Positions 1-64,000 of a stretch of 64,000 bases of DNA are shown here, piece by piece. Position numbers and translations under genes: made by a program. The first letter of the stretch is position 1, and the number at the start of each line of letters is the position of its first letter. Source of the DNA: a virus; the IMG/VR virus record IMGVR_UViG_3300032046_000005, positions 51,633 to 115,632 of that record; one strand, given 5' to 3'. The notes below the pieces were generated by a model. The model was given only the letters and a program-made list of their open reading frames with translations, searched no databases and had not been told where the DNA came from.

Positions 1-342
1 TATTTTAGAACTGATTCTGTTTTTTTTATCATGTTCCAATGGAGAAGGCATTTGTCGTTCGTCGTGAAAGTATGCCAATGCTGTATGAATTGCTCGTAAT
101 TCATCTTCAGTTTTTATTTTCAATTCAATATCCAAGTTTTCTTTTCCAATCTTAACGTTTCCTTTTTCATTTTCCCATTTTATCTTCACATTTGAATTAG
201 GATAGTTCTTTTCGTAATAATCAATAACTTTTAACAAGAATTCTTTCGCTTCGATATCAAGTTTTTGTTCTACATCTTCTCGTTCTTTTTGTTTTACTTC
301 AGAAAGCGATGGGATATATTTGTTCGTTTCGTATTTTTCCAT
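1..342 (-). CDS. hypothetical protein, runs off the left edge (MEKYETNKYIPSLSEV...)
   Basis: Manual translation: ATG at 342 preceded by AAGTGA RBS, open to position 1; not in the ORF track. Confidence 0.7.
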   Translation of the reverse strand, partial: MEKYETNKYIPSLSEVKQKEREDVEQKLDIEAKEFLLKVIDYYEKNYPNSNVKIKWENEKGNVKIGKENLDIELKIKTEDELRAIHTALAYFHDERQMPSPLEHDKKNRISSKI

Positions 343-443
343 GTTATCACTTCATTTTTAAATGTTTTATATATAATATGATACTAAATGTTATATCAAT
401 ATTATATAGTTCATTGTTTCTAAAAAAATTAGTAAAAAAGAAA

Positions 444-1118
444 CTATTTCATATAAAAAAGATTATGCGCTTCTGATTGAGTTCTTCTTGGAATATTGAA
501 ATATTCCATATTATTTCGAATAGTTGTTTCGTTTGTGTTTTTTAACTTAGCAATTTCAATAGCAGATTTTTGATTTTTTTCAAGTGTTCTTTCTTTCATA
601 TTTTTTTCTGTTAGCCAATATAATTCAATTAATTCTTTTTTTGTGAAATTTACACATTCATTTTGTTTCATATATTGTAATTTCTTTGATTCTCTTTGAG
701 TTCTTTCTTTCATGTTAAAATTTTTCATATTTCTTAAAATTGTTTGTTTTGTACAATTTTTAATTTTTCCTATTTCATTGTTTGTTTTCTGATTAATATC
801 TAAAATATTATGTTCCATATTATATTCAGAAATCCAATATAGTTTGATTAATTCTTCTCTTGAAAATAAAAAGATTTTTTTCTTTCTATCATTATGACAT
901 TTATCACATTTTTCTGTATAATCTTTTATATCTCTAGTATATGGATTAGGATGTTTGTTGAATGTCCAACTTGTTCTGACTCTTCTTCCACAAATTTCGC
1001 ATATTCCTTTTCTTGGATAATTTCTATTTAACCATATATGAATTGAATTATTACCTGCTTTATCTCCTTTCCAATTATGGTGGTTTTCTCTATATTTATA
1101 TGACTTTTTCTTAATCAT
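444..1118 (-). CDS. HNH-like zinc-binding endonuclease-related protein with two HTH-type modules
   Basis: NHHNWKGDKAG..IHIWL..CEIC..YTRDIKDY..CDKCH followed by two ELIxLYW..QK..EI.K..N....TI..NM..FN...RT..E repeats; start moved to MIKKKSY because the upstream extension is low complexity. Confidence 0.6.
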   Translation of the reverse strand: MIKKKSYKYRENHHNWKGDKAGNNSIHIWLNRNYPRKGICEICGRRVRTSWTFNKHPNPYTRDIKDYTEKCDKCHNDRKKKIFLFSREELIKLYWISEYNMEHNILDINQKTNNEIGKIKNCTKQTILRNMKNFNMKERTQRESKKLQYMKQNECVNFTKKELIELYWLTEKNMKERTLEKNQKSAIEIAKLKNTNETTIRNNMEYFNIPRRTQSEAHNLFYMK

Positions 1119-1253
1119 ATATATAAAAACAACATCATCTAAGATTAATTTGATGATTATAAAATAAAAATATAAAAAAAAGAAAAAAAATAAAAAAATT
1201 AATTTGGTTCTTTCAAACCAATATTTCAATTAATAGTATTGTTAGAATGCTTC

Positions 1254-2225
1254 CTAAGTTAATGTCAAAGTGCCCGTCCGTTGTATGGCAGTGCTATATC
1301 GTTCAATCAAGCGTCCTGACCATATTAATAACCATTCGTAATATGCATTGTTGGTTCCACCACTATGTTCCATGTGAATCCTAAAAGGATATCCTTGAAC
1401 TAATTCTAAGGTTGGTACAATTCCTCTAGATCCTCTAGCTTCTCGTTGTTTTGGAGCAATCATTGCCATGCGGTATTTAACTCCTGAGTAATCAATGAAG
1501 TTAGGACTTGTTTCCCAATTTTGAATGTATTTCTTTTCGAGTATTCGTTGATGTTCAGTAATACCTACTGTTGAAAAGAAATGGTTTTCTAATTCAGCGT
1601 ATTTTTCTGTAGTTAAGTCTGAGAAAATTGGATATTTTGGCAAGTTATGTCCTGCAGTTAGCAAGGCATTTTTCATTGTAACAATTGTTGCTAAATAGTC
1701 CCCAGCAGTTTGCATGTCATCGTCTCCATCAATTCCTCCAGCAATCGTTGTTCCTCCATTGAATATTCCAGTGAACTCTCCTTTACCTTTGAAAGGATCC
1801 ATAGTTGATACTGGATTTTTCATTTCGTCTCCCCAAGCTAAAAATTGATCTACTTGGTTAACCATCACGGGAATAGTTCTCTTGACTGTTTCTTTTATCA
1901 AATCTCCATTAATCAATTGATTGTTTTTAAATTTATCAACATCTTGTAAGGAAATCTGAACTTTACAAGCCAAGTAAAGTAATCCAATTGTGGTCTCGCC
2001 GAAACGAGGTACGATTATGTTAGCATCGTGTATTGAACTTGACATCTGTGCTCCATCTGGTTTCTTCCAATCAAAGTATGTGAGTTTATCTATACCTTCT
2101 CCTATGTTTCTTACTAATCCATTCGTATTAAAAAAGTTCCATAATGTCGGTTGTACAAGAACGAATTCCCATACATACTTTTCTATCGTTTTGGATAGTA
2201 ATTCATTAAACATTTCGCCTACCAT
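1254..2225 (-). CDS. major capsid protein (HK97 fold, DUF2184/linocin-M18-like)
   Basis: 323 aa; last gene of the protease-scaffold-decoration-MCP order; FLAWGD...FTGIFN motif. Confidence 0.8.
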   Translation of the reverse strand: MVGEMFNELLSKTIEKYVWEFVLVQPTLWNFFNTNGLVRNIGEGIDKLTYFDWKKPDGAQMSSSIHDANIIVPRFGETTIGLLYLACKVQISLQDVDKFKNNQLINGDLIKETVKRTIPVMVNQVDQFLAWGDEMKNPVSTMDPFKGKGEFTGIFNGGTTIAGGIDGDDDMQTAGDYLATIVTMKNALLTAGHNLPKYPIFSDLTTEKYAELENHFFSTVGITEHQRILEKKYIQNWETSPNFIDYSGVKYRMAMIAPKQREARGSRGIVPTLELVQGYPFRIHMEHSGGTNNAYYEWLLIWSGRLIERYSTAIQRTGTLTLT

Positions 2226-2229
2226 GTGT

Positions 2230-2721
2230 TTAGTTCTTCACCCATCTGGCATAAAAGTATTTTCGAGTAGCGCTTGCACCTGTTACGGCTTCTAAAGCAA
2301 TCATTTGAAAGTTATCGTTTGTATCTGCAACGGCAAACACTCCATCAACGCATTTGAGTTTATTCCCTTTCGCAATTGTAGTATTCGTTTCAGATAAAAC
2401 AAGAATATCTATTCCTTGTTTTGGAACTCCTACACGAATCCACGAATTATCAGCAAAGGGATGATCATAGTCTCTATAAAATATTCCAGTTGCATCAATT
2501 GTTTCTACTTGTGGCATATATTGTAATGCAAATCCAAAAATAGCTTCATTTTCTCCACATAAATCGATATCAGATTGTCCTGCTTCGCCATATTCTGTCA
2601 CAGCCATACCAATTGCTATATCAGAACCAGTACATTGTCTATCAACCACTCTTTCCCATTGTCCCTTATAAAGTAAAGTACTAATTGCTAAACCTATAAG
2701 AGTCGTTCCTAATGATACCAT
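2230..2721 (-). CDS. capsid decoration/cement protein
   Basis: 163 aa, Gly/Ala-rich beta-type sequence, located between scaffold and MCP. Confidence 0.6.
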   Translation of the reverse strand: MVSLGTTLIGLAISTLLYKGQWERVVDRQCTGSDIAIGMAVTEYGEAGQSDIDLCGENEAIFGFALQYMPQVETIDATGIFYRDYDHPFADNSWIRVGVPKQGIDILVLSETNTTIAKGNKLKCVDGVFAVADTNDNFQMIALEAVTGASATRKYFYARWVKN

Positions 2722-2727
2722 TTTTTA

Positions 2728-3930
2728 TTATGCCTCTAGAAAGTAACGTTTTTTCATATCATCTGCCATAGATTTGAAGTCTTCTTCCTTTAATTCCGGT
2801 TCGATAAGATCTTCAGTATCTCTTTTGATTGCCATTTCAAATCGTTTTTCTAATTTTTCTAGTTCTTGAATCGAATCGTTTTTCAACTCTTCTACAGGAA
2901 TTTGAAAATCGTTAGAAATTCTTTTTACGATTTCTTGTCGTTTAGCTTCTTTTTCTTTAGTTTCTTTTTCGTCAACTTTAGCCTTGAATGCAAGAAAGTC
3001 TTTTTTGAACGAATCTAATTCTTTATCAGCTTTTTCTTTATCAGCTTTTAAGGTTTTTAATTCTTCATATTTTGATTTCAAGAAATCGTATTCTTTAGCG
3101 CACACTTCAACAGTGTCACCTTTTTCTTTCTTTTCTCCAGGTTTTTCAGTTTCTGGTTCTTCCTCTTCTTCTTCCTCTTCTTTTTCAGGTTCTTTTTCTT
3201 CTTTAGTCATGTCTTTCTTTTCAGGTTCTTTTTCTTCTTTAATATCGCTTGTATTCGTATTTTCTGATCCTTGTTTTTTCATTTTACTTTTCACTTCTTT
3301 CGCACACTGCTCCCTAGACTTTTTGGTTTGTTCCATGCATTGGGAAATTCTTCGTTCCATCATTGCCGTGGAACCATCCGGTTTAGTCTCGGAAGTTTGT
3401 GTCATTTCGAAATCCGTTTTACTTTCGCCTTTTGTTTCATTCTTAATAGCGTTTGTTTCGTTTTTACTCAAATTCGAATCGTCAACAATTCCATCTATTT
3501 CATCAAGCAACATGTCATCGGTAAAGTCTTTCTTACCTCTCATTGTCTTGAAAGCTTTAGCAAGTTTTGCTTTTGCTTGAATTGATTTACTATCTGAATT
3601 CAATCCAGCTTCTATGCATTTATCGCCTACTTTACCATCCTTTCCCATCAAACCTTTCGATTTACACCAAACTCTAAACGAACCTGGTTCTTTTACGGTT
3701 TCAGAAGGCAATGTTTCAGATTCAGAATCTTCGGAATTATCTTGTTCGTTCTCGTTAATAATATTGCTCAAATCTTTAGTTTCGATCACATCATCAGATT
3801 GACAATTGCAATCTTCAGTAGTATCTTCTTTCTTGAGATCCAACTTGTATATTTCATCGTCTTTGTCAACATAGTAAAGATCGTTCTCTACTTGGTAAAA
3901 ACGATGTTCTGAGTCTTTTACTTCAGACAT
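2728..3930 (-). CDS. capsid scaffolding protein
   Basis: Highly charged E/K-rich protein with C-terminal coiled coil, located between protease and decoration/MCP genes. Confidence 0.65.
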   Translation of the reverse strand: MSEVKDSEHRFYQVENDLYYVDKDDEIYKLDLKKEDTTEDCNCQSDDVIETKDLSNIINENEQDNSEDSESETLPSETVKEPGSFRVWCKSKGLMGKDGKVGDKCIEAGLNSDSKSIQAKAKLAKAFKTMRGKKDFTDDMLLDEIDGIVDDSNLSKNETNAIKNETKGESKTDFEMTQTSETKPDGSTAMMERRISQCMEQTKKSREQCAKEVKSKMKKQGSENTNTSDIKEEKEPEKKDMTKEEKEPEKEEEEEEEEPETEKPGEKKEKGDTVEVCAKEYDFLKSKYEELKTLKADKEKADKELDSFKKDFLAFKAKVDEKETKEKEAKRQEIVKRISNDFQIPVEELKNDSIQELEKLEKRFEMAIKRDTEDLIEPELKEEDFKSMADDMKKRYFLEA

Positions 3931-4177
3931 TTATTTTTTGTCTTTTGGTTATTTAAAACAAATAGTATATTGTTATAAATAGATAATAATTTGTTTATAT
4001 CTAATAGATTAATTGATTTTTTTTGTTCTTTTTTTCGTTTGAAATAGATTTTTTCAAGTTACAAAGATCTTTTTCAGTTGTATCAAGACTTTTTTCGATT
4101 GAATCTCGAATCGTTATTTCTTGTTCGCGCATATAAATATATTAATACTTTTTTTAATCTAATATTTTTATTATTGA

Positions 4178-5014
4178 TTAATTATTAATGGTTTTTTTTA
4201 CGCTTACAACACACGGTATGCCATTAGCGGTCGAGCAGCGATCCAAATCGGCGTTGGAGAGCGAAATTGCGAGGTGATCCAAATAAAGGATTTTCTGAAT
4301 TCCGTTTTCAACTTCATCCTTAAACCCAATGCTCACATTATAACCACCTCTTTTCGGATTGAGTAAATCTGTTACTTCGGCTATGTTTTTAAACATTACA
4401 ACATCTCCATACATTACTTCTTTTTCATCATCAGGAGACCAGTTTGCAGCATAGCCAATGACTTCTGCAGCGTGGGCATTTTTTTCTATTGATCCTTTTA
4501 ATGGAATATAATCAGTTTTTCCAAATACATCTTTGATATTATTCCATTCTTTCTTCAATATTATTTTTTGTCCGTCTTTTGTGTATTCAAATTCATTTGC
4601 TCGTGTAAGAATTCCATGTAAAACTGTGAAGTCCTCGTTCATTTTCTCGTTGAAGTCTTTCGTGATGTCGTTGAACGTGTCAATTTCAACGAAGTCTTCG
4701 GTCATATTATCAACGAAATCTTTTCTTGCACATTCGTCTCTACAAATTTCTTGTAAATCGCTCAAGAAATGTGTAAATTCTTTTTGTAAATTTAGATCAT
4801 TTTTAATTTCATCCCAATCGAGATGAAGTAAAGTATCATTATATACATCTATCGTTTCTCTTAAATCTTCAAGAAATATTTTGCTTTCTCCTCTCACATG
4901 TTCTTTTACTGAATGTTCGATTCCTTTTTTTGATGTTCGCTCATATTCAGAAACAGGATAATCTTCAGTAAAATCATTAATATTTCCAATGCATTTAGCG
5001 ATTATCTTTTTCAT
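4178..5014 (-). CDS. prohead maturation protease (DUF2213-like)
   Basis: ILTRANEFEY, H, VSIGF and LDHLAI...DRC motifs; acidic N-terminal propeptide; head operon position. Confidence 0.7.
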   Translation of the reverse strand: MKKIIAKCIGNINDFTEDYPVSEYERTSKKGIEHSVKEHVRGESKIFLEDLRETIDVYNDTLLHLDWDEIKNDLNLQKEFTHFLSDLQEICRDECARKDFVDNMTEDFVEIDTFNDITKDFNEKMNEDFTVLHGILTRANEFEYTKDGQKIILKKEWNNIKDVFGKTDYIPLKGSIEKNAHAAEVIGYAANWSPDDEKEVMYGDVVMFKNIAEVTDLLNPKRGGYNVSIGFKDEVENGIQKILYLDHLAISLSNADLDRCSTANGIPCVVSVKKTINN

Positions 5015-5015
5015 A

Positions 5016-5135
5016 TTATTTCATTACACTGTATATATTATGTGAATTATCAGGTTTTTTCTTTATGCACGATCTTCCTTCGTAATGAACTCGACCACAT
5101 TTTCTGCATTCTTTTTTTATTGTTGCTTTTTCCAT
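5016..5135 (-). CDS. small Zn-knuckle protein (MEKATIKKECRKCGRVHYEGRSC...)
   Basis: Manual translation, 39 aa, CxxC-x3-H-x5-C; abuts the protease start. Confidence 0.45.
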   Translation of the reverse strand: MEKATIKKECRKCGRVHYEGRSCIKKKPDNSHNIYSVMK

Positions 5136-5325
5136 TTTTACATCTTCATTTTTTTGTTAATTTTTAAATGATTTTTAATTACTAATAATTTAATTCTTTT
5201 TATCTTCAACATCAACAATTCTTGCAATTCCCATCTTGACTAATTGTTGAGCTTGTTCTTCAGTAATATCTTTTTCAATTATTGCTGAATCAAAAAAGAT
5301 TTTATCGTTTTCTTTAAACTTGATT

Positions 5326-7749
5326 TCAATTATTCTTTTCATATTTTTTCATTCTTTCTCTAAAAAATTTACTTATTTCCGGAAAGTATTGGTATTGTTT
5401 TTTATTTTCTTTCCAACTTTCCCAAATATATAAAGGTTTTTTTACTTCATAATATCGTTTAAAACTTTCAGCAAACAATTCTTGAACATCGTTAGCTTCA
5501 TATCTCAATCCTTCAGCCATATTTTTTTTATATTCGTATTCAAAACTTCCTTTTTTATCATCTGCTTCTTTTTCCCAAATATCAGCATCATGTAACATTA
5601 TTTTTTTGTATTTTTTATGAATGCTTTTAAAGATTTCTTGATCGTGCAGAGTTAATCCATACCAAACCGAATGTCCAAGTTCGTGTCTAGTAGTTGATGG
5701 CATTGCTTTTCTGTTTAATATTATATTATTGTTTCCAATCAAATAAACTCCTTCAATATCGTTATATTTTCTAGTCCAACCAACTTTTTTATATGCTTCT
5801 GGAACTTTTCCATTGTCATCTTTCATATTTGGGTCATCAGTTATTTGGTTATAAACTCTTACCTCATTTACCATTGCTTTTAATCGAAACGGAAAACTTC
5901 TGATTGTTTCGTCAATTACTCGAATTTCCCAAGGATCTCTCGTTAAATCTATGTTTTTATCAACCTTCAAACTTAATTCTGATTTTTGGTAAGGTTCGTC
6001 TGAAAAATAACCTTTATACAATATTGCATTCAATTCTTCTGGAGTATAATATTTTGGTTTAGGAGGATTTCTAATCTTGTATAAATGTTGCCTTCCTACG
6101 GTTGAATTGAACCAATGATATGATTGACAAAATGTGCAAAAATATTTACGTTTCAAATCTTCGGTTAAATCGTTAAAATCATTCAATTGCAAAACATTGA
6201 ATTCATGAAAGTCAATGCGGGGCAATCCCAACACTCCTCCACCAGTTCTAAATCCTTTAATCTTCATTTCTCTCATTCCTTCTCTTGCTTGAAGCCATTT
6301 TTCGACTCTTGAACCAATGTCGGGATTTTGAGTTGGATTAGGAGTTGTTCGTTTCATTTGTCTTACAATTTCGTCAAACTTCTTGACTCTTGTAACGGGA
6401 ACTCGATTCGAAACCGTGTATGGAACTAATGATGCTGTTGTTCCTCCAATCGTTTTAATTTCTGGATGAAAATATGCGGGACCTAATTTTGATGATGTTA
6501 CTTTTTCTCCTGCTTGATGTCCTCTAAGATTTTTCCACACCCAACGACCAGGAGAACCGCTTTTAAGAAGGGATTTCCACGCTTCTTCTGCTACTTCTGG
6601 AGATTGGAATTTATATCGATATGTTCTTTGAGGAGTTAACCCTTTTGGGTGAAATTGAACAAGTAATTCGTTATTGAATTGTCCTCCAGCTTTAACGTTT
6701 GTACTTGAAACAGGAGTGAGTTGTTTTGTGTATTTTTCGAGGTTTTCTAGTATTTCTCCTTGAATTTCAGCGCCAGTTTCTGTATTGGTTAACGAAAATG
6801 GAACAGTTATACTTTGAACTGGTCCAACTTCAAATGCTTCCTCGCCAAGTTGTGATCGAATCGATTTACCAACGGTCGTTCGTTTAGCTCCAGAAATCAT
6901 TGCACTAGGAGTTCCTTTCTTCAAACCTCTTATGTCTTCAGTGAAATCGTTTATTGTGTCAAATGTGTTTGCAATGTCTTCTAATGTTTCGCTTAATGAT
7001 TTAGGTAAGGGATAATCTTCAACAAAATTATAAGCAATTATTCCTTTTTTGAGATAATAATCATTAAATGTTTTTGAAGCAAATGCTTTATCAATAACAA
7101 GAGTTGGAATATTCAACAATCTTGCTAAAGTAATATCTCCTCTTCGTAAAAGATCAATATCTTTCCAATCTTTTCTGGCTTTTTCTTTTACTGAAATAAT
7201 TAATGGACTAATTCTTTTTGAACTTTCTATGATATCATACTTATCTCCATAAAATTCTTTCAAAAATATATCTTTATCTAATTTTTCAATTTCTTTTATT
7301 AGATTTTCAGCAACTCCTTCAAAAGTTTCTGGAGGCAAATCTTTTATATCAACTTGTTTAGATAAAGTAGGAATTCCTATTGATTGTAAATAACAATCAA
7401 AACCTATAACTCCTATATTTGTTTCAAGAGCTTTTTTTAATTGTCTTCCACAAATTTCACATTTTGCGTGATATTCTTTTTTTATGATAATTTTATTTAC
7501 TTTTATATTTTGTTTATTCTTTATAAGTTCTTTGTCTTTTTCAACTTTTTCTTTTTTATATTCTTCGAGTTTAATGATTTTGTTCTGTAATTGATTATGT
7601 AAATGTTCTTTACCAACATCAGAATCAAAGTAATGATTAGACTTGCAGATGTTACAAAAATATGTATTCTTGTTATCTAGAGCAATTTCTCCAATGCTTT
7701 CTAGATGTATTGGTTTATAAACTTTCATTATCTCGTAAATTTCCCACAC
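5326..7749 (-). CDS. polyvalent head-associated protein: Zn fingers, DUF6011-like finger, KTSC domain, zincin (HExxH) metallopeptidase
   Basis: SSTNVK..ELLVQF..TYRY..WKSLLKSGSPGRWVWKNLRG (KTSC-like); RHELGH...ELFAESF (zincin); CEICGRQL..G.IG.DC; true start may be the ATG at 7728. Confidence 0.65.
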   Translation of the reverse strand: MWEIYEIMKVYKPIHLESIGEIALDNKNTYFCNICKSNHYFDSDVGKEHLHNQLQNKIIKLEEYKKEKVEKDKELIKNKQNIKVNKIIIKKEYHAKCEICGRQLKKALETNIGVIGFDCYLQSIGIPTLSKQVDIKDLPPETFEGVAENLIKEIEKLDKDIFLKEFYGDKYDIIESSKRISPLIISVKEKARKDWKDIDLLRRGDITLARLLNIPTLVIDKAFASKTFNDYYLKKGIIAYNFVEDYPLPKSLSETLEDIANTFDTINDFTEDIRGLKKGTPSAMISGAKRTTVGKSIRSQLGEEAFEVGPVQSITVPFSLTNTETGAEIQGEILENLEKYTKQLTPVSSTNVKAGGQFNNELLVQFHPKGLTPQRTYRYKFQSPEVAEEAWKSLLKSGSPGRWVWKNLRGHQAGEKVTSSKLGPAYFHPEIKTIGGTTASLVPYTVSNRVPVTRVKKFDEIVRQMKRTTPNPTQNPDIGSRVEKWLQAREGMREMKIKGFRTGGGVLGLPRIDFHEFNVLQLNDFNDLTEDLKRKYFCTFCQSYHWFNSTVGRQHLYKIRNPPKPKYYTPEELNAILYKGYFSDEPYQKSELSLKVDKNIDLTRDPWEIRVIDETIRSFPFRLKAMVNEVRVYNQITDDPNMKDDNGKVPEAYKKVGWTRKYNDIEGVYLIGNNNIILNRKAMPSTTRHELGHSVWYGLTLHDQEIFKSIHKKYKKIMLHDADIWEKEADDKKGSFEYEYKKNMAEGLRYEANDVQELFAESFKRYYEVKKPLYIWESWKENKKQYQYFPEISKFFRERMKKYEKNN

Positions 7750-9307
7750 GAATCATTTTCACTTTCTTGAAATCTTTCTTATTTTTTGGTTCGAGAATCG
7801 TTTGAACCTTGAACTTGCCGTTCACGCGACAACCAACTGCTTTTTTACCTTTTCCAATGTTGAATGTTCGATATGTACCTTCTTCACATTCAGAAGGATC
7901 AAACTGTTGTTTTCGTATGAAGTTTTCAGTTTCGTGAATTTTTATCGTGTCTTTTGCAAATTTATGTTTGGCTCTTTCCTTTTCTTCCTCATATTCCATT
8001 TTCTGATGCTGTTTATGAGTTTCTTTATCAAGTTTTTCAAATTTTTTAGTTAATTTTGGATTATGGACAATTTCTTCTTTTGTTTCTCCTTTAATTCCTT
8101 GTAATTCGTTCATTTCTCTTTCCAATTTCTTGATTTCGTGAATCAATCGAACTCTTTTTTCTATTTTCAAGTTTTTAGCTTTTTTGATTCTTTCATAATA
8201 TTTAGCAAATGGAACGAGTGTTTTTTTCTTATGCGCTATGATATCCATCAAGATCATTATCAGTTCTTTAAGAACACTCTTAATGTTTGGATCGTTATCA
8301 GATAAGTGTCGTAATGTATCAACGCGTTTGTTAACTGCCTCTTGTTTTCTTTTCACGCGATAATTTTTCCATTCTTGATCTTTTTCTTTCTTTATTGATT
8401 CTTTTTTTGGATGTTCTTTATTGTGTTCTGATTCTGCTCGTTCTCGTTCGTATCCGGTTTGTTCGATCAACTTTTGAACTCCTTTTTCGCGTTCAGAAAG
8501 TTCTTTTTCTTTCTTGGTTGGTTTTTTAGGTTGTTTTGGTTCACTTGGTTCTTTCTTAATTACTTTCTTTTTCTTTACTTTTTCTTCTTTCAAGCCTTCG
8601 TAAAACTTTTTCTTGCTTTCTTCTTTTTCTCGTGGCGTTCTTTCCTTTTCCTTGTTTGCTATAAAGTTCTTAATTGCCTGTGCTTGAGTCTCTCCTTCGT
8701 TCATGCACACGTGTGTTCCTCTTATGGTTATCCAGTTGCATTTCGATGCGTCAAAATCTGTTTTTGATTCAAAAACATTATTGATTTGCCATAAATTATT
8801 TTTTGGTAATTTGATTTTTGAAAATGCTTTAAATATGACTGCATATCTTATACTATCTTTATCTTCATCTACTTTTTGAAATTCAATGTTCTTAATATCT
8901 TGTTTTGCAAGTTCATGTTCAAATTCTTCTTCATGACCTTTATCAATCCACACATCAATTTCTGTTTCTTTAAGTTCTTTTTTTTGTTTAACCAACTGTC
9001 TTTTTTCTCGTTGTTTTTCGAGTATTTCTCCTGTTTTTTCCCAAGACTGTTTCCATTCTGGTTGATTGTATTGTTCAAGTGATTTTTGACTCTTGTTCAA
9101 ATGTTCTCTTCCTTTTTCAGAATCATAAAAATGATTGCTTTTACATATGTTGCAATAATAAGTATTTTTATTATCTTCCACAAAATCCTCGTCAAGATCC
9201 TTGAACACTTCCTCAAGCAAATCGCGCTCGTCAAAATCTGGATGTATTTTCTTTAATTCGTTGTATTTCCGAATTATCGTTTCGTGTTTGAAATCTGTTT
9301 CTAACAT
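7715..9307 (-). CDS. multi-domain head-associated protein
   Basis: Same CNICKSNH Zn finger as its neighbour; WITIRGTHV motif; C-terminal ETENFIRKQQFDP..YRT..KAV..Q domain reminiscent of phage head proteins; K/E-rich linkers. Confidence 0.55.
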   Translation of the reverse strand: MLETDFKHETIIRKYNELKKIHPDFDERDLLEEVFKDLDEDFVEDNKNTYYCNICKSNHFYDSEKGREHLNKSQKSLEQYNQPEWKQSWEKTGEILEKQREKRQLVKQKKELKETEIDVWIDKGHEEEFEHELAKQDIKNIEFQKVDEDKDSIRYAVIFKAFSKIKLPKNNLWQINNVFESKTDFDASKCNWITIRGTHVCMNEGETQAQAIKNFIANKEKERTPREKEESKKKFYEGLKEEKVKKKKVIKKEPSEPKQPKKPTKKEKELSEREKGVQKLIEQTGYERERAESEHNKEHPKKESIKKEKDQEWKNYRVKRKQEAVNKRVDTLRHLSDNDPNIKSVLKELIMILMDIIAHKKKTLVPFAKYYERIKKAKNLKIEKRVRLIHEIKKLEREMNELQGIKGETKEEIVHNPKLTKKFEKLDKETHKQHQKMEYEEEKERAKHKFAKDTIKIHETENFIRKQQFDPSECEEGTYRTFNIGKGKKAVGCRVNGKFKVQTILEPKNKKDFKKVKMIRVGNLRDNESL

Positions 9308-9381
9308 TATAAGTGTAAAATTTTAACAATAAAATATTTTAATGATAATAAGTAAGAATATTGAAACTAATATTTTTATCA

Positions 9382-10218
9382 TTAGATTGTTTCATTATTT
9401 TTTTCAATTTCTTTCAATCGATTGCATAATGGTTGATTTTTGTTCAATACAGACGAATATACTTGCCAATTTCGTTCAGAAGGATTGATTGGAATCATTA
9501 TAGGACGACCAAACGAGGGAAAATTCAAGAAATCTAACATTTCGTTGAAAGTTGATATTGTATAATTGTTCAAGTCTTCTAATCTGAATTTCTTGCATCT
9601 TGGATCGTTAATTTCTTTACCATATACAAGTTGATAATGTTCTTCAGTTTTTCTCATTGCAGTTTCTCTTTGTTCTCCAGTCCATTCTACATTAAAGTAT
9701 AATTCATGTGCTTTTATCATTGTATCGTGATCTCTTTGAACGATTACAACTCTATCGTATTGATTTTCATCTGGATCTTTTTTGTTTAAAAGTGCTTGAG
9801 GATCAACGTTATATACATTATTCCATTTTTTAGGCAATGGCAATCGGTTTCTTGTAGCGATCAAAGCAGAAATTTCGGTATTTTTTTTGGTTACGAATTC
9901 GATTGGAATGCCAAACATTGATTCATGAATATTGCTCAAAATTTTAATGATCCAACTGATTCCACACCTTTCTTGACTTACAAAAATTGTGTTGAGTTCA
10001 TAAGGAAGCTTATTATTTAACTTTGGAAGATATGGTTTAATGTAATCTCTTCTCAAGTATAAATAATTCTCTTTTGAAATCCAATTATGCAATCTACATT
10101 CTAAATTAACACATTCTACATCAAAAAACAATTCTCCATTGCTATCAATTGCTTGTTTCAATAATAGAGGGTTTAATATTTCTCCACAATTTTTACATTT
10201 CATGATATAACACTTCAT
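9382..10218 (-). CDS. sulfotransferase-like P-loop protein with N-terminal Zn ribbon
   Basis: IFVSQERCGISW (PAPS-loop-like), IVQRD, LEDL...LDFL. Confidence 0.55.
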   Translation of the reverse strand: MKCYIMKCKNCGEILNPLLLKQAIDSNGELFFDVECVNLECRLHNWISKENYLYLRRDYIKPYLPKLNNKLPYELNTIFVSQERCGISWIIKILSNIHESMFGIPIEFVTKKNTEISALIATRNRLPLPKKWNNVYNVDPQALLNKKDPDENQYDRVVIVQRDHDTMIKAHELYFNVEWTGEQRETAMRKTEEHYQLVYGKEINDPRCKKFRLEDLNNYTISTFNEMLDFLNFPSFGRPIMIPINPSERNWQVYSSVLNKNQPLCNRLKEIEKNNETI

Positions 10219-10951
10219 AATCTCTTTTCATTTGTTCTGCAGTCAAGTTTCTCCATGTAATTTTATTCTTATTTTCGTTTTGTTTCATTAGTAAATCACG
10301 ATCAAAAACTTTTGATCCGGCATAATGAATTATATGCGAATCAAATCGATTAGGAGAAAAATATGTTATATGATTAAATTTATAACTTAGATTATAAATC
10401 TCAAACCTTAGTTTTCTAATCATATAATTTAAATAATCTTGTTCTGGAGTAACAATACCATTTATTTTTTGTACATTATTTATTTCTTCTATTGTTGTAT
10501 TAAAGATTTCTTTATGTTGTCTAGAAGCAACTATAACTCCTGCGTTCATATAACCTGATTTCCAATTTAAATCACCCAAATGTTTTTGTATGTTTATAAT
10601 TCGTTCATTTCTGTTTGATTCTGGTATTCCTTCATCTTCAAAAATGCCACCAATTTTATTTTCTGGAACAATTTCAAATATATTTGGACAATTAGGAGTA
10701 ATAATAACATCATAATCCAATCTAAGTATCCTATCGTATTTATCAAAAAGTTCATATATTTGATTCTTTTCAAACAAATTAATATTAGAATAAGTATCAA
10801 ATGGTTCTATGTTATATTTCATTTGTGTTATAATTTCTAAATGCAAGTTATATTTTTCACAATACTTTAAAACTGATGGTTTACAAACTTCCCACTCTTT
10901 ACTTTCTCCAATTACTATTGGAACAACAACATTAACAGGCTTATTTCTCAT
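10193..10951 (-). CDS. glycosyltransferase family 8-like
   Basis: YDRILRLDYD (DxD), YMNAGV, EQDYLN, IIHYAG. Confidence 0.8.
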   Translation of the reverse strand: MRNKPVNVVVPIVIGESKEWEVCKPSVLKYCEKYNLHLEIITQMKYNIEPFDTYSNINLFEKNQIYELFDKYDRILRLDYDVIITPNCPNIFEIVPENKIGGIFEDEGIPESNRNERIINIQKHLGDLNWKSGYMNAGVIVASRQHKEIFNTTIEEINNVQKINGIVTPEQDYLNYMIRKLRFEIYNLSYKFNHITYFSPNRFDSHIIHYAGSKVFDRDLLMKQNENKNKITWRNLTAEQMKRDYEVLYHEM

Positions 10952-11103
10952 GTTTTATCATCATTCAAATAAAATTTCCCATCTTTTTCTTTCCAACAAA
11001 AATGTTCTGGAGGATATTCTTTATTGATTGCCCGATATAAATCTTCTTTATTCCTTATTATTTTTTCTAGTTCTTTCAATAACTTTCCTTTTTCATTTTT
11101 CAT
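10948..11103 (-). CDS. small hypothetical protein (MKNEKGKLLKELEK...)
   Basis: Manual translation, 51 aa; fills the gap and overlaps both neighbours as in coupled genes. Confidence 0.45.
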   Translation of the reverse strand: MKNEKGKLLKELEKIIRNKEDLYRAINKEYPPEHFCWKEKDGKFYLNDDKT

Positions 11104-11807
11104 TATTTACTACTCCTCGCTGAAAAGTTTGTAAAATCAATCATGTTTGAACCTTTTTCAACAACTAAAAAATATTCGTAAAATCTAAAAGGTAATTTAT
11201 TTGTAAAATTTTTATTTGAAAAATCTCCTCGCTTTAAGAAATAATATTCTGACAACATTTTATGATTTTTTTCGTTTAATTGAGTTTGTAATTCAATTAC
11301 ATCAGTAAATGAATTAGGATGTCCTTTTTTTTTAGCTAATATTTCAGCATTACGAGCTAATTTATCATTTCCGAAATAATTTATATTTTTTCCGGTAATT
11401 AATAATTTCCCACCTATTTTCAAAACTCTTAACATTTCAGAAAGCGATTTTTCTTGTTCTAAAGCGTCAAATGTTGCCATGCATATTACACGATCAAAAA
11501 AATCACTATGAAATGGAAGTCTTTCTGCTTCAGTCTTTATTATTTCAACGGTATTATCATTTGAATGTTTTTTTGCTTCATTTATCATTTTTTCTGAAAT
11601 ATCGATTGCATATACTTTTACATCAAGTTTTGAATAATATTGAAACAATCTTCCAAAACCACATCCGACTTCCAAAACTTTACCTTGTATGTTTGTTTGG
11701 CTAATCATCCATTCAATAACATCATCATTAGGAACTTCTTTTATATTTTTTACTTTTTCTTTCCAATAATCGTAATAATTGTTCCAATATTCTTCTTTAC
11801 TATTCAT
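11103..11807 (-). CDS. class I SAM-dependent methyltransferase
   Basis: VLEVGCGFG, AIDISEKM, AERLPF..FFD, RVLKIGG. Confidence 0.9.
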   Translation of the reverse strand: MNSKEEYWNNYYDYWKEKVKNIKEVPNDDVIEWMISQTNIQGKVLEVGCGFGRLFQYYSKLDVKVYAIDISEKMINEAKKHSNDNTVEIIKTEAERLPFHSDFFDRVICMATFDALEQEKSLSEMLRVLKIGGKLLITGKNINYFGNDKLARNAEILAKKKGHPNSFTDVIELQTQLNEKNHKMLSEYYFLKRGDFSNKNFTNKLPFRFYEYFLVVEKGSNMIDFTNFSARSSK

Positions 11808-13113
11808 GTAAAACCCTTCTTTTTATTGTATTAGAATCAACATCTAAAACAACGATTTCAGTCATACCATTATCTGTATTAGAAGCAATTCCTATTTTAT
11901 CTATTGCTTTTTTAGGAAGCGTATAAAAATCAAAAGTGAAAGTCCACCAATTATCACTACGATAATCCAAATTTTGCCAAATGTATTCACCAGATTTAGT
12001 TTTGATTGCAAGAAAAGGTTGAGTTCCAAATATGTTATTTTCTGATATTACATTTAATCTTGAAGAATCAAAAGTAAGACTGAATTTGGGAGGGTTTAAA
12101 TTGGTCGTGTTTGTGACATTTCTTATTCCTTCATTGGCATTACAATATCTAAATTTAACATCTGGATATTCTCCTGATACAATTCGTATCATATTTTGTG
12201 TTCTATTAATTTCCTTTTTCATATTTCTATAATCGTGATCAGCAAACGAAATCAAGGTTGGTAAACCTTCTGAAGCTCGTTTGAATCCATCTCTAAAATC
12301 ATTAATTGAAATTTCTTTTACTCTCGCTTCCATATTCAAACATCTTGCAATCAAACGATGACAATTTCCTTTTTCTTGATAATCTCTATAATCTGGATGA
12401 TACGGCATCCATTCTAAAGGAGCATGTCGCCAATCTCCAAAACGTCCATCAGATAAATCAAATTGTTCTGATGTATTTATTTTCATTGAACTGTTTCCAT
12501 AAACAAAAGGAATCCATTGTTCAAAAAAATAAGATAAGTCTGGTCTTTCTATACCAGAACGAACTGCAGAAGGAAACCACAAACGATCTATTATCTTTCT
12601 TGCCAATGTTTCATATATTATGGGAGAATAAGTATTTCCTGTTAAGTGAGCATCTTTCTTTATTGAAATGGGATGAAAATGAAACTGAATTTCGTCTTCT
12701 TTATATTTAAGGTAATGATCGAAAATGTTATGAAATCCCATATCTCGTCTTCGTGGATTTTCTCCCATAAAACCGACCCAATCGATACAAAACCAAGTAT
12801 ATTTCCATCCATTTTCAAACGAATCTGGAAAATTATGTCTAAAATCTTTTGATGTAATTTCATTTAACATCACATCTATTTTATCCCAAGTATCGTTATA
12901 ATCTAAGAGTTCTAGAGAAACCATTTCGGCAATTGCCTTATCTTTTCCCTGTCTTAACATTTCTAAGTTTTGGAGAGTAGGTTCATACTTTACTCCAAAA
13001 ATATCATAAATTCGTTCAAATGTAGCTTCTGAAGATTCATATAATGGTCCTTCTGTATCTACACAATGAACAATATTTACTATTTTTTCATTCTGGATAT
13101 TCGGAACGAACAC
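11800..13113 (-). CDS. polysaccharide deacetylase-like (NodB fold) protein
   Basis: VHCVDTEG and QFHFH metal-binding motifs; glycan locus context. Confidence 0.5.
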   Translation of the reverse strand: MFVPNIQNEKIVNIVHCVDTEGPLYESSEATFERIYDIFGVKYEPTLQNLEMLRQGKDKAIAEMVSLELLDYNDTWDKIDVMLNEITSKDFRHNFPDSFENGWKYTWFCIDWVGFMGENPRRRDMGFHNIFDHYLKYKEDEIQFHFHPISIKKDAHLTGNTYSPIIYETLARKIIDRLWFPSAVRSGIERPDLSYFFEQWIPFVYGNSSMKINTSEQFDLSDGRFGDWRHAPLEWMPYHPDYRDYQEKGNCHRLIARCLNMEARVKEISINDFRDGFKRASEGLPTLISFADHDYRNMKKEINRTQNMIRIVSGEYPDVKFRYCNANEGIRNVTNTTNLNPPKFSLTFDSSRLNVISENNIFGTQPFLAIKTKSGEYIWQNLDYRSDNWWTFTFDFYTLPKKAIDKIGIASNTDNGMTEIVVLDVDSNTIKRRVLHE

Positions 13114-13985
13114 GATTTACACACATCAATTAAATGAGATTTTTTTTCATCCATCAGTTTTCGAATTTGAGCAAATTCTTTTCCTAACCAAACATCTTCA
13201 ATTGTATCTGTATTGATATCTCCTAAGATTTTGTTATCTCCACGCGTTCCACAACATAATACCATTTTTCCATCTGCTCTTATTGTCATTCGTTGATATA
13301 TGCTTTCACAAAAGAAATCAGAAGGGTTTTCCATATTGCGAAGATTAATATAATCTTCACAATATGGACTTATTCTAATAACATCAGCATAATGCTTCCA
13401 AAACTCTTCATATTCTCCTGATTCTATTTCTTCTTTATTCAATGCCATGAGAATTGCTTGAATTTGTATTCGGGGTTTTTTTGATTGGTATTCTTTTCGT
13501 AATCTGTTTAGTCCATTTAAACCATTAATTACTTTGTTTAAATCTCCATTTACTCGTAATTTTTTATATGTTTCTTGGATAAGCGAATCAATTGAAAAAA
13601 TAATGAGGTCTAAACCACTTTTTATTAATTTAGAAGATATTATATCAGTTAATAAAGTTCCATTTGTTGCTAACATTACATCGACAATTCCTTTATCTTT
13701 TGCATATTTAATTGCTTTTCCTAAGTTTTTATATAATAAAGGTTCTCCAAGATAGCACAATTTAACAGAAGAACCGCCTTTTTCAGCAAATTCGTCTATT
13801 ATTTTTTCATACATTTCAAATGGCATATCAAGTAATTCTGGAGGATGTGATGTGTGTTCGCAAAATGCACATGAAAGATTGCATCGTGTTGTGATTTCAA
13901 TATCTGTGTGGATTGGAGTTTTATCTACAATTCGTAGTTTAGGATAATTTTCCCATTTCCAACGATAAGTTTCATAATCAGTCAT
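13080..13985 (-). CDS. radical SAM/SPASM domain protein
   Basis: CNLSCAFC, GEPLL, TNGTLL; C-terminal C..DG.MVLCC..G..W..C..C. Confidence 0.9.
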   Translation of the reverse strand: MTDYETYRWKWENYPKLRIVDKTPIHTDIEITTRCNLSCAFCEHTSHPPELLDMPFEMYEKIIDEFAEKGGSSVKLCYLGEPLLYKNLGKAIKYAKDKGIVDVMLATNGTLLTDIISSKLIKSGLDLIIFSIDSLIQETYKKLRVNGDLNKVINGLNGLNRLRKEYQSKKPRIQIQAILMALNKEEIESGEYEEFWKHYADVIRISPYCEDYINLRNMENPSDFFCESIYQRMTIRADGKMVLCCGTRGDNKILGDINTDTIEDVWLGKEFAQIRKLMDEKKSHLIDVCKSCSFRISRMKK

Positions 13986-13986
13986 T

Positions 13987-14880
13987 TTATAACAATCCTA
14001 ATATTTTCAAAGCATCTGGCATTAGTTCTCTATAAATTCTAAAAGATCTACAATGTTGTAATTTATATTCTTCTGGAGTTAACACATAAGGGTTTGGAAG
14101 AGTGGGATCGTGCGTAAATTGAGTATATTCCATTTTTTTGTTCGGATCTCCTTTTTCTTCCATTTTTAAGAAATCTCCTTTTGCATATTCACCAGTAGGA
14201 TCTTGATTTTGAATGTCAATACTCATGGGATCTAAACCCCAATCTTTTGCTATTTGACACGACATTACGTTCCAATTCCTTAATGGAGTATTGAAAGGAA
14301 CTAAGCAAGATCGTATTGGATTGTCTTTCAAATATTGCAATATTTGGTTTTTATCCATTTCGTTCAAATGAGTTTCGACATGATTAATTACATCTGGATA
14401 TGTGTGTTTTGGATATTCTAAGAAGTCTAGTAAATCGCTAAATGTTGGTTCTGTATAGTTGTTTAAATTACCTAAATCAACTAAATACATTCGAGGATCT
14501 TTAAATTCGTGATTATAACACAAATCATAGTAAAATTCGCATTCTTTCAAGAAATCAGGACATTTTTTCAATGTTTCATCATAAGTTAATTCAGGACATC
14601 TATATATTTGCATTGCTTTCATATAACTCTCTTTATCTCGTTTTATAATGATGATTTTATCGTATGGTCTATTCAAGAGTTTCAAGGGATTTATCAGCAA
14701 AACTTCGTTAAATCCTTTTGGAAAATAATATTTATCAATAGTTGCTAAAATTCTACTAATTCCAAAGTTCCAATTCATTATTTCTCCATACATTTTTTTA
14801 TGAATTTCTGATATGATGCCACATACCCATGATGCTCCACATCTTTCTACACTTACTATAATTATGTTTTTTTTAATCAT
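13987..14880 (-). CDS. sulfotransferase-like protein (paralog 2)
   Basis: IVSVERCGASW, IIIKRD, LNNYT..TFSDLLDFL. Confidence 0.55.
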   Translation of the reverse strand: MIKKNIIIVSVERCGASWVCGIISEIHKKMYGEIMNWNFGISRILATIDKYYFPKGFNEVLLINPLKLLNRPYDKIIIIKRDKESYMKAMQIYRCPELTYDETLKKCPDFLKECEFYYDLCYNHEFKDPRMYLVDLGNLNNYTEPTFSDLLDFLEYPKHTYPDVINHVETHLNEMDKNQILQYLKDNPIRSCLVPFNTPLRNWNVMSCQIAKDWGLDPMSIDIQNQDPTGEYAKGDFLKMEEKGDPNKKMEYTQFTHDPTLPNPYVLTPEEYKLQHCRSFRIYRELMPDALKILGLL

Positions 14881-17800
14881 TTTCTAACTTTACCTATTTT
14901 ATATTGATTCCATTTTTCTATTATTAATTCTCCCCAATTAGGATTATGTTGCCAGGTAAAAGCTAAAATCTGTGATAGAACCTGTCCCCATTTGGTTAAA
15001 CATACTTCTATTGGAGCCCAACACACTTCTTTTGTTATTTCATCAGGTTGAGTATATTTTACTAGTCCATGCCATTGCATGAACATTGTATCTTTTTCAT
15101 TAAATGTTTGTTTTGTTTCAAGTATTTGATGAACATGCCATGCCCATACTTTTTTGTACTTAAAACCATTTTGTTTACATCTTGATTGAAAAATCAAATC
15201 TTCATTTCTATAAATAAAATCGTCTTCAATTTCATCAATCAAATCTTTTATTGATTCCTTCTGTATCAATTGAAATCCAGAATATGATCTTTTTGTATAA
15301 TGCGTTTTACCTCGTTTGTATGTTTTTCCATCAAAAAATATTCTTTCAGATTCAATAATTCCAATATCTGGTTTTGCATGTTTTTGCATTACTCTAAAAC
15401 TTCCTTTAGTAAGTCTTACATCTGAATGAACGAAGACAAACCAATTTTGGACGAGTTTCATTAATTCAACAAGACACATTCCAAGTGTTTTGTATTTTCT
15501 TTGATCTATTACTTGTATTTCGATATTAGGTGGAATAATGGGTCGTATTTTATATTTGATAACTTCTTCAAAATCAAAATCTTTAATTGATCTATTTATT
15601 CCAAATATGATGCGTTTGACTGGAATTTCTTTTATCCATGATTTCACATTATCAACAAAAAAATCGGTATTAATCCAATAAACAGGACAAATCACATCAA
15701 ATTTTTCTTTGTCTAATATTTTTAATGTGTCAATAGTAGTCAAAAACGGATTCATTGTGAATGTTTCTCCTTTTTGCATTTCTTTTTCCATTGGAGTTGT
15801 TTCATAACCTTCAGTTTCTTCAGTAGTAATGTAATCTATCGCAGGAGTTATTGTTTTTTTATTTGTTTTGAATTCTAGTTTTGTATTACTATATTTTGAA
15901 TGAAGTTTTTGTAATCTTTCGTTGATTAAATCTCCAGCATTAAAATCTGCTGAAAATGCTTCCCACACTCGTTCTGGTGTATTTACAGGAATGATGATTG
16001 GTCTTCCTTCTTTTGGAAAATCTAAAAAATTAAATATTTCAGTAAATGTAGCTACTGTATAATTGTTTAAATCTTCTATATATATTCGCAATACTTTTGG
16101 AGAATCAATTTCATCATATGTTTGATTGTAATATTCTGCTATTCTATCAAACCATACTTTATATTCCGGATTATCTTTATCTGTTTTATAGTCAAGATTA
16201 GGTTTATATTCATTATAATAGTAGAACAACATTGATTCTTTCCAAGATTCGAATTTTCTTTGCAATAAAATGATTCGATCATGTGGTTTTTTTACTATAT
16301 CTTTAATTGGAACATAATTTACAGCATTCCAACCTTTAGGAGAAGGATAATCAGGATGAGCAACTTCTAATCTACTTATCCTCGTGTTCCATACTTTTCT
16401 TTTTTTATACATTTTTTCATATATTAATGAAACATATCGGCAAAACCAAGAAAGTCCACATCGTTCAGTTGTAGAAATTAATATGTTCAAATCTCCAGGA
16501 TCATTTTTATATTCAATTGTTCTGTTTTTAAGGATGTTTGGAGTTAATTTAAAGAATAGTTTTGTAATATATTTTGCATTTTCGATATATGTATTATCTT
16601 TTAATATTTTTTTATATGCATTTTCTACAATTTCTTGTTTGTTTTGAGTTTGATCATATACTTCTTTGATTTCATTTAATGCTTTTATAGCAATATAATG
16701 TTTTCCAGCAATAAAACCAGCATTTTCTAGTATTTGTTTATGCGTTTCATTTTCTAATTTAATAATACACAATGTCTTACATGCCATAGTTTCATATATT
16801 TTATGTGAAAGGTATTGTTGAGTAGCTATATTAACAAACAATGCTTCACATTTTGGTAGTATTTCTCTATATTCAATGTTAGAAATCGGAGTATCAAAAC
16901 ATCGAAATCCTAATTTTTTAAATTCTTCCCATTCGTTATATAAGATGTGAGCAATGGGAACCATCGTGATTTCATTTGCTTTTTCTATATATTCTATGGT
17001 TTCTCGAAATCCAATTCCGGTTATTCTATCGTATTTCTTTTCTTCTGGATGGTATATTTCAGTGTCAATGGCAAGAGGTATGATTTCATGATATGGAACA
17101 TTATACATCCAAAAAGGAGCAAAAATTTTTTCGAAATAATTCATTACAACTCCATGCCAAAGAAATATCACATCAGGATAATCAACTTCTGGAGGTCTTT
17201 TGTATTCCCTATGATGATAAAAAACAGGAATGCTTACATCATTTTTCCACAAAAAATTACATTCATCAATTAGAATGAGATCTGGATAAAAAGAATATTT
17301 TTGTAATATGATTGATAATGGATAATGTTTTTGTTGCATCCAATGTCTATCAAAATATTCGTCATACAAATCGTGAGGAGAAATATATTTTACTTCTTTT
17401 CCTAATTTTTCAAAAGCAATTTTAATACCTTCAGAAAAATGACACGATTCAGCAATAGAGGGACCTATTATAAGTATTTTGTTTAATACTATAACTTTTG
17501 ATATTTTTTCAATTTTTTGTTTTATTTCTTTTTGTTTAATTTCTTCTTTTTTTTGTTTTATTTCTTCTAATGTAGATTTTGATTTTTCTTCAATTTTTTG
17601 CTTTTCTTCTGTTATGTGTTTTATTTCAATTTTTTTTTCAAAGACTTTCAAATCTTCTTTAATTTTAGGAATTGATGTATAAGTATTACTTATTAACCAT
17701 TTCAATCTGTCACGCAAATTATTATCAAGATTATATTTTATAAAAATACCCATGCAATATAATAGATTTTGTTCTATAACTTCATTTGTCCAATTAATTT

Positions 17801-17972
17801 TTTGAAATTCTGGATCATCAAATCCACTTGGATCTATGTTATCTGCTATATTTTCTAATTCTTTTTTATGATTATCATTATCAAGTTTAAACCTACTAAT
17901 ATGACGCAATATAGAACCTATTTCTTTCTTAGCTTTGTTTTTTAAAATCTTTCTTTCTTCTAATGTTGCCAT
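14877..17972 (-). CDS. fusion of GT-B (CgeB/GT4-like) glycosyltransferase, sulfotransferase-like domain and GT2 glycosyltransferase
   Basis: IPLAIDTEIYHP and KIYETMACKT (CgeB-type); TTERCGLSW; DVICPVY...FVFVHSDV...RNED (GT2). Confidence 0.7.
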   Translation of the reverse strand: MATLEERKILKNKAKKEIGSILRHISRFKLDNDNHKKELENIADNIDPSGFDDPEFQKINWTNEVIEQNLLYCMGIFIKYNLDNNLRDRLKWLISNTYTSIPKIKEDLKVFEKKIEIKHITEEKQKIEEKSKSTLEEIKQKKEEIKQKEIKQKIEKISKVIVLNKILIIGPSIAESCHFSEGIKIAFEKLGKEVKYISPHDLYDEYFDRHWMQQKHYPLSIILQKYSFYPDLILIDECNFLWKNDVSIPVFYHHREYKRPPEVDYPDVIFLWHGVVMNYFEKIFAPFWMYNVPYHEIIPLAIDTEIYHPEEKKYDRITGIGFRETIEYIEKANEITMVPIAHILYNEWEEFKKLGFRCFDTPISNIEYREILPKCEALFVNIATQQYLSHKIYETMACKTLCIIKLENETHKQILENAGFIAGKHYIAIKALNEIKEVYDQTQNKQEIVENAYKKILKDNTYIENAKYITKLFFKLTPNILKNRTIEYKNDPGDLNILISTTERCGLSWFCRYVSLIYEKMYKKRKVWNTRISRLEVAHPDYPSPKGWNAVNYVPIKDIVKKPHDRIILLQRKFESWKESMLFYYYNEYKPNLDYKTDKDNPEYKVWFDRIAEYYNQTYDEIDSPKVLRIYIEDLNNYTVATFTEIFNFLDFPKEGRPIIIPVNTPERVWEAFSADFNAGDLINERLQKLHSKYSNTKLEFKTNKKTITPAIDYITTEETEGYETTPMEKEMQKGETFTMNPFLTTIDTLKILDKEKFDVICPVYWINTDFFVDNVKSWIKEIPVKRIIFGINRSIKDFDFEEVIKYKIRPIIPPNIEIQVIDQRKYKTLGMCLVELMKLVQNWFVFVHSDVRLTKGSFRVMQKHAKPDIGIIESERIFFDGKTYKRGKTHYTKRSYSGFQLIQKESIKDLIDEIEDDFIYRNEDLIFQSRCKQNGFKYKKVWAWHVHQILETKQTFNEKDTMFMQWHGLVKYTQPDEITKEVCWAPIEVCLTKWGQVLSQILAFTWQHNPNWGELIIEKWNQYKIGKVRK

Positions 17973-18545
17973 TTAGTCAAAATTCCTAATTTTTTCTCTC
18001 ATTCCTATTTTTTTGCAAGGAGAACCGACGTAAATCGTCCAAGGTTCTAAGTCTTTTAACGCCAATGAATTAGAACCGAGTATTGCTCCATCTCCAACCG
18101 TGATACAAGGATGAACGATTGAATTAGTTCCTATGACTACATCTTTACCAATATACATTCTTCCTCTTTTTATATTTTGTTGATTATTTGGAACAGATGC
18201 AGTCATGTGAAAGCCTCCTTGATGCAAGTTTGAACCTGTAACCAAACGAGAACCAGCGGCTAATGCGCTATAATCTCCCATTTCTAATTCCCCTCCTCCT
18301 ACTATGCTTACAAACGATGCAATATGAACATATTTTCCAATCTTGATTCCCATTCCTCCGTAAAGAAATGTAAAATCGTCAATCATGGAATAATCTCCGA
18401 TTTCTATGACTTCTGGATTTACAAACTTAGCCTGTGGAAAAATTTTTACATTCTTTCCAAAACTTTTGAAATCATTTGACATTAATTTACGATATCCGTT
18501 TTCTAATTTTATTTTTGTTAGGCAATCGATTATTTCATTTGGCAT
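17973..18545 (-). CDS. hexapeptide-repeat (left-handed beta-helix) sugar acyltransferase
   Basis: IEIGDYSMID, IKIGKYVHIA, YIGKDVVIG, TVGDGAILG...YVGSP. Confidence 0.9.
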   Translation of the reverse strand: MPNEIIDCLTKIKLENGYRKLMSNDFKSFGKNVKIFPQAKFVNPEVIEIGDYSMIDDFTFLYGGMGIKIGKYVHIASFVSIVGGGELEMGDYSALAAGSRLVTGSNLHQGGFHMTASVPNNQQNIKRGRMYIGKDVVIGTNSIVHPCITVGDGAILGSNSLALKDLEPWTIYVGSPCKKIGMREKIRNFD

Positions 18546-19348
18546 TTTTTCTCTCCTTTCATATCTCTTAATATTTTACTTTCTGATTTAGTTCTTATTG
18601 TTATATCATATTTTATGAGATTTTGTCTAATAGTTCCATAATTACAATTGTTTTCTTTAGCTATTTCTAATATACCTTTTTGTAATTTATTTAATTGCTT
18701 ATTTTTCATACATTTTTCTGAAGTCCAATATTCTATAATTAAATATATTCTACTAAAAAAACATCTAATTCTATGATTTGTTATTTCTTTAGAAATTTTT
18801 TTTCCTTTTTCCCATTGATGATAACATTTTAATGAACAAAAATGATGACAACTATTTTTATTATATTTACAACCTTTTTTTATTACTTCTTTTCCACAAT
18901 GATCACAATTATATTTATGTTCAATTCCTCCATCTTTCCAATTTGGATTATCTTTACCATTATATTTTCCTTTTCTCATTTCACTTATTTTTTTCTTTGT
19001 TTCAAATGTATGTTTTCCATTATTTCCTCCACATTTAAGATTATAACCATAAGAATGATCTAATGTATTATATTTTTGAATGTAAAAATCTTCTTTTCTA
19101 TTTAATTCATTTTGGCTAATTGCAGAATCAATAATTTTAAATTCAAAATTATTAATTTCATATTTTTTTAAACTATTACATAAATATGAATTAAAATTAT
19201 AATTGCGTAATAATTCATTTAATTTACAAGAACGACTTCTAAAACCTCGTTTATTTACTGTTTGACCAATATATCTTTTATTATTTATTTTGTTTCTAAT
19301 TTGATAAATATATCCATAAGGATTTAAAAAATCTTCTAATGTTATCAT
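18530..19348 (-). CDS. GIY-YIG homing endonuclease with NUMOD3 and HTH-like tail
   Basis: GYIYQIRNKINNKRYIGQT, E..YI...GYN, HTFETKKKISE; start set at the ATG overlapping the upstream TGA. Confidence 0.85.
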   Translation of the reverse strand: MITLEDFLNPYGYIYQIRNKINNKRYIGQTVNKRGFRSRSCKLNELLRNYNFNSYLCNSLKKYEINNFEFKIIDSAISQNELNRKEDFYIQKYNTLDHSYGYNLKCGGNNGKHTFETKKKISEMRKGKYNGKDNPNWKDGGIEHKYNCDHCGKEVIKKGCKYNKNSCHHFCSLKCYHQWEKGKKISKEITNHRIRCFFSRIYLIIEYWTSEKCMKNKQLNKLQKGILEIAKENNCNYGTIRQNLIKYDITIRTKSESKILRDMKGEKKCQMK

Positions 19349-20379
19349 TCGGCTTTCATTTTTAATTTCCAATATCCATCACCATTCTTTTCTAATATTT
19401 TACGATTTGCAAATTTATCTATTGTTTTTAGAAACAATTCTTTTGAAATATTCAAACCACTACAAAAATCTTCTTCCATCACTAGATCTTTCTGCCAGTC
19501 ATATTTATTAACTCTTTTGACGGCTTCTTTTCTACTCATTTCACCGTGTCTTACCATATTACTACAATGTTCTGTTGTGGCTCCAAATCCAAATTTGATG
19601 AATTTGCAAAATTCATTAATAAGATATCCGACAGTATCCACTTGGCAATATTCAAATCCTTGATATCCTTCACGATCCCATTCGTTTGTATCGTTTAATC
19701 CTTTGAAACCGTATTGTTTTGCAAATTCATATCTCTTTATTAGACTCTTCCAAGGAACATAATAACTTGTAAATATTACATCAAGATCTTTAAATTCATT
19801 AGAATCTTTAAGTAATATTTTAGCATTTGGAGTTTCTTTTTCATTCTTATTTCCAATAGTTATATTTGTGTTTTCTCCCCAAATAACTAATTTAATACCC
19901 ATTTTCTGTGCTATTTCTAATGGTTTTTTATAAAGAATTTCATCCCAATATTTTTCTGGATGTAAATAATTTAAAAAATCTTCTCTTGTTCTTTTTATAA
20001 TTTCTTTTCTATTTGGAGTAAAAGTAATGATATCAATTCCAAAACGTTCGCTTAAATTATCAAAATTTTTTCTTCCAGTATTGGTCCAACTAAAATTATC
20101 AATCATTATTCCTAATGGATTCATTAAAAGTTTTTCTTTAAATAAATAAACCAAATAATGAGAATCTTTTCCTGAACTAATACAAATAATGCAATCATAA
20201 TTTCCATCATTTCGTTTATATTTTTTACATAATTCTTCAAGTTCTTTCCATCTTTCATTCCAATCTATTTTTTTACTTTCTTCAAATTGAACACACGAAT
20301 TACATATTCCTTCTTTTGTAAACGAAAGATTCAATCTTTGATTAGTCATCACACATCTTTTACAACGCAAAAATTTCAT
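19345..20379 (-). CDS. N-acetyl sugar amidotransferase (WbuX/PseA-like, PP-loop)
   Basis: CKRCVM..R..C..C, YDCIICISSGKDS, IWGEN, KFGFG, VRHGEMSR. Confidence 0.85.
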   Translation of the reverse strand: MKFLRCKRCVMTNQRLNLSFTKEGICNSCVQFEESKKIDWNERWKELEELCKKYKRNDGNYDCIICISSGKDSHYLVYLFKEKLLMNPLGIMIDNFSWTNTGRKNFDNLSERFGIDIITFTPNRKEIIKRTREDFLNYLHPEKYWDEILYKKPLEIAQKMGIKLVIWGENTNITIGNKNEKETPNAKILLKDSNEFKDLDVIFTSYYVPWKSLIKRYEFAKQYGFKGLNDTNEWDREGYQGFEYCQVDTVGYLINEFCKFIKFGFGATTEHCSNMVRHGEMSRKEAVKRVNKYDWQKDLVMEEDFCSGLNISKELFLKTIDKFANRKILEKNGDGYWKLKMKAE

Positions 20380-20859
20380 TTAAATCAACTTCTTTATAGT
20401 ATATTGATTGTTGCATATTCCTAAATCCCAATCTTTTTTTGTGTGACAAGAATGACATAACCATTCATAATCTTCAATATTTCGTGTATAATTTCCTTTT
20501 GAATGATCAAAACTTAATTCTATTTTTCTTTCTTTTCTACATTTCATGCAATATATTGGTTTGGAATAATTGGTATTTAACCATATATGAATTGCTTTTT
20601 GTCCAGCATTATTTCCTTTCCATAAATAATGTTTTTCTCTTCCTAAAAACCCTTTTAATCCTTTATTCCAAGGTATTTTTCCTTTTAAATATTTTATTTT
20701 TTGAGATTCAGAAAGATTTCTTATTTTTATGTTAAAGCGTACTAACCAATTAAAAACAGTTGTAGGACTATTTACATTACATAAATGTGCTATTTCTACA
20801 GTTGAATTTTTTTTAATTATATACTGATCATATAACCAATTTTTATCTTTATAACTCAA
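20380..20859 (-). CDS. HNH-like endonuclease-related protein (HTH + NUMOD + Zn-HNH-like)
   Basis: YKDKNWLYDQY..EIA, IPWNKG, WKGNNAG..IHIWL..CMKC..YTRNIEDYEWLCHSCH. Confidence 0.65.
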   Translation of the reverse strand: MSYKDKNWLYDQYIIKKNSTVEIAHLCNVNSPTTVFNWLVRFNIKIRNLSESQKIKYLKGKIPWNKGLKGFLGREKHYLWKGNNAGQKAIHIWLNTNYSKPIYCMKCRKERKIELSFDHSKGNYTRNIEDYEWLCHSCHTKKDWDLGICNNQYTIKKLI

Positions 20860-21722
20860 TCTATTTCACTCCACTTTTCATATTCATTAGGAATTATCCA
20901 ATATTTAGGATTCACATCATTAGAAATCAAGATTTCATAATCAGAAATAAGTTTTTCGTGTAATTTTTCTCCTAATCGATTACCAATTATTTCGATAGGA
21001 TAATCTTTTCCCACTATTTCTTGAATAACATCTATTAGTTTTTGTTCTCTAAGTTTCGGAACCCATATTTCTCCATTTTTACCTTCTATAAATGCTTTCG
21101 TGATGAAATCAATCATTTCTTTAGGATACATGAAAAACCGTTCCATATCTATATTTGTAAGTAATATGGGTTCTTTTTTTTCTTTTTTTTCTTTAGCAAT
21201 TTGAACTATTGAACCTCTAGAACCATATATATTTCCTAGTCTCACACAAACCATTTGAATCAGAGGATCTTGACTCCATCTTACCTGTAGCAATCTTTCA
21301 CTTATTTTTTTTGAACATCCCATTAAGGATGAAGGTTCAATTGCCTTATCTGTACTAATATGTAATAATTTCTTGATTTTATGTTCAATAGAAGCAGTAA
21401 TAATGTTATCAAGTCCCATAATATTTACAGAAACTGCTTCCATAGGATTATATTCACAAAAGGGAACATGTTTGATTGCGGCACAATTTATTGCATAATT
21501 TACTCCTTTCAATGCTCTACGAACTCTTTCTAAGTTTCTTACATCACCCAACAAACACCGAATTCTGTTATTATTCCATTTTTGTTGACATTCCCATAAA
21601 GAATTTTCATCATTACTGAATACTCGTATTGAATATGGTTTTTGTTTTAATAGATATTCAACAATGAGAGAACCAATAGATCCTGTTCCTCCAAATACAC
21701 ATGTTGTCTTATCTTTAAACAT
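20856..21722 (-). CDS. UDP-GlcNAc 4,6-dehydratase family (PseB/CapD/FnlA-like SDR)
   Basis: GGTGSIG, GDVR, AAIKHVPFCEYNP, STDKA, SK, RLGNIYGSRGS, R.GEKLHE. Confidence 0.9.
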   Translation of the reverse strand: MFKDKTTCVFGGTGSIGSLIVEYLLKQKPYSIRVFSNDENSLWECQQKWNNNRIRCLLGDVRNLERVRRALKGVNYAINCAAIKHVPFCEYNPMEAVSVNIMGLDNIITASIEHKIKKLLHISTDKAIEPSSLMGCSKKISERLLQVRWSQDPLIQMVCVRLGNIYGSRGSIVQIAKEKKEKKEPILLTNIDMERFFMYPKEMIDFITKAFIEGKNGEIWVPKLREQKLIDVIQEIVGKDYPIEIIGNRLGEKLHEKLISDYEILISNDVNPKYWIIPNEYEKWSEID

Positions 21723-21735
21723 TTCTAAATCTTTT

Positions 21736-21978
21736 TCAATCGTCTTTTTTACCCATATCTTTTTTTTTAATATCAGTTATTTCTTTTAATCCAATTACTT
21801 TTTTTAAAAACAACCAAGAAACTGTAGCTTCGTGAATTTGAGAAGTGATTGACATTCCGGTAGTTTCTTTATAATTCTTTAATAAAGAATATATTTTCAA
21901 TGGAATTCGCAAACGAATGTATTTATTGTCTGGATTTATCTTCTTTCCTTTTATTCTTCTGCTTTTTTTGGATTGCAT
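21736..21978 (-). CDS. ribbon-helix-helix DNA-binding protein
   Basis: IRLRIPLKIYSLLKNYKETTGMSITSQI pattern; tandem paralog. Confidence 0.6.
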   Translation of the reverse strand: MQSKKSRRIKGKKINPDNKYIRLRIPLKIYSLLKNYKETTGMSITSQIHEATVSWLFLKKVIGLKEITDIKKKDMGKKDD

Positions 21979-22157
21979 TTTATTTCCTTATATTTTATTT
22001 TTTCATCTGTAAAATCTAAAAATCCAACATTTATTAGATATTCATTCAAACCCATTTGAATGATTGATGATATTGAAATACCACTAAATTTTTTATATTT
22101 TTGTAGTATTTTATATATATTAGTTGGAATTGAAACAATTATTCTTTTTTTCTTCAT
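21951..22157 (-). CDS. ribbon-helix-helix DNA-binding protein
   Basis: IIVSIPTNIYKILQKYKKFSGISISSIIQMGLNEYL. Confidence 0.65.
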   Translation of the reverse strand: MKKKRIIVSIPTNIYKILQKYKKFSGISISSIIQMGLNEYLINVGFLDFTDEKIKYKEIKCNPKKAEE

Positions 22158-22175
22158 TTTAAATCATTTATGAGT

Positions 22176-22637
22176 TTAAGTGTAAAAATCTAAACAAGGA
22201 TTTTTTATATCTATTTCTCGTTCATTATTAGGAGGTTTTACAATTTTTTCATATTCTTCAATTTCTTCTTCGGAAATATCTGAATCTTTGTTGTTTATTC
22301 CTTTTGCTAGGAGTTTGAGAAATAGTTCACACCAACTTTCAATTCCTTCCATAAATTTATACATGCCCATTTCATACATCTTTAACTTTTTTAGCACATA
22401 TAAACTAGTTACTCTAAAATTTTGCATACAATGAGCACGATCATCATTAGTACAAGTACTACAATCTAGATTACATTCAAAACAATCTTTAATTTCATTG
22501 TTTATGGCATCAAAGAAATCGAATTCTTGTTCAAAATCATTTTTTACTTTTGTCAATTCATCCATTTTTGCTATTATTTTATCAGTCAATTCTTGTTTCT
22601 TTTCATTACTTAAACGATTCCATTTTTTTCTTCCCAT
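22176..22637 (-). CDS. hypothetical protein with Cys cluster
   Basis: CFECNLDCSTC..C; coupled to neighbours. Confidence 0.5.
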   Translation of the reverse strand: MGRKKWNRLSNEKKQELTDKIIAKMDELTKVKNDFEQEFDFFDAINNEIKDCFECNLDCSTCTNDDRAHCMQNFRVTSLYVLKKLKMYEMGMYKFMEGIESWCELFLKLLAKGINNKDSDISEEEIEEYEKIVKPPNNEREIDIKNPCLDFYT

Positions 22638-22885
22638 CGTTGTTTACTCTCCTTTTCGTTAATAATCAAATGTTCGATATCAAAATTAAGTTGTCCTATA
22701 AGATTCCAGATTTCTATCATCGAACCAACAATATCATATAAAATTGGTTTGAGTTCTATCATTGAAAGTTTGGGAGTTTCTTCAAGAAATTTCAGATTAG
22801 TCTCTAAAGCATTCTTTACTTCTTCTATGAGATCTTTCCTTTTTTCAATTTTTTCTGAATATTCTTCAATTTTTTTTTCCAACAT
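22610..22885 (-). CDS. hypothetical coiled-coil protein
   Basis: ORF track; overlaps neighbours in operon style. Confidence 0.5.
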   Translation of the reverse strand: MLEKKIEEYSEKIEKRKDLIEEVKNALETNLKFLEETPKLSMIELKPILYDIVGSMIEIWNLIGQLNFDIEHLIINEKESKQRWEEKNGIV

Positions 22886-23234
22886 TTTTCATGATCTCCT
22901 TATTAATTTTCCAAAACCGATTGCTGTATTTACTAATGTATTTATTTGTTTCAAATTCACGAAAACAATGGTTTAATTGCTTTCCTAAGCGTTTTTGAAA
23001 AGGACTATATTCAGATTCAGTAAATAAATATCTTTCAGGAACATTGAATATATCAACAATGATTTTATCTCTCAATTGTCGCAATGAAAAATATTTGTTA
23101 AAGTGATCTGAAAGCAAAATTCTTGTTGCTAATACTTTCACATCGTCTAAATTTAAGTTTGATTTATTTATTTTTTCGCTATTATACAATGAAATTTTTA
23201 TACATCTCTTCATATGATTTTTTTTCTTTATCAT
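22866..23234 (-). CDS. hypothetical protein, possibly winged-helix
   Basis: Helical pattern ending in a YISKYSNRFWKI beta hairpin. Confidence 0.45.
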   Translation of the reverse strand: MIKKKNHMKRCIKISLYNSEKINKSNLNLDDVKVLATRILLSDHFNKYFSLRQLRDKIIVDIFNVPERYLFTESEYSPFQKRLGKQLNHCFREFETNKYISKYSNRFWKINKEIMKNVGKKN

Positions 23235-23478
23235 TCACATAATATGGAACATGTGTTGTTTCATTTGATTGTTCAAAAGTAATGACCATCAACCAACCGT
23301 TTTTATAATTCTTGAATTCGACTTCCTTTATTTTATTTTCAATATAAGGAAAAAAACATTCAAAAAAATATGGTTCTGGAAATGTTCCTATGATTGTAAA
23401 TCCATGATGCCACATTATTGACAACCAATTTTTCAAATTTTCCATATTTTTTTTCATATTTTTTCTGATAATTATCAT
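23182..23478 (-). CDS. hypothetical protein (weak similarity to part of TerL)
   Basis: ORF track; see findings. Confidence 0.45.
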   Translation of the reverse strand: MIIIRKNMKKNMENLKNWLSIMWHHGFTIIGTFPEPYFFECFFPYIENKIKEVEFKNYKNGWLMVITFEQSNETTHVPYYVNDKEKKSYEEMYKNFIV

Positions 23479-23507
23479 AGAATTATGATAGTTTTATAGT
23501 TCATTGT

Positions 23508-25445
23508 TTATTTTTTGACTTTTTTATCAAAATCTTTTCGTTGATACATATAACTTGGACTATTTTCTATTTGTTTTTGTAATCGTTCGCTTCGTTCTCG
23601 TAATCTATCCATCGTTTCGTTCCATTCGTCCATTCTTTCTTTAAAAAAGTTTTTGTTATGCATCATGATTTCCATAAATCGTTGATTTTCTAACGATTCT
23701 TGTATCCAATCAATGTTATCAAAATCTTGTATTCCTTTCACTGGTTTATTTCTAACAGCTTTTTCTGGTTTGCCCGTTCTCACGGTTTTTGTTCGTTCAG
23801 GAGTGATTTTTTGATCTTCATTTACTTTTTTTTCTACTTTTTCTCCTTTTCCTTGTCCTTGTTCATTACCTTGTCCTTGTGGTGGCAATAACAACTGTGG
23901 ATTTTTCTTGAATTGTTCGAATTGCATCATAGCTTGCTCGTATTGCATGCCCATTAATTTCTTTTGAATTTTGACCATTTTTGTTTGAACTTTTGCTTGT
24001 TCTAGTTGTTCTCGCATTAATTGTTCAGTTAATCGTTGCTGTTCGGTTTTATGCAAGTCCAAGTTCCAACGCAATGTCACATTACCTAAGTCTGGAAAAT
24101 GACACATGTTCTGCAAAATATCCATTATGTCATCCGTTATGTCCATTTGTAATGTAGACAGGTTTGAAGCCAAGTAATCTTCTTTTGAAACTAACGCACC
24201 TGCGCCTTCAAGACCCCCACCTTCCGCTCTTCCAAATAATTGGTTCTTAGGTATGATCCAAGCACTCGAAATGTCTTCTCTCAAGAATTCGAGATATGAA
24301 TCAATACCTTCTCCAATCTTGCCTGCCGCATTCATGAGTTTAAAATCCATGTTCTTTCCAAATATATAGAACTTGTTTGCTCTCATTTTAGCAAATAAAT
24401 CGAGATATTTCTGAGTCAATTCAGCAGAAGGATATTCTTGAGCTACAGTTGCTCCCACTAATACTGTTCCAAGTTGAGATAATGATCGTAATATGTAATA
24501 ACAAGTATTTAGATAACAGATTAACGGAATCCAACACAATTCCGGTATTGCAATACCTCTCAAACCTCCTTCTACTTTTCTTGTTTCTAAAACATGAACT
24601 CTTGAATGATGTATGGTCGTTTGAGTAGGCACTCCACCAATATAATCCCATTTCGATTTGTCATAATCTAATCTTGCGTTATCAAAAATGTTCATTGGAG
24701 TCATATAATAACAACTAAACGCATCAAAATCAATTGGTCTGGTTCTAGGAGCAGATTTATCCATTCTCTCTACTCCTTTTTCTCCTCTATAATATCCAAT
24801 CAAATGTCCTAATCCGGTCATTCGTTCGAAATAAACCGTATCAGTTATGTGATCCCATAAATGTGTCTGATTCATCCATTTCAAAATAGTCATTATTTCA
24901 GGAGTTTTGATTTCTTTATCAGGATCATCATAATTCACGAAAGAAAAACGATTTCTAAACGCATCCTTCGCTACTGAATAACAACCTCTATGTGCAACTC
25001 CCAATCGTTGAGTACACATTACCACGAGATGAGAAACGGGAATTCTTCCATAGTCGTAAACATAATCTCCTCCTCCTGGAGTTCCGTAAAAATCGTCAAG
25101 AGGAGTATAATAAGATTGAAAGTCTGATGTAATGCTTTCAAATTTTTCTTTAATTCCATCTCCTAACGGAATCCGGTAATCTTTTCCATAACCTTGAGGA
25201 ATTCCTAAAAACTTGTAAAAATCTTTAGTTAATCCCCATTCGTCCGTTTTTTCGTTTTCTTGTTTAAGTTTGCTTTTAATAAGTGCTTCGTCTAAAACTT
25301 CAATGTAGTCTCGTGGTTTCTTGATTTCATCTGAAAAACCGTATTCTTTCGCAACTTTATCGTGTCGCTTTTTTACATCAGAAGAAGTGAATCCGCCTAG
25401 TTTAGATTGAAATCCTTTCGAACCTTTTTTACTTATACCTGTCAT
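23508..25445 (-). CDS. portal protein (DUF1073-like)
   Basis: ERMTGLG, IHHSRV, G...PE, SAWIIPKNQLFG..GG, C-terminal coiled coil; lies downstream of the terminase on the same strand. Confidence 0.75.
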   Translation of the reverse strand: MTGISKKGSKGFQSKLGGFTSSDVKKRHDKVAKEYGFSDEIKKPRDYIEVLDEALIKSKLKQENEKTDEWGLTKDFYKFLGIPQGYGKDYRIPLGDGIKEKFESITSDFQSYYTPLDDFYGTPGGGDYVYDYGRIPVSHLVVMCTQRLGVAHRGCYSVAKDAFRNRFSFVNYDDPDKEIKTPEIMTILKWMNQTHLWDHITDTVYFERMTGLGHLIGYYRGEKGVERMDKSAPRTRPIDFDAFSCYYMTPMNIFDNARLDYDKSKWDYIGGVPTQTTIHHSRVHVLETRKVEGGLRGIAIPELCWIPLICYLNTCYYILRSLSQLGTVLVGATVAQEYPSAELTQKYLDLFAKMRANKFYIFGKNMDFKLMNAAGKIGEGIDSYLEFLREDISSAWIIPKNQLFGRAEGGGLEGAGALVSKEDYLASNLSTLQMDITDDIMDILQNMCHFPDLGNVTLRWNLDLHKTEQQRLTEQLMREQLEQAKVQTKMVKIQKKLMGMQYEQAMMQFEQFKKNPQLLLPPQGQGNEQGQGKGEKVEKKVNEDQKITPERTKTVRTGKPEKAVRNKPVKGIQDFDNIDWIQESLENQRFMEIMMHNKNFFKERMDEWNETMDRLRERSERLQKQIENSPSYMYQRKDFDKKVKK

Positions 25446-25748
25446 TTATGATACTTTTAATTGATAATTATTAAACAGATTATCCCACGATTTGGTGTCT
25501 TTAAAATTTGCTACTATTTTAGCACATAAATGAAATGGTTTTATCACTTCAGTTGAAAACGTATCATTAAATTCATAATCTAATATGACTCCATATTCAT
25601 CTTTGTTCAAATTTCTTTCTTCAATAGGTATGATTGATATTTTAAACGAATCTAAAATCTGTTTTTCTATTATCTTTTTCATGTGTTCTATAATAGCTTT
25701 AAAACTTGGACTTTCTTTTTCTAGTAATTTTTCATTTGCATTATTCAT
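25446..25748 (-). CDS. small protein, paralog of 39412..39732, with an MCP-like segment
   Basis: PSFKAII..IE..ILDSF.ISI.P...DY.FN...PFHLCAKI shared with 39412 ORF. Confidence 0.65.
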   Translation of the reverse strand: MNNANEKLLEKESPSFKAIIEHMKKIIEKQILDSFKISIIPIEERNLNKDEYGVILDYEFNDTFSTEVIKPFHLCAKIVANFKDTKSWDNLFNNYQLKVS

Positions 25749-25945
25749 AATCTTTCTTTATCTCTTTGTTCATATACATAAAATGCTAATTTTTTCTCAA
25801 AATCTAAAACATCTTCATCAAGTTGATGCAAGAATGTTGGATCATATTGAATATCATCAAAACATATTCCATCAATAATATGGTGATGTTTTTGAGTTTT
25901 AATAGACATTTTACACGTATTAGTATTTTTTAGTATGTTAATCAA
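25745..25945 (-). CDS. hypothetical protein
   Basis: ORF track; overlaps the next start (ATGA). Confidence 0.4.
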   Translation of the reverse strand: MINILKNTNTCKMSIKTQKHHHIIDGICFDDIQYDPTFLHQLDEDVLDFEKKLAFYVYEQRDKERL

Positions 25946-26030
25946 AAATCATACTAAATCTAAATAATTCATTGTTTCAAAAAAGTTAAATAATATGAAA
26001 AATTATACAATATAAAAGTAAGGCAAAAAA

Positions 26031-26231
26031 ATGTGGTTTAAAAACAAAAAAAGAATAGATAATTTAGGAAAAAAATGTTTAGAATGCGATGGATATTTAA
26101 AAATTAAAGAAACTGTTTACTCTGAATCAAGATATAAATTTTTTGTGGGATTAGAATGTAAGAAATGCAAAAAACAATACTATGTTGAATTAATTAGTCC
26201 TGCAAAAATGCCATATAAAAAAATAGAATAA
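26031..26231 (+). CDS. Zn-ribbon protein
   Basis: CLECDG...CKKC. Confidence 0.55.
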   Translation: MWFKNKKRIDNLGKKCLECDGYLKIKETVYSESRYKFFVGLECKKCKKQYYVELISPAKMPYKKIE

Positions 26232-26243
26232 AAAAGTAAAAAA

Positions 26244-26411
26244 TTAATAACAAGGACAATCAGGATAAGGATAATCTCCATTTCCGCATTCATCCCAAGC
26301 ATCATTACAACATTTCTTAGAACAATAATAATCGCATCCATAACCTGCTGACCAAGTATGCTTTTCAACATTGTAAATTTTTCCACAATGATCGCATTTA
26401 TCTTTAGTCAT
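26244..26411 (-). CDS. Cys-rich microprotein (MTKDKCDHCGK...YYCSKKC...), TRASH/MYM-like finger
   Basis: Manual translation, 55 aa; ATG about 23 nt downstream of the TATA box at 26434-26446; replaces the ORF-track frame 26180..26386. Confidence 0.65.
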   Translation of the reverse strand: MTKDKCDHCGKIYNVEKHTWSAGYGCDYYCSKKCCNDAWDECGNGDYPYPDCPCY

Positions 26412-26487
26412 AAATAATATATATGATTATAAGTATTTAAAGTTTTCTAAAAAAATAAGAAAAAAAAGAATTGTTTAATTTAGTTTT

Positions 26488-26919
26488 TTAACTTATATAA
26501 ATCATATAATTATTTCTGTTGTTTTTTCCTGTTTTTAAATTATTTATATGGTTTATTTTTTTCAATATTCTTTCAAAATCATAATCCATAAAAACTTCAA
26601 TATATTCTAAATTTTTTTCACGATCTTTTGAATCTCTATAATCATCTCCATAACTTAAATGAAGATCTTTACCAATTTCAAATTTAAAATAATCAAGAAG
26701 TTCTTTAAAATTTTTAATTTTTTTTTCATTTATTTTTTTTGATTCTTGTTCATTTTCTTTTTTCTTAGACTTTGTAGCAGAAAGAATCTTTCCTGCTTGT
26801 TCATCTGCTTCTTTTTTACCAATTCCTTTTTCTTTTTGCAATCGAGAAGAGATTTCATCAAATGCAGTATCACTTTTCAAATTTCCTATATATTTTACTT
26901 TGACTTTTTTTTCTGACAC
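26488..26919 (-). CDS. hypothetical basic protein
   Basis: ORF track, natural K/E composition. Confidence 0.5.
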   Translation of the reverse strand: MSEKKVKVKYIGNLKSDTAFDEISSRLQKEKGIGKKEADEQAGKILSATKSKKKENEQESKKINEKKIKNFKELLDYFKFEIGKDLHLSYGDDYRDSKDREKNLEYIEVFMDYDFERILKKINHINNLKTGKNNRNNYMIYIS

Positions 26920-26944
26920 AATTAGTATATATTTTTACTCATAT

Positions 26945-27214
26945 TTAAATCTTTTCTTTTTCTAGTTTTCTTGTTTCATTGTCAATTCCATTGAAAGTTT
27001 CAACAGATAAAGGTTTAATTCCTTTTATGTTTTGTTTCAATTTGATCGTTTTCCATTTCTTTTCTTTTTTCCTTTTTGCCGTTTCGAACAAATTATCGGA
27101 ATGTTTTTTGGCAATATTGTCAACAGGACAATATCTTAACGTGTTGGGATATTCGTTTTCACACTTGAAACAAGTCCAAGTGTGCGATTTTTCGGGTTTT
27201 TTATCTAATATCAT
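26945..27214 (-). CDS. RanBP2-like Zn-finger protein
   Basis: WTCFKCENEYPNTLRYCP. Confidence 0.5.
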   Translation of the reverse strand: MILDKKPEKSHTWTCFKCENEYPNTLRYCPVDNIAKKHSDNLFETAKRKKEKKWKTIKLKQNIKGIKPLSVETFNGIDNETRKLEKEKI

Positions 27215-27551
27215 GTCATAACAATATTTTTATGTTTATCTATGTATTGATTTATTGTTTTTTTTAACTAATAATTTCATTATTTTATTGATTTTAGAAT
27301 GTTCATTTTTAAATGATTTTAAAATACATGTAAAAATCATATCAATAAGTTTATATATTTTAGTTAACTTTATATAATCATGACTTTAAAAAAGGACATT
27401 AGGAAGTGGATAATTCTAGATAATTTCACGAGACTTATTCTATGAAGATATTTAAAAATGCAATTTCATTGTGAATCTTTACAATATGGAGCCTAACCTT
27501 AATTGAAAAGTCTAAAATTTAATTTAAAATGAGATGATATATATTAAAAAA

Positions 27552-27700
27552 GCAGAGGTGGTAGAGTGGACGAATACGCCAGACTTAAGATGTATATATC
27601 GGTTATGGGCGACACTAAGGACGAAACTCAAGTCCACCTTTAGTATCGTGAGAAATCTGGTACACAGGACACATCGCAGGTTCAAATCCTGCCCTCTGCA
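27552..27700 (+). tRNA. tRNA-Leu(TAA) with 65-nt canonical 37/38 intron (27590-27654)
   Basis: Acceptor GCAGAGG/CCTCTGC+A; anticodon stem CCAGA/TCTGG; T-arm GCAGG-TTCAAAT-CCTGC; BHB central helix CTTA/TGAG with bulges AG^A and AA^A; the long variable arm pairs poorly. Confidence 0.85.
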
Positions 27701-27710
27701 TGTTAATATT

Positions 27711-27858
27711 GGTAGAGTGTCAGAATGGTTAATGGGCTCGACTGGAAGTTTCGAATCGAAATTCTGAGAGAATCGAATTTCCGAGAACGCTATTCCCGAG
27801 AGTTGAAATCGAGTTGTCCCTTAAATGTGGATTGGAGGTTCAAGTCCTCCCTCTACCG
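27711..27858 (+). tRNA. tRNA-Ser(TGA) with 60-nt non-canonical 32/33 intron (27743-27802)
   Basis: Acceptor GGTAGAG/CTCTACC+G; stem CTCGA/TCGAG; T-arm GGAGG-TTCAAGT-CCTCC; long variable arm; BHB CTCG/CGAG with bulges AC^T and AG^T and inner helix GGAA/TTCC. Confidence 0.85.
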
Positions 27859-27867
27859 TTTTTTTTT
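27859..27867 (+). terminator. oligo-T terminator of the tRNA pair
   Basis: T9 run directly after the tRNA-Ser discriminator base. Confidence 0.6.
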
Positions 27868-27912
27868 GTTTGAACAAATAAATTCAAATATTAAATAAGA
27901 TTATTAATATAT

Positions 27913-28242
27913 ATGAAAAGTCTAAAATTTACATTATTAAAAGAAAAATTAATTTCAGGAGAAAAAGATCAAACGTTCCGATGTTTGTTTGTGCCTAATT
28001 ACGATGTTGGAGAAGTAATTAACATAAAATTTCAAGATGAAATTTTGTATCAAGCAATTATAAAAGAAATATATCCCAAACAGATAAAGGATTTGTCTTT
28101 TGAAGAAGCAAAACGAGATGGTTTTGATTCAATACAAGAAATGCAAGATAAAGTAATGGAATTGAACAAAGTAAAAAACTTGAATCGGTGGGGATTTGTA
28201 ATACAATTTAAAAAAATACTTAGTATTGATACTTTTTTATGA
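27913..28242 (+). CDS. ASCH (PUA-like) domain protein
   Basis: LISGEKDQTFR, VGE, EEAKRDGF. Confidence 0.8.
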   Translation: MKSLKFTLLKEKLISGEKDQTFRCLFVPNYDVGEVINIKFQDEILYQAIIKEIYPKQIKDLSFEEAKRDGFDSIQEMQDKVMELNKVKNLNRWGFVIQFKKILSIDTFL

Positions 28243-28417
28243 AAAACAATATATTTAAATATTATGAATTATATATACTTATCATGATAAAAGAAAAATT
28301 ATTGTTAAATTTAGCAGAATTAAATAGAGCATTGATTTTTCACAAAAACGAATTCAAGAAAAATGAAATCAATTTCTTGAACTTGAAAAAAGAAAAAATA
28401 AAGAAGATGATAATCAA

Positions 28418-28690
28418 ATGAACGAAGAAAAAAAGCCTGGAAAAAAACCTGGATTCAAGAAAAAAGCTTCTGTTCTCTTGAACATGGAAAGAGAAGAGTT
28501 AGAAGCTCTTGATAACATGATTCAAAAACAAAACTTTGAATCATTGTATAAACTGAAAAATGACAAAGAATTTCCAACATTATCAAAAGCAAAAGCTAAG
28601 AAAAAAATTTCTGGATTGTTAATAAACAGAAACAAGCGAATCCGAAACTTAATTATAGATGAAACAAACAAGTTTTCAGTAAAAAAATAA
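28418..28690 (+). CDS. hypothetical, possibly RHH-like regulator
   Basis: SVLLNMEREELEALD...NRNKRIRNLI. Confidence 0.45.
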   Translation: MNEEKKPGKKPGFKKKASVLLNMEREELEALDNMIQKQNFESLYKLKNDKEFPTLSKAKAKKKISGLLINRNKRIRNLIIDETNKFSVKK

Positions 28691-28700
28691 GGTATGAAAA

Positions 28701-28913
28701 ATGACAAACGAAAAGAAAACCATAATTACAAATCCTTTTAAAATATTGATTGACAACATGCATAAAACCATACTTGATATTGTAAAAATATTAGAAAAAA
28801 TGCCTGAAATGTTGTTAGAATCAGTTAAGAACAACAAGGATTATGTAATTGCAAGAATAAACAAGAAAATGATCGAATATCGAAACTTAAAAAAATTCGT
28901 CAAGACATTGTGA
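28701..28913 (+). CDS. hypothetical protein
   Basis: ORF track; AAGGT RBS. Confidence 0.45.
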   Translation: MTNEKKTIITNPFKILIDNMHKTILDIVKILEKMPEMLLESVKNNKDYVIARINKKMIEYRNLKKFVKTL

Positions 28914-29215
28914 TCGATCTCATAAAATCGTTAAAAACGCTACAAATCAACGATCAAGATTTAGAAAAAAAACTAAATCAATTAAATAATTTTTTATTTT
29001 CTACTTTTGAAATCATCGATAATACGATTAAAAACGTTGATTTAAAGTTTGCAAAAACAATTCAAAAAATCGACAATTTATTTTTTCAACTTAACATGAT
29101 CGAAAATAAATATCAAAATAAAAAACAAATATTACAAAAACAAACTATTTTACAAAAAGAATTGCTTGATTTATTAGAGAAAAGCATTCAAAAAAGAGAA
29201 AAAAAAGCTATTTAA
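28910..29215 (+). CDS. hypothetical coiled-coil protein
   Basis: ORF track; GTGA overlap with the previous gene. Confidence 0.45.
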   Translation: MIDLIKSLKTLQINDQDLEKKLNQLNNFLFSTFEIIDNTIKNVDLKFAKTIQKIDNLFFQLNMIENKYQNKKQILQKQTILQKELLDLLEKSIQKREKKAI

Positions 29216-29218
29216 GAT

Positions 29219-29401
29219 TTAAGTAACATCAACATATCCTTCAAACTCTTCGATTTTACCAATTACTCTTGTGTGTTTTGCGTGAGTAACATTTTGAAAG
29301 TAATTGATTCGATTCAAGTTTTCAAGATCGTCAGGATCAATTTGAATGTAAACTTTACATTTATTACAAGCCACTACTCGAATTCCTTGTTTGTTTATCA
29401 T
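29219..29401 (-). CDS. small CxxC...H..H zinc-binding protein
   Basis: ACNKCK...THAKH. Confidence 0.5.
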   Translation of the reverse strand: MINKQGIRVVACNKCKVYIQIDPDDLENLNRINYFQNVTHAKHTRVIGKIEEFEGYVDVT

Positions 29402-29642
29402 TTTTGAACACCTACACTATTATTATTGGACATTGACACTTGTTATAATCAACCATTTTAGACTTCAAAAAACACCACACCCATTGTTTTCCATCGTGAG
29501 TACAGTGTTTTTTGGAATGTTTGCAAATTATTTCCAAAAAAATCACTTTTTTTTGTTGTTAAGTATAGTATATATAATTTGATATATAAATTTATGTTTT
29601 TTAAATCAAAACATATAAATATATCTTATTATTTAATAACAT

Positions 29643-30410
29643 GTGATACAAACAAACAAAATATACAACATTGATTGTCAAGAAGGATTCAAACAATTGA
29701 ACGATAATTCGATACATTTGATTGTTACATCTCCTCCTTACAATGTCAACAAAGAATACGAAGAAAACCAAACATTTGATGATTGGTATGAACTAATGAA
29801 AGAAGTAATAAAAGAATCAAAACGAGTTCTCGTTTCTGGAGGAAGACTATGCATTAATGTAGCTAATATTGCTCGAAAACCTTATATTCCTTTAAATTAT
29901 TACATAATAGATATTTTACTTCAGATAAAATTTTTACTTAGAGGTATTATAATATGGGAAAAAGGAATATCTGGAGGAAAAAGTACAACTTGGGGATCTT
30001 GGAGATCTGCTTCTAATCCAGTTATTAGAGATGATTATGAATTTATTATTGTTTCTTGTAAAGATAAATACAAACTTGAACCAAAAGGTATTAATTCAAT
30101 TTCTTCAAAAGATTTTCTTTTTTGTTATAATGCAGTATGGCATATGAATGCAGAATCAAATCCTAATATAAATCATCCTACTCCTTTTCCAATTAATTTA
30201 CCAAAGCAATTAATAGAATTTTATACTTTTGAAAACAACATTATATTAGATCCTTTCATTGGATCAGGAACAACAGCAATTGCTGCCTTATTAACAAGAA
30301 GAAAGTTCATAGGATTCGAAAAAGAAAAAAAGTATGTTGACTTGGCAAATAAACGCATTTATCCATACTTAGGACAACAAAAAATAACAGACTTTACCAG
30401 TCATCAATAA
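29643..30410 (+). CDS. site-specific DNA amino-methyltransferase (beta class, N4C/N6A)
   Basis: IVTSPPYN catalytic motif, HPTPFP, LDPFIGSGTT SAM motif. Confidence 0.92.
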   Translation: MIQTNKIYNIDCQEGFKQLNDNSIHLIVTSPPYNVNKEYEENQTFDDWYELMKEVIKESKRVLVSGGRLCINVANIARKPYIPLNYYIIDILLQIKFLLRGIIIWEKGISGGKSTTWGSWRSASNPVIRDDYEFIIVSCKDKYKLEPKGINSISSKDFLFCYNAVWHMNAESNPNINHPTPFPINLPKQLIEFYTFENNIILDPFIGSGTTAIAALLTRRKFIGFEKEKKYVDLANKRIYPYLGQQKITDFTSHQ

Positions 30411-32196
30411 CAACTCTGCTTTTACCTCTCCTTAATTGTCTCCTAATTTCTTCTTCTTTATCTTCGGGAGTTTTGATGTTTCTATGAGTTAGATTATCTT
30501 CAAAATCAGCATACACGCTCATAATTTCTACAAATGGATCTTCACTAAGAGCAACTGGTATTTTCTGAAGTTCGTATTCTGCATTTGCCAACGCATCAAT
30601 GGCATCAAGTTTAGGATAATACGGAAACTTTAATATCTCGTTTGCAAGTTCAGAACGTTCTAATGTTGACATCATGCTTATTAATTCGTTTTTAATGGGT
30701 AATAAAAGGCGATCTTTTATTCGTTGAATTTTCTCTCCAGTATTATGCAAGTCCATGATTTCAGCATAAATAGCAATCTTGTTTGTTATTTGTTTACCAT
30801 CATGTATAAAATACACTCTAGAACGACACATTTCAATGAAATCATCTCCTCCTCCTTGTTTTTCAATTATGATTATGATTCGTATGCTTTCGTATTTTTT
30901 CTTGAATTCAATCACAAAATCGTTAATCTTTATGAGCAACTCTTCAAGCGTGGTATGTTCTGTCCAATCGTGTAATATGACTTTATGACCAGTGTTCATG
31001 TTTCTCAAACCAATCACACATCCGGTATAACTTGAAGATTGTTTCGTGGTTGTAGCTCGATCAATCGTTATGAAACAAATGTCATATTTCCGGTTAACTG
31101 GATCTTCAAGCAAGTTTATTGTCTTGATATGATCCCAAATTTCTCCTGTTATTGGGTGCGGATCTTGCTCATATTCAGAAAACCAAGCGTATTCTCCCAC
31201 GTGTTTTCTAGTTGCTTCTAAATTTATCTTTTTCTTTTTAAGATCTTTTTCAAATGAAGGTAAACTTGGATGAGTGAATAGTTCAGGACATAATAACGAT
31301 CCGTCTTCATTTCTTGTTTTTCTCTTATAAACAACTAAATCTTTACCAAATTTTTCTCCAATAAAATCAAAAAAGTCTCCTTCAAATTTATGAGTTCCCG
31401 TAAAACTCCACTTATCTGGATGAATTGGATAAAGCGAACTATTAAAATGAAGTTCAAGCGTTTCTTCTAAATGTCGTTCTTTCATGAATTTAGAATCAAT
31501 AGGATCATCAACCGAAATCCATAATTTTCGTTCTATTTTTCGTTGTTCTTCAACATATCTCTTGATTTCTTTAGGATCAAAAGCTCCATCTTCGTTATCT
31601 TCAAACATCTTTACAAAATCGTCCCAATCTTCATTAGACATGTTTTCAAAACGGTCTTGTCGACCTAATGAATGCATTCCTAGAGTATCTTTTGAAGTTA
31701 TCAAATAACAATCAAACTTGCCTCCATTTACTAACCTAAAATGAAATGGAGATGTCCTTTTATCTTTCTCAACCAATCTTTGTCGTTCAAAAAAAACATA
31801 AACTGTATATGCAATTTCTTTTCTTCGATCAGTCCATCCTAACAAAAGAACATCGTAGTTTTGGTACCACATTGCCCATTCGTATTTCCACGCGTATTCA
31901 ATTGATTTCCCATGATTACGAGGAACAAGCGTTTCTTCAAATGTAGATTCCCAAGTTAAATCGTGATGTTCTTTTTGCCATTTGAACAAACCTCTGAATT
32001 TAGGATATGTAATATATCTACAAAACTTTTCAAATCCAGGATCTTTTGTTGGAAGTGGAATTAGTTCTTCGTCTAATTCTGATTCTTCTCCATCTTTCTT
32101 TTTCTTTTTCTTTTTAGGATCGTCTTTCTTGATTATGTTTCCATTTAAATCCCATAAACCAAGCACGGTTTGTGGAGCATATTCTTCTTTAGACAA
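30394..32196 (-). CDS. terL: terminase large subunit
   Basis: WQ..H, Walker A VPRNHGKS, Walker B ISVDDP, GT coupling motif, EYEQDP, nuclease ITID...IIEKQGGG...K..RI...DAIDALA. Confidence 0.85.
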   Translation of the reverse strand: MSKEEYAPQTVLGLWDLNGNIIKKDDPKKKKKKKDGEESELDEELIPLPTKDPGFEKFCRYITYPKFRGLFKWQKEHHDLTWESTFEETLVPRNHGKSIEYAWKYEWAMWYQNYDVLLLGWTDRRKEIAYTVYVFFERQRLVEKDKRTSPFHFRLVNGGKFDCYLITSKDTLGMHSLGRQDRFENMSNEDWDDFVKMFEDNEDGAFDPKEIKRYVEEQRKIERKLWISVDDPIDSKFMKERHLEETLELHFNSSLYPIHPDKWSFTGTHKFEGDFFDFIGEKFGKDLVVYKRKTRNEDGSLLCPELFTHPSLPSFEKDLKKKKINLEATRKHVGEYAWFSEYEQDPHPITGEIWDHIKTINLLEDPVNRKYDICFITIDRATTTKQSSSYTGCVIGLRNMNTGHKVILHDWTEHTTLEELLIKINDFVIEFKKKYESIRIIIIIEKQGGGDDFIEMCRSRVYFIHDGKQITNKIAIYAEIMDLHNTGEKIQRIKDRLLLPIKNELISMMSTLERSELANEILKFPYYPKLDAIDALANAEYELQKIPVALSEDPFVEIMSVYADFEDNLTHRNIKTPEDKEEEIRRQLRRGKSRVVIDDW

Positions 32197-32317
32197 AATT
32201 TCAACTTTTTGTATATTTAAACAATAATAAATGTGTATAGAATTCTATATATTTCATTGTTTAAATAAAAAAATAAAAAAAATCACAAGTTTAATCTAGT
32301 TTTCATAATAGATTTGG

Positions 32318-32977
32318 TCAAGCATTTTTAATGACTTTTTCTAAATCGTCAAATGAAATTGACCATTTGTTTTCCAAACAATCGTTGTTTAACTTGACGT
32401 GCTTTTCAAAATATCCTTGCCAAAAAGGAGTAAAATGTTTATAATTTAACACATATTCAAGTAAACAACTACAAGACGTGTGATCCGAAATTCCATTAAA
32501 TATTCTAAATAAATTTGAAGGATAATCAATAAATTTAGCTGGATATTTCGGAACACATAATAAATCAATTCCATTCAAATAAACTTTTTCTGGTTCGTGA
32601 TCATACGAAATAAAAAACGGTTTATCTGTTAAATCTACAAGATCAATTAATTCTTCGTTATTAGAATCTTTACAACGAATCTTGTAATAATTAACTCCAA
32701 TTTTTTCACAAATTTCTATAGCTTCAGGATAATACATTGGAGTAAAAAACACTTCTTGTTCAATTGACTTGCCATATTGAAACAATTCATTTGCTTTTTC
32801 ATAGTCAAATATGATTGTTTTCAAAAAATCGTGATAAGGATTTCCTTGTATTTCATTTTCAGAAAAAAGTTGAAATTTAGACGCCCAACATCCAATTTCC
32901 TTGCTTCGTTTAATCATTTCTTTGGCTTCTTTCAAATTTTTGAAGTTACATCCACATTCTGCTATGATCTTTAACAT
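32318..32977 (-). CDS. neuB: N-acetylneuraminate/nonulosonate synthase family
   Basis: IIAECGCN, KFQLF, FFTP, YKI, CVPKYPA, GISDHT, FEKHV. Confidence 0.85.
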   Translation of the reverse strand: MLKIIAECGCNFKNLKEAKEMIKRSKEIGCWASKFQLFSENEIQGNPYHDFLKTIIFDYEKANELFQYGKSIEQEVFFTPMYYPEAIEICEKIGVNYYKIRCKDSNNEELIDLVDLTDKPFFISYDHEPEKVYLNGIDLLCVPKYPAKFIDYPSNLFRIFNGISDHTSCSCLLEYVLNYKHFTPFWQGYFEKHVKLNNDCLENKWSISFDDLEKVIKNA

Positions 32978-33612
32978 TTTCTTCCCTTATTTCTTTTACC
33001 TAACCATATTATCTTATCTTTATCAATCAAAAAAGGTGCTTCGTAAACTCCTGATGAACTATTTGTGTAAAACTTTTTACAACAGGCAATCAATCCTAAC
33101 AACTGATCGTGTGGTAAATTTGCATATGATTGATCTGGATTGGATCCAATAAATATTTCCTTAATTGTTGTTGTTTGATTATACAACACTAGATTGTAAG
33201 GTTCTTCAGGAACTTTAGACAAATCTATTTTAGAATCAAACAAGTGAATAGCTCCTATTATTTTCACGTTTGATTTTCTTCCAATTGATTTCAATATTTT
33301 TTTTGTAGTTTTTGCACATTTTTTACTTTCACACCATTGTTCGTTGCTCAAAATCGTGATACAATGCCTTAAATAATCGTCGTAGCAAGTTAAATACTTT
33401 TGTTTTACTCCTGTTCCGTAATGTATTATGTATTTATGTTTCATAAATGCTTCTAATGTCAAATCAAATATTTCTTTTCGATCTCCAATTGCAATAAATA
33501 TATCACAATTATCAATAGTATCTACAAACGAACAATCTTTTAATATCTGTTTCATGTTTTCAACTAAAACTTTATCAGATCTCGAACTGAAAGGAATCAT
33601 AATTTTTTTCAT
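32971..33612 (-). CDS. neuC: UDP-GlcNAc 2-epimerase (hydrolysing, NeuC-like), unusually short
   Basis: SRSD, GDRKE, IIH..G, DD.LRHCIT.LS, NPD, NSSSGVYEAP, G.R. Confidence 0.7.
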   Translation of the reverse strand: MKKIMIPFSSRSDKVLVENMKQILKDCSFVDTIDNCDIFIAIGDRKEIFDLTLEAFMKHKYIIHYGTGVKQKYLTCYDDYLRHCITILSNEQWCESKKCAKTTKKILKSIGRKSNVKIIGAIHLFDSKIDLSKVPEEPYNLVLYNQTTTIKEIFIGSNPDQSYANLPHDQLLGLIACCKKFYTNSSSGVYEAPFLIDKDKIIWLGKRNKGRKC

Positions 33613-33950
33613 ATTAATAATGGTTCAATTTCTTGTTTATAATAAAAATCAAATTGTGTTCTTCCTACTTTAACATACCGTTCTTGCCATTCAGGAGTCC
33701 ATTCATTTTTTTTGTTTAAAAATGGTGCTTCTTCGAATCGTTTTTTTATTTCCGGAATATATCCTTGTAGAAAGTATTCAAACAATAGATTTTTACTTGT
33801 AAGTTTACAATACAAATATCTTTTCAATTCTCCAATTATTTTGTTAGGATTTTCAGTAGTTTCTTTACTTGCAATTGCTTGTCCTGTTCTAGCTAAAAAT
33901 AGAAATATTTTTACCTGTTCTTGTGGAACTCCAAATAATTTTTCATCCAT
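33609..33950 (-). CDS. hypothetical protein
   Basis: ORF track; ATGA coupling to neuC. Confidence 0.55.
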   Translation of the reverse strand: MDEKLFGVPQEQVKIFLFLARTGQAIASKETTENPNKIIGELKRYLYCKLTSKNLLFEYFLQGYIPEIKKRFEEAPFLNKKNEWTPEWQERYVKVGRTQFDFYYKQEIEPLLI

Positions 33951-34080
33951 ATTATTTATGGACTTTCATTTTTTGTCGAACTTTGTATTTGTTCAATCAA
34001 AAATCTAATTCTTTTGCTTGTTTTTTTATCAATAGTTTCAGCAGCAATATCAAATAACCGGTTAATAATATCATCTATTT

Positions 34081-34323
34081 TCATTTTTCATCTTCCTTCA
34101 TATTGTTCATTATTCCATACACACTTACAAGTGCCATGTATATGTAAGCAAAGAACATCAAATAAAGTTGATTGTACAACATTAAAATAGCACACATTAC
34201 ATCTCCAAACATGAAAATATACAAGTTAATTCGTCTGTAAAGCGAATTGTTCATTTTCTTCGATGCAAGTAATGTCGTTCCAATCATGAATATTAACATC
34301 GATATAATTTCAATAATTTCCAT
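34081..34323 (-). CDS. small membrane protein (about 3 TM)
   Basis: Three hydrophobic stretches in 80 aa. Confidence 0.6.
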   Translation of the reverse strand: MEIIEIISMLIFMIGTTLLASKKMNNSLYRRINLYIFMFGDVMCAILMLYNQLYLMFFAYIYMALVSVYGIMNNMKEDEK

Positions 34324-34477
34324 ATTATGAATAATATTTTATTATATTTAAATTTTTTTTTAAATTTTTTTCTGGTTGGTTCTTCAATAGAAATTTCTAA
34401 TAATTAAGTCCAGATCCTAGAACCATTAATCTGAGTAGGTTTTAGACTAATTATTATCACCAATTTCCAGTAAAAAT

Positions 34478-34819
34478 CTAATTCATTTGTAAATAATCTT
34501 TCATCATATTTAAAATTTTTTCATTATTATCATTTTTAGGAACAAATCGTTCAAATGATTCTACAAACTTTATTACATCGCTCACATTCGTAAAAAATTG
34601 AGTATAAAAACCATGAATATTATAATGAGCAATAAAATTACAATGACAACATATATATTGATATAAATTTTGAGTAAAAAAATGTCGATTAAATCCTGAA
34701 TCTATGAATTTTTTAAAGATCTTGATGATATTAATTTCTTTTTTTTTCTTAGGTTTTTCTTCTTTTTCTTCTTTAATTTCAATTTTTTTAGATAAATTCA
34801 AGAATTTTTCTAAAATCAT
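34478..34819 (-). CDS. hypothetical phage-type protein
   Basis: F.R..FT..LY...FIAHYN..GFY..FF motif. Confidence 0.55.
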   Translation of the reverse strand: MILEKFLNLSKKIEIKEEKEEKPKKKKEINIIKIFKKFIDSGFNRHFFTQNLYQYICCHCNFIAHYNIHGFYTQFFTNVSDVIKFVESFERFVPKNDNNEKILNMMKDYLQMN

Positions 34820-34820
34820 T

Positions 34821-35063
34821 TTATTTTCTCTTTATTTCGATGTTTTGATAAAGTAATAATAAATTATTGATTTCTAACATCAAACATTCTTGTTTGCAAT
34901 AATGAAATTCTCGTAATTCATACATTTCATTTTTTCCTAATATTTTAATTAGAATAAGATACCAAGCAGTAGTTATATTTATTTCTTTTTTACAATGATC
35001 ACATATATATTTGATTGTCATGATATATGTAATAATAATCAAATATTTAAATAGTTGATTCAA
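34821..35063 (-). CDS. small Zn-finger protein
   Basis: YICDHCKKEI...HYCKQECL; start probably at MTIKY. Confidence 0.55.
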   Translation of the reverse strand: MNQLFKYLIIITYIMTIKYICDHCKKEINITTAWYLILIKILGKNEMYELREFHYCKQECLMLEINNLLLLYQNIEIKRK

Positions 35064-35096
35064 ATATTTAAAAAATTAGAAAAAAAAATTAGAAAT

Positions 35097-35660
35097 TTAT
35101 AAAATTTTTGTTCCAAAAACACTTAAGTCTAACAATGAATATTGATGACCACATTTAGAACATTCAAAAAATATCCATTGCCTAATTGTTTCAGAAGTTT
35201 CAGAAAGTCCTTTTACAAACCATCCAGATGATCCGTGTTCATAATATTGACAATTAGAAGGATTAAAAGGCATTTCACAAAATTTACATTGTTTCTTATA
35301 TTCACTTAATGAATTATAAATTCGATTAGCAATTTCAATAGGCATTGGTTTTATTTCTTCTGTTTTAGGAAAACGCTTTTCAATCCTTATTTTCTTTACG
35401 CATTCTGGACCAATACCTCTTTGAACCGATTCAAACACTGTCAATTCTCTTCCACAAATCTGACAATGATTTGAAGGAGAAAAAGAACTCCATTCATATC
35501 TATGAGTATTTTCATTCTTTTTCCATTCCCTTGCTTCATAAGGAATGTTTTTTTTGTCAAATCTATGTGAAACGCTTGCAATTTCGCTTTTTGTCTTAAC
35601 TTCTCTTCTAATAATTTTATCATTAGAAGAATTTTTAAATTCAATTTTATATTTAGTCAT
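35097..35660 (-). CDS. DUF6011-like Zn-finger protein
   Basis: CQICGRELT..SVQRGIGPEC plus a second CxxC..CxxC ribbon; leaderless behind a TATA box. Confidence 0.7.
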   Translation of the reverse strand: MTKYKIEFKNSSNDKIIRREVKTKSEIASVSHRFDKKNIPYEAREWKKNENTHRYEWSSFSPSNHCQICGRELTVFESVQRGIGPECVKKIRIEKRFPKTEEIKPMPIEIANRIYNSLSEYKKQCKFCEMPFNPSNCQYYEHGSSGWFVKGLSETSETIRQWIFFECSKCGHQYSLLDLSVFGTKIL

Positions 35661-35682
35661 AATTAGTATATATCATACTAAC

Positions 35683-35696
35683 TATTTAAATGTTTT
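35683..35696 (-). promoter_or_regulatory. archaeal BRE-TATA promoter AAAACATTTAAATA
   Basis: Exact motif about 23 nt upstream of the ATG at 35660. Confidence 0.7.
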
Positions 35697-35745
35697 GTTT
35701 TTTTATAATAAAAAAAAGAAAAAAAATAAAATTTAGGTTAAATAA

Positions 35746-35856
35746 TTAAACATCTTCATCGTCTTCAAAATCCAAATCATCGTCTTCATCTTCATCATCT
35801 TCAAAATCTCCATCGTCTTCATCTTCTTGTTTGGGTTCTTTTTGTTTTTTTGCCAT
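35746..35856 (-). CDS. 36-aa hyper-acidic microprotein
   Basis: MAKKQKEPKQEDEDDGDFEDDEDEDDDLDFEDDEDV; AAGTGA RBS. Confidence 0.6.
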   Translation of the reverse strand: MAKKQKEPKQEDEDDGDFEDDEDEDDDLDFEDDEDV

Positions 35857-35935
35857 TTTTTTCACTTTTATGTTTTTGTAATATGTTATTTAATCAAACT
35901 TCAAATTGTTGAAAATATAAAATAATTTTAAACAT

Positions 35936-36091
35936 TTAAATGTTATCATTTTCGTTATCAATATCAAAAATGCGATTATATGTTTCACATCCTACACAGT
36001 AATCGTAATTGCAATAATCATCGGTTTCTTTGCAACATTCGTCACAATTCCAATTACTATAATAATATGGACAGTCGTATGGAGGATTCAT
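35936..36091 (-). CDS. Cys/Tyr-rich microprotein (MNPPYDCPYYY...)
   Basis: Manual translation, 51 aa, 7 Cys; ATGA overlap with the upstream gene. Confidence 0.5.
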   Translation of the reverse strand: MNPPYDCPYYYSNWNCDECCKETDDYCNYDYCVGCETYNRIFDIDNENDNI

Positions 36092-36411
36092 TTTTCATCC
36101 TCTTCATCAAAATCAAAACAAATTGCCATTGCATTTTCTTTGAGTTTTTCGTAATCTTTTTTTAATTCAGAGTTTTCTTTTATTAATTCTTTAATTGTTT
36201 TAATTTTATCGTCAATTTCAGTTATCGCATCCTTTAATTGCTCTTTTAACTCCTTGATTTTATTGTTCAATTGGTTAAACGATTCCAAACATTGTTTATT
36301 AGCCAAATGGAAATTGTAATTGTCATCTTTCATCTCGGCATTTTCTTTCTCTAATTCTTTGATGTATCTATTTGCTTCTTCAGTAATATCCTTTTCGTAA
36401 TTAAAGTTCAC
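36088..36411 (-). CDS. coiled-coil protein
   Basis: YIKELEKENAE heptads; GGAGG RBS. Confidence 0.6.
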   Translation of the reverse strand: MNFNYEKDITEEANRYIKELEKENAEMKDDNYNFHLANKQCLESFNQLNNKIKELKEQLKDAITEIDDKIKTIKELIKENSELKKDYEKLKENAMAICFDFDEEDEK

Positions 36412-36434
36412 TTCTTTTCCTCCAATTTTCCATT

Positions 36435-36638
36435 TTATTCAATTTCAATCAATCCATTTGGATCAAATAAATCGTGTAATTTAAAAAAGCGAATTTTCCA
36501 TTTTTCTTTTACTTGTTTCAAATGAAAGTTTTCTTGCTTGAGTTCGGCGTTCTCTTTTACTAACCGTTCTATATATGCCGCAGAATCAAGAATATCTTCA
36601 TAACTTTTATAATGTTTTTCGCTCATTTTTATTATCAA
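36435..36638 (-). CDS. coiled-coil protein related to its neighbour
   Basis: YIERLVKENAELKQEN resembles YIKELEKENAEMKDDN. Confidence 0.5.
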   Translation of the reverse strand: MIIKMSEKHYKSYEDILDSAAYIERLVKENAELKQENFHLKQVKEKWKIRFFKLHDLFDPNGLIEIE

Positions 36639-36759
36639 CTCTTTTTCTCTTTTTTCTCTAACATTCGTAATTTGTTTTTAAGATTAACAATTTCGTTCAA
36701 TTGAAATAGGATTATTCCTATTAAGGTAAAAGTCGTCAAATATATTAAAAATATTTCGC

Positions 36760-37164
36760 TCACTTCTCTCCCGCCTCCTTTTCTTTTATTCTTTCGTACA
36801 TTTTCTTTAATTTTTCATATTCAACTTTAAAATCGTTCACATATTCATGCGAAGATTCTGGTACATTTTCAACAAGTTTTAAACATTCTTCCCAAGTTGG
36901 AATCCTTTTTTCACAATGATAAATCAAACCCATATGATCAAACAAGAATTCGTTTGGATCCCAATCATAAATACAAACTTTATTATTAGTTGTGTTATAA
37001 ATCCATTTTTTGTGTTTTTCGTTATCGTCCCACTTGACTTCAGCATTATAACCATCCCAATAATACACTTTCTCTTCCACAAAAAATACAGGATTGTTTC
37101 CACACGAAACAACTGCATCTTGACTGCATTTTTGCAGTTCTTCGATCAATTCTTTAACTTTCAT
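36760..37164 (-). CDS. hypothetical phage protein
   Basis: MKVKELIEELQK N-terminus, YYWDGY. Confidence 0.6.
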   Translation of the reverse strand: MKVKELIEELQKCSQDAVVSCGNNPVFFVEEKVYYWDGYNAEVKWDDNEKHKKWIYNTTNNKVCIYDWDPNEFLFDHMGLIYHCEKRIPTWEECLKLVENVPESSHEYVNDFKVEYEKLKKMYERIKEKEAGEK

Positions 37165-37534
37165 CTATTCTATCTCTTACTTCTGTTATTTTTTCACATA
37201 TTTCCCACAACAAACCAAGATGATTACAAGCTACTTTATTCTTAATAATATCGTTCCAATCTTTTTCTATTTTTTGTTCAAGTTCTTTCAATCGTTTTTT
37301 GTTTTTTTCTTCTTCTGTTATTTTTTGTTTTTTATAATATGTTTTCATTTCTTTCTTAGTTAATAAATCTTTAGGATACACGACAAATTGATTGTTTTGA
37401 GCAGTATAACAACACATATCATATTTTATAATTTTAAACTTCCCAGATACAAATAAAACTACTTTTATAAGTTGATACTTTCTAAACTTAGGCAATAATT
37501 TCCGATCAATTGGATATTCATATATTATTTTCAT
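37154..37534 (-). CDS. hypothetical protein
   Basis: ORF track; coupled overlaps. Confidence 0.5.
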   Translation of the reverse strand: MKIIYEYPIDRKLLPKFRKYQLIKVVLFVSGKFKIIKYDMCCYTAQNNQFVVYPKDLLTKKEMKTYYKKQKITEEEKNKKRLKELEQKIEKDWNDIIKNKVACNHLGLLWEICEKITEVRDRIDES

Positions 37535-37926
37535 TTTTTATCGTCTTTATTTTCATTTTTATCTGTAATTTCCCAAACAATGTAACAACTCTTATCTACA
37601 AGTTTCAATGCTTTTTCAATTGCTTCTTCTTCCGAATTTGCTTCAATATCGATTTTATCTTCAATCATGACTCTATATTTGTCAGGTTTGTAAAAATCTT
37701 CAATATTCCATACTGGTTTTGAATATTCCCAATTACTAACAATTTTAAATATTTCATGTTTTTGGTCATTTGTTAGTGTCTTGAATTCTTCTTTAAACTT
37801 CAAAACAAAATCATTTTTATCAATATCTTCTTCATAAAAACAATCAACCCACAAACATCTCCATTTTTTAAAATCTGGATCATAATCTAATGAATATTCT
37901 CCACATTTAGGACATTTCTTTACCAT
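37531..37926 (-). CDS. Zn-ribbon protein
   Basis: KCPKCG...WRCLWVDC; IEANSEEEAIEKA. Confidence 0.6.
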   Translation of the reverse strand: MVKKCPKCGEYSLDYDPDFKKWRCLWVDCFYEEDIDKNDFVLKFKEEFKTLTNDQKHEIFKIVSNWEYSKPVWNIEDFYKPDKYRVMIEDKIDIEANSEEEAIEKALKLVDKSCYIVWEITDKNENKDDKK

Positions 37927-37929
37927 AGT

Positions 37930-38115
37930 TCAGTTTCCACTTGGATCATCAAAACATATACCTTCACGATCAGGACATTCTCCTTTATCATCTATGTAAT
38001 AAATATTATTGTAAATTTTTCCATCAACTTCTTTTAATAAAGAATATCCTTTATTACATTTAGAAAATATATTGAATAAAATAGGTTTATATTTACAATC
38101 ATTACAAGTTTTCAT
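37930..38115 (-). CDS. small Cys-rich protein
   Basis: CNDCKY..C..C; TATA box upstream. Confidence 0.5.
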   Translation of the reverse strand: MKTCNDCKYKPILFNIFSKCNKGYSLLKEVDGKIYNNIYYIDDKGECPDREGICFDDPSGN

Positions 38116-38175
38116 AACATTTAAATATAATGCATCTAAATATTTAAACTTTTCAATAAAAAAAAAACAAAAAAA

Positions 38176-38358
38176 TTACAATCTATAAAGTTTTGTTATT
38201 AATGCAGATAAGTATCCTTTTCTCTCTTTTTTTGATTTAATTTCGATAAAAGCATCTACTAAATCAATTAATCCGGTTTCTAATCCTTCAACTTTCCTTT
38301 TTAACTTTTCTATTTCTTTTTCAAGATCTTCTGTTGTTTTTTTGTTCACTTCTGACAT
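38176..38358 (-). CDS. small coiled-coil protein
   Basis: ORF track. Confidence 0.5.
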   Translation of the reverse strand: MSEVNKKTTEDLEKEIEKLKRKVEGLETGLIDLVDAFIEIKSKKERKGYLSALITKLYRL

Positions 38359-38468
38359 TTTCTCATATTATTAAGTTTTGATATGTTAAAAGTAAAACAA
38401 ACATATAAAGTTTATTGATATACAAACATTTAAATATGAATAATTATATATACTAATTAGTGAAAAAT

Positions 38469-38627
38469 ATGATAAATGAAATCATAATTGATTTAAAAGC
38501 GTTAAAAATCTCACTTGAACGCGTTCCTAAAAATGTTGCTCCAAGTGAAGATAAAGAACTATATTTAGGAAAAGCACTTGAAGATTTGAAAGTGCTGATT
38601 CTTAAATATATGAAATTAAAGGATTAA
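38469..38627 (+). CDS. small hypothetical protein (MINEIIIDLKALK...)
   Basis: Manual translation, 52 aa; AAACATTTAAATA promoter and GTGA RBS upstream. Confidence 0.5.
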   Translation: MINEIIIDLKALKISLERVPKNVAPSEDKELYLGKALEDLKVLILKYMKLKD

Positions 38628-39322
38628 TTTTTAACAAACAAAATCGCATTGGGATAATGAATCATCAATCTTCCAGACCACACGAAAAGAAAATCAACCG
38701 TTTTTTGAAGGTTATGCGTGATTGGTTCAAATACAAACGAATAACCTTCATACAATTCAAATGTTTTGAATTTATGTTCATCCTTACCAATTGAAGTTGA
38801 AATCAAACAATATCCTTTTTCATGTTTATAATTTTCGAAATTAGGACTTGTAAAAACTGTTTTTATGTCTTCTGAAAGTTGTGGTATAAGAATATCAGGA
38901 CTTACAAGCAAAACAAAAGGTAAATCATATCCATCGCCTTTCATTGTTTCTATTGATTCATTCAAATCAATTCTATAAAATCCGCCGTTAAATAAGCCAT
39001 AGAATTCTCTACATTTCCATTCTCTCATTTTTTCAATCGTTTCTACTGGATCTAACATATCATCTCCCCAAGCAATGAATTGTTCGATTTGATCTTGCAT
39101 TACCTTAACTACTTTCTTAAATTGTTCTTCATACAATTTATTATAATTATCCTTATATTCGTCAATCTTTTCAAATGAAATTTCAACTTTAGTAGCAAGA
39201 TATAACATTGGAACAGTTGATTCACATCCAACATCTATCAATCCAGAATCTTTTTTCCAATCAAAATATGTTAACTTATCAATTCCTTCTCCAAGTTGTT
39301 TAATCAATCCATTCTTTCTCAA
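38624..39322 (-). CDS. divergent, internally deleted paralog of the major capsid protein
   Basis: GEGIDKLTYFDWKK identical to MCP; LYLA.KV.IS, Q..QF.AWGD.M..PV.T, G.FNGG, TSPNF, EL..GY.F, WSGRL...Y..AI; frame stays open upstream to 39415. Confidence 0.85.
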   Translation of the reverse strand: MRKNGLIKQLGEGIDKLTYFDWKKDSGLIDVGCESTVPMLYLATKVEISFEKIDEYKDNYNKLYEEQFKKVVKVMQDQIEQFIAWGDDMLDPVETIEKMREWKCREFYGLFNGGFYRIDLNESIETMKGDGYDLPFVLLVSPDILIPQLSEDIKTVFTSPNFENYKHEKGYCLISTSIGKDEHKFKTFELYEGYSFVFEPITHNLQKTVDFLFVWSGRLMIHYPNAILFVKN

Positions 39323-39411
39323 GAAGCTGTAAAGATTGTCTTGATTTTCTATTTGTTCTTTCGTTCTTTCTTGTATTTTTTTTGATATTTCTTGTATTTT
39401 TTCTTCCGTTT

Positions 39412-39732
39412 TTAATCATCTTCTAAAGTATATTTTTCAAACAATTCGTCCCATTTATCTACATCTTTCGCATTAACTTGTATTTTGCTACAAACATGAA
39501 ATGGTAATGGTAATGTTTCTGGATATTTTTCTCTAATTTCTAGATCAAATATTTTATTGTTAAAATAATAATCAATAAGATATTCACGCGTGTCTTCTTT
39601 TTCTTGTTCTTCGTTTCTCATTGGTTCAATAGATACATCAAAAGAATCTAAAATTCTATGTTCAATGTTTCTTTTCACATCTTTAATGATTGCTTTCATG
39701 CTTGGTCTATTTAACAAATTTTCATTTGTCAT
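39412..39732 (-). CDS. small protein with MCP-like segment, paralog of 25446..25748
   Basis: ETLPLPFHVCSKIQVNAKDVDKW vs MCP ETTIGLLYLACKVQISLQDVDKF. Confidence 0.65.
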   Translation of the reverse strand: MTNENLLNRPSMKAIIKDVKRNIEHRILDSFDVSIEPMRNEEQEKEDTREYLIDYYFNNKIFDLEIREKYPETLPLPFHVCSKIQVNAKDVDKWDELFEKYTLEDD

Positions 39733-39808
39733 GATATATAGATTTTATGCTATATTTATATACTTCATTATCAAAACGTTTAAATTATAACAAGTATAAT
39801 TATATCAT
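39733..39808. promoter_or_regulatory. back-to-back archaeal TATA promoters
   Basis: TATAAATA (minus, 39753-39760) and AAAACGTTTAAATTA (plus, 39773-39787), each about 21-22 nt from a start codon. Confidence 0.6.
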
Positions 39809-40102
39809 ATGAACATAAATCTTAATTCAACAGAAAGAATAAGTATTGAAAAACCAGATCTAAAAGGTTGGTCTCATTGTTCTTGTAACGATCCAACCTG
39901 CAATCGAATGTTCTTTCAAAAATCTACATTACTTCATGTTTTGAAACCATATTTAGAAAAATGGAAGGATTTGCCTTTAGATTTGGATCTTATGTCTTTT
40001 CATAATATTAATACTGGATTCATGACACTTGTTTTAACAATTTCTCAAACAGGAGATATTCAAGAAAGTGAATTGAAAAAAGCAATTGAAACCAAACGAT
40101 GA
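39809..40102 (+). CDS. hypothetical protein
   Basis: ORF track; HCSCNDPTC; ATGA coupling to the next gene. Confidence 0.55.
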   Translation: MNINLNSTERISIEKPDLKGWSHCSCNDPTCNRMFFQKSTLLHVLKPYLEKWKDLPLDLDLMSFHNINTGFMTLVLTISQTGDIQESELKKAIETKR

Positions 40103-40833
40103 TTGATCAACTTTATACCGAACAAGAAATCAAGAAATACGAGAAGTATTGTTTCAAATGTAAAAAGACTTTGTATTATCATGAAGCTTTTGTTGAATTC
40201 ATTAATAAAAAAATGAAAGAAGATGGATTTCGAGATAAAATGCCTTCTGAACTCAAACTACTTTTCAGAGATCAATTTAATGTTTGGTGGTTAAGCGATA
40301 AAATACAATTTTATTGTTGCAATTGTTATAATCAAGACAATAATCCTGCTCATTTACCATATTTCTTTAATCCTGATACGCGTGAATTTAATGCCGGAAG
40401 GAATGAATATAATAATGTTTCAATGACAGGAGATCTTTTAGCAACAGTCTTTTCTGCCATGCATATATTTGAAGAATATTATTATCTTGATTTACATCAT
40501 CGTTGTCGTCTTGATATTGAAATGAATTCTTATACATTGATACAATTTCAAATAGAAAATCATTATGATACAATACTTGGATTGACAGAATTAGAACGAG
40601 TATCTGAAATGCCTTTTATCAGAAAAATAAACACAAACAACGATTTGCGAGAAAACAGAATTATATTCAAAACTAGCAATCTTCCAACTCCTCTTGTAAT
40701 TAATGATTATAATCAATGGATAGAATATGATTTATATCATAACAATCCTATTGGACATCATGATGATTATTATAGATATAGAGATCTTACAAAAAGAGAA
40801 ATAGAAATTCACACGGGAATTTTGACTTTTTAA
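40099..40833 (+). CDS. Zn finger fused to an MCP-derived segment
   Basis: CFKC...W...FYCCNCY N-terminus; GDLLAT and ENH..G.TE..R..E...I....T match the MCP. Confidence 0.7.
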   Translation: MIDQLYTEQEIKKYEKYCFKCKKTLYYHEAFVEFINKKMKEDGFRDKMPSELKLLFRDQFNVWWLSDKIQFYCCNCYNQDNNPAHLPYFFNPDTREFNAGRNEYNNVSMTGDLLATVFSAMHIFEEYYYLDLHHRCRLDIEMNSYTLIQFQIENHYDTILGLTELERVSEMPFIRKINTNNDLRENRIIFKTSNLPTPLVINDYNQWIEYDLYHNNPIGHHDDYYRYRDLTKREIEIHTGILTF

Positions 40834-40843
40834 TGTTAAAAAA

Positions 40844-41962
40844 TTAAGTAATAAAATATTTTTTTAGAATATTATAGATTTTCGTAATTGTTTTCTTATA
40901 ATTTCCATACTTATTAGAAAAGAAATGCATGGTTGTTCGCTTGTCTACATTAATATCAAGATTGTTTTCCTTGTAAACTTTTACGATTTCGCGTTCAAAC
41001 GCTTTTTCTTGGTTTATCAAGATGATTTGTAGTTCAATATATTGTTTGTAAAGCAAAATTTCGCTTTCAGAATACTCCTCTTCCAAGTAAGGTAAAATTG
41101 ATTCGTAATCTAACACATAAAGATCTTCCGTAGCATTCAAAAGCGTGTTTCTTATTGCAATCTTAGCCATTCGCATCGAACCACATAATGAGTGATGATA
41201 TGATTCAATTGTTGGAGGTTTGAGCTTGTAAAGTTGAGTATAATGTTCTAAGTGACAATACCAAACCGCTCCTTCGCTCCCCTTGAACATGTTCTGGTCT
41301 CCAATTCGTTCAAGTTTTGTTTCTAAGTTGTTTTGCTCGCTTTTGTAATTATCAATCAAGTTCAAATTATTATCATATGTCTTGAATAGTACTGGAATTG
41401 AAACTGAACCGTGTTTTAAGCATGATGGTGATATGATCAATCCATTTTCTTTCAAACCAAACAACAAACATATCTCAATGTCTTTATCATAAACAATCGT
41501 GATTGGATTCAAATATCCATATAGTTCATAACTCAAATTACAACAATTTTCAAAAGGTAAAGTTGAAATATCAGGATGTTTTGATAGTGTTTTATATAAC
41601 AACACTTGAAAATCTTCTCTTGGAAACATCGTTAATCTAGTTTTATACGATACAAAAGACTTGAAATTTTGATCTTTATAAACAAACTGCAAAATATTGG
41701 TCCCATCTAGTTTTTCCCAACTAGTTATTAAATCAATATCAGGAGGAAAATGAAAGTTTCCTTCAAAATCGTTGGGATAATTCATCTTAGGTGTCGTGGC
41801 AATTTCTTGATTACAAAACTCACCATTAATATTTGTTATTATCAATTTTGAATAATCACCTCTATGAATGTATCCATTTAATACGTTTTGCTTGTTATAT
41901 GGATCTTGTTCGTCTTTAAACTCAATCAGATTCTTTTTTTCGATTCTCATTTTCTTTTTCAC
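40844..41962 (-). CDS. ATP-dependent RNA ligase-like nucleotidyltransferase
   Basis: Motif I WEKLDGTN, YELYG, LFG, EGAV, YKLK. Confidence 0.75.
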   Translation of the reverse strand: MKKKMRIEKKNLIEFKDEQDPYNKQNVLNGYIHRGDYSKLIITNINGEFCNQEIATTPKMNYPNDFEGNFHFPPDIDLITSWEKLDGTNILQFVYKDQNFKSFVSYKTRLTMFPREDFQVLLYKTLSKHPDISTLPFENCCNLSYELYGYLNPITIVYDKDIEICLLFGLKENGLIISPSCLKHGSVSIPVLFKTYDNNLNLIDNYKSEQNNLETKLERIGDQNMFKGSEGAVWYCHLEHYTQLYKLKPPTIESYHHSLCGSMRMAKIAIRNTLLNATEDLYVLDYESILPYLEEEYSESEILLYKQYIELQIILINQEKAFEREIVKVYKENNLDINVDKRTTMHFFSNKYGNYKKTITKIYNILKKYFIT

Positions 41963-42257
41963 TTTTTTTCCTATCTATTATGAATTTAAAACTACCCAAA
42001 TGATGATAAGCAGCAGCTTTAGTGGGATCTGCTCTAGGAAAATCAATCATTAATGGACCAAAACTAGAACAAGGAAAATTAATTAAAAATGCCATTTGTT
42101 TGATAAATTCAAAATAATTTTCTTCGTTCATTTGAATTGTAAAATCTAATTCTGTTTTGTCTATTTTAACAATTTTCCCATGATATCTTTCAATTTCATA
42201 AAATAATAAATCTAAATTTTGTTCAAGTAATTCAATTATCTCTTTTTTATTCAACAC
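41922..42257 (-). CDS. hypothetical protein
   Basis: ORF track; operon position. Confidence 0.45.
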   Translation of the reverse strand: MLNKKEIIELLEQNLDLLFYEIERYHGKIVKIDKTELDFTIQMNEENYFEFIKQMAFLINFPCSSFGPLMIDFPRADPTKAAAYHHLGSFKFIIDRKKSEKENENRKKESD

Positions 42258-42260
42258 TAA

Positions 42261-42869
42261 TCACCAATATGCAAACTCATTCTTATAGTTTGGAAAGTTC
42301 TTTTTCATGTATTCTTTACATGATTCTCGCTCTTTATCGTCAAAACAACCTTTTTCAACTATTTCAGTTTTGAATAATATGTTATCATTAACAGTATCAA
42401 CACAAATCACATATTTTTGCAAGTTGTGAAAATTATTAGGTTCTACAAACTTATCTTGTATTGCATATCTGCATAAAAAACAAATAAACGCATTACAATC
42501 ATAAAACGCACCTTTATAAAAAAAATTAGCCCGTTTTCTGTTTTTATCGTCAATCAAATTGTTCCACATCGAATGTTCTGTATTTTCAATTCTCCAACCT
42601 TCAGGCAATTTCACTTCAAAAAACAAATCATCATATTCCTTGATTATCTCAATGTCTAATTTTTCATATGCTTTTTTGATATCAGTATAACCCAAGTGCT
42701 TTCTTTCGTAAGGGTTATATTTCTTAGGCAATAATTGAAATTCCTTCACTTTCTTTTGTTCTCGTTTCTCTTGGTTCTCAATCGTTTGAGGAATGTTTTT
42801 TGTTGTCATTCCTTCAGTAAATACTTCTAAAAAACCTTCTTCTTTTTTATCATTTTTCATGTCTTTCAT
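42261..42869 (-). CDS. conserved phage-type hypothetical protein
   Basis: F..V.LPEGW....T.HSMW..L.D...R.RA..FYK.AFYD. Confidence 0.65.
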   Translation of the reverse strand: MKDMKNDKKEEGFLEVFTEGMTTKNIPQTIENQEKREQKKVKEFQLLPKKYNPYERKHLGYTDIKKAYEKLDIEIIKEYDDLFFEVKLPEGWRIENTEHSMWNNLIDDKNRKRANFFYKGAFYDCNAFICFLCRYAIQDKFVEPNNFHNLQKYVICVDTVNDNILFKTEIVEKGCFDDKERESCKEYMKKNFPNYKNEFAYW

Positions 42870-42955
42870 GATTTATATATACAATTTATAATATTTAAAC
42901 TTTTTTAATAATAAATAAAAAAAATAAAAAAAAGATTATTTCAAATATTCATTTA

Positions 42956-43300
42956 TTATCTTTTAGTTCTATGACCAAGTCCACAGCAACAACAACAAAT
43001 CAATGCAAAACAACCCACGATAAGTATTCCAATCCAAGCAATTGATGTCGACAACATTTCGTTAAATCCAAGTCCAATTCCCATGTCTCTTACAACATTC
43101 CATAAAAACACGAAAAATAGAACAACAAAAATTATTCCTATAATTATTGCCATCAACAATAAAATAAATCCTATGTTTTCCATCATAAAACTTGAAAACT
43201 TATGCAAACCATTTTTTAGTTTTCCATAAAACTGTTTCAATATCATTTTTATTTTTTCTATATATCGTTGTATTGTAGTTTTCTTTTCAACTTCTGTCAT
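42956..43300 (-). CDS. membrane protein (2 TM, Cys-rich tail)
   Basis: Two hydrophobic helices followed by CCCCC. Confidence 0.6.
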   Translation of the reverse strand: MTEVEKKTTIQRYIEKIKMILKQFYGKLKNGLHKFSSFMMENIGFILLLMAIIIGIIFVVLFFVFLWNVVRDMGIGLGFNEMLSTSIAWIGILIVGCFALICCCCCGLGHRTKR

Positions 43301-43304
43301 TTAT

Positions 43305-43508
43305 TCATACCTCTAAAATTTCCATTTTTTCAAGAATAGCAAAAATACCTATTATTATGATTATATAAATCAAAATTGTTAGAAAAAGATATTCGATCCA
43401 AGTATTGTCATTAAACTCTTTATATGTACATACAATAAGAACTGGAAACAAAATCAATATAAAAACAACCAAACCTATTGCAATCCATAATAATATTTCT
43501 ATAAACAT
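43305..43508 (-). CDS. small membrane protein (2 TM)
   Basis: Two hydrophobic helices. Confidence 0.55.
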   Translation of the reverse strand: MFIEILLWIAIGLVVFILILFPVLIVCTYKEFNDNTWIEYLFLTILIYIIIIIGIFAILEKMEILEV

Positions 43509-43599
43509 TTCATATCATTTTTGTTAAATTTTTATATTGCTTAATAAATATCTTTCTTTTTATATAAATTTAACTTTTTTTATTGATCAAAATCAAAAG

Positions 43600-43613
43600 A
43601 AAACATTTAAATA
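43600..43613 (+). promoter_or_regulatory. archaeal BRE-TATA promoter AAAACATTTAAATA
   Basis: Exact motif upstream of the GTGA RBS and ATG at 43679. Confidence 0.65.
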
Positions 43614-43678
43614 TTTATAATTATTATATATATTAAAATCAAATTATGATTAAACAATAAAAAATAAAAAGTGAAAAA

Positions 43679-46261
43679 ATGGCAAATACATTACTAAATG
43701 ATACAAATAATAACTCGATAGCAAAAAGAACTTATGAAAGTTGTATTTGTTGCGATAATTATGTAGGAATTGAAGATTCATGCGCATTATATCCTTTAAT
43801 TCGTATAAAAATAATCAATATCATTCATCCTTGTGGTCATTGTGATGACAATTTTAACAAACTTACTATCGATCAAGCAGAACAAATCAAGTCAAAAGTT
43901 CTAAACAATCCAAACAAGAAATCGTTTCAAGATCTCTACAATGAAGTTGTTAATGTGAAAAACGAAGATTGTAAAACTTGCATAAATTATTGTAATACTA
44001 ATACTACAAACAAATACTGTAATTATTATAAAGATTCTAACGATGAAAATCAAAGTCGATATTTTCTTGTTAATAGTATCATAAAACCTTGCAAACATTA
44101 CAATATAAAATTCAATTTTACTAAAGAAGAAGCAATTAAAATTTGTGTAGCTTTGAATTCAAGTTCAACTCCAAAAAAAACATTCGAACAAATCATCAAC
44201 GAAGTCAAGAATCAAACAGAAAATTGTAGATCTTGTAAAAATTATCATGACGAAAGTGGAGGAGCCGAATTTTGTAAACTTTATTACGATAAAGATCATC
44301 CGGAAAAAACGTTATTCGTGGGATTGACTGCAATTACTAAACCTTGCGGATATCATGGATTAGAATTTGGATTTCCAGAATCAGATGCGAAAAAAATTCA
44401 AGATGCTTTATTAGATAATCATACATTCCATCAGAAAAAGAAATCGATGCATCAAATCATCCGAGAAACGAGAGAACAAATCATTAATGAAAAAAACACG
44501 CAAAAATCTTGTAAAGATTGTAAGCATTTAAATGATAAGAATTATTGCGATCATTTAAATCATGTTCCTTTTTTACCTGAATACATTTGTATCAGTTTTG
44601 AACAATCAAAAGAAAGTGAACAACTAAAAGAAAACAAAACAAACGAACATTTCGTTTGTTTTGGATGTTCTTATTTTGGTCACAAATATGAAAATACAAT
44701 TCTACAACGATATTGTTACCACGATGGTATCATAATATATAATTCTATTGATTCTTGTGAACATTTTAGTTATTTCAAACAAAAATTAAATTCAGAACAA
44801 AAAGTCCGTTGTATTGATTGCAAGTTCCATCAAATTGAAAATGATAACGGTAAAATACAATCTTATTGTGGGAATATTAATGCTCCTTCTCGAAATGGTA
44901 AACTTTCTCAATCTAATATGTTTTCCGCGTGTTATATGTTTGAACAAAAATCAAAAGAACCAAGCAATGAATCTTGTATCAAATGTGGTTATTTTCAATC
45001 CAATTACATAATACCAAACTATTCAGATAATGATCCACACGAATATTGTCACTGTTCGCATCAAAGAGCATATTGTTTTGATAGTGAAACTTTACATTGT
45101 GATTCTTTCGTTCCCAAATTCGTTCGAAAAAATCTTCCAAAACACGAAACGATATGTTTCAAATGCAATCATTACAAACGCCCATTGTCGTCTTTAAACA
45201 CTGGATCGTATTGGTGTCAACAGTATAGTGGTTATGTATATCCGGAAAAAAAAACCGTTTGCTCGTCTTTCGAACAAAAAAACAATTCCTTACTAAATTC
45301 AATCAAACAAGACCAAAAAAAAGAATTCAACCAAATAAAAAAAGAAATCAACGAATTCAACGCTAAAAAACAACAAGAAAAATTAACTTGCAACAAGTGT
45401 CAACACTTTACCGGACATGTTGATGAATCAGCAGTTTGTAATCTTAAAGGAAAAAATTTGGAAAATAAAGGTAAATGTAGAATTTGTATTGACTTCAAGC
45501 AATTCGAACGACCTAAAACTCCTGAACAAATCAACCAAGAAAAATTAATCGATGAGCAAATCAAATCAGTAAAGAAATCAATAGAACAACAAACTGGTAT
45601 TATAAACAATCTTTTTGTTGACAATAAAACATTTCAAGATCAAAATAAAAAATTACAAAAAAATGAGGTAAAAAAAATGTACAAATCATTGCCTGAAATC
45701 AAGAAACTCCAAGAAGAACAAAAACACGCAGTCGAACAACTTCACGACAATGTTCAAATCAAACAAACTCAAGTTGAAATTTCCAAAATCAAAAAACGCA
45801 TCGACGAAGTCAAGGAACAACGCGGGAAAATTATAAAAAACTTACGAAAAGACATTGTTTTTGATGTTTTATGTGATGCTATTGATCATTGGCTTAAACA
45901 TAAGCACACGACAAATAAATTTAAAGAATATATCAAAGAAAAAAAGATTTTGAAACGAAAAGAATTCAAGACGTTTTTACAATTAGACTTTTATTCAGAT
46001 GATATAAAATTTAAACATGTTGATGGAAATCCTGTTAATTATACGAAAGAAAATTGGGATCTCGTGATAAAATTCGTAAATATTATCATACAAAAACAAA
46101 ATGAATTTCTTAGAATTGAAGAAAAAAAAGAACTTTGTAAGCTGACTCGATGCTTAGACAACATTGATGGTTCAAATCCTTGTAAACACATCTGTGAACA
46201 GTGTGGCATTGAGAATCCCATTGAAGCCTTGTTTTGTTCAAATTGCGGAGTTAAACTCTAA
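43679..46261 (+). CDS. large Cys-rich repeat protein with coiled coil and C-terminal Zn ribbon
   Basis: Three ~80-aa CxxC..C..PCxH units, several CxxC..C..C..FE units, terminal CEQCG..N...A.FCSNCG. Confidence 0.75.
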   Translation: MANTLLNDTNNNSIAKRTYESCICCDNYVGIEDSCALYPLIRIKIINIIHPCGHCDDNFNKLTIDQAEQIKSKVLNNPNKKSFQDLYNEVVNVKNEDCKTCINYCNTNTTNKYCNYYKDSNDENQSRYFLVNSIIKPCKHYNIKFNFTKEEAIKICVALNSSSTPKKTFEQIINEVKNQTENCRSCKNYHDESGGAEFCKLYYDKDHPEKTLFVGLTAITKPCGYHGLEFGFPESDAKKIQDALLDNHTFHQKKKSMHQIIRETREQIINEKNTQKSCKDCKHLNDKNYCDHLNHVPFLPEYICISFEQSKESEQLKENKTNEHFVCFGCSYFGHKYENTILQRYCYHDGIIIYNSIDSCEHFSYFKQKLNSEQKVRCIDCKFHQIENDNGKIQSYCGNINAPSRNGKLSQSNMFSACYMFEQKSKEPSNESCIKCGYFQSNYIIPNYSDNDPHEYCHCSHQRAYCFDSETLHCDSFVPKFVRKNLPKHETICFKCNHYKRPLSSLNTGSYWCQQYSGYVYPEKKTVCSSFEQKNNSLLNSIKQDQKKEFNQIKKEINEFNAKKQQEKLTCNKCQHFTGHVDESAVCNLKGKNLENKGKCRICIDFKQFERPKTPEQINQEKLIDEQIKSVKKSIEQQTGIINNLFVDNKTFQDQNKKLQKNEVKKMYKSLPEIKKLQEEQKHAVEQLHDNVQIKQTQVEISKIKKRIDEVKEQRGKIIKNLRKDIVFDVLCDAIDHWLKHKHTTNKFKEYIKEKKILKRKEFKTFLQLDFYSDDIKFKHVDGNPVNYTKENWDLVIKFVNIIIQKQNEFLRIEEKKELCKLTRCLDNIDGSNPCKHICEQCGIENPIEALFCSNCGVKL

Positions 46262-46512
46262 ATTCTAAATTTATTTTTTTTATTTTTTTTTTGTAAAACT
46301 TTAAATGTTTTTATTTCTTATTCTTAATTAAATATATTATAATGATAAAAAATGACCGGATTTACAAAAGCAATTGATAATGTGATTTGTTGTTTGAAAA
46401 CTGAAGAAATACTCTCAATTGACGAAATTTACAAACTCAATGAATTACAAAAAGAAATAAGTAATACGTTTCTTGAAATCATAAAATCAAAAAATAAAGT
46501 GATTGATGAATA

Positions 46513-47412
46513 ATGGGTTATCTTGAAATCGAAAACTTATACAAGGATCAATGTGTTTTGATGTTCAAAAAATTATGGGCAACTGAAAAGATAGATGGAA
46601 CAAGTGCTCATATTCATTATAACGGAGAAAAAACAGTGACATATTTTTCTGGAGGAGGATCTCATGACTTGTTCATAAAGTTGTTTGATCAAGAAAAAAT
46701 ACTAAATACAATGCAAGAACTTTTCGGAAGCAAAAAAGTAACATTATATGGAGAATTCTACGGAGGCAAGATTCAAAAGAGAAGTTATATGTATGGATTG
46801 AAATCAGACTTCATACTTTTTGACATTCAAGTTGACAATGCTTGGTTATCGTTTGATAAAGTTGTTGAATTAGGCAAAAAATTCAATCTTGATGTAGTTG
46901 AATCTGAAATAATAGATTCAACAGTTGAAGAAATCGAACGAGTAGCAAAAAAAACATCTGCTTTAGCTCTAAAAAAAGGTATGGGAGAACACTTGCGAGA
47001 AGGCATTGTTTTGCATCCGTTAATAGAAGTTGTATGCAATAATGGTAATCGTGTGATCGCAAAATACCGGAACGATGTATCAAACGAAACTAAAACTCCT
47101 AGACCAATCGCCGATCCTGAAAAATTGAAAGTTTTACAAGAAGCAAAAGCAATTGCAGACGAATGGGTCACACCTAATCGCTTGAATCATGTCCTGAACA
47201 AATTAGCTTCCGAACAAAAAATTAACGTTGAAACCATCAATAAAAAAGATACATCTACAGTAATTCAAGGAATGATCGACGACGTTATAAAAGAATCTAA
47301 AAACGAAATCGTTGATTCAAACGAAGCTAAAAAAGAAATTGGAGTAAAAACCCACGAAATATTCTTTGAATACTTGAAAACCGAATTTCTAGAAAAAAAC
47401 AAACAAATTTAA
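46513..47412 (+). CDS. RNA ligase (Rnl2-like)
   Basis: ATEKIDGTSA, YGEFYG, LFDI, REGIV, IAKY. Confidence 0.8.
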   Translation: MGYLEIENLYKDQCVLMFKKLWATEKIDGTSAHIHYNGEKTVTYFSGGGSHDLFIKLFDQEKILNTMQELFGSKKVTLYGEFYGGKIQKRSYMYGLKSDFILFDIQVDNAWLSFDKVVELGKKFNLDVVESEIIDSTVEEIERVAKKTSALALKKGMGEHLREGIVLHPLIEVVCNNGNRVIAKYRNDVSNETKTPRPIADPEKLKVLQEAKAIADEWVTPNRLNHVLNKLASEQKINVETINKKDTSTVIQGMIDDVIKESKNEIVDSNEAKKEIGVKTHEIFFEYLKTEFLEKNKQI

Positions 47413-47462
47413 ATACTTTTAATTATTATATATATCAAACATATTAAAAAAAGTGAGAATGA

Positions 47463-47972
47463 ATGAGAGACAGACATTTATATGCATTATTAGTTTTTAG
47501 TTTAGTTTTTTTCGAGACATCAATGATATTATTCATGATTGCATTGTTCTATCTTTTAGAAGTATCAGGAATGATAAACGGCATAGCATTATTCATGCTG
47601 TTTCCAATAATTTTTGGAGGAGCATTTTATTATATATTATTAGAAGAAGTTTATAATGAATCTAATATGGTCAATGGAGAAACGCACCAAATATACAAAG
47701 CAAACAAACAAATCAAGAAACTCGAACTCAAGAAACAATTCCTCGAAAACAAGCAAAAACATGACTCCAAGGTTCAAGAACTCAAAAATAAAATCAAACA
47801 AATAAAAAACGAAATGAATCCGTTTGAAGAAGGATCGTTTTTCCACGCCAAAAAGAACGATAAATTTTCAAAATCAGTAAAACTATGTCTAACTTGTAAA
47901 TCGCTCAATCACTCCGAAGCTATGTATTGTTCTCAATGTGGTTCAGTAAAGTTTTCTAATATAATATATTAA
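47463..47972 (+). CDS. membrane protein with coiled coil and C-terminal Zn ribbon
   Basis: 2 TM helices, heptads, CLTC..N..EAMYCSQCG. Confidence 0.65.
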   Translation: MRDRHLYALLVFSLVFFETSMILFMIALFYLLEVSGMINGIALFMLFPIIFGGAFYYILLEEVYNESNMVNGETHQIYKANKQIKKLELKKQFLENKQKHDSKVQELKNKIKQIKNEMNPFEEGSFFHAKKNDKFSKSVKLCLTCKSLNHSEAMYCSQCGSVKFSNIIY

Positions 47973-48214
47973 TTTTTTTATTTTTTTTTATTTTTACAAT
48001 AACTTTAAATATGTTTGAAAATTATATTCTTTATGAAAGTATCAACAATATGTATATTTTTAATGATTACTTTAAGAATCGTGTTAATGATTCTATATTT
48101 TACTAAAATTATTACTCGCGAAACGTTTGAATTTGACACTCTTTCAGACACGTTATATTTAGGAATACTAGCAATCGTGTTTGCAATCAAAGAATTAAGG
48201 GAGAACGACGATTA

Positions 48215-48745
48215 ATGTTTCCATCTAATACTCTCAAGCGAACCAATTTTTCAAACATCGTGGTTGAAAATCCTGAATGTGACATCTACATCGAAAAAGA
48301 ACTCAAAGAAGCAGGTCTTGAAACTTCATCTGGTCATGACAATTGGAAGTTGTTTGATAGAACACGATATATGAAATATGAAGACAAATATTATGAAGAT
48401 CACGATAGACGATTATATCATATTCAATCAGAAGTTCCTTATCATATCGTGGGGAAATATAACCAATTCATATTTGAACGTGCTTGGTATTATTATGTTG
48501 TTAATGGTAATGTTCCTCTTGAAGTTGCCAAAGAACTTTATTCAAATCCAATAGGCAGAATCGATATTCGTGTTGGTGGCGATTGTTCTTGTCCTCCTCC
48601 AAACTATACTGTTTACACATATCATATCGATTCTCAAGAAGGTTTGAACTTGTTTGTTTCTACCATCAAAAAATATAACCTTTCCGGACACGAATCAGAT
48701 TTTCACGATAAAAGAAAAATTAGACAAAATAATGAGGTAAAATAA
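48215..48745 (+). CDS. conserved phage-type hypothetical protein
   Basis: FERAWYYYVV.G.VPL.VA..LY...IRVGG...YHIDSQEGL. Confidence 0.65.
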   Translation: MFPSNTLKRTNFSNIVVENPECDIYIEKELKEAGLETSSGHDNWKLFDRTRYMKYEDKYYEDHDRRLYHIQSEVPYHIVGKYNQFIFERAWYYYVVNGNVPLEVAKELYSNPIGRIDIRVGGDCSCPPPNYTVYTYHIDSQEGLNLFVSTIKKYNLSGHESDFHDKRKIRQNNEVK

Positions 48746-48746
48746 A

Positions 48747-50018
48747 ATGTTTACAATATGTGATGGATGTAAGAATTTAAGATGTTGTGATGGATGTAAG
48801 AATTTAAGAGGAGATTGTTGTTATTTATTAGATAAACCTCAAATATCTGTTTGTCTTAATGTATCATATGTTCTTGCAGTATGTAATTGTTATAATTTTA
48901 CTTTTACGTTTAATCAAGAAGAAGCTGAAGAAGTTTCAAAAAAACTTATTACTCAATACAACGAACACCAAAAGAATCCTAATAGCATAAGAGACACTTT
49001 CAGAAGTATCATAAAACAAGTCAAAAACAAGGATAAAGAAAATTGTGAATCGTGTTCTAATAAAATACTTCGTGTTTGTTATTTATATAATAAACAAGGA
49101 ATTGGTTTAAATTTACCTTTAAAAAATGTAATTAAACCTTGTAATCATTATAATAAACCGTTTGATTTATCGTTTGAACAATCTTCTAAAGTTAAAGAAA
49201 AATGCGAAAAAAATGATCAAAACAAATCGTTAGAAGAGATCGTGAACGATGTGAAATTACAATCAAAAGAAAAACTCATAAAAGAAATATCAAAAATGTG
49301 TGGTTTATCTGAAGAAATGTTTGCTAATTATACTTTACAAAATTTAACTGATTATAAGAATGCATTAATAAAACAAAAAGAAGCGTTAGATACAAACCGT
49401 TTGATATTAACTCCAAAAGAAGATAAATTATATTGTGATATTTACGAATGGCAAAAGGAAGAATCGACCAAAGAGAAGATTGAACGCTTGGAAAAAAGCA
49501 TTCAAGAAGTTAAGGACAAGAGAAAGAAAATACTCGAAAATCTTTACAATCAGATCGAAAAGAAGATATTAAATGGCGAAGTTTTAGAAGACGGTTTTGT
49601 TAACTATGTTATCTCAACAGAAAATAACCTCGCTAACAAATTAATATTATCAAGAAAATCTAGAAGGAAACTAAAAAAGAGCATTAAAAAATTAAATTTT
49701 ATTTTAAATCATTTTTTAGTTGAAAAATCTCCTTCTCGGTACAAGAGGTTTTTCTATGATGATATAACAGAAATATATAGAGATTTAACGGAAGATTTGC
49801 ATCAAGACGAATGGGATAAATTACTTAAACTATTACATTTAATCTTGAAGTATCAATTGCCTTATCTTGAAATAAAGGAAAAGAAAGAACTTTGTAGACT
49901 AACCAAATGTTGGGATGAATTGGACAGTTCTAATTCTTGTAAATACACTTGCGAAAAGTGTGGTAAGGTAAATGCTACAGATGCTAACTATTGCGCGGAG
50001 TGTGGAAGCAAGTTATGA
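48747..50018 (+). CDS. Cys-rich repeat protein, paralog of 43679..46261
   Basis: Same repeat unit and closely similar C-terminus (EKKELC.LT.C.D..D.SN.CK..CE.CG). Confidence 0.75.
   Translation: MFTICDGCKNLRCCDGCKNLRGDCCYLLDKPQISVCLNVSYVLAVCNCYNFTFTFNQEEAEEVSKKLITQYNEHQKNPNSIRDTFRSIIKQVKNKDKENCESCSNKILRVCYLYNKQGIGLNLPLKNVIKPCNHYNKPFDLSFEQSSKVKEKCEKNDQNKSLEEIVNDVKLQSKEKLIKEISKMCGLSEEMFANYTLQNLTDYKNALIKQKEALDTNRLILTPKEDKLYCDIYEWQKEESTKEKIERLEKSIQEVKDKRKKILENLYNQIEKKILNGEVLEDGFVNYVISTENNLANKLILSRKSRRKLKKSIKKLNFILNHFLVEKSPSRYKRFFYDDITEIYRDLTEDLHQDEWDKLLKLLHLILKYQLPYLEIKEKKELCRLTKCWDELDSSNSCKYTCEKCGKVNATDANYCAECGSKL
48759..48809 (+). repeat. perfect 24-nt direct repeat (27-nt period) encoding CDGCKNLR twice
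   Basis: TGTGATGGATGTAAGAATTTAAGA at 48759 and 48786. Confidence 0.9.
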
Positions 50019-50167
50019 AATGTCCTGTCTGTGGTCATTCACACGATGATAAATGGAACGATAAAATAAGAGATTTTGACGATCACGATACGGAAGAATT
50101 TATTGAATTATCTTTAAAAGGCTTATATGCGTGTCCAAATTGTAGTGTGGTAATATATGAAAACTAA
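50015..50167 (+). CDS. small Zn-ribbon protein (MKCPVCG...ACPNC)
   Basis: Manual translation, 50 aa; ATGA overlap. Confidence 0.55.
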   Translation: MKCPVCGHSHDDKWNDKIRDFDDHDTEEFIELSLKGLYACPNCSVVIYEN

Positions 50168-50357
50168 GAATAGCTTCATAGTAGTCTTGTATAGGATTTA
50201 CCATTGCTTTCACAAGATAAATTGCCAATATTTAGAAGAATCAAACCATATGTGTCGTTTTGATACTTATACTCACAACGGATACTTGTGGTGCAATAAT
50301 AAAGGAAAATGTTGTTTTAATCAAAATAACAAGAAAAATAAATAGAAGTAGAAAAAT

Positions 50358-50579
50358 ATGAACAAAGTAGAAATAAAAGAAAAAATTGAAAAATTAGCAA
50401 AAGAATACCACGAAATTTGTAGAGAAATGGTTAATCAACAAATAGGAATGATCACTAAACCTACTCAACCTTACATAGAATGGAACGCTTTAACCGAAGA
50501 ACAAAAAGAAGGAAGGCGATTCATTATTGAATCTTTGCTAGAAAAGTTCGTGATATATCCAAAAAAAACTAAGCAATAA
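50358..50579 (+). CDS. hypothetical protein
   Basis: LAKEYHE...W..LTEEQKE..R motif. Confidence 0.55.
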   Translation: MNKVEIKEKIEKLAKEYHEICREMVNQQIGMITKPTQPYIEWNALTEEQKEGRRFIIESLLEKFVIYPKKTKQ

Positions 50580-50621
50580 TTAAATATTTAACATCTTTTT
50601 TTTCCTTTTTTTAATCTTTTC

Positions 50622-50635
50622 AAAACATTTAAATA
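50622..50635 (+). promoter_or_regulatory. archaeal BRE-TATA promoter AAAACATTTAAATA
   Basis: About 23 nt upstream of the ATG at 50658 (leaderless). Confidence 0.7.
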
Positions 50636-50657
50636 TATCAAATTATATATATATATC

Positions 50658-50954
50658 ATGAAGATAAATTTTGATGTTAGTAAATTAACTGCAACAACTG
50701 AAGAACTAGACGAATTTTTCAAACATCCGTTCAAACAAACAAAAATATATAACTACACGTCTGGTTTAGAAATTACTGTTTTGATAAACAACCTGAAAAA
50801 ACCAAAACACCTTTTCCTATATGACGCGTCTCTTTCCGAAAGTAAATACGATAAAAAAATGTCAGTGTTCGCTTTCTGGACCAAGCGAAGAAAAATCTTC
50901 TGGATCGCAAACATCCGAAACAAGAGATATAAAGAAGAAAATTATTTACTTTAA
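50658..50954 (+). CDS. hypothetical protein
   Basis: Leaderless behind a TATA box; T-run after the stop. Confidence 0.55.
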   Translation: MKINFDVSKLTATTEELDEFFKHPFKQTKIYNYTSGLEITVLINNLKKPKHLFLYDASLSESKYDKKMSVFAFWTKRRKIFWIANIRNKRYKEENYLL

Positions 50955-51024
50955 TGTTTTTTTTTCCTTTTTTTTTTCTAATTTTCCAAAACATTTAATT
51001 ATAATTATTCATTCATTATTTTAT

Positions 51025-52107
51025 ATGAAAAAACCATTTCAACAATTATCTTTAATAGATTTTATTAATACTCAAAAAAACCAAATAAAAAAAAAAGACC
51101 CATATCCTAATTTTTTTTTTAAAAAGAATTTAAAAGAATCTACTTTACGAAACATAAAACATATTTTTGTTAGATCATATAAAATTAAACCAGAAGAATG
51201 TGAATGTTGTCACGAAAAGAAAAAACTTGTACTTTCTTTCTTATACCATCCTCAACCTTATACTTTTAACATTGAAGATTATCGTTATTTATGCGTATCT
51301 TGTCATATGAAATATGATTTAAAAATTGGGCAAAGGAAAAGATATTCACATATAACTTCTTTAGAAACAAGAAAAAAAATATCTGAAAAAAACAAAGGAA
51401 GAATAAGTCCTATGAAAGGAAAACACCATTCTTTAGAAACTTTAGAAAAAATGAGGCAATCTTGCAAAGGAAAATCTTCAGGAATGAAAGGAAAACATCA
51501 TTCTTTAGAAGCAAAGAAAAAAATATCTGAAAAATTAAAGAAAAAAAAGAAAAAAATAATAATAGAAAAACCAATTTTAGAATCTTCAATTGATTATATT
51601 CGAAAATATATAAAAAAATATAAAATAAAAAGTAATATATGCGAAATTTGTCATAAAAATAAAAAACTTATTCTTTCATTAATTGATTATGATAAAGGTT
51701 ATACATATAATGTAAATGATTATAGATATATATGTTATTCTTGTAATTCTAAATATCTTATTAGCCAAAATCGGATTCAAATTCCTATTCATAATATTCC
51801 CCATTCTGAAGAAACTAAGAAAAAGTTGTCAATAATTAATACATCAAATCCTACAAAATCTATGTTAGGAAAACATCATTCTTTAGAAACTAAAAAGAAA
51901 ATGTCAATGTCACATAATGGAAAAAACAAACCAAATTTTGAAAATGATCCAATTAAAAAAGAAGTTGAAATGTTTTTGCATTTTAATAATGAATTAAAAA
52001 TTAATCAGTGTCCTTATTGTAAAATACATTATGAAACACGAAATAAGAATAAAATTTTCTGTTCTCAAAAATGTATGCAATTATATCACAGAAAAAAATT
52101 TTTGTGA
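51025..52107 (+). CDS. NUMOD3-repeat / duplicated HNH-like endonuclease-related protein
   Basis: Two CExCH..KKL.LS...YT.N..DYRY.C.SC domains and several KGKHHSLETKKK repeats; start set at MKKPF. Confidence 0.7.
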   Translation: MKKPFQQLSLIDFINTQKNQIKKKDPYPNFFFKKNLKESTLRNIKHIFVRSYKIKPEECECCHEKKKLVLSFLYHPQPYTFNIEDYRYLCVSCHMKYDLKIGQRKRYSHITSLETRKKISEKNKGRISPMKGKHHSLETLEKMRQSCKGKSSGMKGKHHSLEAKKKISEKLKKKKKKIIIEKPILESSIDYIRKYIKKYKIKSNICEICHKNKKLILSLIDYDKGYTYNVNDYRYICYSCNSKYLISQNRIQIPIHNIPHSEETKKKLSIINTSNPTKSMLGKHHSLETKKKMSMSHNGKNKPNFENDPIKKEVEMFLHFNNELKINQCPYCKIHYETRNKNKIFCSQKCMQLYHRKKFL

Positions 52108-52381
52108 TATAAAAACAACTTTTATCATATTTCCAAATTTTGAAAAAAGGTAATTATCTTTTATAATTATCAAAAAAATTTTTTCTAGATCTCCAAATCA
52201 TATTAAAAAAAATAAAAAAGCATTTTTTGATTTAACTTCTATAACAAATTAATATCTAAAAAAGCCTCTTTTTTGCATAATTACAAGTAAGAAAAAGCAT
52301 GCTTACAACTGAAGGTTTTATCTTTTAAAATTTTAAAGATCTTAATGAACATATAAATATTATTAATTAAATAAGGGATTA

Positions 52382-52565
52382 GGACGAATGATATGGTGAT
52401 GATGTAGTGCGTGAAGATCAGGAGATCGTTTGTATCAGAACATCACGCATTCTAACACATCATGATATAAATGATATATAATTACATGTAATGATATATA
52501 ATAATAACGCTTGTGATGTAACACCAATGTTTGGGCACATGGGCATTAGGTGTAACAACAAGAAA
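52382..52565 (+). ncRNA. candidate structured non-coding RNA
   Basis: No ORF; TATAAATA about 23 nt upstream; two long hairpins containing G-U pairs. Confidence 0.35.
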
Positions 52566-52704
52566 TCGGCATGGTGTAGGTTTTAACTAGTATATACAAG
52601 TCAACTTAATATATGCAAGTACGAGTAATATAAACCATACAAAGGAAAAAAAATCAGTTGAAAAAACCATATAGAACACGTGTTTTTGTATATGATTTTA
52701 CGAA

Positions 52705-53055
52705 TCATGTTACTGATTTTTGATCAAGCAAGGAAAAAATTTCAATGATTTTTTTTTGGTTGTGTTCATATCGTTTAATTTTAATTTTTTTTGTTTCAAC
52801 GATATTATTTTTCTGCATATTGTTCAGGAGAGTAAGAACAAACGGTTTAAGTTTATTATCAGAACCAAAAACGTGATCTGGATTCAAACATATAACAAGA
52901 GTTTTGAAGTCACGATCAAATGGGTATAAGATTTGTAATAGGTGTAAAAGTTCAGTTTTAAGTGCATTAATATCGATGGATTTAACCATATATAGATATG
53001 GTAAGGGATTGAATATAAAGGTATTGGTTTGCAGTAAACTTGGAATTGACATCAA
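52705..53055 (-). CDS. hypothetical, possibly winged-helix protein
   Basis: ORF track; start probably at MVKSID. Confidence 0.45.
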   Translation of the reverse strand: MMSIPSLLQTNTFIFNPLPYLYMVKSIDINALKTELLHLLQILYPFDRDFKTLVICLNPDHVFGSDNKLKPFVLTLLNNMQKNNIVETKKIKIKRYEHNQKKIIEIFSLLDQKSVT

Positions 53056-53194
53056 CTTTTTGTTGTCAATAATTGATTGCTACATTTTAGAATGAACATT
53101 AAAATGAACAAAAAAAACAAAACATTTAAATAGGACGATTGATATATATTAATTATAGAACAAAAAATAAAACCAAAAAAGAATGTGAAAAAAA

Positions 53195-53533
53195 ATGGGA
53201 GGAATTATTTTAAAACAAAATATTATAATAGAAAACATGGAATATCATATTAAAGGAGAAGTTGACGCATGGGAGACTTGTTTGTGGAGAGTAACAGTCT
53301 TTGGTTCAATAACGAGAAAGATCGACGATAAAACGATAGAATTCAAGTACGAAGCCATTAATCGTAAGGTTTACGATTCGAGACATAACGAGTTTGATTC
53401 AGTTAAATCGGGAAATCTTACTGTTATTGGAGACCTCGTGATAATCAGAGCCATTAACCCAAAATATTACGAGGAAGACGATCCTTTAAGTAATGGAGAT
53501 TTAAATCTTGAAGTTTTATTTAAAAACAATTAA
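53195..53533 (+). CDS. hypothetical protein
   Basis: AAAACATTTAAATA at 53119-53132 and GTGA RBS. Confidence 0.6.
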   Translation: MGGIILKQNIIIENMEYHIKGEVDAWETCLWRVTVFGSITRKIDDKTIEFKYEAINRKVYDSRHNEFDSVKSGNLTVIGDLVIIRAINPKYYEEDDPLSNGDLNLEVLFKNN

Positions 53534-53617
53534 TTAAGTTTTTTTATTATTTTTATTTTTCACGATCACATTAATCAATCTAATATTTAACAATTGTAGA
53601 TATAACATTTAACAATC

Positions 53618-54046
53618 ATGAGAACGAAGCAACAAAAAATAATTTACGTGTGTCGGAGTTGTGGCAAGAAGTATTTTTACCTGAAGTGCTTGAAGAATCA
53701 CCAGATCAAGAAACAACACGCGCCAATTTGGGTGATTTATCACGTGCACGACGATTTAATGGACCTGAAAAGAGAAATCCAGGAGCTTCGAGACGAAGTC
53801 AACGAACTAAAAAACAACGGGTTGTTCATCGAGAACTTCAATACCACGCTACCACGCATCAGGAAACAAGCAAGAGTTAAAGAAAAGAATAAAGATCAAA
53901 CAAATTTAACGATAGTGATCCAAGAAATGAACCTTTATTTCAAGGAAAAAAAGCAACAAAAAAACAACAATAATGGTGAAGAACACAACTTGAAACCTTC
54001 GGAATTGTTCAGGCAACAAATTGTTGTTGAAAAAACAAAAGTTTAA
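53618..54046 (+). CDS. C2H2 zinc-finger + coiled-coil protein
   Basis: YVCRSCGKKYFYLKCLKNHQIKKQH. Confidence 0.7.
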   Translation: MRTKQQKIIYVCRSCGKKYFYLKCLKNHQIKKQHAPIWVIYHVHDDLMDLKREIQELRDEVNELKNNGLFIENFNTTLPRIRKQARVKEKNKDQTNLTIVIQEMNLYFKEKKQQKNNNNGEEHNLKPSELFRQQIVVEKTKV

Positions 54047-54305
54047 ATAGTATATAAAACATATACTAATTAGTGATATGAAAATGAAAATAATAAACGT
54101 TAAAAGATACACAAATCCTTTCAAATGGGAACTATTTCTTGCTTTTACTATCATAAAAGCAAATGGAAAACAAGTTCAAAAGATATATTGTTATAACAAT
54201 AACGGCATATCGATTGAAATTATCAAATCTTGATCTTTTTTTTATTTTTTTTTGAACAACTTCAATAACTTTAAATATTACAACTTCTTATGATCATTCA
54301 TACTA

Positions 54306-54533
54306 ATGAGATTATTTTATACAATAAAAAAACAACACATTAAAAATCAAAACAAGAAAGTGAAAAACATGGAACAACCTCAAAAAGTAAAAATTGAAAA
54401 GGACGCCAACATGATCCTTTTCGAAGAGAAAACTGGCAAGCACGCAATTTATGCCAGTAAAGTCACCAAACAATACGAAAAGTTTAAAGCAAAGCAAAAC
54501 AAGGCTTCAGTTGCACCTGAAACCAAAATCTAA
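54306..54533 (+). CDS. small basic protein
   Basis: Start probably at MEQPQ behind an AAGTGA RBS; T-run after the stop. Confidence 0.5.
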   Translation: MRLFYTIKKQHIKNQNKKVKNMEQPQKVKIEKDANMILFEEKTGKHAIYASKVTKQYEKFKAKQNKASVAPETKI

Positions 54534-54612
54534 TTAATATTTCTTTTTTTCTTTTTTCTTTTTTTTTGTTCTTTATCTTTATACTTTCTGAACTTTCGCT
54601 TCCAAACTACAT

Positions 54613-54894
54613 CTAATCTCCTGATACTATTACCCTTTCCGCATCCAATAACAACTCCACATCATCGGTTGAAAGTTGTTTGATTGGAGCCATCTTAGCC
54701 TTGATCAACACGTACATCCTCCTTATGATCCTTTTCATGTTCTTCACGTCGCTTTGTTGAAACCTGATGAATTCTAACCTGTGCGATTCTAACGTGTTGT
54801 AATTCATGTCTCCAAAATTAAACTTTAACTCCCTGATACTCGCATCTGGATGCTTTTCCATGTATAACCAAACTTTTCTCTTAATTGTTGTCAT
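54613..54894 (-). CDS. HTH-like DNA-binding protein
   Basis: KHPDASIRELK...NYNTL. Confidence 0.5.
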   Translation of the reverse strand: MTTIKRKVWLYMEKHPDASIRELKFNFGDMNYNTLESHRLEFIRFQQSDVKNMKRIIRRMYVLIKAKMAPIKQLSTDDVELLLDAERVIVSGD

Positions 54895-54917
54895 TTTTTT
54901 ACATCAAAATTTTTCTG

Positions 54918-54965
54918 TTTGTATAGATATTTTTCTATTTGTATAGATACTTATCTATACAAATA
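54918..54965. promoter_or_regulatory. operator-like array: TTTGTATAGATA twice in direct orientation plus one inverted copy
   Basis: Perfect 14-bp inverted repeat TATTTGTATAGATA-CT-TATCTATACAAATA (54936-54965) plus a direct copy at 54918. Confidence 0.7.
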
Positions 54966-55181
54966 AACATTTGTTTATATATATACTTTATTGTTCAAAA
55001 ATTATAACTCATTAAAACCCATACCCAACCCCAAACAAGCAACTTTAAAAACCCCGTTTTCGAGCACACTACAAGGTTAAAGGCAGTTTTGGAAAAGAAT
55101 GTATGGATCAAGCCTTATACCTCGTTTTAACACATTCAAACGTCTGAACATTATATACAATACTATTTCACGCATACTATT

Positions 55182-55499
55182 TCACACACACACTTTATAT
55201 ATATACTCTTTATATATATTATCAATAAACTTTTTCACATGAAAGGCGTAATGAAGAAGGTACCAAACAAATGGTTTCGTATTCATATCAACTCCTTTAT
55301 TTACAACATTAAAAACAAAATTACATCCGCAACAAACAAGAAAACCTTTTTCAATTCGCTTGAAAGGAGCCGGAATCGTTCTTTTGCATATATCACAACG
55401 ATCAAGCAATGAAGAATGATCATACCAATCTTGTTGAGTATCAAACGATCTTTTATTAATCATGATAATATTTTTCGCTACATAACAACTTGATTCCAT
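55182..55499 (-). CDS. Zn-finger protein
   Basis: CDICKR...VCCGC. Confidence 0.5.
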   Translation of the reverse strand: MESSCYVAKNIIMINKRSFDTQQDWYDHSSLLDRCDICKRTIPAPFKRIEKGFLVCCGCNFVFNVVNKGVDMNTKPFVWYLLHYAFHVKKFIDNIYKEYIYKVCV

Positions 55500-55564
55500 A
55501 TATAACCACTAAAATCAACCAAACTACACAAGCGAGCAACATTCCAAGCATAAAAACGTGAACA

Positions 55565-55759
55565 TCAATCATAATCATCATCAAAAAAACCATCAAAATA
55601 TTCCTTTGAACATTTTTTGCATAAATGTCCATTTAATAATTTAGTTCTTTTATTTATTATTTTATCGTACCATTTGTCTTTAATGCTCATCAATCGTAAT
55701 TTCTCGCAAGATTCACATTTATAAGGTATTATCACCAATCTATTTATTATACCTAACAT
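55565..55759 (-). CDS. small Zn-finger protein
   Basis: CESC...LCKKC. Confidence 0.5.
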   Translation of the reverse strand: MLGIINRLVIIPYKCESCEKLRLMSIKDKWYDKIINKRTKLLNGHLCKKCSKEYFDGFFDDDYD

Positions 55760-55762
55760 TCA

Positions 55763-55960
55763 TTACCACGATCTATAAGTTGTTATTTTAAATTTGTTAT
55801 ATATTTTACTTTCTTTATCATAATTATAATCAACACCAATTACTCCATTTGTATCTTCAAACATCGAAAAAAACATATCCAAAAATAGTTTTTCAGTTTC
55901 CCATTCAGGAGTAAAAATGAAACCTTTTTCATTTTCATTATCTATATATTTGATTTTCAT
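55763..55960 (-). CDS. small hypothetical protein
   Basis: KGFIFTPE..FL resembles the neighbour's KGLILLPE..FL. Confidence 0.5.
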   Translation of the reverse strand: MKIKYIDNENEKGFIFTPEWETEKLFLDMFFSMFEDTNGVIGVDYNYDKESKIYNKFKITTYRSW

Positions 55961-55966
55961 GATTAA

Positions 55967-56176
55967 TCATTCATTATCCTCAACATTTCTCATTATAAAA
56001 TTATTATCAATTACATCTATAATAAAAGTTGTATTTGAACATTCATTAACAACATCAAACAAATTACCTAAAAATCCCCAATCTAAATCAGATTCAGGAA
56101 GCAATATCAATCCTTTTGTTCCTTTAAAATCAAACATTTTTTCTTTTACTTTTACAATATCAACTTTCATGTTCAA
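55967..56176 (-). CDS. small hypothetical protein
   Basis: Tandem paralog-like of 55763..55960. Confidence 0.5.
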   Translation of the reverse strand: MNMKVDIVKVKEKMFDFKGTKGLILLPESDLDWGFLGNLFDVVNECSNTTFIIDVIDNNFIMRNVEDNE

Positions 56177-56424
56177 TCACACATCAAAAGTGAATGAAAG
56201 AAGAGAAGAAAAAACTGTAGCTATAATATATATATATAAAAAATCGTAATGATTTAAGTTGGGATTTAGATTTTCCCTTGCAGTAATATATAATCGTTTT
56301 TTCTGTAAGTTCTCTTCGATCATTCCATGAGTAATAAATAATCAAAGATATTTAAATGTTATGTTTTGTTTTGTTTTAATCATTAAAAAACGATTATTAA
56401 AAATCATAAAAAAAAGAAAAAAAA

Positions 56425-56781
56425 TTATTTAATATCATTAATATGTTGATTAATACCTTTTTTCATCATATCAAGCAACAAAAAATACTGCAATTTAGCA
56501 AATTCTCTCTTTTCAATAGGTACCGTCCATAACATGCCAATAAAAAAAGAAGCAAGTTCGTGAAAAAATTCATCTATTGAAGGCAATATGAAATTTCTTT
56601 CTTTTCGATCTTTATCAAAATCGTCTGAAAACTGCTTTACATTGATATATTTATAATCTTCAATTTCAACTTCGATCTTTTTCCCATCTTTATCTTTCAA
56701 AACATTATCGTTATCTAACAACATATTCGTTCCATTCCGGATGATCTTTTTCTTGAAAATATCGAACGAACCAAGATTCAA
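56425..56781 (-). CDS. hypothetical protein
   Basis: ORF track. Confidence 0.45.
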   Translation of the reverse strand: MNLGSFDIFKKKIIRNGTNMLLDNDNVLKDKDGKKIEVEIEDYKYINVKQFSDDFDKDRKERNFILPSIDEFFHELASFFIGMLWTVPIEKREFAKLQYFLLLDMMKKGINQHINDIK

Positions 56782-56871
56782 TCATTAGTTCGTGCTTGAT
56801 TGCTGGATCTTGTTCGGTTTGCCATTGCTTGCCAAGTTCGGATATGAAATCGTCAAACCAGTTTTTAGGTT

Positions 56872-57240
56872 TCATTTTTTATCATCAAAATTATAATGTT
56901 TGTTCAAATATATTATTTTTTTTTCGATTCTAAATTCAATCGTTTCTTCAAACCATTTAAAAGCATCAAAAACAAAGCTTGTTTCTTTCAAAAGATATTC
57001 GATTTTTGGATAAAAATCAACAAATTCTTTCATTTTATCAAGTTCATCTATTTCTTTGTTATATTCTTCAATATTATCTCGAACAAACTTAACATTTCCA
57101 CATTTTGGACATATTTCGTTCCAATGAAAATCAATACCTCCACACAAACCATCGTCTGATTCTATTCGTTCTGCTCTTGTTTTGCCTTCACAAATCGGAC
57201 AAGTTCCTTTTTCGTTTTTCTTTTTCGTTAATTCGTTCAT
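56872..57240 (-). CDS. Zn-ribbon protein
   Basis: CPICEG...ICPKCG; GTGA RBS. Confidence 0.6.
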   Translation of the reverse strand: MNELTKKKNEKGTCPICEGKTRAERIESDDGLCGGIDFHWNEICPKCGNVKFVRDNIEEYNKEIDELDKMKEFVDFYPKIEYLLKETSFVFDAFKWFEETIEFRIEKKIIYLNKHYNFDDKK

Positions 57241-57479
57241 TTTTTCACATCGTCTTTTTTTCTTTCAATTATATCTTTCAAATAATTAACAACCCGATTA
57301 TCATTTCAACCATTCTTTCGTTAAATAGACAAGTAACACGCTCAGGCAAAACACCAATGCCATCAATATCGTGTTGTATTTAAACAACCAATATTCTAAC
57401 CTGTTGATCGTTTTTTGCTTCATCGTTCAAAAATCTCAACGTTAATACTATACAAATATCATTACAAGTATTTAAAGTT

Positions 57480-58130
57480 GTTTGATTTTTTTGTGTTACT
57501 TTTGCATTACAAAACACACTTGTTCAAACCATTATAAAATGAATAATGAACACATATCATATAAAATGTAATGAAAATGTAATAAAAATGTATCATTGAT
57601 TTCGAAGAGATAAAGGTTAAACAAATAAAAATAAGCCTATATATATATAATATTTTTATTAAAAAAATAATATATATATGGTTATGTAGAAAAAATTTCA
57701 TTTTAATATATAAACATATAAATATAAATATATATATAAATAAATATATAAAAATTAAATATTATTATACGGATACACACGGATGATCGATGAAATGTAA
57801 CGCTAGTTTTGTGACGGGTTCTAAAGCTTTCCTTTCTTATTTTATGGGTATATATTCAATGAAAATCACATTTTTTTTTGTATTATAAGAAGGTTTGAAA
57901 GCTTGATAATTGATTTTTATTTTTTTGAATTGAAAATGATACATTTTCTTGATATATATGGTATTTTTTCTTGATATATATAATAAAAATATATACTAAA
58001 TGAATGTATATATATGGTTTCTCGTGTAATGGGAGTAATAAAAATATATATTTTAATAGCCTGTATATACGAAAATAGAAAAGTTTATAAATAAAGAATT
58101 ATCTATATTATTATTTAAAAAAATATAGAA
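57480..58130. other. AT-rich intergenic region at a divergent strand switch, with short repeats (candidate origin or terminus)
   Basis: No credible ORF; AAAATGTA x3 near 57563-57592; TTTTCTTGATATATAT x2 at 57944 and 57966. Confidence 0.35.
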
Positions 58131-58146
58131 GATATGAGATGATGAA

Positions 58147-58320
58147 ATGGAAATAAAGAAAAACAAAAAACCGTATATATTCTCGCTTTCTGAAGATGCA
58201 AACAACATGTTAAACGAATGCGTGAATTTGATAAACGAAAAGAAGGAAGGAAAGATAAATAGATCGTTGATTATTGAATCGTTGATTAAGAAATTGAACG
58301 AAGACTTGAAAAAGAAATGA
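58147..58320 (+). CDS. ribbon-helix-helix protein (MEIKKNKKPYIFSLSEDA...NRSLIIESLI)
   Basis: Manual translation, 57 aa; ATGA overlap with the next gene. Confidence 0.6.
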   Translation: MEIKKNKKPYIFSLSEDANNMLNECVNLINEKKEGKINRSLIIESLIKKLNEDLKKK

Positions 58321-58745
58321 ACGAGAACGATAATGAAAAAGAAATTTTTTTGCCTGAAGAAAACAAAGGAAGATTTCAATTTATAAAATGGATAAATAAA
58401 GGAATGGTTTATGAAGAGAAAAACAACGAGCCAATTGAAGGAGTAGGATATGATGAAAAAGGAATATATTGTGTTAAATGGAGCAATAAACATGGAGTAT
58501 TTTTCAAGAAATATGTTTATAATATAGTGTTTGAAATAGATGAAATTAAAACAAAAACAAAAGAAATGAAATATAATAGTAAAAAATACGAAGTATATTC
58601 GTTTTTCTTGAATGGAATCAAACATGAAAATGTTTCGTTTAATGGAATGATGAAGGCATTGAAACCGTTTGAAACGAACGAAGAATATGGAAGAAAAGAT
58701 GCGATAAAAAGGATTGTTGCGATACAGGAAAAAAATAAGGTTTAA
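58317..58745 (+). CDS. hypothetical protein
   Basis: ORF track; coupled to the RHH gene. Confidence 0.55.
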   Translation: MNENDNEKEIFLPEENKGRFQFIKWINKGMVYEEKNNEPIEGVGYDEKGIYCVKWSNKHGVFFKKYVYNIVFEIDEIKTKTKEMKYNSKKYEVYSFFLNGIKHENVSFNGMMKALKPFETNEEYGRKDAIKRIVAIQEKNKV

Positions 58746-58802
58746 AAGTAATGAACAACTATACGAACAAAAGAATGAATGAATGAACGAGTGAAATAAT
58801 GA

Positions 58803-60275
58803 ATGAAAGAATATAAATGGATTGATGTAAAGGATTTGAAATTTTCGGGATTGAGGGAAATAAGGCAACATACCGTGGAACAGATAAAGGAAAGTGTGAA
58901 GGAAAATGGATTTGACGAGGCGAGGGTATTGTTGGTAATTCCTGATACTGAAAACGGAAAGTATGTAGTAGCGGGAGGAAATCATAGGCTAAAAGCATTG
59001 ATTGAGATGAAAGTGGAAAAAGTGCCATGTTTGATCGATAACGAAGGGGATTTGTATCAACTTGCGATACAAGATAACGAAGCGGAAAAAACTTATGCGC
59101 CAATTGATTTGTTTGATTATTTGTATATGATTGAACGACTGAAAAAAGAAAATAAATCATTAAAAGAAATTAGTATAATAATTGGATGGGAAGAAAATCT
59201 TATTAAATCTTATTCTGCTTTACTCAAAAATATAGTTGCAGAATTTTTAGAGTTTTGCAAGTTGCATCAAAAAGATCGTGCATCTGAAAAAGTTGCAATT
59301 ACAACTTTTAATTTTACTGAAGGATGGTTTCGAAATAGTGGATTATATGAACTTAACGAAGAACACCAATTAAAAACAATCAAATGGTTCATTGAAGAAA
59401 AGAAATGTAAAGTATCAACAAATCAAATACAAGAAAAAACAAATGCGTTAAAAGAAATAGAAGAACAAATACAATTACTTGAAGATAATTTAGATCCAAC
59501 AATAGATGCTAAGAAATTGATTGAATCGATAGAAAACGGAGAATATACAACGGAAAGATTAGCAACGGTAATTAAAAGATTGAACGAAGGAGCAAAAGAT
59601 AAAGCGTTGTTTGGAGTAGATTGTAGAGATGAATTAAAAAAGTTAGAAGATGGTTCGATTGATTGTATGATTACTGATCCTCCTTGGGGTGTTGAATACG
59701 TGCCTTCAAGAAAAACAACTAATCCACAATTTGATAAAGAACTGAAAGAGGTATTGATTTTGCTTGATGATGTATTCAAGGAATGCAAAAGAGTATTGAA
59801 AAATAATGGACACGTTTATGTGTTCTTTCCAACAATGTTTTTTGTTGAATTTAAGAATTTGCTTGAAAAATATTTTGCAGTATATTCTATTCCATTGATT
59901 TGGTATAAAAATAATCATAATCTATGTAATTTTAAGCAAAGATATGCTTCGATTTATGAAACCGTGTTTTTTTGCAAGATGGAAAAAGGAGATTTGAGAG
60001 AACTAAATGCTAAAGTTTCACCTGATGTGTTGAAGTATGATAAACCAATGAACAAACAACACGATGCACAAAAACCAGAAGATTTATTAGAATATTTGAT
60101 AAAGAACTCAACAGGAAAAGAAGAAGTTATATTAGATCCATTCATGGGATCTGGAAGTACATTAATAGCTGCAATAAAATCTGGAAGGCATTATATTGGA
60201 TTTGAAAAAGAAAAATCATACGAATCAAACTTTAAAAGAAGAATAGGAGAAATATTAGAAGGTAAAGCTAAATAA
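58803..60275 (+). CDS. ParB/Srx-like N-terminal domain fused to DNA amino-methyltransferase
   Basis: ESVKENGF..VVAGGNHRLKAL..VPC; ITDPPW; HDAQKP; LDPFMGSGST. Confidence 0.88.
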   Translation: MKEYKWIDVKDLKFSGLREIRQHTVEQIKESVKENGFDEARVLLVIPDTENGKYVVAGGNHRLKALIEMKVEKVPCLIDNEGDLYQLAIQDNEAEKTYAPIDLFDYLYMIERLKKENKSLKEISIIIGWEENLIKSYSALLKNIVAEFLEFCKLHQKDRASEKVAITTFNFTEGWFRNSGLYELNEEHQLKTIKWFIEEKKCKVSTNQIQEKTNALKEIEEQIQLLEDNLDPTIDAKKLIESIENGEYTTERLATVIKRLNEGAKDKALFGVDCRDELKKLEDGSIDCMITDPPWGVEYVPSRKTTNPQFDKELKEVLILLDDVFKECKRVLKNNGHVYVFFPTMFFVEFKNLLEKYFAVYSIPLIWYKNNHNLCNFKQRYASIYETVFFCKMEKGDLRELNAKVSPDVLKYDKPMNKQHDAQKPEDLLEYLIKNSTGKEEVILDPFMGSGSTLIAAIKSGRHYIGFEKEKSYESNFKRRIGEILEGKAK

Positions 60276-60916
60276 TGGAAAGAAATATAGAAGAATATTT
60301 TGGAAAATGGGAAGATAAACCAGAAGTAAAAAAAGGAAATTTTGGAGAAAGAATAGTAAAAGATTATTTAGAAAAAGAAGGATATGTTGTATATACAACC
60401 AAATCAATTGGTTCTCATTTGTGTGATGGATTTGTTTCAAATAAGAACAAAAAAGAAATATTTATTGGAGATGTTAAATCAAAAGCAAGAAGGAATATAT
60501 ATCCAGATACAGGAATAGATGAAAAGTATTATAATAATTATAAAGAACTTTCTATGAAATATAATATGCCTTTTTTTCTTTATTTTATTGATGAAGGAAT
60601 GAAAAAGATTTATGGAAATCGATTAGATGTATTAGAAATAGAAAGAACAATTCTTTATGAATATGATAATGGAAAAGGAAAAGAAAGTTTTCCAATTACA
60701 TATCCAAGTCCAAAAATTGATAGTAAAGGAAATAATATTGTTTATTTTCCTTTATGTTGTATGAAAGAAATGAATAATATTACTTCTGAAGATGTAGAAA
60801 TATTAAAAGATTTGAGTAGAAGATCTATTGAATACAAACCAAATCAAAATGAAAAAATAACAATTATTGATTCAAAAATAAAAGAAGAAATCAATAAAGT
60901 TTTTTATATGATATAA
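60275..60916 (+). CDS. PD-(D/E)xK restriction-endonuclease-like nuclease
   Basis: G..GE..V..YL...GY, CDG, GDVKSK; coupled to the MTase by TAATG. Confidence 0.6.
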   Translation: MERNIEEYFGKWEDKPEVKKGNFGERIVKDYLEKEGYVVYTTKSIGSHLCDGFVSNKNKKEIFIGDVKSKARRNIYPDTGIDEKYYNNYKELSMKYNMPFFLYFIDEGMKKIYGNRLDVLEIERTILYEYDNGKGKESFPITYPSPKIDSKGNNIVYFPLCCMKEMNNITSEDVEILKDLSRRSIEYKPNQNEKITIIDSKIKEEINKVFYMI

Positions 60917-60983
60917 CTTAACTTTTTTTCTTTATTTTTATTTTTTTTTATTAAAACCAAAACATTAAATAGGGAAATAAACA

Positions 60984-61640
60984 ATGAAAATATTAAATCT
61001 TTTTAGTGGAATTGGAGGAAATAGAGAATTATGGAAGAATGAGTATGAAATAACTGCTGTAGAATATGATGAAAAAATAGCTAAATTATATTCAGAAAGG
61101 TTTCCAAAAGATAAAATGATAATAGGAGATGCTTATGAATATTTAGAAAAAAACTATCAAGAATTTGATATAATTTGGGCATCTCCTCCTTGTGTTACTC
61201 ATTCAAGAATAAATATTAATTTCAATCAAACATGGAATATAAGACTTCCAGATTTGAAATTATATTCAATCATAATTTTTTTAAAACAATGGTTTAAAGG
61301 TAATTGGATTGTAGAAAATGTTATTCCTTTTTATTCTCCTTTAATTAAACCTAGTTGTATTAGAGGAAGACATTGTTATTGGTCTAATGTTGCTATTCCT
61401 TCTGATAAAAAAAAAAGAATAAGAGAAGTAGGATGTCACCATTCTAAAAAATATTTATCTACTTTAAATCCAAAACAACAAACAAAGGAAAAATTTTCTA
61501 AAATAGTAAGGAATAAAGTAAATTCTATGGAAGGAAAGATTTTATTAGATTATTTAATACACAAAAATCAAAAAAGTATATTTGATTATAATATAAATGA
61601 TAATACCAAAACTTTAAATACGAACAAAGACATATATTAA
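60984..61640 (+). CDS. compact C5-cytosine DNA methyltransferase
   Basis: LNLFSGIGG, WASPPC, VENV. Confidence 0.85.
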   Translation: MKILNLFSGIGGNRELWKNEYEITAVEYDEKIAKLYSERFPKDKMIIGDAYEYLEKNYQEFDIIWASPPCVTHSRININFNQTWNIRLPDLKLYSIIIFLKQWFKGNWIVENVIPFYSPLIKPSCIRGRHCYWSNVAIPSDKKKRIREVGCHHSKKYLSTLNPKQQTKEKFSKIVRNKVNSMEGKILLDYLIHKNQKSIFDYNINDNTKTLNTNKDIY

Positions 61641-61642
61641 TC

Positions 61643-62041
61643 ATGACTAAAACTGTTTTCGAAAGAATTTTTGACAAGTTATCAAGAATTGTTGATTTTG
61701 ATGCGTTAAAGAACAACGAATATTTAAAATACAAATCGATTGGATTGATGGATTTGAACGTTGATTTTTTGCGTGGAGATAATAAAGAATTTAGAATTTC
61801 AATGGCACATGACTACGAACAAAACGGGGATTTGATGTGTGATCCTGACATGGAAATTAGAGTATATCCAGAAACAAAAATGGCTGAAGCGATGACTTAT
61901 CAGGATGGATTTGGATATAAGGAAGTGTATGTTGAAACTGAAAGCAGAACATTGGTTCATTTGAAAAATAAGAAGGAACTTAACGAATTCTTGAACAAAT
62001 GGTTAACGAATTTGATTAACCAAGATTTTAAAGCAATGTAA
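61643..62041 (+). CDS. DUF1249/DUF6908-like protein
   Basis: G.MDL.V, SMAH.YEQNGDLMCDPDMEIRV, LN.FL..WL.NL..Q. Confidence 0.7.
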   Translation: MTKTVFERIFDKLSRIVDFDALKNNEYLKYKSIGLMDLNVDFLRGDNKEFRISMAHDYEQNGDLMCDPDMEIRVYPETKMAEAMTYQDGFGYKEVYVETESRTLVHLKNKKELNEFLNKWLTNLINQDFKAM

Positions 62042-62072
62042 TTTTTTGATTTTTTTGATTTTTTTTGAACAT

Positions 62073-62085
62073 AAAACTTTAAATA
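62073..62085 (+). promoter_or_regulatory. archaeal BRE-TATA promoter AAAACTTTAAATA
   Basis: About 22 nt upstream of the ATG at 62107; the same motif occurs at 62416-62428. Confidence 0.7.
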
Positions 62086-62106
62086 ATATAAAGAATTACA
62101 TTTAAT

Positions 62107-62364
62107 ATGGTTAAGTATAAAGTAATTGATAGTTTATTAAAGTCTGATATTGATGGAATAATAAAGACTAAATTTAGACCATATCACAAAGCGTTAAAAA
62201 AACTAAGGAAAGACATGCGAAAAGCATTGGATGAAGGAAAGGATTTTACGGGGAAGATCATGATGGTAAAGAACAACGGATTAGAAGAAATAAAGGCAGA
62301 ATTGACGGTAACAAATCAAGAAGGTAAAGATCTGAATCCTAACGAATGGAAAAAAAGACTTTAA
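62107..62364 (+). CDS. hypothetical protein
   Basis: Leaderless behind a TATA box. Confidence 0.55.
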   Translation: MVKYKVIDSLLKSDIDGIIKTKFRPYHKALKKLRKDMRKALDEGKDFTGKIMMVKNNGLEEIKAELTVTNQEGKDLNPNEWKKRL

Positions 62365-62450
62365 AGAAGCAAATTTATTTTTTTTAACTTTTTTTTGAGC
62401 ATGTATATAACAACTAAAACTTTAAATAGAAAGTATCATATATGATATAC

Positions 62451-62633
62451 ATGAACGAAAAAGAAAGCATTAATACAAAAACTAATAATCATAATTACAT
62501 GAAAGCACGGACAGAGTTGCTTGAAGGACTTTTAAAAGTAATCTTCAAGCATTTCGGACTTCCGTTTGATTTGGGAATAGAAAACACCAAAATTTTATTG
62601 AAAATGATAGGAATAATGGAAGAACAAGAATAG
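62451..62633 (+). CDS. hypothetical protein
   Basis: ATG about 23 nt after the TATA box at 62421. Confidence 0.5.
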   Translation: MNEKESINTKTNNHNYMKARTELLEGLLKVIFKHFGLPFDLGIENTKILLKMIGIMEEQE

Positions 62634-62790
62634 ACAAAATTAAGGAAGCGAGAAAATGAAAATAAAGTGTGGGAACGATGGTTTGACGAAGGATGCGAAG
62701 AGATGTTTCGATTGCAAAAGATCGGTTGTTAGTATCAAGAGTGGAAAGATAAAGATAGAATGCGAAAAGATATGGATGTGTGATTGAACA

Positions 62791-62997
62791 ATGAGCGAAA
62801 ACCACGATAAATATGAGTTTATGAGTAGAATGGATTTATTAAATGAATGCAGGAGATTGCAAAAAGAAAACCTAAAATTGGGCGAATTAGTCAAACTTTC
62901 TGAACAAATGTTAGAAGAACAAGATGATAAAAAAGAAAAGGAGAATAAGAAAAAAAGGAGATATGAAAAACAATGTTTGGTTTTTTTGATGGAATAA
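62791..62997 (+). CDS. small coiled-coil protein
   Basis: ORF track. Confidence 0.5.
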   Translation: MSENHDKYEFMSRMDLLNECRRLQKENLKLGELVKLSEQMLEEQDDKKEKENKKKRRYEKQCLVFLME

Positions 62998-63503
62998 TGA
63001 AACAAGAACAAGAATATGAGAGACTGAAAACATTAAAACAACAATTCAAGACTGCAAAAGATTTAGGAGTAAAGGAATGTGTGAAATGTGGTTGGTGTTG
63101 TAATAGGAGAACTTGCATTCCAACTCCAGAAGAATTCAAGAAAATTGCAGAGTATTTACGATTGAGTGTTCAAGAATGCATTAAGAAGTATTTTTGTGTT
63201 GACAAACAAAGTAGTGATGATTTTTGTTATGTAAAGCCTGCTGGAGTAAATCAACAAGATTTGATTGGAAAGTTCATACCATGCGATAGAACATACAACG
63301 AAGGAAAGTGCGTGTTCTTGGTTGATAATAATCTGTGCAAGATACACGATGTTAAACCGTTATCTGCGAAGTTGTTAGAATGTTGGAATGATAATGAAAA
63401 TGAAGGTGATGAAATAATAAAAGCGTGGAAAGAGTATTATAAAAACAACCATGATTTGGATTTTATTAACGAAAAAAATGATTATGATGAAGATGATGAT
63501 TAA
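62973..63503 (+). CDS. YkgJ-family CxxCxxCC cysteine-cluster protein
   Basis: CVKCGWCC...CVFL...CKIHDVKP; start probably at MKQEQ. Confidence 0.8.
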   Translation: MFGFFDGIMKQEQEYERLKTLKQQFKTAKDLGVKECVKCGWCCNRRTCIPTPEEFKKIAEYLRLSVQECIKKYFCVDKQSSDDFCYVKPAGVNQQDLIGKFIPCDRTYNEGKCVFLVDNNLCKIHDVKPLSAKLLECWNDNENEGDEIIKAWKEYYKNNHDLDFINEKNDYDEDDD

Positions 63504-63684
63504 ATGAGCGAAAGATGGATTGTGAAAAACAAGCATTATATTGTTTTGGAACTGATGGATGTAATATCGGATGTGAGAGACGAACACGATTCTACAATAG
63601 CATTCTTTGATAACGTTCAGAAAAGAATAAACAAGTGGATGGAGATATGGAGGCAAGATAAAGAAAAATGAGAGATGAAGAAGA

Positions 63685-63918
63685 ATGGGTGGAAAACAGC
63701 AAAAACCGACCGATTTAAAACACTTGCACGCGCTTGTTCCGAGAAGCAAAAAAGAACAAAAGGAATTTGAGAGGTTCAAGGACAAATTGAACGAGAGCAT
63801 GAAAGTTGTTTGTGACGATTGCAAGCATTATTTGGCGAGTTTGAATTTTTGCAAGGCGTGGAAAATGCCTCGCGATGTGTTAACGGTTGATAATTGCAAG
63901 AGGTTCAAGAAAAAATGA
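63685..63918 (+). CDS. small Cys-rich protein
   Basis: CDDCKHY...C...C..F. Confidence 0.5.
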   Translation: MGGKQQKPTDLKHLHALVPRSKKEQKEFERFKDKLNESMKVVCDDCKHYLASLNFCKAWKMPRDVLTVDNCKRFKKK

Positions 63919-64000
63919 GTAAAGAAAAAAATGAAGATGAATTTGGAAAAATGTTGAAAGGAGCAATTTCTTGTGGCATGCAAGGAAATAGAATGCATGT

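Follow-up and report, generated by a model that had tools for sequence, protein, structure and literature searches.

Introduction

Relaxed, non-canonical bulge-helix-bulge (BHB) introns of archaeal tRNA genes were described by Marck and Grosjean in 2003 and by Sugahara et al. in 2008, and their hBH and HBh' forms, including some in the anticodon stem and loop, are known from Crenarchaeota, Thaumarchaeota, and Nanoarchaeota (reviewed in PMC4090602). In the BHB geometry, the central helix (H) of a canonical intron includes the first two anticodon bases (PMC4090602). Relaxed motifs drop a flanking helix, not H, and the described archaeal EndA substrates all keep H (PMC4090602, PMC5829648). Non-canonical introns are cut only by the (alpha-beta)2 and epsilon2 endonucleases (PMC5829648), and tRNAscan-SE 2.0 was redesigned partly because 54 of them had been mis-annotated as canonical (PMC8450103).

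In Asgard archaea, the tRNA genes are heavily interrupted and rich in introns, and non-canonical introns occur preferentially at places that allow a BHB, with a minority of intervening sequences showing no recognisable motif (bioRxiv 10.64898/2026.10.13.758758). An (alpha-beta)2 EndA with an L1 loop has been reported from these archaea (PMC5829648). Among archaeal viruses, the haloarchaeal virus HGTV-1 carries one intron-bearing tRNA gene (PMC13532342).

The viral tRNA-Ser gene analysed here resembles the archaeal non-canonical genes in that its favoured splice motif has a 4-bp H, 3-nt cut triplets, and one flanking helix, would lie off 37/38, would need a broad-specificity EndA, and is prone to annotation as canonical. 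It differs from them in being viral, in an intron placement (32/33) that would make the naively read anticodon a different yet synonymous one, in a tandem duplication within the intron that triplicates the 3' half-site, and in being known from sequence alone. The Asgard tRNA genes and (alpha-beta)2 EndA represent the likely host lineage and machinery, but those data come from cellular genomes, whereas the present gene is viral. Like HGTV-1, the virus appears to be an archaeal head-tailed virus with tRNA genes of which at least one has an intron for host enzymes to remove; unlike that virus, which infects haloarchaea, it has an interruption in both of its tRNAs and a probably non-canonical position for one of the introns. 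We know of no statement that calls the HGTV-1 tRNA intron non-canonical. Finally, the BHB intron of crenarchaeal cbf5 (PMC2738675) has the same motif as an insert in a methyltransferase gene of this virus, and the same removing enzymes would apply; that comparison concerns mRNA and bears on the tRNA-Ser only through motif type and cut geometry.

Results

The Virus and Its Likely Host

The IMG/VR record comprises 115.6 kb with 28.8% G+C and a completeness estimate of 71%; the window is the 64-kb stretch of it that was analysed here. The virus is a tailed one, with a portal gene (23508-25445) and a large terminase gene (30394-32196) in the window. Of the terminase relatives with a source name, the one named after a virus is a protein from Lokiarchaeota virus Skoll Meg22_1214, which is 58% identical across 98% of the query, and sediment-metagenome proteins without a source name reach up to 66% identity. 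Skoll has been handled as a Lokiarchaeales virus (PMC13700489). By terminase similarity only, we assign the virus to a putative Asgard, probably Lokiarchaeial, host.

Neither the splicing endonuclease EndA (PF01974) nor RtcB (PF01139) is encoded in the virus record, so that any splicing would depend on host enzymes. The first-pass annotation had held that relaxed, non-canonical motifs require an (alpha-beta)2 or epsilon2 EndA, in agreement with PMC5829648, and that the tRNA-Ser motif thereby constrains the host lineage. The latter idea is consistent with the Skoll-like terminase (58%) and the reported Asgard (alpha-beta)2 EndA, the host itself being a presumed one.

A terminase search of metagenome contigs revealed 21 related loci, and the same search of viral contigs, with the single sequence and with a 23-protein alignment, gave no relatives. 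Among genome contigs the sole match (52% identity) was a 15-kb contig, JAAEQR010000285.1, of a MAG labelled 'PVC group bacterium'. This contig (L024) is probably a mis-binned fragment of an archaeal virus, because the other tRNAs of the MAG are short and of bacterial type. GenBank phages contained no DNA match, and their terminase matches were remote Gordonia-phage ones only.

Two Interrupted tRNA Genes in One Cassette

The only RNA genes that Rfam detected in the window were two tRNAs, each with a large insert in its anticodon loop, and the whole 115.6-kb record held no tRNAs beyond tRNA-Leu at 27552-27700 and tRNA-Ser at 27711-27858. ARAGORN reported no tRNA in default mode; in intron mode it called tRNA-Leu(taa) and tRNA-Ser(gga). 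The two genes are of type II, with long variable arms, and lie 10 nt apart. The discriminator base is A in the first and G in the second; in archaea, A73 marks Leu and G73 marks Ser. The cassette and its surroundings contain the following features:

27504 to 27526, + strand: direct repeat copy 1 (23 nt), upstream of the tRNA cassette; repeat search
27552 to 27700, + strand: tRNA-Leu(UAA) with discriminator A; Rfam 47.5 bits, BHB scans, and ARAGORN -i
27590 to 27654, + strand: tRNA-Leu intron of 65 nt at canonical position 37/38; strict hBHBh' motif
27914 to 27936, + strand: direct repeat copy 2 (21/23 identical); repeat search

The tRNA-Leu intron is framed by a central helix CUUA/UGAG, an outer helix of 6 bp, and an inner helix of 2 bp. 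Some 30 nt ahead of the 5' end of tRNA-Leu, repeat copy 1 includes a TATA-like stretch rich in A/T; copy 2 overlaps the ATG and first codons of an ORF at 27913-28242. The copies are spaced 410 nt apart, and an exact 15-mer of the repeat is found at only these two places in the window. This bracketing suggests either insertion of the cassette with target duplication or a duplicated promoter/5' end.

Comparison with a related metagenome locus (L010:3521-3771) disclosed that the terminase gene and a homologue of ORF 26945-27214 are there separated by 155 nt. The same interval in the present virus (27215-30393) is a 3.2-kb block on the opposite strand with small ORFs and both tRNAs. An Rfam scan of 20 of the 21 related loci found no tRNA. 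Because the block is absent from L010 and none of the 20 scanned loci has a tRNA, the cassette looks like a recent, lineage-specific acquisition. Exact-pattern scans of IMG/VR with the tRNA-Ser 3' exon and 5' exon returned 0 matches, and thus neither these scans nor the 20 loci contained a homologue of the tRNA-Ser gene.

Other IMG/VR patterns were discarded. The 3' half-site joined to the exon gave 27 chance matches, 0 of them in a tRNA; the mature anticodon arm with K at position 34 matched phage tRNA-Ser of bacterial type with both anticodons and was uninformative; and the tRNA-Leu 3' exon found one unrelated phage tRNA.

In a second sediment run, a 386-nt contig matches 34 nt of the tRNA-Leu intron (27600-27633) with 3 differences, and the sequence on either side of the match (…GGACUUAAG… and …GAAAUCCGA…) resembles the anticodon arm of another tRNA-Leu(UAA). 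That sediment therefore appears to contain another genome whose tRNA-Leu has a partly homologous intron, which hints that intron-bearing tRNA genes may be exchanged between genomes there. No larger element shared with both introns was found in the genome, where their 11-mers recur as a few isolated matches of 11-12 nt. As a separate observation, an ORF at 50821-52107 of the window has four NUMOD3 motifs (Pfam, 1.1e-19) and a weak homing-endonuclease PHROG match, and is a possible free-standing homing endonuclease.

Parts of the tRNA-Ser Gene

The tRNA-Ser gene scores 40.6 bits against RF00005 (gathering score 29) and has a 7-bp acceptor stem, a 5-bp T stem, a long variable arm with a 17-nt insertion at the variable region of the alignment, and discriminator G at 27858. 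The anticodon stem CUCGA/UCGAG (27737-41 and 27809-13) encloses 67 nt. Either splicing register discussed below gives an NGA anticodon, as expected of the tRNA-Ser class. Its parts, placed according to the 32/33 register favoured here, are as follows, with a slash in a bulge marking the cut:

27711 to 27742, + strand: 5' exon, tRNA positions 1-32 (acceptor 5' strand, D arm, anticodon-stem 5' strand, C32); Rfam alignment and register table
27737 to 27740, + strand: CUCG, 5' strand of the proposed central helix H and also of the mature anticodon stem; register table
27741 to 27743, + strand: 5' bulge A-C/U, predicted cut 27742/27743; register table, geometry as in the methyltransferase intron
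27743 to 27802, + strand: putative 60-nt intron at position 32/33; BHB scan and register table
27744 to 27747, + strand: GGAA, 5' strand of the intron helix h'; pairs with UUCC at 27793-27796
27753 to 27786, + strand: 17-nt tandem duplication in the intron, 2.0 copies with 88% matches; TRF and BHB scan
27793 to 27796, + strand: UUCC, 3' strand of h'; register table
27797 to 27800, + strand: CGAG, predicted 3' strand of H; copies the CGAG of the 3' anticodon-stem strand (27810-13)
27801 to 27803, + strand: 3' bulge A-G/U, predicted cut 27802/27803; register table
27803 to 27858, + strand: 3' exon with U33, predicted anticodon UGA (27804-27806), A37, and A38, continuing through the 3' anticodon stem, long variable arm, T arm, and acceptor 3' strand to discriminator G; Rfam alignment and register table
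27859 to 27867, + strand: nine-T run directly after the discriminator, a likely transcription stop; sequence

The nine-T run is longer by two T in a strain from the second sample, and CCA is not encoded. Since 27743 and 27803 are both T, an intron at 33/34 would give the same product as one at 32/33.

With 60 nt, the insert is far from the at least 200 nt expected of a group I or II self-splicing intron, and Rfam shows only tRNA; this candidate was rejected. The insert is structured and bears a repeat, features that would also suit a retained functional arm, in which the 60 nt are no intron and the transcript is a tRNA-shaped, Y-RNA-like non-coding RNA. An E-value-mode Rfam scan of 27450-27950 (E up to 1) returned the two tRNAs only, with no Y RNA or YrlA (RF02553). 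The splice motif of the insert is moreover precise, a textbook BHB surrounds the insert of the adjacent tRNA-Leu, and the setting is archaeal rather than eukaryotic; a retained arm is extremely improbable.

Selection of the Splicing Register

All pairs of cut sites were scored for a BHB motif, defined after PMC4090602 by four central pairs, 3-nt bulges cut between bases 2 and 3, and flanking helices. A 7-nt loop remains in tRNA-Ser only after removal of 60 nt, and 13 registers (cuts after 27738 to 27750) were scored for this removal. The central helix formed in 1 of the 13, that with the cut after 27742, where CUCG/CGAG provides four Watson-Crick pairs. This motif has bulges ACU and AGU, a 4-bp inner helix GGAA/UUCC, and an outer helix of one G.U pair. 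Closing pairs lie on either side of the 5' bulge ACU, and the 3' triplet AGU has H on one side and the lone exon-side G.U (27736-27804) on the other; given that the exon-side helix is this single pair, the 3' cut site lies outside a closed bulge. The register table thus bears out the cuts at 27742/27743 and 27802/27803 that the first-pass annotation had proposed on the grounds of a perfect 4-bp helix, two 3-nt bulges, and a GGAA/TTCC stem, as well as its description of the outer helix as weak and of the BHB as relaxed.

Excision at 32/33 would join CUCGAC/UUGAAAUCGAG and produce the arm CUCGA-CUUGAAA-UCGAG, a standard 7-nt loop with U33 and a purine at 37. Around the possible junctions there are only two product classes, as cuts after 27742 or 27743 yield CUUGAAA (anticodon UGA) and cuts after 27744 to 27747 yield CUGGAAA (GGA). 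A search of sequencing runs found the locus in no RNA run, and the contigs aligned to it contained no joints.

The naive reading is a tRNA-Ser(GGA) with a canonical 37/38 intron of 60 nt, as ARAGORN -i calls it and as had been noted from the sequence before. An endonuclease would then have to accept the flanking helices despite a degenerate central helix. At the 37/38 register (cuts 27747/48 and 27807/08), the two strands CUGG/GUUG oppose C-G, UxU, G.U, and GxG, so that 2 of 4 positions pair, which matches the earlier statement that this register lacks a central helix. With only a C-G and a G.U, it fails even the relaxed 3-of-4 rule, and the described archaeal EndA substrates all retain helix H (PMC4090602). 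The flanking elements are well formed: 7 bp make up the outer helix and 5 bp (UUUCG/CGAGA) the inner one, with the canonical spacing of 7 nt between the two on each strand, and only the central helix is missing. The inner helix uses the same CGAG (27797-800) as the central helix of the 32/33 motif. In addition, no other intron position comes near 37/38 in frequency (PMC8450103), and some Asgard intervening sequences have no recognisable motif (bioRxiv 10.64898/2026.10.13.758758).

To set the 32/33 motif against chance, 100,000 dinucleotide-preserving shuffles of the 67 nt were scored with the criterion of four Watson-Crick central pairs and an intron helix of at least 4 bp. An equally good motif at any of seven non-canonical registers occurred in 0.29% of shuffles. 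If the intron were at 37/38, the perfect CUCG/CGAG and GGAA/UUCC five bases upstream would be a coincidence of that order (~0.3%). The intron ends carry near-copies, UGGAA (27743-47) and UUGAA (27803-07), which differ only at the position-34 base. The upstream copy fits the intron role, as its G27744 pairs with C27796, and the downstream copy is unfit for the central-helix pairing with CUGG that 37/38 requires. It is G27744 that the naive GGA reading takes for G34. The same scoring found the strict hBHBh' motif of tRNA-Leu at 37/38, which served as an internal positive control.

Thermodynamics does not favour the 32/33 motif. In the predicted fold of the naked RNA at 37 C, the 32/33 central helix had a probability of ~0.003, and the anticodon stem (0.87) and the UUUCG/CGAGA helix (0.53) dominated. 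With the cloverleaf enforced, the 32/33 structure reached -36.6 kcal/mol and the 37/38-frame structure -38.8 kcal/mol, a difference of 2.2 kcal/mol that makes the 37/38 frame the preferred local fold in these models and speaks for Ser(GGA). Any intron in the anticodon stem-loop faces such a competition of folds, since its motif makes use of the stem's own 5' strand.

Because of the helix-H requirement, the near-copies at the boundaries, and the methyltransferase insert used as a calibrator below, we favour the 32/33 register. A tRNA-Ser(UGA) made by one-step excision of a relaxed HBh' intron at 32/33 is the probable reading, and Ser(GGA) from a 37/38 intron is distinctly unlikely. The anticodon UGA in a loop CU-UGA-AA, as first annotated, is thus the best-supported assignment, the 32/33 register being the only one with a central helix.

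The suggestion that both junctions could be used was not supported: the 4-bp helix cannot form at 37/38, and so alternative splicing to GGA has no structural basis. It would take two 60-nt excisions five bases apart, one directed by the 32/33 motif (UGA) and one by the 37/38-frame helices (GGA), for one gene to yield two Ser isoacceptors, and we hold this to be highly improbable. If true, the products together would read UCU, UCC, UCA, and UCG, as a case of alternative tRNA splicing that changes the anticodon, and the triplicated 3' half-sites could tune the share of precursor on the productive path.

A Methyltransferase-Gene Insert as Calibrator

Outside the window, a DNA methyltransferase gene (genome 17798-19268, L052:799-2269) is split by a 22-nt BHB-type insert (17900-17921) located just after its SPPY motif. 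In the insert, CCGU/GCGG forms the central helix, with AUU and AAU as bulges; the intron helix has 6 bp, and an exon helix is absent. A cut between bulge bases 2 and 3 restores ...SPPY/WFLRDY... in frame. Exon 1 aligns to motif IV of a paralogue in the window, and exon 2 corresponds to PF01555 (1.9e-34).

The tRNA-Ser motif shares this architecture, with a central helix, an intron helix, and an exon helix that is absent or nearly so. Since removal of the 22-nt insert restores the frame, the host must process HBh'-type motifs, and the cut geometry used in the scoring is borne out. An intron of tRNA type in a protein-coding gene of a virus would be a rarer thing than the tRNA result itself. The window also contains a second methyltransferase gene (58803-60275), without an insert, in which a ParB-N-like domain is fused to an N6/N4 DNA methyltransferase (PF01555, 8.9e-31).

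Duplicated Half-Sites in the Intron

At the end of each copy of the 17-nt duplication stands UUC-YGAG-A, which resembles the 3' half of the splice motif and creates alternative, non-productive 3' sites at 27770/71 and 27787/88. The BHB scan accordingly listed two further intron half-sites (CGAG/UGAG) that compete for the CUCG strand. Through these duplicated ends, CUCG has three possible partners in the intron in addition to its mature partner, and a functional loop results from the third intron partner alone.

These half-sites could be read as steps on the way to tRNA-Ser(UGA), with a first excision between the single 5' site and 27770/71 or 27787/88 and, once the ends are ligated, removal of a smaller intron, for example one of 15 nt (27788-27802). 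Closely spaced introns with an obligatory order of removal are known (PMC8450103). CUCG can pair over 4 bp with UGAG (27765-68) and CGAG (27782-85), each half-site precedes a 3-nt A-rich stretch and follows a strand that pairs with GGAA, and in the full-length fold no pairing is more probable than CUC/GAG (27783-85), at 0.63. That pairing, however, belongs to a plain hairpin with a one-sided 4-nt bulge and not to a BHB, and the half-sites are more simply explained as by-products of the tandem duplication. By hand inspection, the motifs re-formed after a first excision have an intron helix of 0-1 bp. We rank the stepwise path low for this near-absence of an intron helix and consider it very unlikely.

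Functionality and Codon Use

All stems of the tRNA-Ser are intact in the Rfam alignment. A strain from the second sediment run, represented by an 880-nt contig, shows ~10 differences in ~405 nt of flank (about 2.5%), 0 differences in the 148-nt Ser gene, and 1 in the Leu gene, at intron position 27592. The Poisson probability is 0.026 for Ser alone and 0.005 for both genes. This is modest evidence for constraint on the tRNA genes, and the tRNA-Ser gene looks functional.

The opposite case is that of a non-productive gene, a decaying copy acquired together with tRNA-Leu whose intron was scrambled by the tandem duplication. It would be in keeping with the two decoy 3' half-sites made by the 17-nt duplication, with the rarity of the splice motif in the predicted ensemble, and with the position of the gene in a 3.2-kb lineage-specific block that L010 lacks and that has no tRNA counterpart in the related loci scanned. 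Against it stand the intact stems with an Rfam score well above threshold, the 148 nt identical between two strains at ~2.5% flank divergence, and a perfect motif exactly where a 7-nt loop with U33 and A37 results. A non-productive gene is therefore unlikely.

UCA is the commonest Ser codon of the virus (30%), with UCA and UCG together at 42% versus 31% for UCU and UCC, and UUA makes up 45% of Leu codons, which matches Leu(UAA). Codon usage thus leans weakly to UGA; the argument is weak because UCU is nearly as frequent as UCA.

Discussion

The proposed route to the tRNA-Ser(UGA) begins with a precursor in which the 5' strand of the anticodon stem, CUCG, would pair with an intron copy of its normal partner, CGAG at 27797-800. 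GGAA/UUCC would flank this helix on the intron side and place the cut sites in the triplets A-C/U and A-G/U, giving an HBh'-type relaxed BHB with almost no exon-side helix. The host splicing endonuclease, presumably the broad-specificity (alpha-beta)2 EndA of an Asgard host, would cut both sites, and a host RtcB-type ligase would join the exons; host enzymes are assumed for both steps because the virus has neither. In the resulting loop, CU-UGA-AA, the naive G34 would be gone, being an intron base paired in h'. The tRNA-Ser would be co-transcribed with tRNA-Leu(UAA), and the pair may serve the most used Ser and Leu codons of the virus, UCA and UUA.

A non-exhaustive search of the literature gave no non-canonical tRNA intron in an archaeal virus and no tRNA intron in an Asgard virus. 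The intron is of a known kind in a new, viral setting. Crenarchaeota, Thaumarchaeota, and Asgard archaea are well-known carriers of introns of this type, so what is new here is the context and not the mechanism.

For annotation, the locus illustrates that tRNA surveys of viral metagenomes can miss such genes, as ARAGORN did in default mode, or mislabel the anticodon (GGA for UGA). One genome further offers a compact natural substrate set for the specificity of Asgard EndA, with one strict BHB and two motifs of the HBh' type. If the reading is confirmed, an Asgard-type archaeal virus with archaeal splice signals would rely on a broad-specificity endonuclease and a ligase of its host, and such introns would provide an independent marker of host lineage for uncultured archaeal viruses.

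Follow-up and report, generated by a model that had tools for sequence, protein, structure and literature searches.

The locus that we analyzed lies in a window of 64,000 nucleotides (bases 51633 to 115632 in a virus record of 115,632 bp), which has a background of 26% GC and comes from a large, tailed, probably archaeal virus. Two pairs of genes diverge from an AT-rich spacer of 76 nt (39733..39808, read directly from the DNA). On the minus strand, ORF (iii) (39412..39732, 106 aa) comes first and is followed by ORF (i) (38624..39322, 232 aa when counted from its called start, a TTG). On the plus strand, an ORF of 97 aa (39809..40102) is followed by ORF (ii) (40099..40833, 244 aa), and the stop codon of the one overlaps the start codon of the other (ATGA). 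Within this 26% GC DNA, the spacer has TATA-like elements whose centres lie some 25 nt upstream of each ATG, and putative promoters there are plausible by position. The locus sits among small accessory ORFs, about 36 kb from the gene for the major capsid protein (MCP), and an earlier note on this DNA was right to place it outside the head operon. That note described ORFs (i), (ii), and (iii) as three relatives of the MCP and did not mention the 97-aa ORF, which is the fourth gene of the locus. Neither the 97-aa ORF nor any other protein or family from the locus has a match in Pfam or PHROGs. The surrounding region is rich in small zinc-finger ORFs. Repeats that flank the locus are AT-rich chance matches only.

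The MCP (1254..2225, minus strand, 323 aa) is the parent of the derived genes. Its AF2 model has a pLDDT of 80 and a pTM of 0.77, and its best Foldseek matches in PDB, to encapsulins and MCPs of phages, have E = 1e-13 to 1e-10 (probability 1.00, TM 0.54-0.69). By its modelled structure, the protein is an HK97-fold MCP with an N-arm, an E-loop, a spine helix and P-domain, and an A-domain. It has about 50 homologs, each of roughly 325 aa. The gene lies in a head module of conserved order, with the portal gene upstream (23508-25445, PF06381 match with E = 3e-10), and the order of scaffold-like, decoration-like, and MCP genes is also present on a contig from a relative (L010). The decoration-like head protein (2230..2721, minus strand, 163 aa) has a weak match to a PHROG of head decoration (E = 0.04). 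A copy of this protein that is 50% identical (E = 5e-53) lies behind a zinc ribbon in another ORF of the genome (22538-24013, outside the window); this fusion was not mentioned in the earlier note. Homing endonuclease genes adjoin the MCP gene and are also found within the head module, and the genome has many internal pairs of paralogs.

We searched for relatives in several collections. A metagenome-assembled genome (MAG) of an archaeon encodes an MCP that is 78% identical to this one. No additional match was found in 100 relatives of that archaeon or in 400 other genomes from the same phylum. Scans of a viral contig set found no relative, tblastn against GenBank phages with the MCP or with P0053 (a zinc-finger paralog of ORF (ii), see below) gave no match, and neither did a search of PDB sequences with profiles of the MCP and of the A-domain.

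ORF (i) is a trimmed paralog of the MCP. It is 32% identical to the MCP by BLASTP (E = 1e-34), including a block of 14 identical residues, and it matches the MCP-family HMM with E = 2e-29 (or 4e-36 once an N-arm extension, discussed below, is added). The similarity is significant along the length of the MCP, and these results agree with the earlier description of ORF (i) as a near full-length paralog that lacks much of the segment between FNGG and TSPNF. When aligned onto the MCP model, ORF (i) does not have the complete set of HK97 domains. It has lost 38 of the 85 A-domain residues from FNGG to TSPNF, 12 residues at the tip of the E-loop, and the C-terminal strand; the deleted parts include the GG-acidic loop, the TE.QRILE helix, and the TGTLTLT end. 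It retains the N-arm, the strands of the E-loop, the spine helix, and the P-domain, which are the elements that contact other subunits. By element, its identity to the MCP is 62% for the E-loop, 46% for the spine helix, and 26% for the A-domain.

ORF (i) is a recent, lineage-specific, and very fast-evolving duplicate of the MCP. In a phylogenetic tree, it groups inside the clade to which the virus's own MCP belongs, its branch measures 1.79, and its composition is altered. The block of 14 identical residues is in a strand of the E-loop and is specific to the closest subclade of MCPs. Between ORF (i) and the MCP, this block has six synonymous differences, which indicate constraint on the protein; we rejected gene conversion as the source of the block. 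As far as sequence can tell, the exact match points to ORF (i) acting on the virus's own capsid, not on a competitor's.

The frame of ORF (i) is open for 262 codons, while the longest open frame in 2000 shuffles was 152 codons. Upstream of the called start, the frame continues through an extension that encodes the N-arm (39323..39409, minus strand). The extension starts with ACG (39409-39407), two bases past the stop codon of ORF (iii), and contains no ATG, GTG, or TTG. In two 99%-identical copies, P0052 and P0092, there is an ATG where this genome has ACG, and once the extension is included, their match to the MCP HMM spans positions 8 to 157 (96 bits). The ancestral ATG start of ORF (i) reads ACG in this genome. 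(Across an A5 run, another upstream ATG, 39419-39417, is offset by a single base from the frame of ORF (i).) The only orthologs of ORF (i) that we found, by a word-indexed search of limited sensitivity, are from 99%-identical strains, and there are none on the short related contigs. Given the lost ATG and the lack of orthologs beyond those strains in this search, ORF (i) is unlikely to be an essential capsid subunit, and it may be decaying.

The claim that ORF (iii) carries another segment of the MCP had to be dropped. The MCP HMM gives E = 0.6 and hhalign gives a probability of 6%. Instead, ORF (iii) is 42% identical (E = 9e-22) to an ORF of 100 aa (25446..25748, minus strand) that abuts the start of the portal gene. 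On these comparisons, ORF (iii) is not MCP-related and is a paralog of this small gene upstream of the portal. A search of the ESM Atlas with the paralog gave nothing usable.

The proposal that ORF (ii) is a segment of the MCP fused to a zinc finger was borne out. Residues 10-85 (40126-40353) are the zinc finger, with the pattern CxxC...CCxC, and residues from about 90 to 244 (40366-40830) are a diverged A-domain from the MCP that ends in TGILTF. ORF (ii) matches positions 154-235 of the MCP-family HMM with E = 8e-5 among 424 ORFs, and pairwise BLASTP against the MCP gives E = 2e-4. A transitive chain makes this link solid: ORF (ii) has two collinear BLASTP matches to P0068, one in the zinc finger (E = 1e-7) and one in the C-terminal domain (E = 3e-7), and the C-terminal domain of P0068 matches the MCP HMM with E = 1e-14. 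In the structural model of ORF (ii), the zinc domain has pLDDT above 90, and the C-terminal half is below 50. For the zinc domain, Foldseek and VIA-align found nothing above chance (Z below 5). An HMM for typical members of the family described below, built without the zinc finger, does not match the C-terminal half of ORF (ii) (E = 0.59), while P0068 (E = 1.5e-15) and the MCP (E = 6.6e-15) do match. ORF (ii) is a diverged, MCP-like subtype that lacks the family's insertion of roughly 25 aa. Its frame is open for 244 codons, again versus a maximum of 152 codons in shuffles of 26% GC DNA. The genome has two zinc-finger paralogs of ORF (ii) elsewhere, outside the window, which the earlier note did not mention; the finger of ORF (ii) is 36% identical to that of the paralog P0053 (E = 1e-10).

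ORF (ii) is a member of a hitherto unannotated family of proteins from other metagenomic viruses that contain just the A-domain of the MCP, either stand-alone or fused to other domains. When the A-domain family is compared with the MCP family using hhalign, the probability is 98.8 (E = 6.6e-17, MCP residues 161-256). The members contain the equivalent of MCP residues 160-257 or so, followed by the C-terminal TGxLTLT strand, and the C-terminal motif I-x-TG-x-LT-L/I is common to MCPs and A-domain proteins. ORF (ii) has in common with clear members of the family the TGxLT(L/I)-type end and the N-terminal CxxC...CCxC finger. The zinc domain is kept across about 30 proteins. There are also stand-alone A-domain proteins without the finger (P0055, P0056, and P0083), and in P0060, P0066, and P0067, segments of the MCP precede the finger, so the modules occur in either order. 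Members on distinct contigs are 36-48% identical to the stand-alone protein P0055 and their N-terminal fusions vary; the conservation of the family across distinct contigs implies selection. The most conserved shared element is an acidic loop and helix, GG.D.DDDM..AGDY, which is of a surface type. The family has also expanded in copy number, diverged rapidly, and shuffled its domains. On both of the other contigs that we recovered (2/2, both short), the A-domain gene adjoins a sulfotransferase-like gene or a radical SAM/SPASM gene, and homologs of these genes lie inside this virus's head module. A third candidate link, which paired a zinc-finger paralog with a glycan-cluster paralog, was rejected, as the genes are GIY-YIG/NUMOD3 homing endonucleases. 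The A-domain family corresponds to no family in Pfam or PHROGs and has no match in GenBank phages, and P0055 gave nothing usable in the ESM Atlas. In targeted literature searches, we found no description of a conserved family with only the axial domain of an HK97 capsid protein, whether alone or fused to a zinc finger.

Overall, we are confident that the locus contains two separate offshoots of the HK97-fold MCP, ORFs (i) and (ii), and that ORF (iii) is unrelated. The earlier note viewed ORFs (i) and (ii) as roughly complementary pieces. This is correct at the level of motifs, as the loop, helix, and end motifs named above as lost from ORF (i) are hallmarks of the A-domain-only family. But both proteins still have the A-domain's helix-strand-helix core. 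They are therefore not the halves of a single fold, and we rejected a strict split-gene reading. We also found no coupling that would make them one system, and their ages differ: ORF (i) is recent and was found in 99%-identical strains alone, while the A-domain family is older and widespread.

What might these genes do? We tentatively prefer that ORFs (i) and (ii) are accessory factors, not core components, that use native HK97 interfaces to act on the capsid of the virus itself. We give this somewhat less than an even chance. As a subunit of capsomers, minor or alternative, ORF (i) would co-assemble or compete with the MCP, in the manner of T4 gp24 and the satellite protein Ccm, which occupy pentamer positions. 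Free A-domain modules would dock on the A-domains of the MCP, at or near the centres of capsomers, where they could serve as caps, decorations, or marks on the capsid, perhaps in concert with the sulfotransferase and radical-SAM modification genes. The homology of both genes to the MCP, the shared C-terminal motif, the fact that the contact elements are the best-kept parts of ORF (i), its 14-residue block and its place within the clade of the MCP, the long open frames, the conservation of the A-domain family, the context of A-domain genes on the two short contigs, and the precedent from SaPIbov5 (PMC8569155) argue for this reading. Against it are the location among small accessory ORFs, the lack of orthologs of ORF (i) outside 99%-identical strains in our search, and the loss of its ATG. 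Also, expansion, divergence, and shuffling are typical of conflict genes as well, and the C-terminal half of ORF (ii) is poorly modelled (pLDDT below 50) and is not matched by the typical-family HMM (E = 0.59).

Extra paralogs of the MCP are known in T4 and in satellites. In T4, the vertex protein gp24 and the major capsid protein gp23 are paralogs; gp24 is full-length, its gene adjoins gene 23, and it is conserved across T4-like phages. Like gp24, which co-assembles at special positions, ORF (i) is a second HK97-fold protein that arose by duplication of the virus's own MCP. Unlike gp24, its A-domain is trimmed, it lies 36 kb from the head genes, it is found in near-identical strains only, and it has no canonical start in this genome. 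As a decoration protein at the centre of capsomers, T4 Hoc offers by analogy a possible mode for free A-domain modules, in which an accessory protein docks at this site. Hoc is Ig-like and unrelated to the MCP, whereas the A-domain family derives from the MCP's own axial domain. Encapsulins, which ranked highest in the structural search with the parent MCP, are also HK97-fold proteins encoded outside a viral head module. They are complete cellular shell proteins with cargo operons, while the derivatives here are partial domains within a virus genome. Another MCP homolog encoded outside the head module is Ccm from SaPIbov5, a satellite protein that acts against the helper phage: it is 24% identical to the helper's capsid protein, has the full set of HK97 domains including a wedge-shaped A-domain, and fills pentamer positions, which alters the geometry of the capsid (PMC8569155). 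ORF (i), in contrast, is a gene of the virus itself, and 38 of the 85 A-domain residues are missing from it.

The leading idea of the earlier note was that these proteins are anti-defence decoys or sponges: the A-domain modules, and perhaps ORF (i), would block a putative host sensor of MCPs without triggering it. MCPs directly trigger several defence sensors, such as Avs7 and Dsr1 (bioRxiv 10.64898/2026.01.04.697583). The nearest precedent is DSAD1, a phage protein reported to block the host sensor DSR2 in competition with the structural protein that this sensor recognises (PMC11087589). The accessory location of the genes and the multi-copy, fast-evolving, and architecturally shuffled nature of the family fit this idea, as does the surface-type GG.D.DDDM..AGDY element, which is kept in the A-domain proteins and deleted in ORF (i). 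But one would expect a trigger-mimicking fragment to switch the sensor on rather than silence it, and we found no match in Pfam or PHROGs to a known anti-defence family. Furthermore, the idea gives the zinc finger no role, and the exact match between ORF (i) and the MCP is in an E-loop strand, which contacts other subunits. DSAD1 is not known to have arisen from the structural protein with which it competes. We consider decoys to be distinctly unlikely.

Two other explanations seem quite improbable to us. The first is that the proteins regulate expression by sensing assembly: the finger would bind nucleic acid and the A-domain would bind free MCP, which would couple late expression or translation to the pool of unassembled subunits. 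This would account for the well-folded zinc domain that is conserved in about 30 proteins, for its recurrence beside pieces of the MCP in either order, and perhaps for the many small zinc-finger ORFs near the locus. It does not account for the finger-less proteins or for ORF (i), which has no nucleic-acid-binding module, and we recognised no DNA- or RNA-binding fold in the finger, whose best structural matches have Z below 5. The second is that ORFs (i) and (ii) are functionless leftovers of duplication or recombination. The genome's internal paralogs, the homing endonuclease genes beside the MCP and within the head module, the long branch, altered composition, lost ATG, and narrow distribution of ORF (i), and the highly diverged C-terminal half of ORF (ii) could all reflect debris. 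However, the frames of 244 and 262 codons (versus a maximum of 152 in shuffles) have stayed open despite about 68% amino-acid divergence; the conservation of ORF (i) follows structural elements and includes a 14-residue block that is held at the protein level; and conservation of the A-domain family extends to several other viruses. Finally, it is very improbable that the proteins are dominant-negative subunits or capsomer caps that poison co-infecting relatives or satellites: although MCP homologs can redirect the capsid assembly of another element (as Ccm does, PMC8569155) and ORF (i) has the contact elements without the axial parts, its exact match to the virus's own MCP in the E-loop strand implies that the virus's own assembly would be poisoned at least equally, and there is no sign of a resistant MCP variant or of satellite context.

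Beyond our preferred reading of accessory factors for the virus's own capsid, a bolder possibility is that this virus lineage has cut the HK97 MCP into free-standing modules that act in trans as capsid mimics. These modules would be a self-folding A-domain, often tethered to a finger, and a shell subunit that is poor in A-domain; they would serve as sponges for host sensors of MCPs or as plugs or markers of capsomer centres. We think that this is unlikely, but with a real chance of being right. One genome provides a set that could be cloned for tests: the MCP, the scaffold, ORF (i), and three zinc-finger A-domain proteins. Should the modules bind capsomers, they would represent a new type of factor for assembly or decoration, and they would lend themselves naturally to the addressing of HK97 shells. 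Should host sensors be their targets instead, no decoys derived from a capsid would be known before them. And if the lineage does use capsid mimics, this would be the first virus known to deploy parts of its own capsid fold as effectors in their own right.

The major capsid protein (MCP) is encoded by ORF 1254-2225 (minus strand), which has no match in Pfam or PHROG. We found about 50 metagenomic homologs, nearly all of 310-353 amino acids. An AF2 model of the MCP, built with the homolog alignment (pLDDT 80), hit encapsulins and phage capsid proteins in Foldseek (E = 1e-13 to 1e-10). The genes are ordered scaffold-like, decoration-like, MCP, and the order is the same on a related contig (L010). 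Given the model, the structural matches, and the conserved gene order, the identification as the MCP is justified. The portal gene is at 23508-25445 (PF06381). Two large head-module proteins (5326-7749, 807 amino acids; 7715-9307, 530 amino acids) have a common repeated N-terminal segment of ~60-80 amino acids (38% identity). There are also free-standing homing-endonuclease-like genes (window 444-1229, 18530-19372, and 50821-52107; genome 13604-14887), of HNH-like, GIY-YIG SegE-like, and NUMOD3 types. One of these directly follows the MCP gene, and another sits within the sugar-modification cluster.

ORF (i) (38624-39322, minus strand) is a paralog of the MCP, as the earlier note had proposed from a block of 14 identical residues (BLASTP E = 1e-34, 32% identity across 285 columns; E = 2e-29 against the profile of the MCP family, or MCP-HMM). 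In a maximum-likelihood tree, (i) lies inside the 24-row clade of the virus's own MCP, away from distant members, and its terminal branch is 1.79, versus a median of 0.16. (i) is a lineage-specific duplicate that has diverged very fast. The only further copies that we found are 99% identical. Its open frame of 262 codons compares to a maximum of 152 in 2000 shuffles.

We placed the deletions in (i) on the MCP model, and (i) does lack part of the MCP's A-domain segment, as the note had also claimed. The missing parts are 12 residues at the tip of the E-loop; MCP positions 160-175, which take in the GG-acidic loop and the first part of helix 176-190; positions 211-231, comprising a loop and helix 224-230; and the C-terminal strand QRTGTLTLT. 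The E-loop strands of (i) are 62% identical to those of the MCP and the spine helix is 46% identical, but the A-domain only 26%. The 14-residue block is the first E-loop strand, and elsewhere it is found only in the closest MCP subclade. Its DNA has six synonymous differences between (i) and the MCP, so it is protein-level selection, and not recent gene conversion, that keeps the block identical.

The frame of (i) runs 29 codons further upstream of the called TTG start. This extension encodes an N-arm, and with it P0052 and P0092 (99%-identical copies of (i) from other assemblies) match positions 8-157 of the MCP-HMM. In those two copies, the extension opens with ATG, the ancestral start of (i). 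In this genome the codon is ACG (39409-39407), two bases past the stop of (iii). It is preceded by an ATG (39419-39417) that is shifted by one base relative to the frame of (i), with an A5 run in between. Upstream of the ancestral start codon the copies are not alike in sequence, which makes the junction of (iii) and (i) variable among near-identical strains.

ORF (ii) (40099-40833, plus strand) encodes a zinc finger and then a diverged MCP A-domain. An all-against-all BLAST of the whole genome found two paralogs outside the window: P0053 (289 amino acids; genome 25479-26348, L004:15480-16349) and P0054 (340 amino acids; genome 11604-12626, L004:1605-2627). All three share the CxxC...CCxC N-terminal domain (the finger). 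P0053 is a textbook member of what we call the A-domain-only family (MCP-HMM E = 2e-11, positions 160-255), and it ends in GIVTGWLTLT, the counterpart of QRTGTLTLT in the MCP family. P0054 retains the finger, but its domain is incomplete.

Searched against 1.84 billion representatives, a profile built from the three paralogs had 40 matches, which form three groups. The first consists of stand-alone proteins about 150 amino acids long (P0055, P0056, P0083); in the second, the domain is preceded by other N-terminal parts (P0061, P0064, P0070, P0073); and the third has finger-plus-domain proteins (P0058, P0068), alongside numerous proteins that match in the finger only. Apart from the truncated P0054, all proteins with the domain have a TGxLT-type motif at or near the C-terminal end, in most cases as I-x-TG-x-LT-L/I. 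Profile-profile comparison of this family to the MCP family gave a probability of 98.8 (E = 6.6e-17, MCP 161-256), and a finger-free profile of typical members also matched the MCP (E = 6.6e-15). These matches and the shared C-terminal ending indicate that the family is the excised A-domain of this MCP lineage, without the P-domain, E-loop, and N-arm but with the C-terminal strand. In some proteins, pieces of MCP precede the finger (positions 120-210 in P0060, 168-199 in P0067, and 113-142 in P0066), so the pairing of finger and MCP part recurs, with varied layout.

Compared directly with the MCP-HMM, (ii) has only a modest match (15.7 bits; E = 8e-5 in a search of 424 ORFs). The finger-free profile misses it (E = 0.59), and AF2 was confident for its zinc domain only. 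The link that the note had drawn from (ii) to the MCP is firm because of P0068, which matches (ii) collinearly (finger, E = 1e-7; C-domain, E = 3e-7) and matches the MCP at E = 1e-14. (ii) is a diverged member of the family. A roughly 25-residue insertion in typical members is absent from (ii), P0068, and the MCP. Convergent with (ii) is a 372-amino-acid ORF (40844-41962) with no Pfam match, whose EKLDGTN motif resembles the KxDG site found in nucleotidyl-transferase ligases.

(i) and (ii) had been described as roughly complementary. This is correct for motifs, as those conserved by the A-domain family are exactly those deleted in (i). They are not two halves of one fold, because the A-domain's helix-strand-helix core is present in each. 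The two lineages differ in age and spread. All that connects them is their position on either side of an AT-rich spacer of 76 nt, where TATA-like elements lie some 25 nt ahead of each flanking ATG.

ORF (iii) (39412-39732, minus strand), which had been thought to derive from the MCP, has no significant similarity to it (MCP-HMM E = 0.6, hhalign probability 6%). Instead, it is a paralog of the 100-amino-acid gene that abuts the portal start (42% identity). Elsewhere, genome ORF 22538-24013 (L004:12539-14014; 491 amino acids) joins an N-terminal zinc ribbon to a copy of the decoration-like protein (50% identical to window 2230-2721). It is the second instance of an outer head protein copied and joined to a zinc-binding module. 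Thus, several genes of the head module also exist in this virus as accessory copies, and these are often preceded by a zinc-binding module.

The window covers bases 51633-115632 of the virus record. The record (115,632 bp, GC about 27%) looks like a complete genome, not a fragment, because genome 1-187 and 115446-115632 (window 63814-64000) are identical except for one base. This is probably a terminal repeat or a circular overlap. The record's label (linear, 71% complete) is at odds with the matching ends. ARAGORN found no tRNA in the window (64,000 nt). An MCP 78% identical to the window's is on a 2.9-kb contig binned in an "uncultured archaeon" MAG, and the UniRef name of one family member gives its origin as marine sediment metagenome. 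The host is likely archaeal, with weak support.

We examined the context of A-domain genes on two other contigs. On L008, the gene before the A-domain gene is homologous to the sulfotransferase-like genes in this virus's head module (35% identity, E = 4e-16). On L009, a sulfotransferase (PF00685), a radical SAM/SPASM gene with homology to window ORF 13080-13985 (E = 6e-27), and an FkbM methyltransferase come directly after the A-domain gene. This virus has sulfotransferase-like and radical SAM/SPASM genes between its portal and head genes. These two contigs give a thin hint that A-domain modules belong with virion modification. The whole stretch of sugar/modification genes, at window 9382-21722, is placed between portal and head genes; it includes a 4,6-dehydratase (PF02719), the radical SAM/SPASM gene, and sulfotransferase-like paralogs.

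Our tentative preference is that (i) and the A-domain modules act on the capsid of the virus itself, through native HK97 interfaces. Alternatively, the capsid-derived modules might be decoys that bind host MCP sensors. Many MCP-sensing defence proteins are now known, and the A-domain family is expanded and shuffled, both of which make decoys more plausible; even so, we consider this unlikely. A role as regulators that respond to the state of assembly seems quite improbable, as does duplication debris, and interference with competitors is the least probable. If the proteins do act on the virus's own capsid, then (i) would be an optional subunit of the shell or an alternative one, in the manner of gp24 of T4 or Ccm of SaPIbov5 (PMC8569155), and the A-domain modules would serve as docking units.
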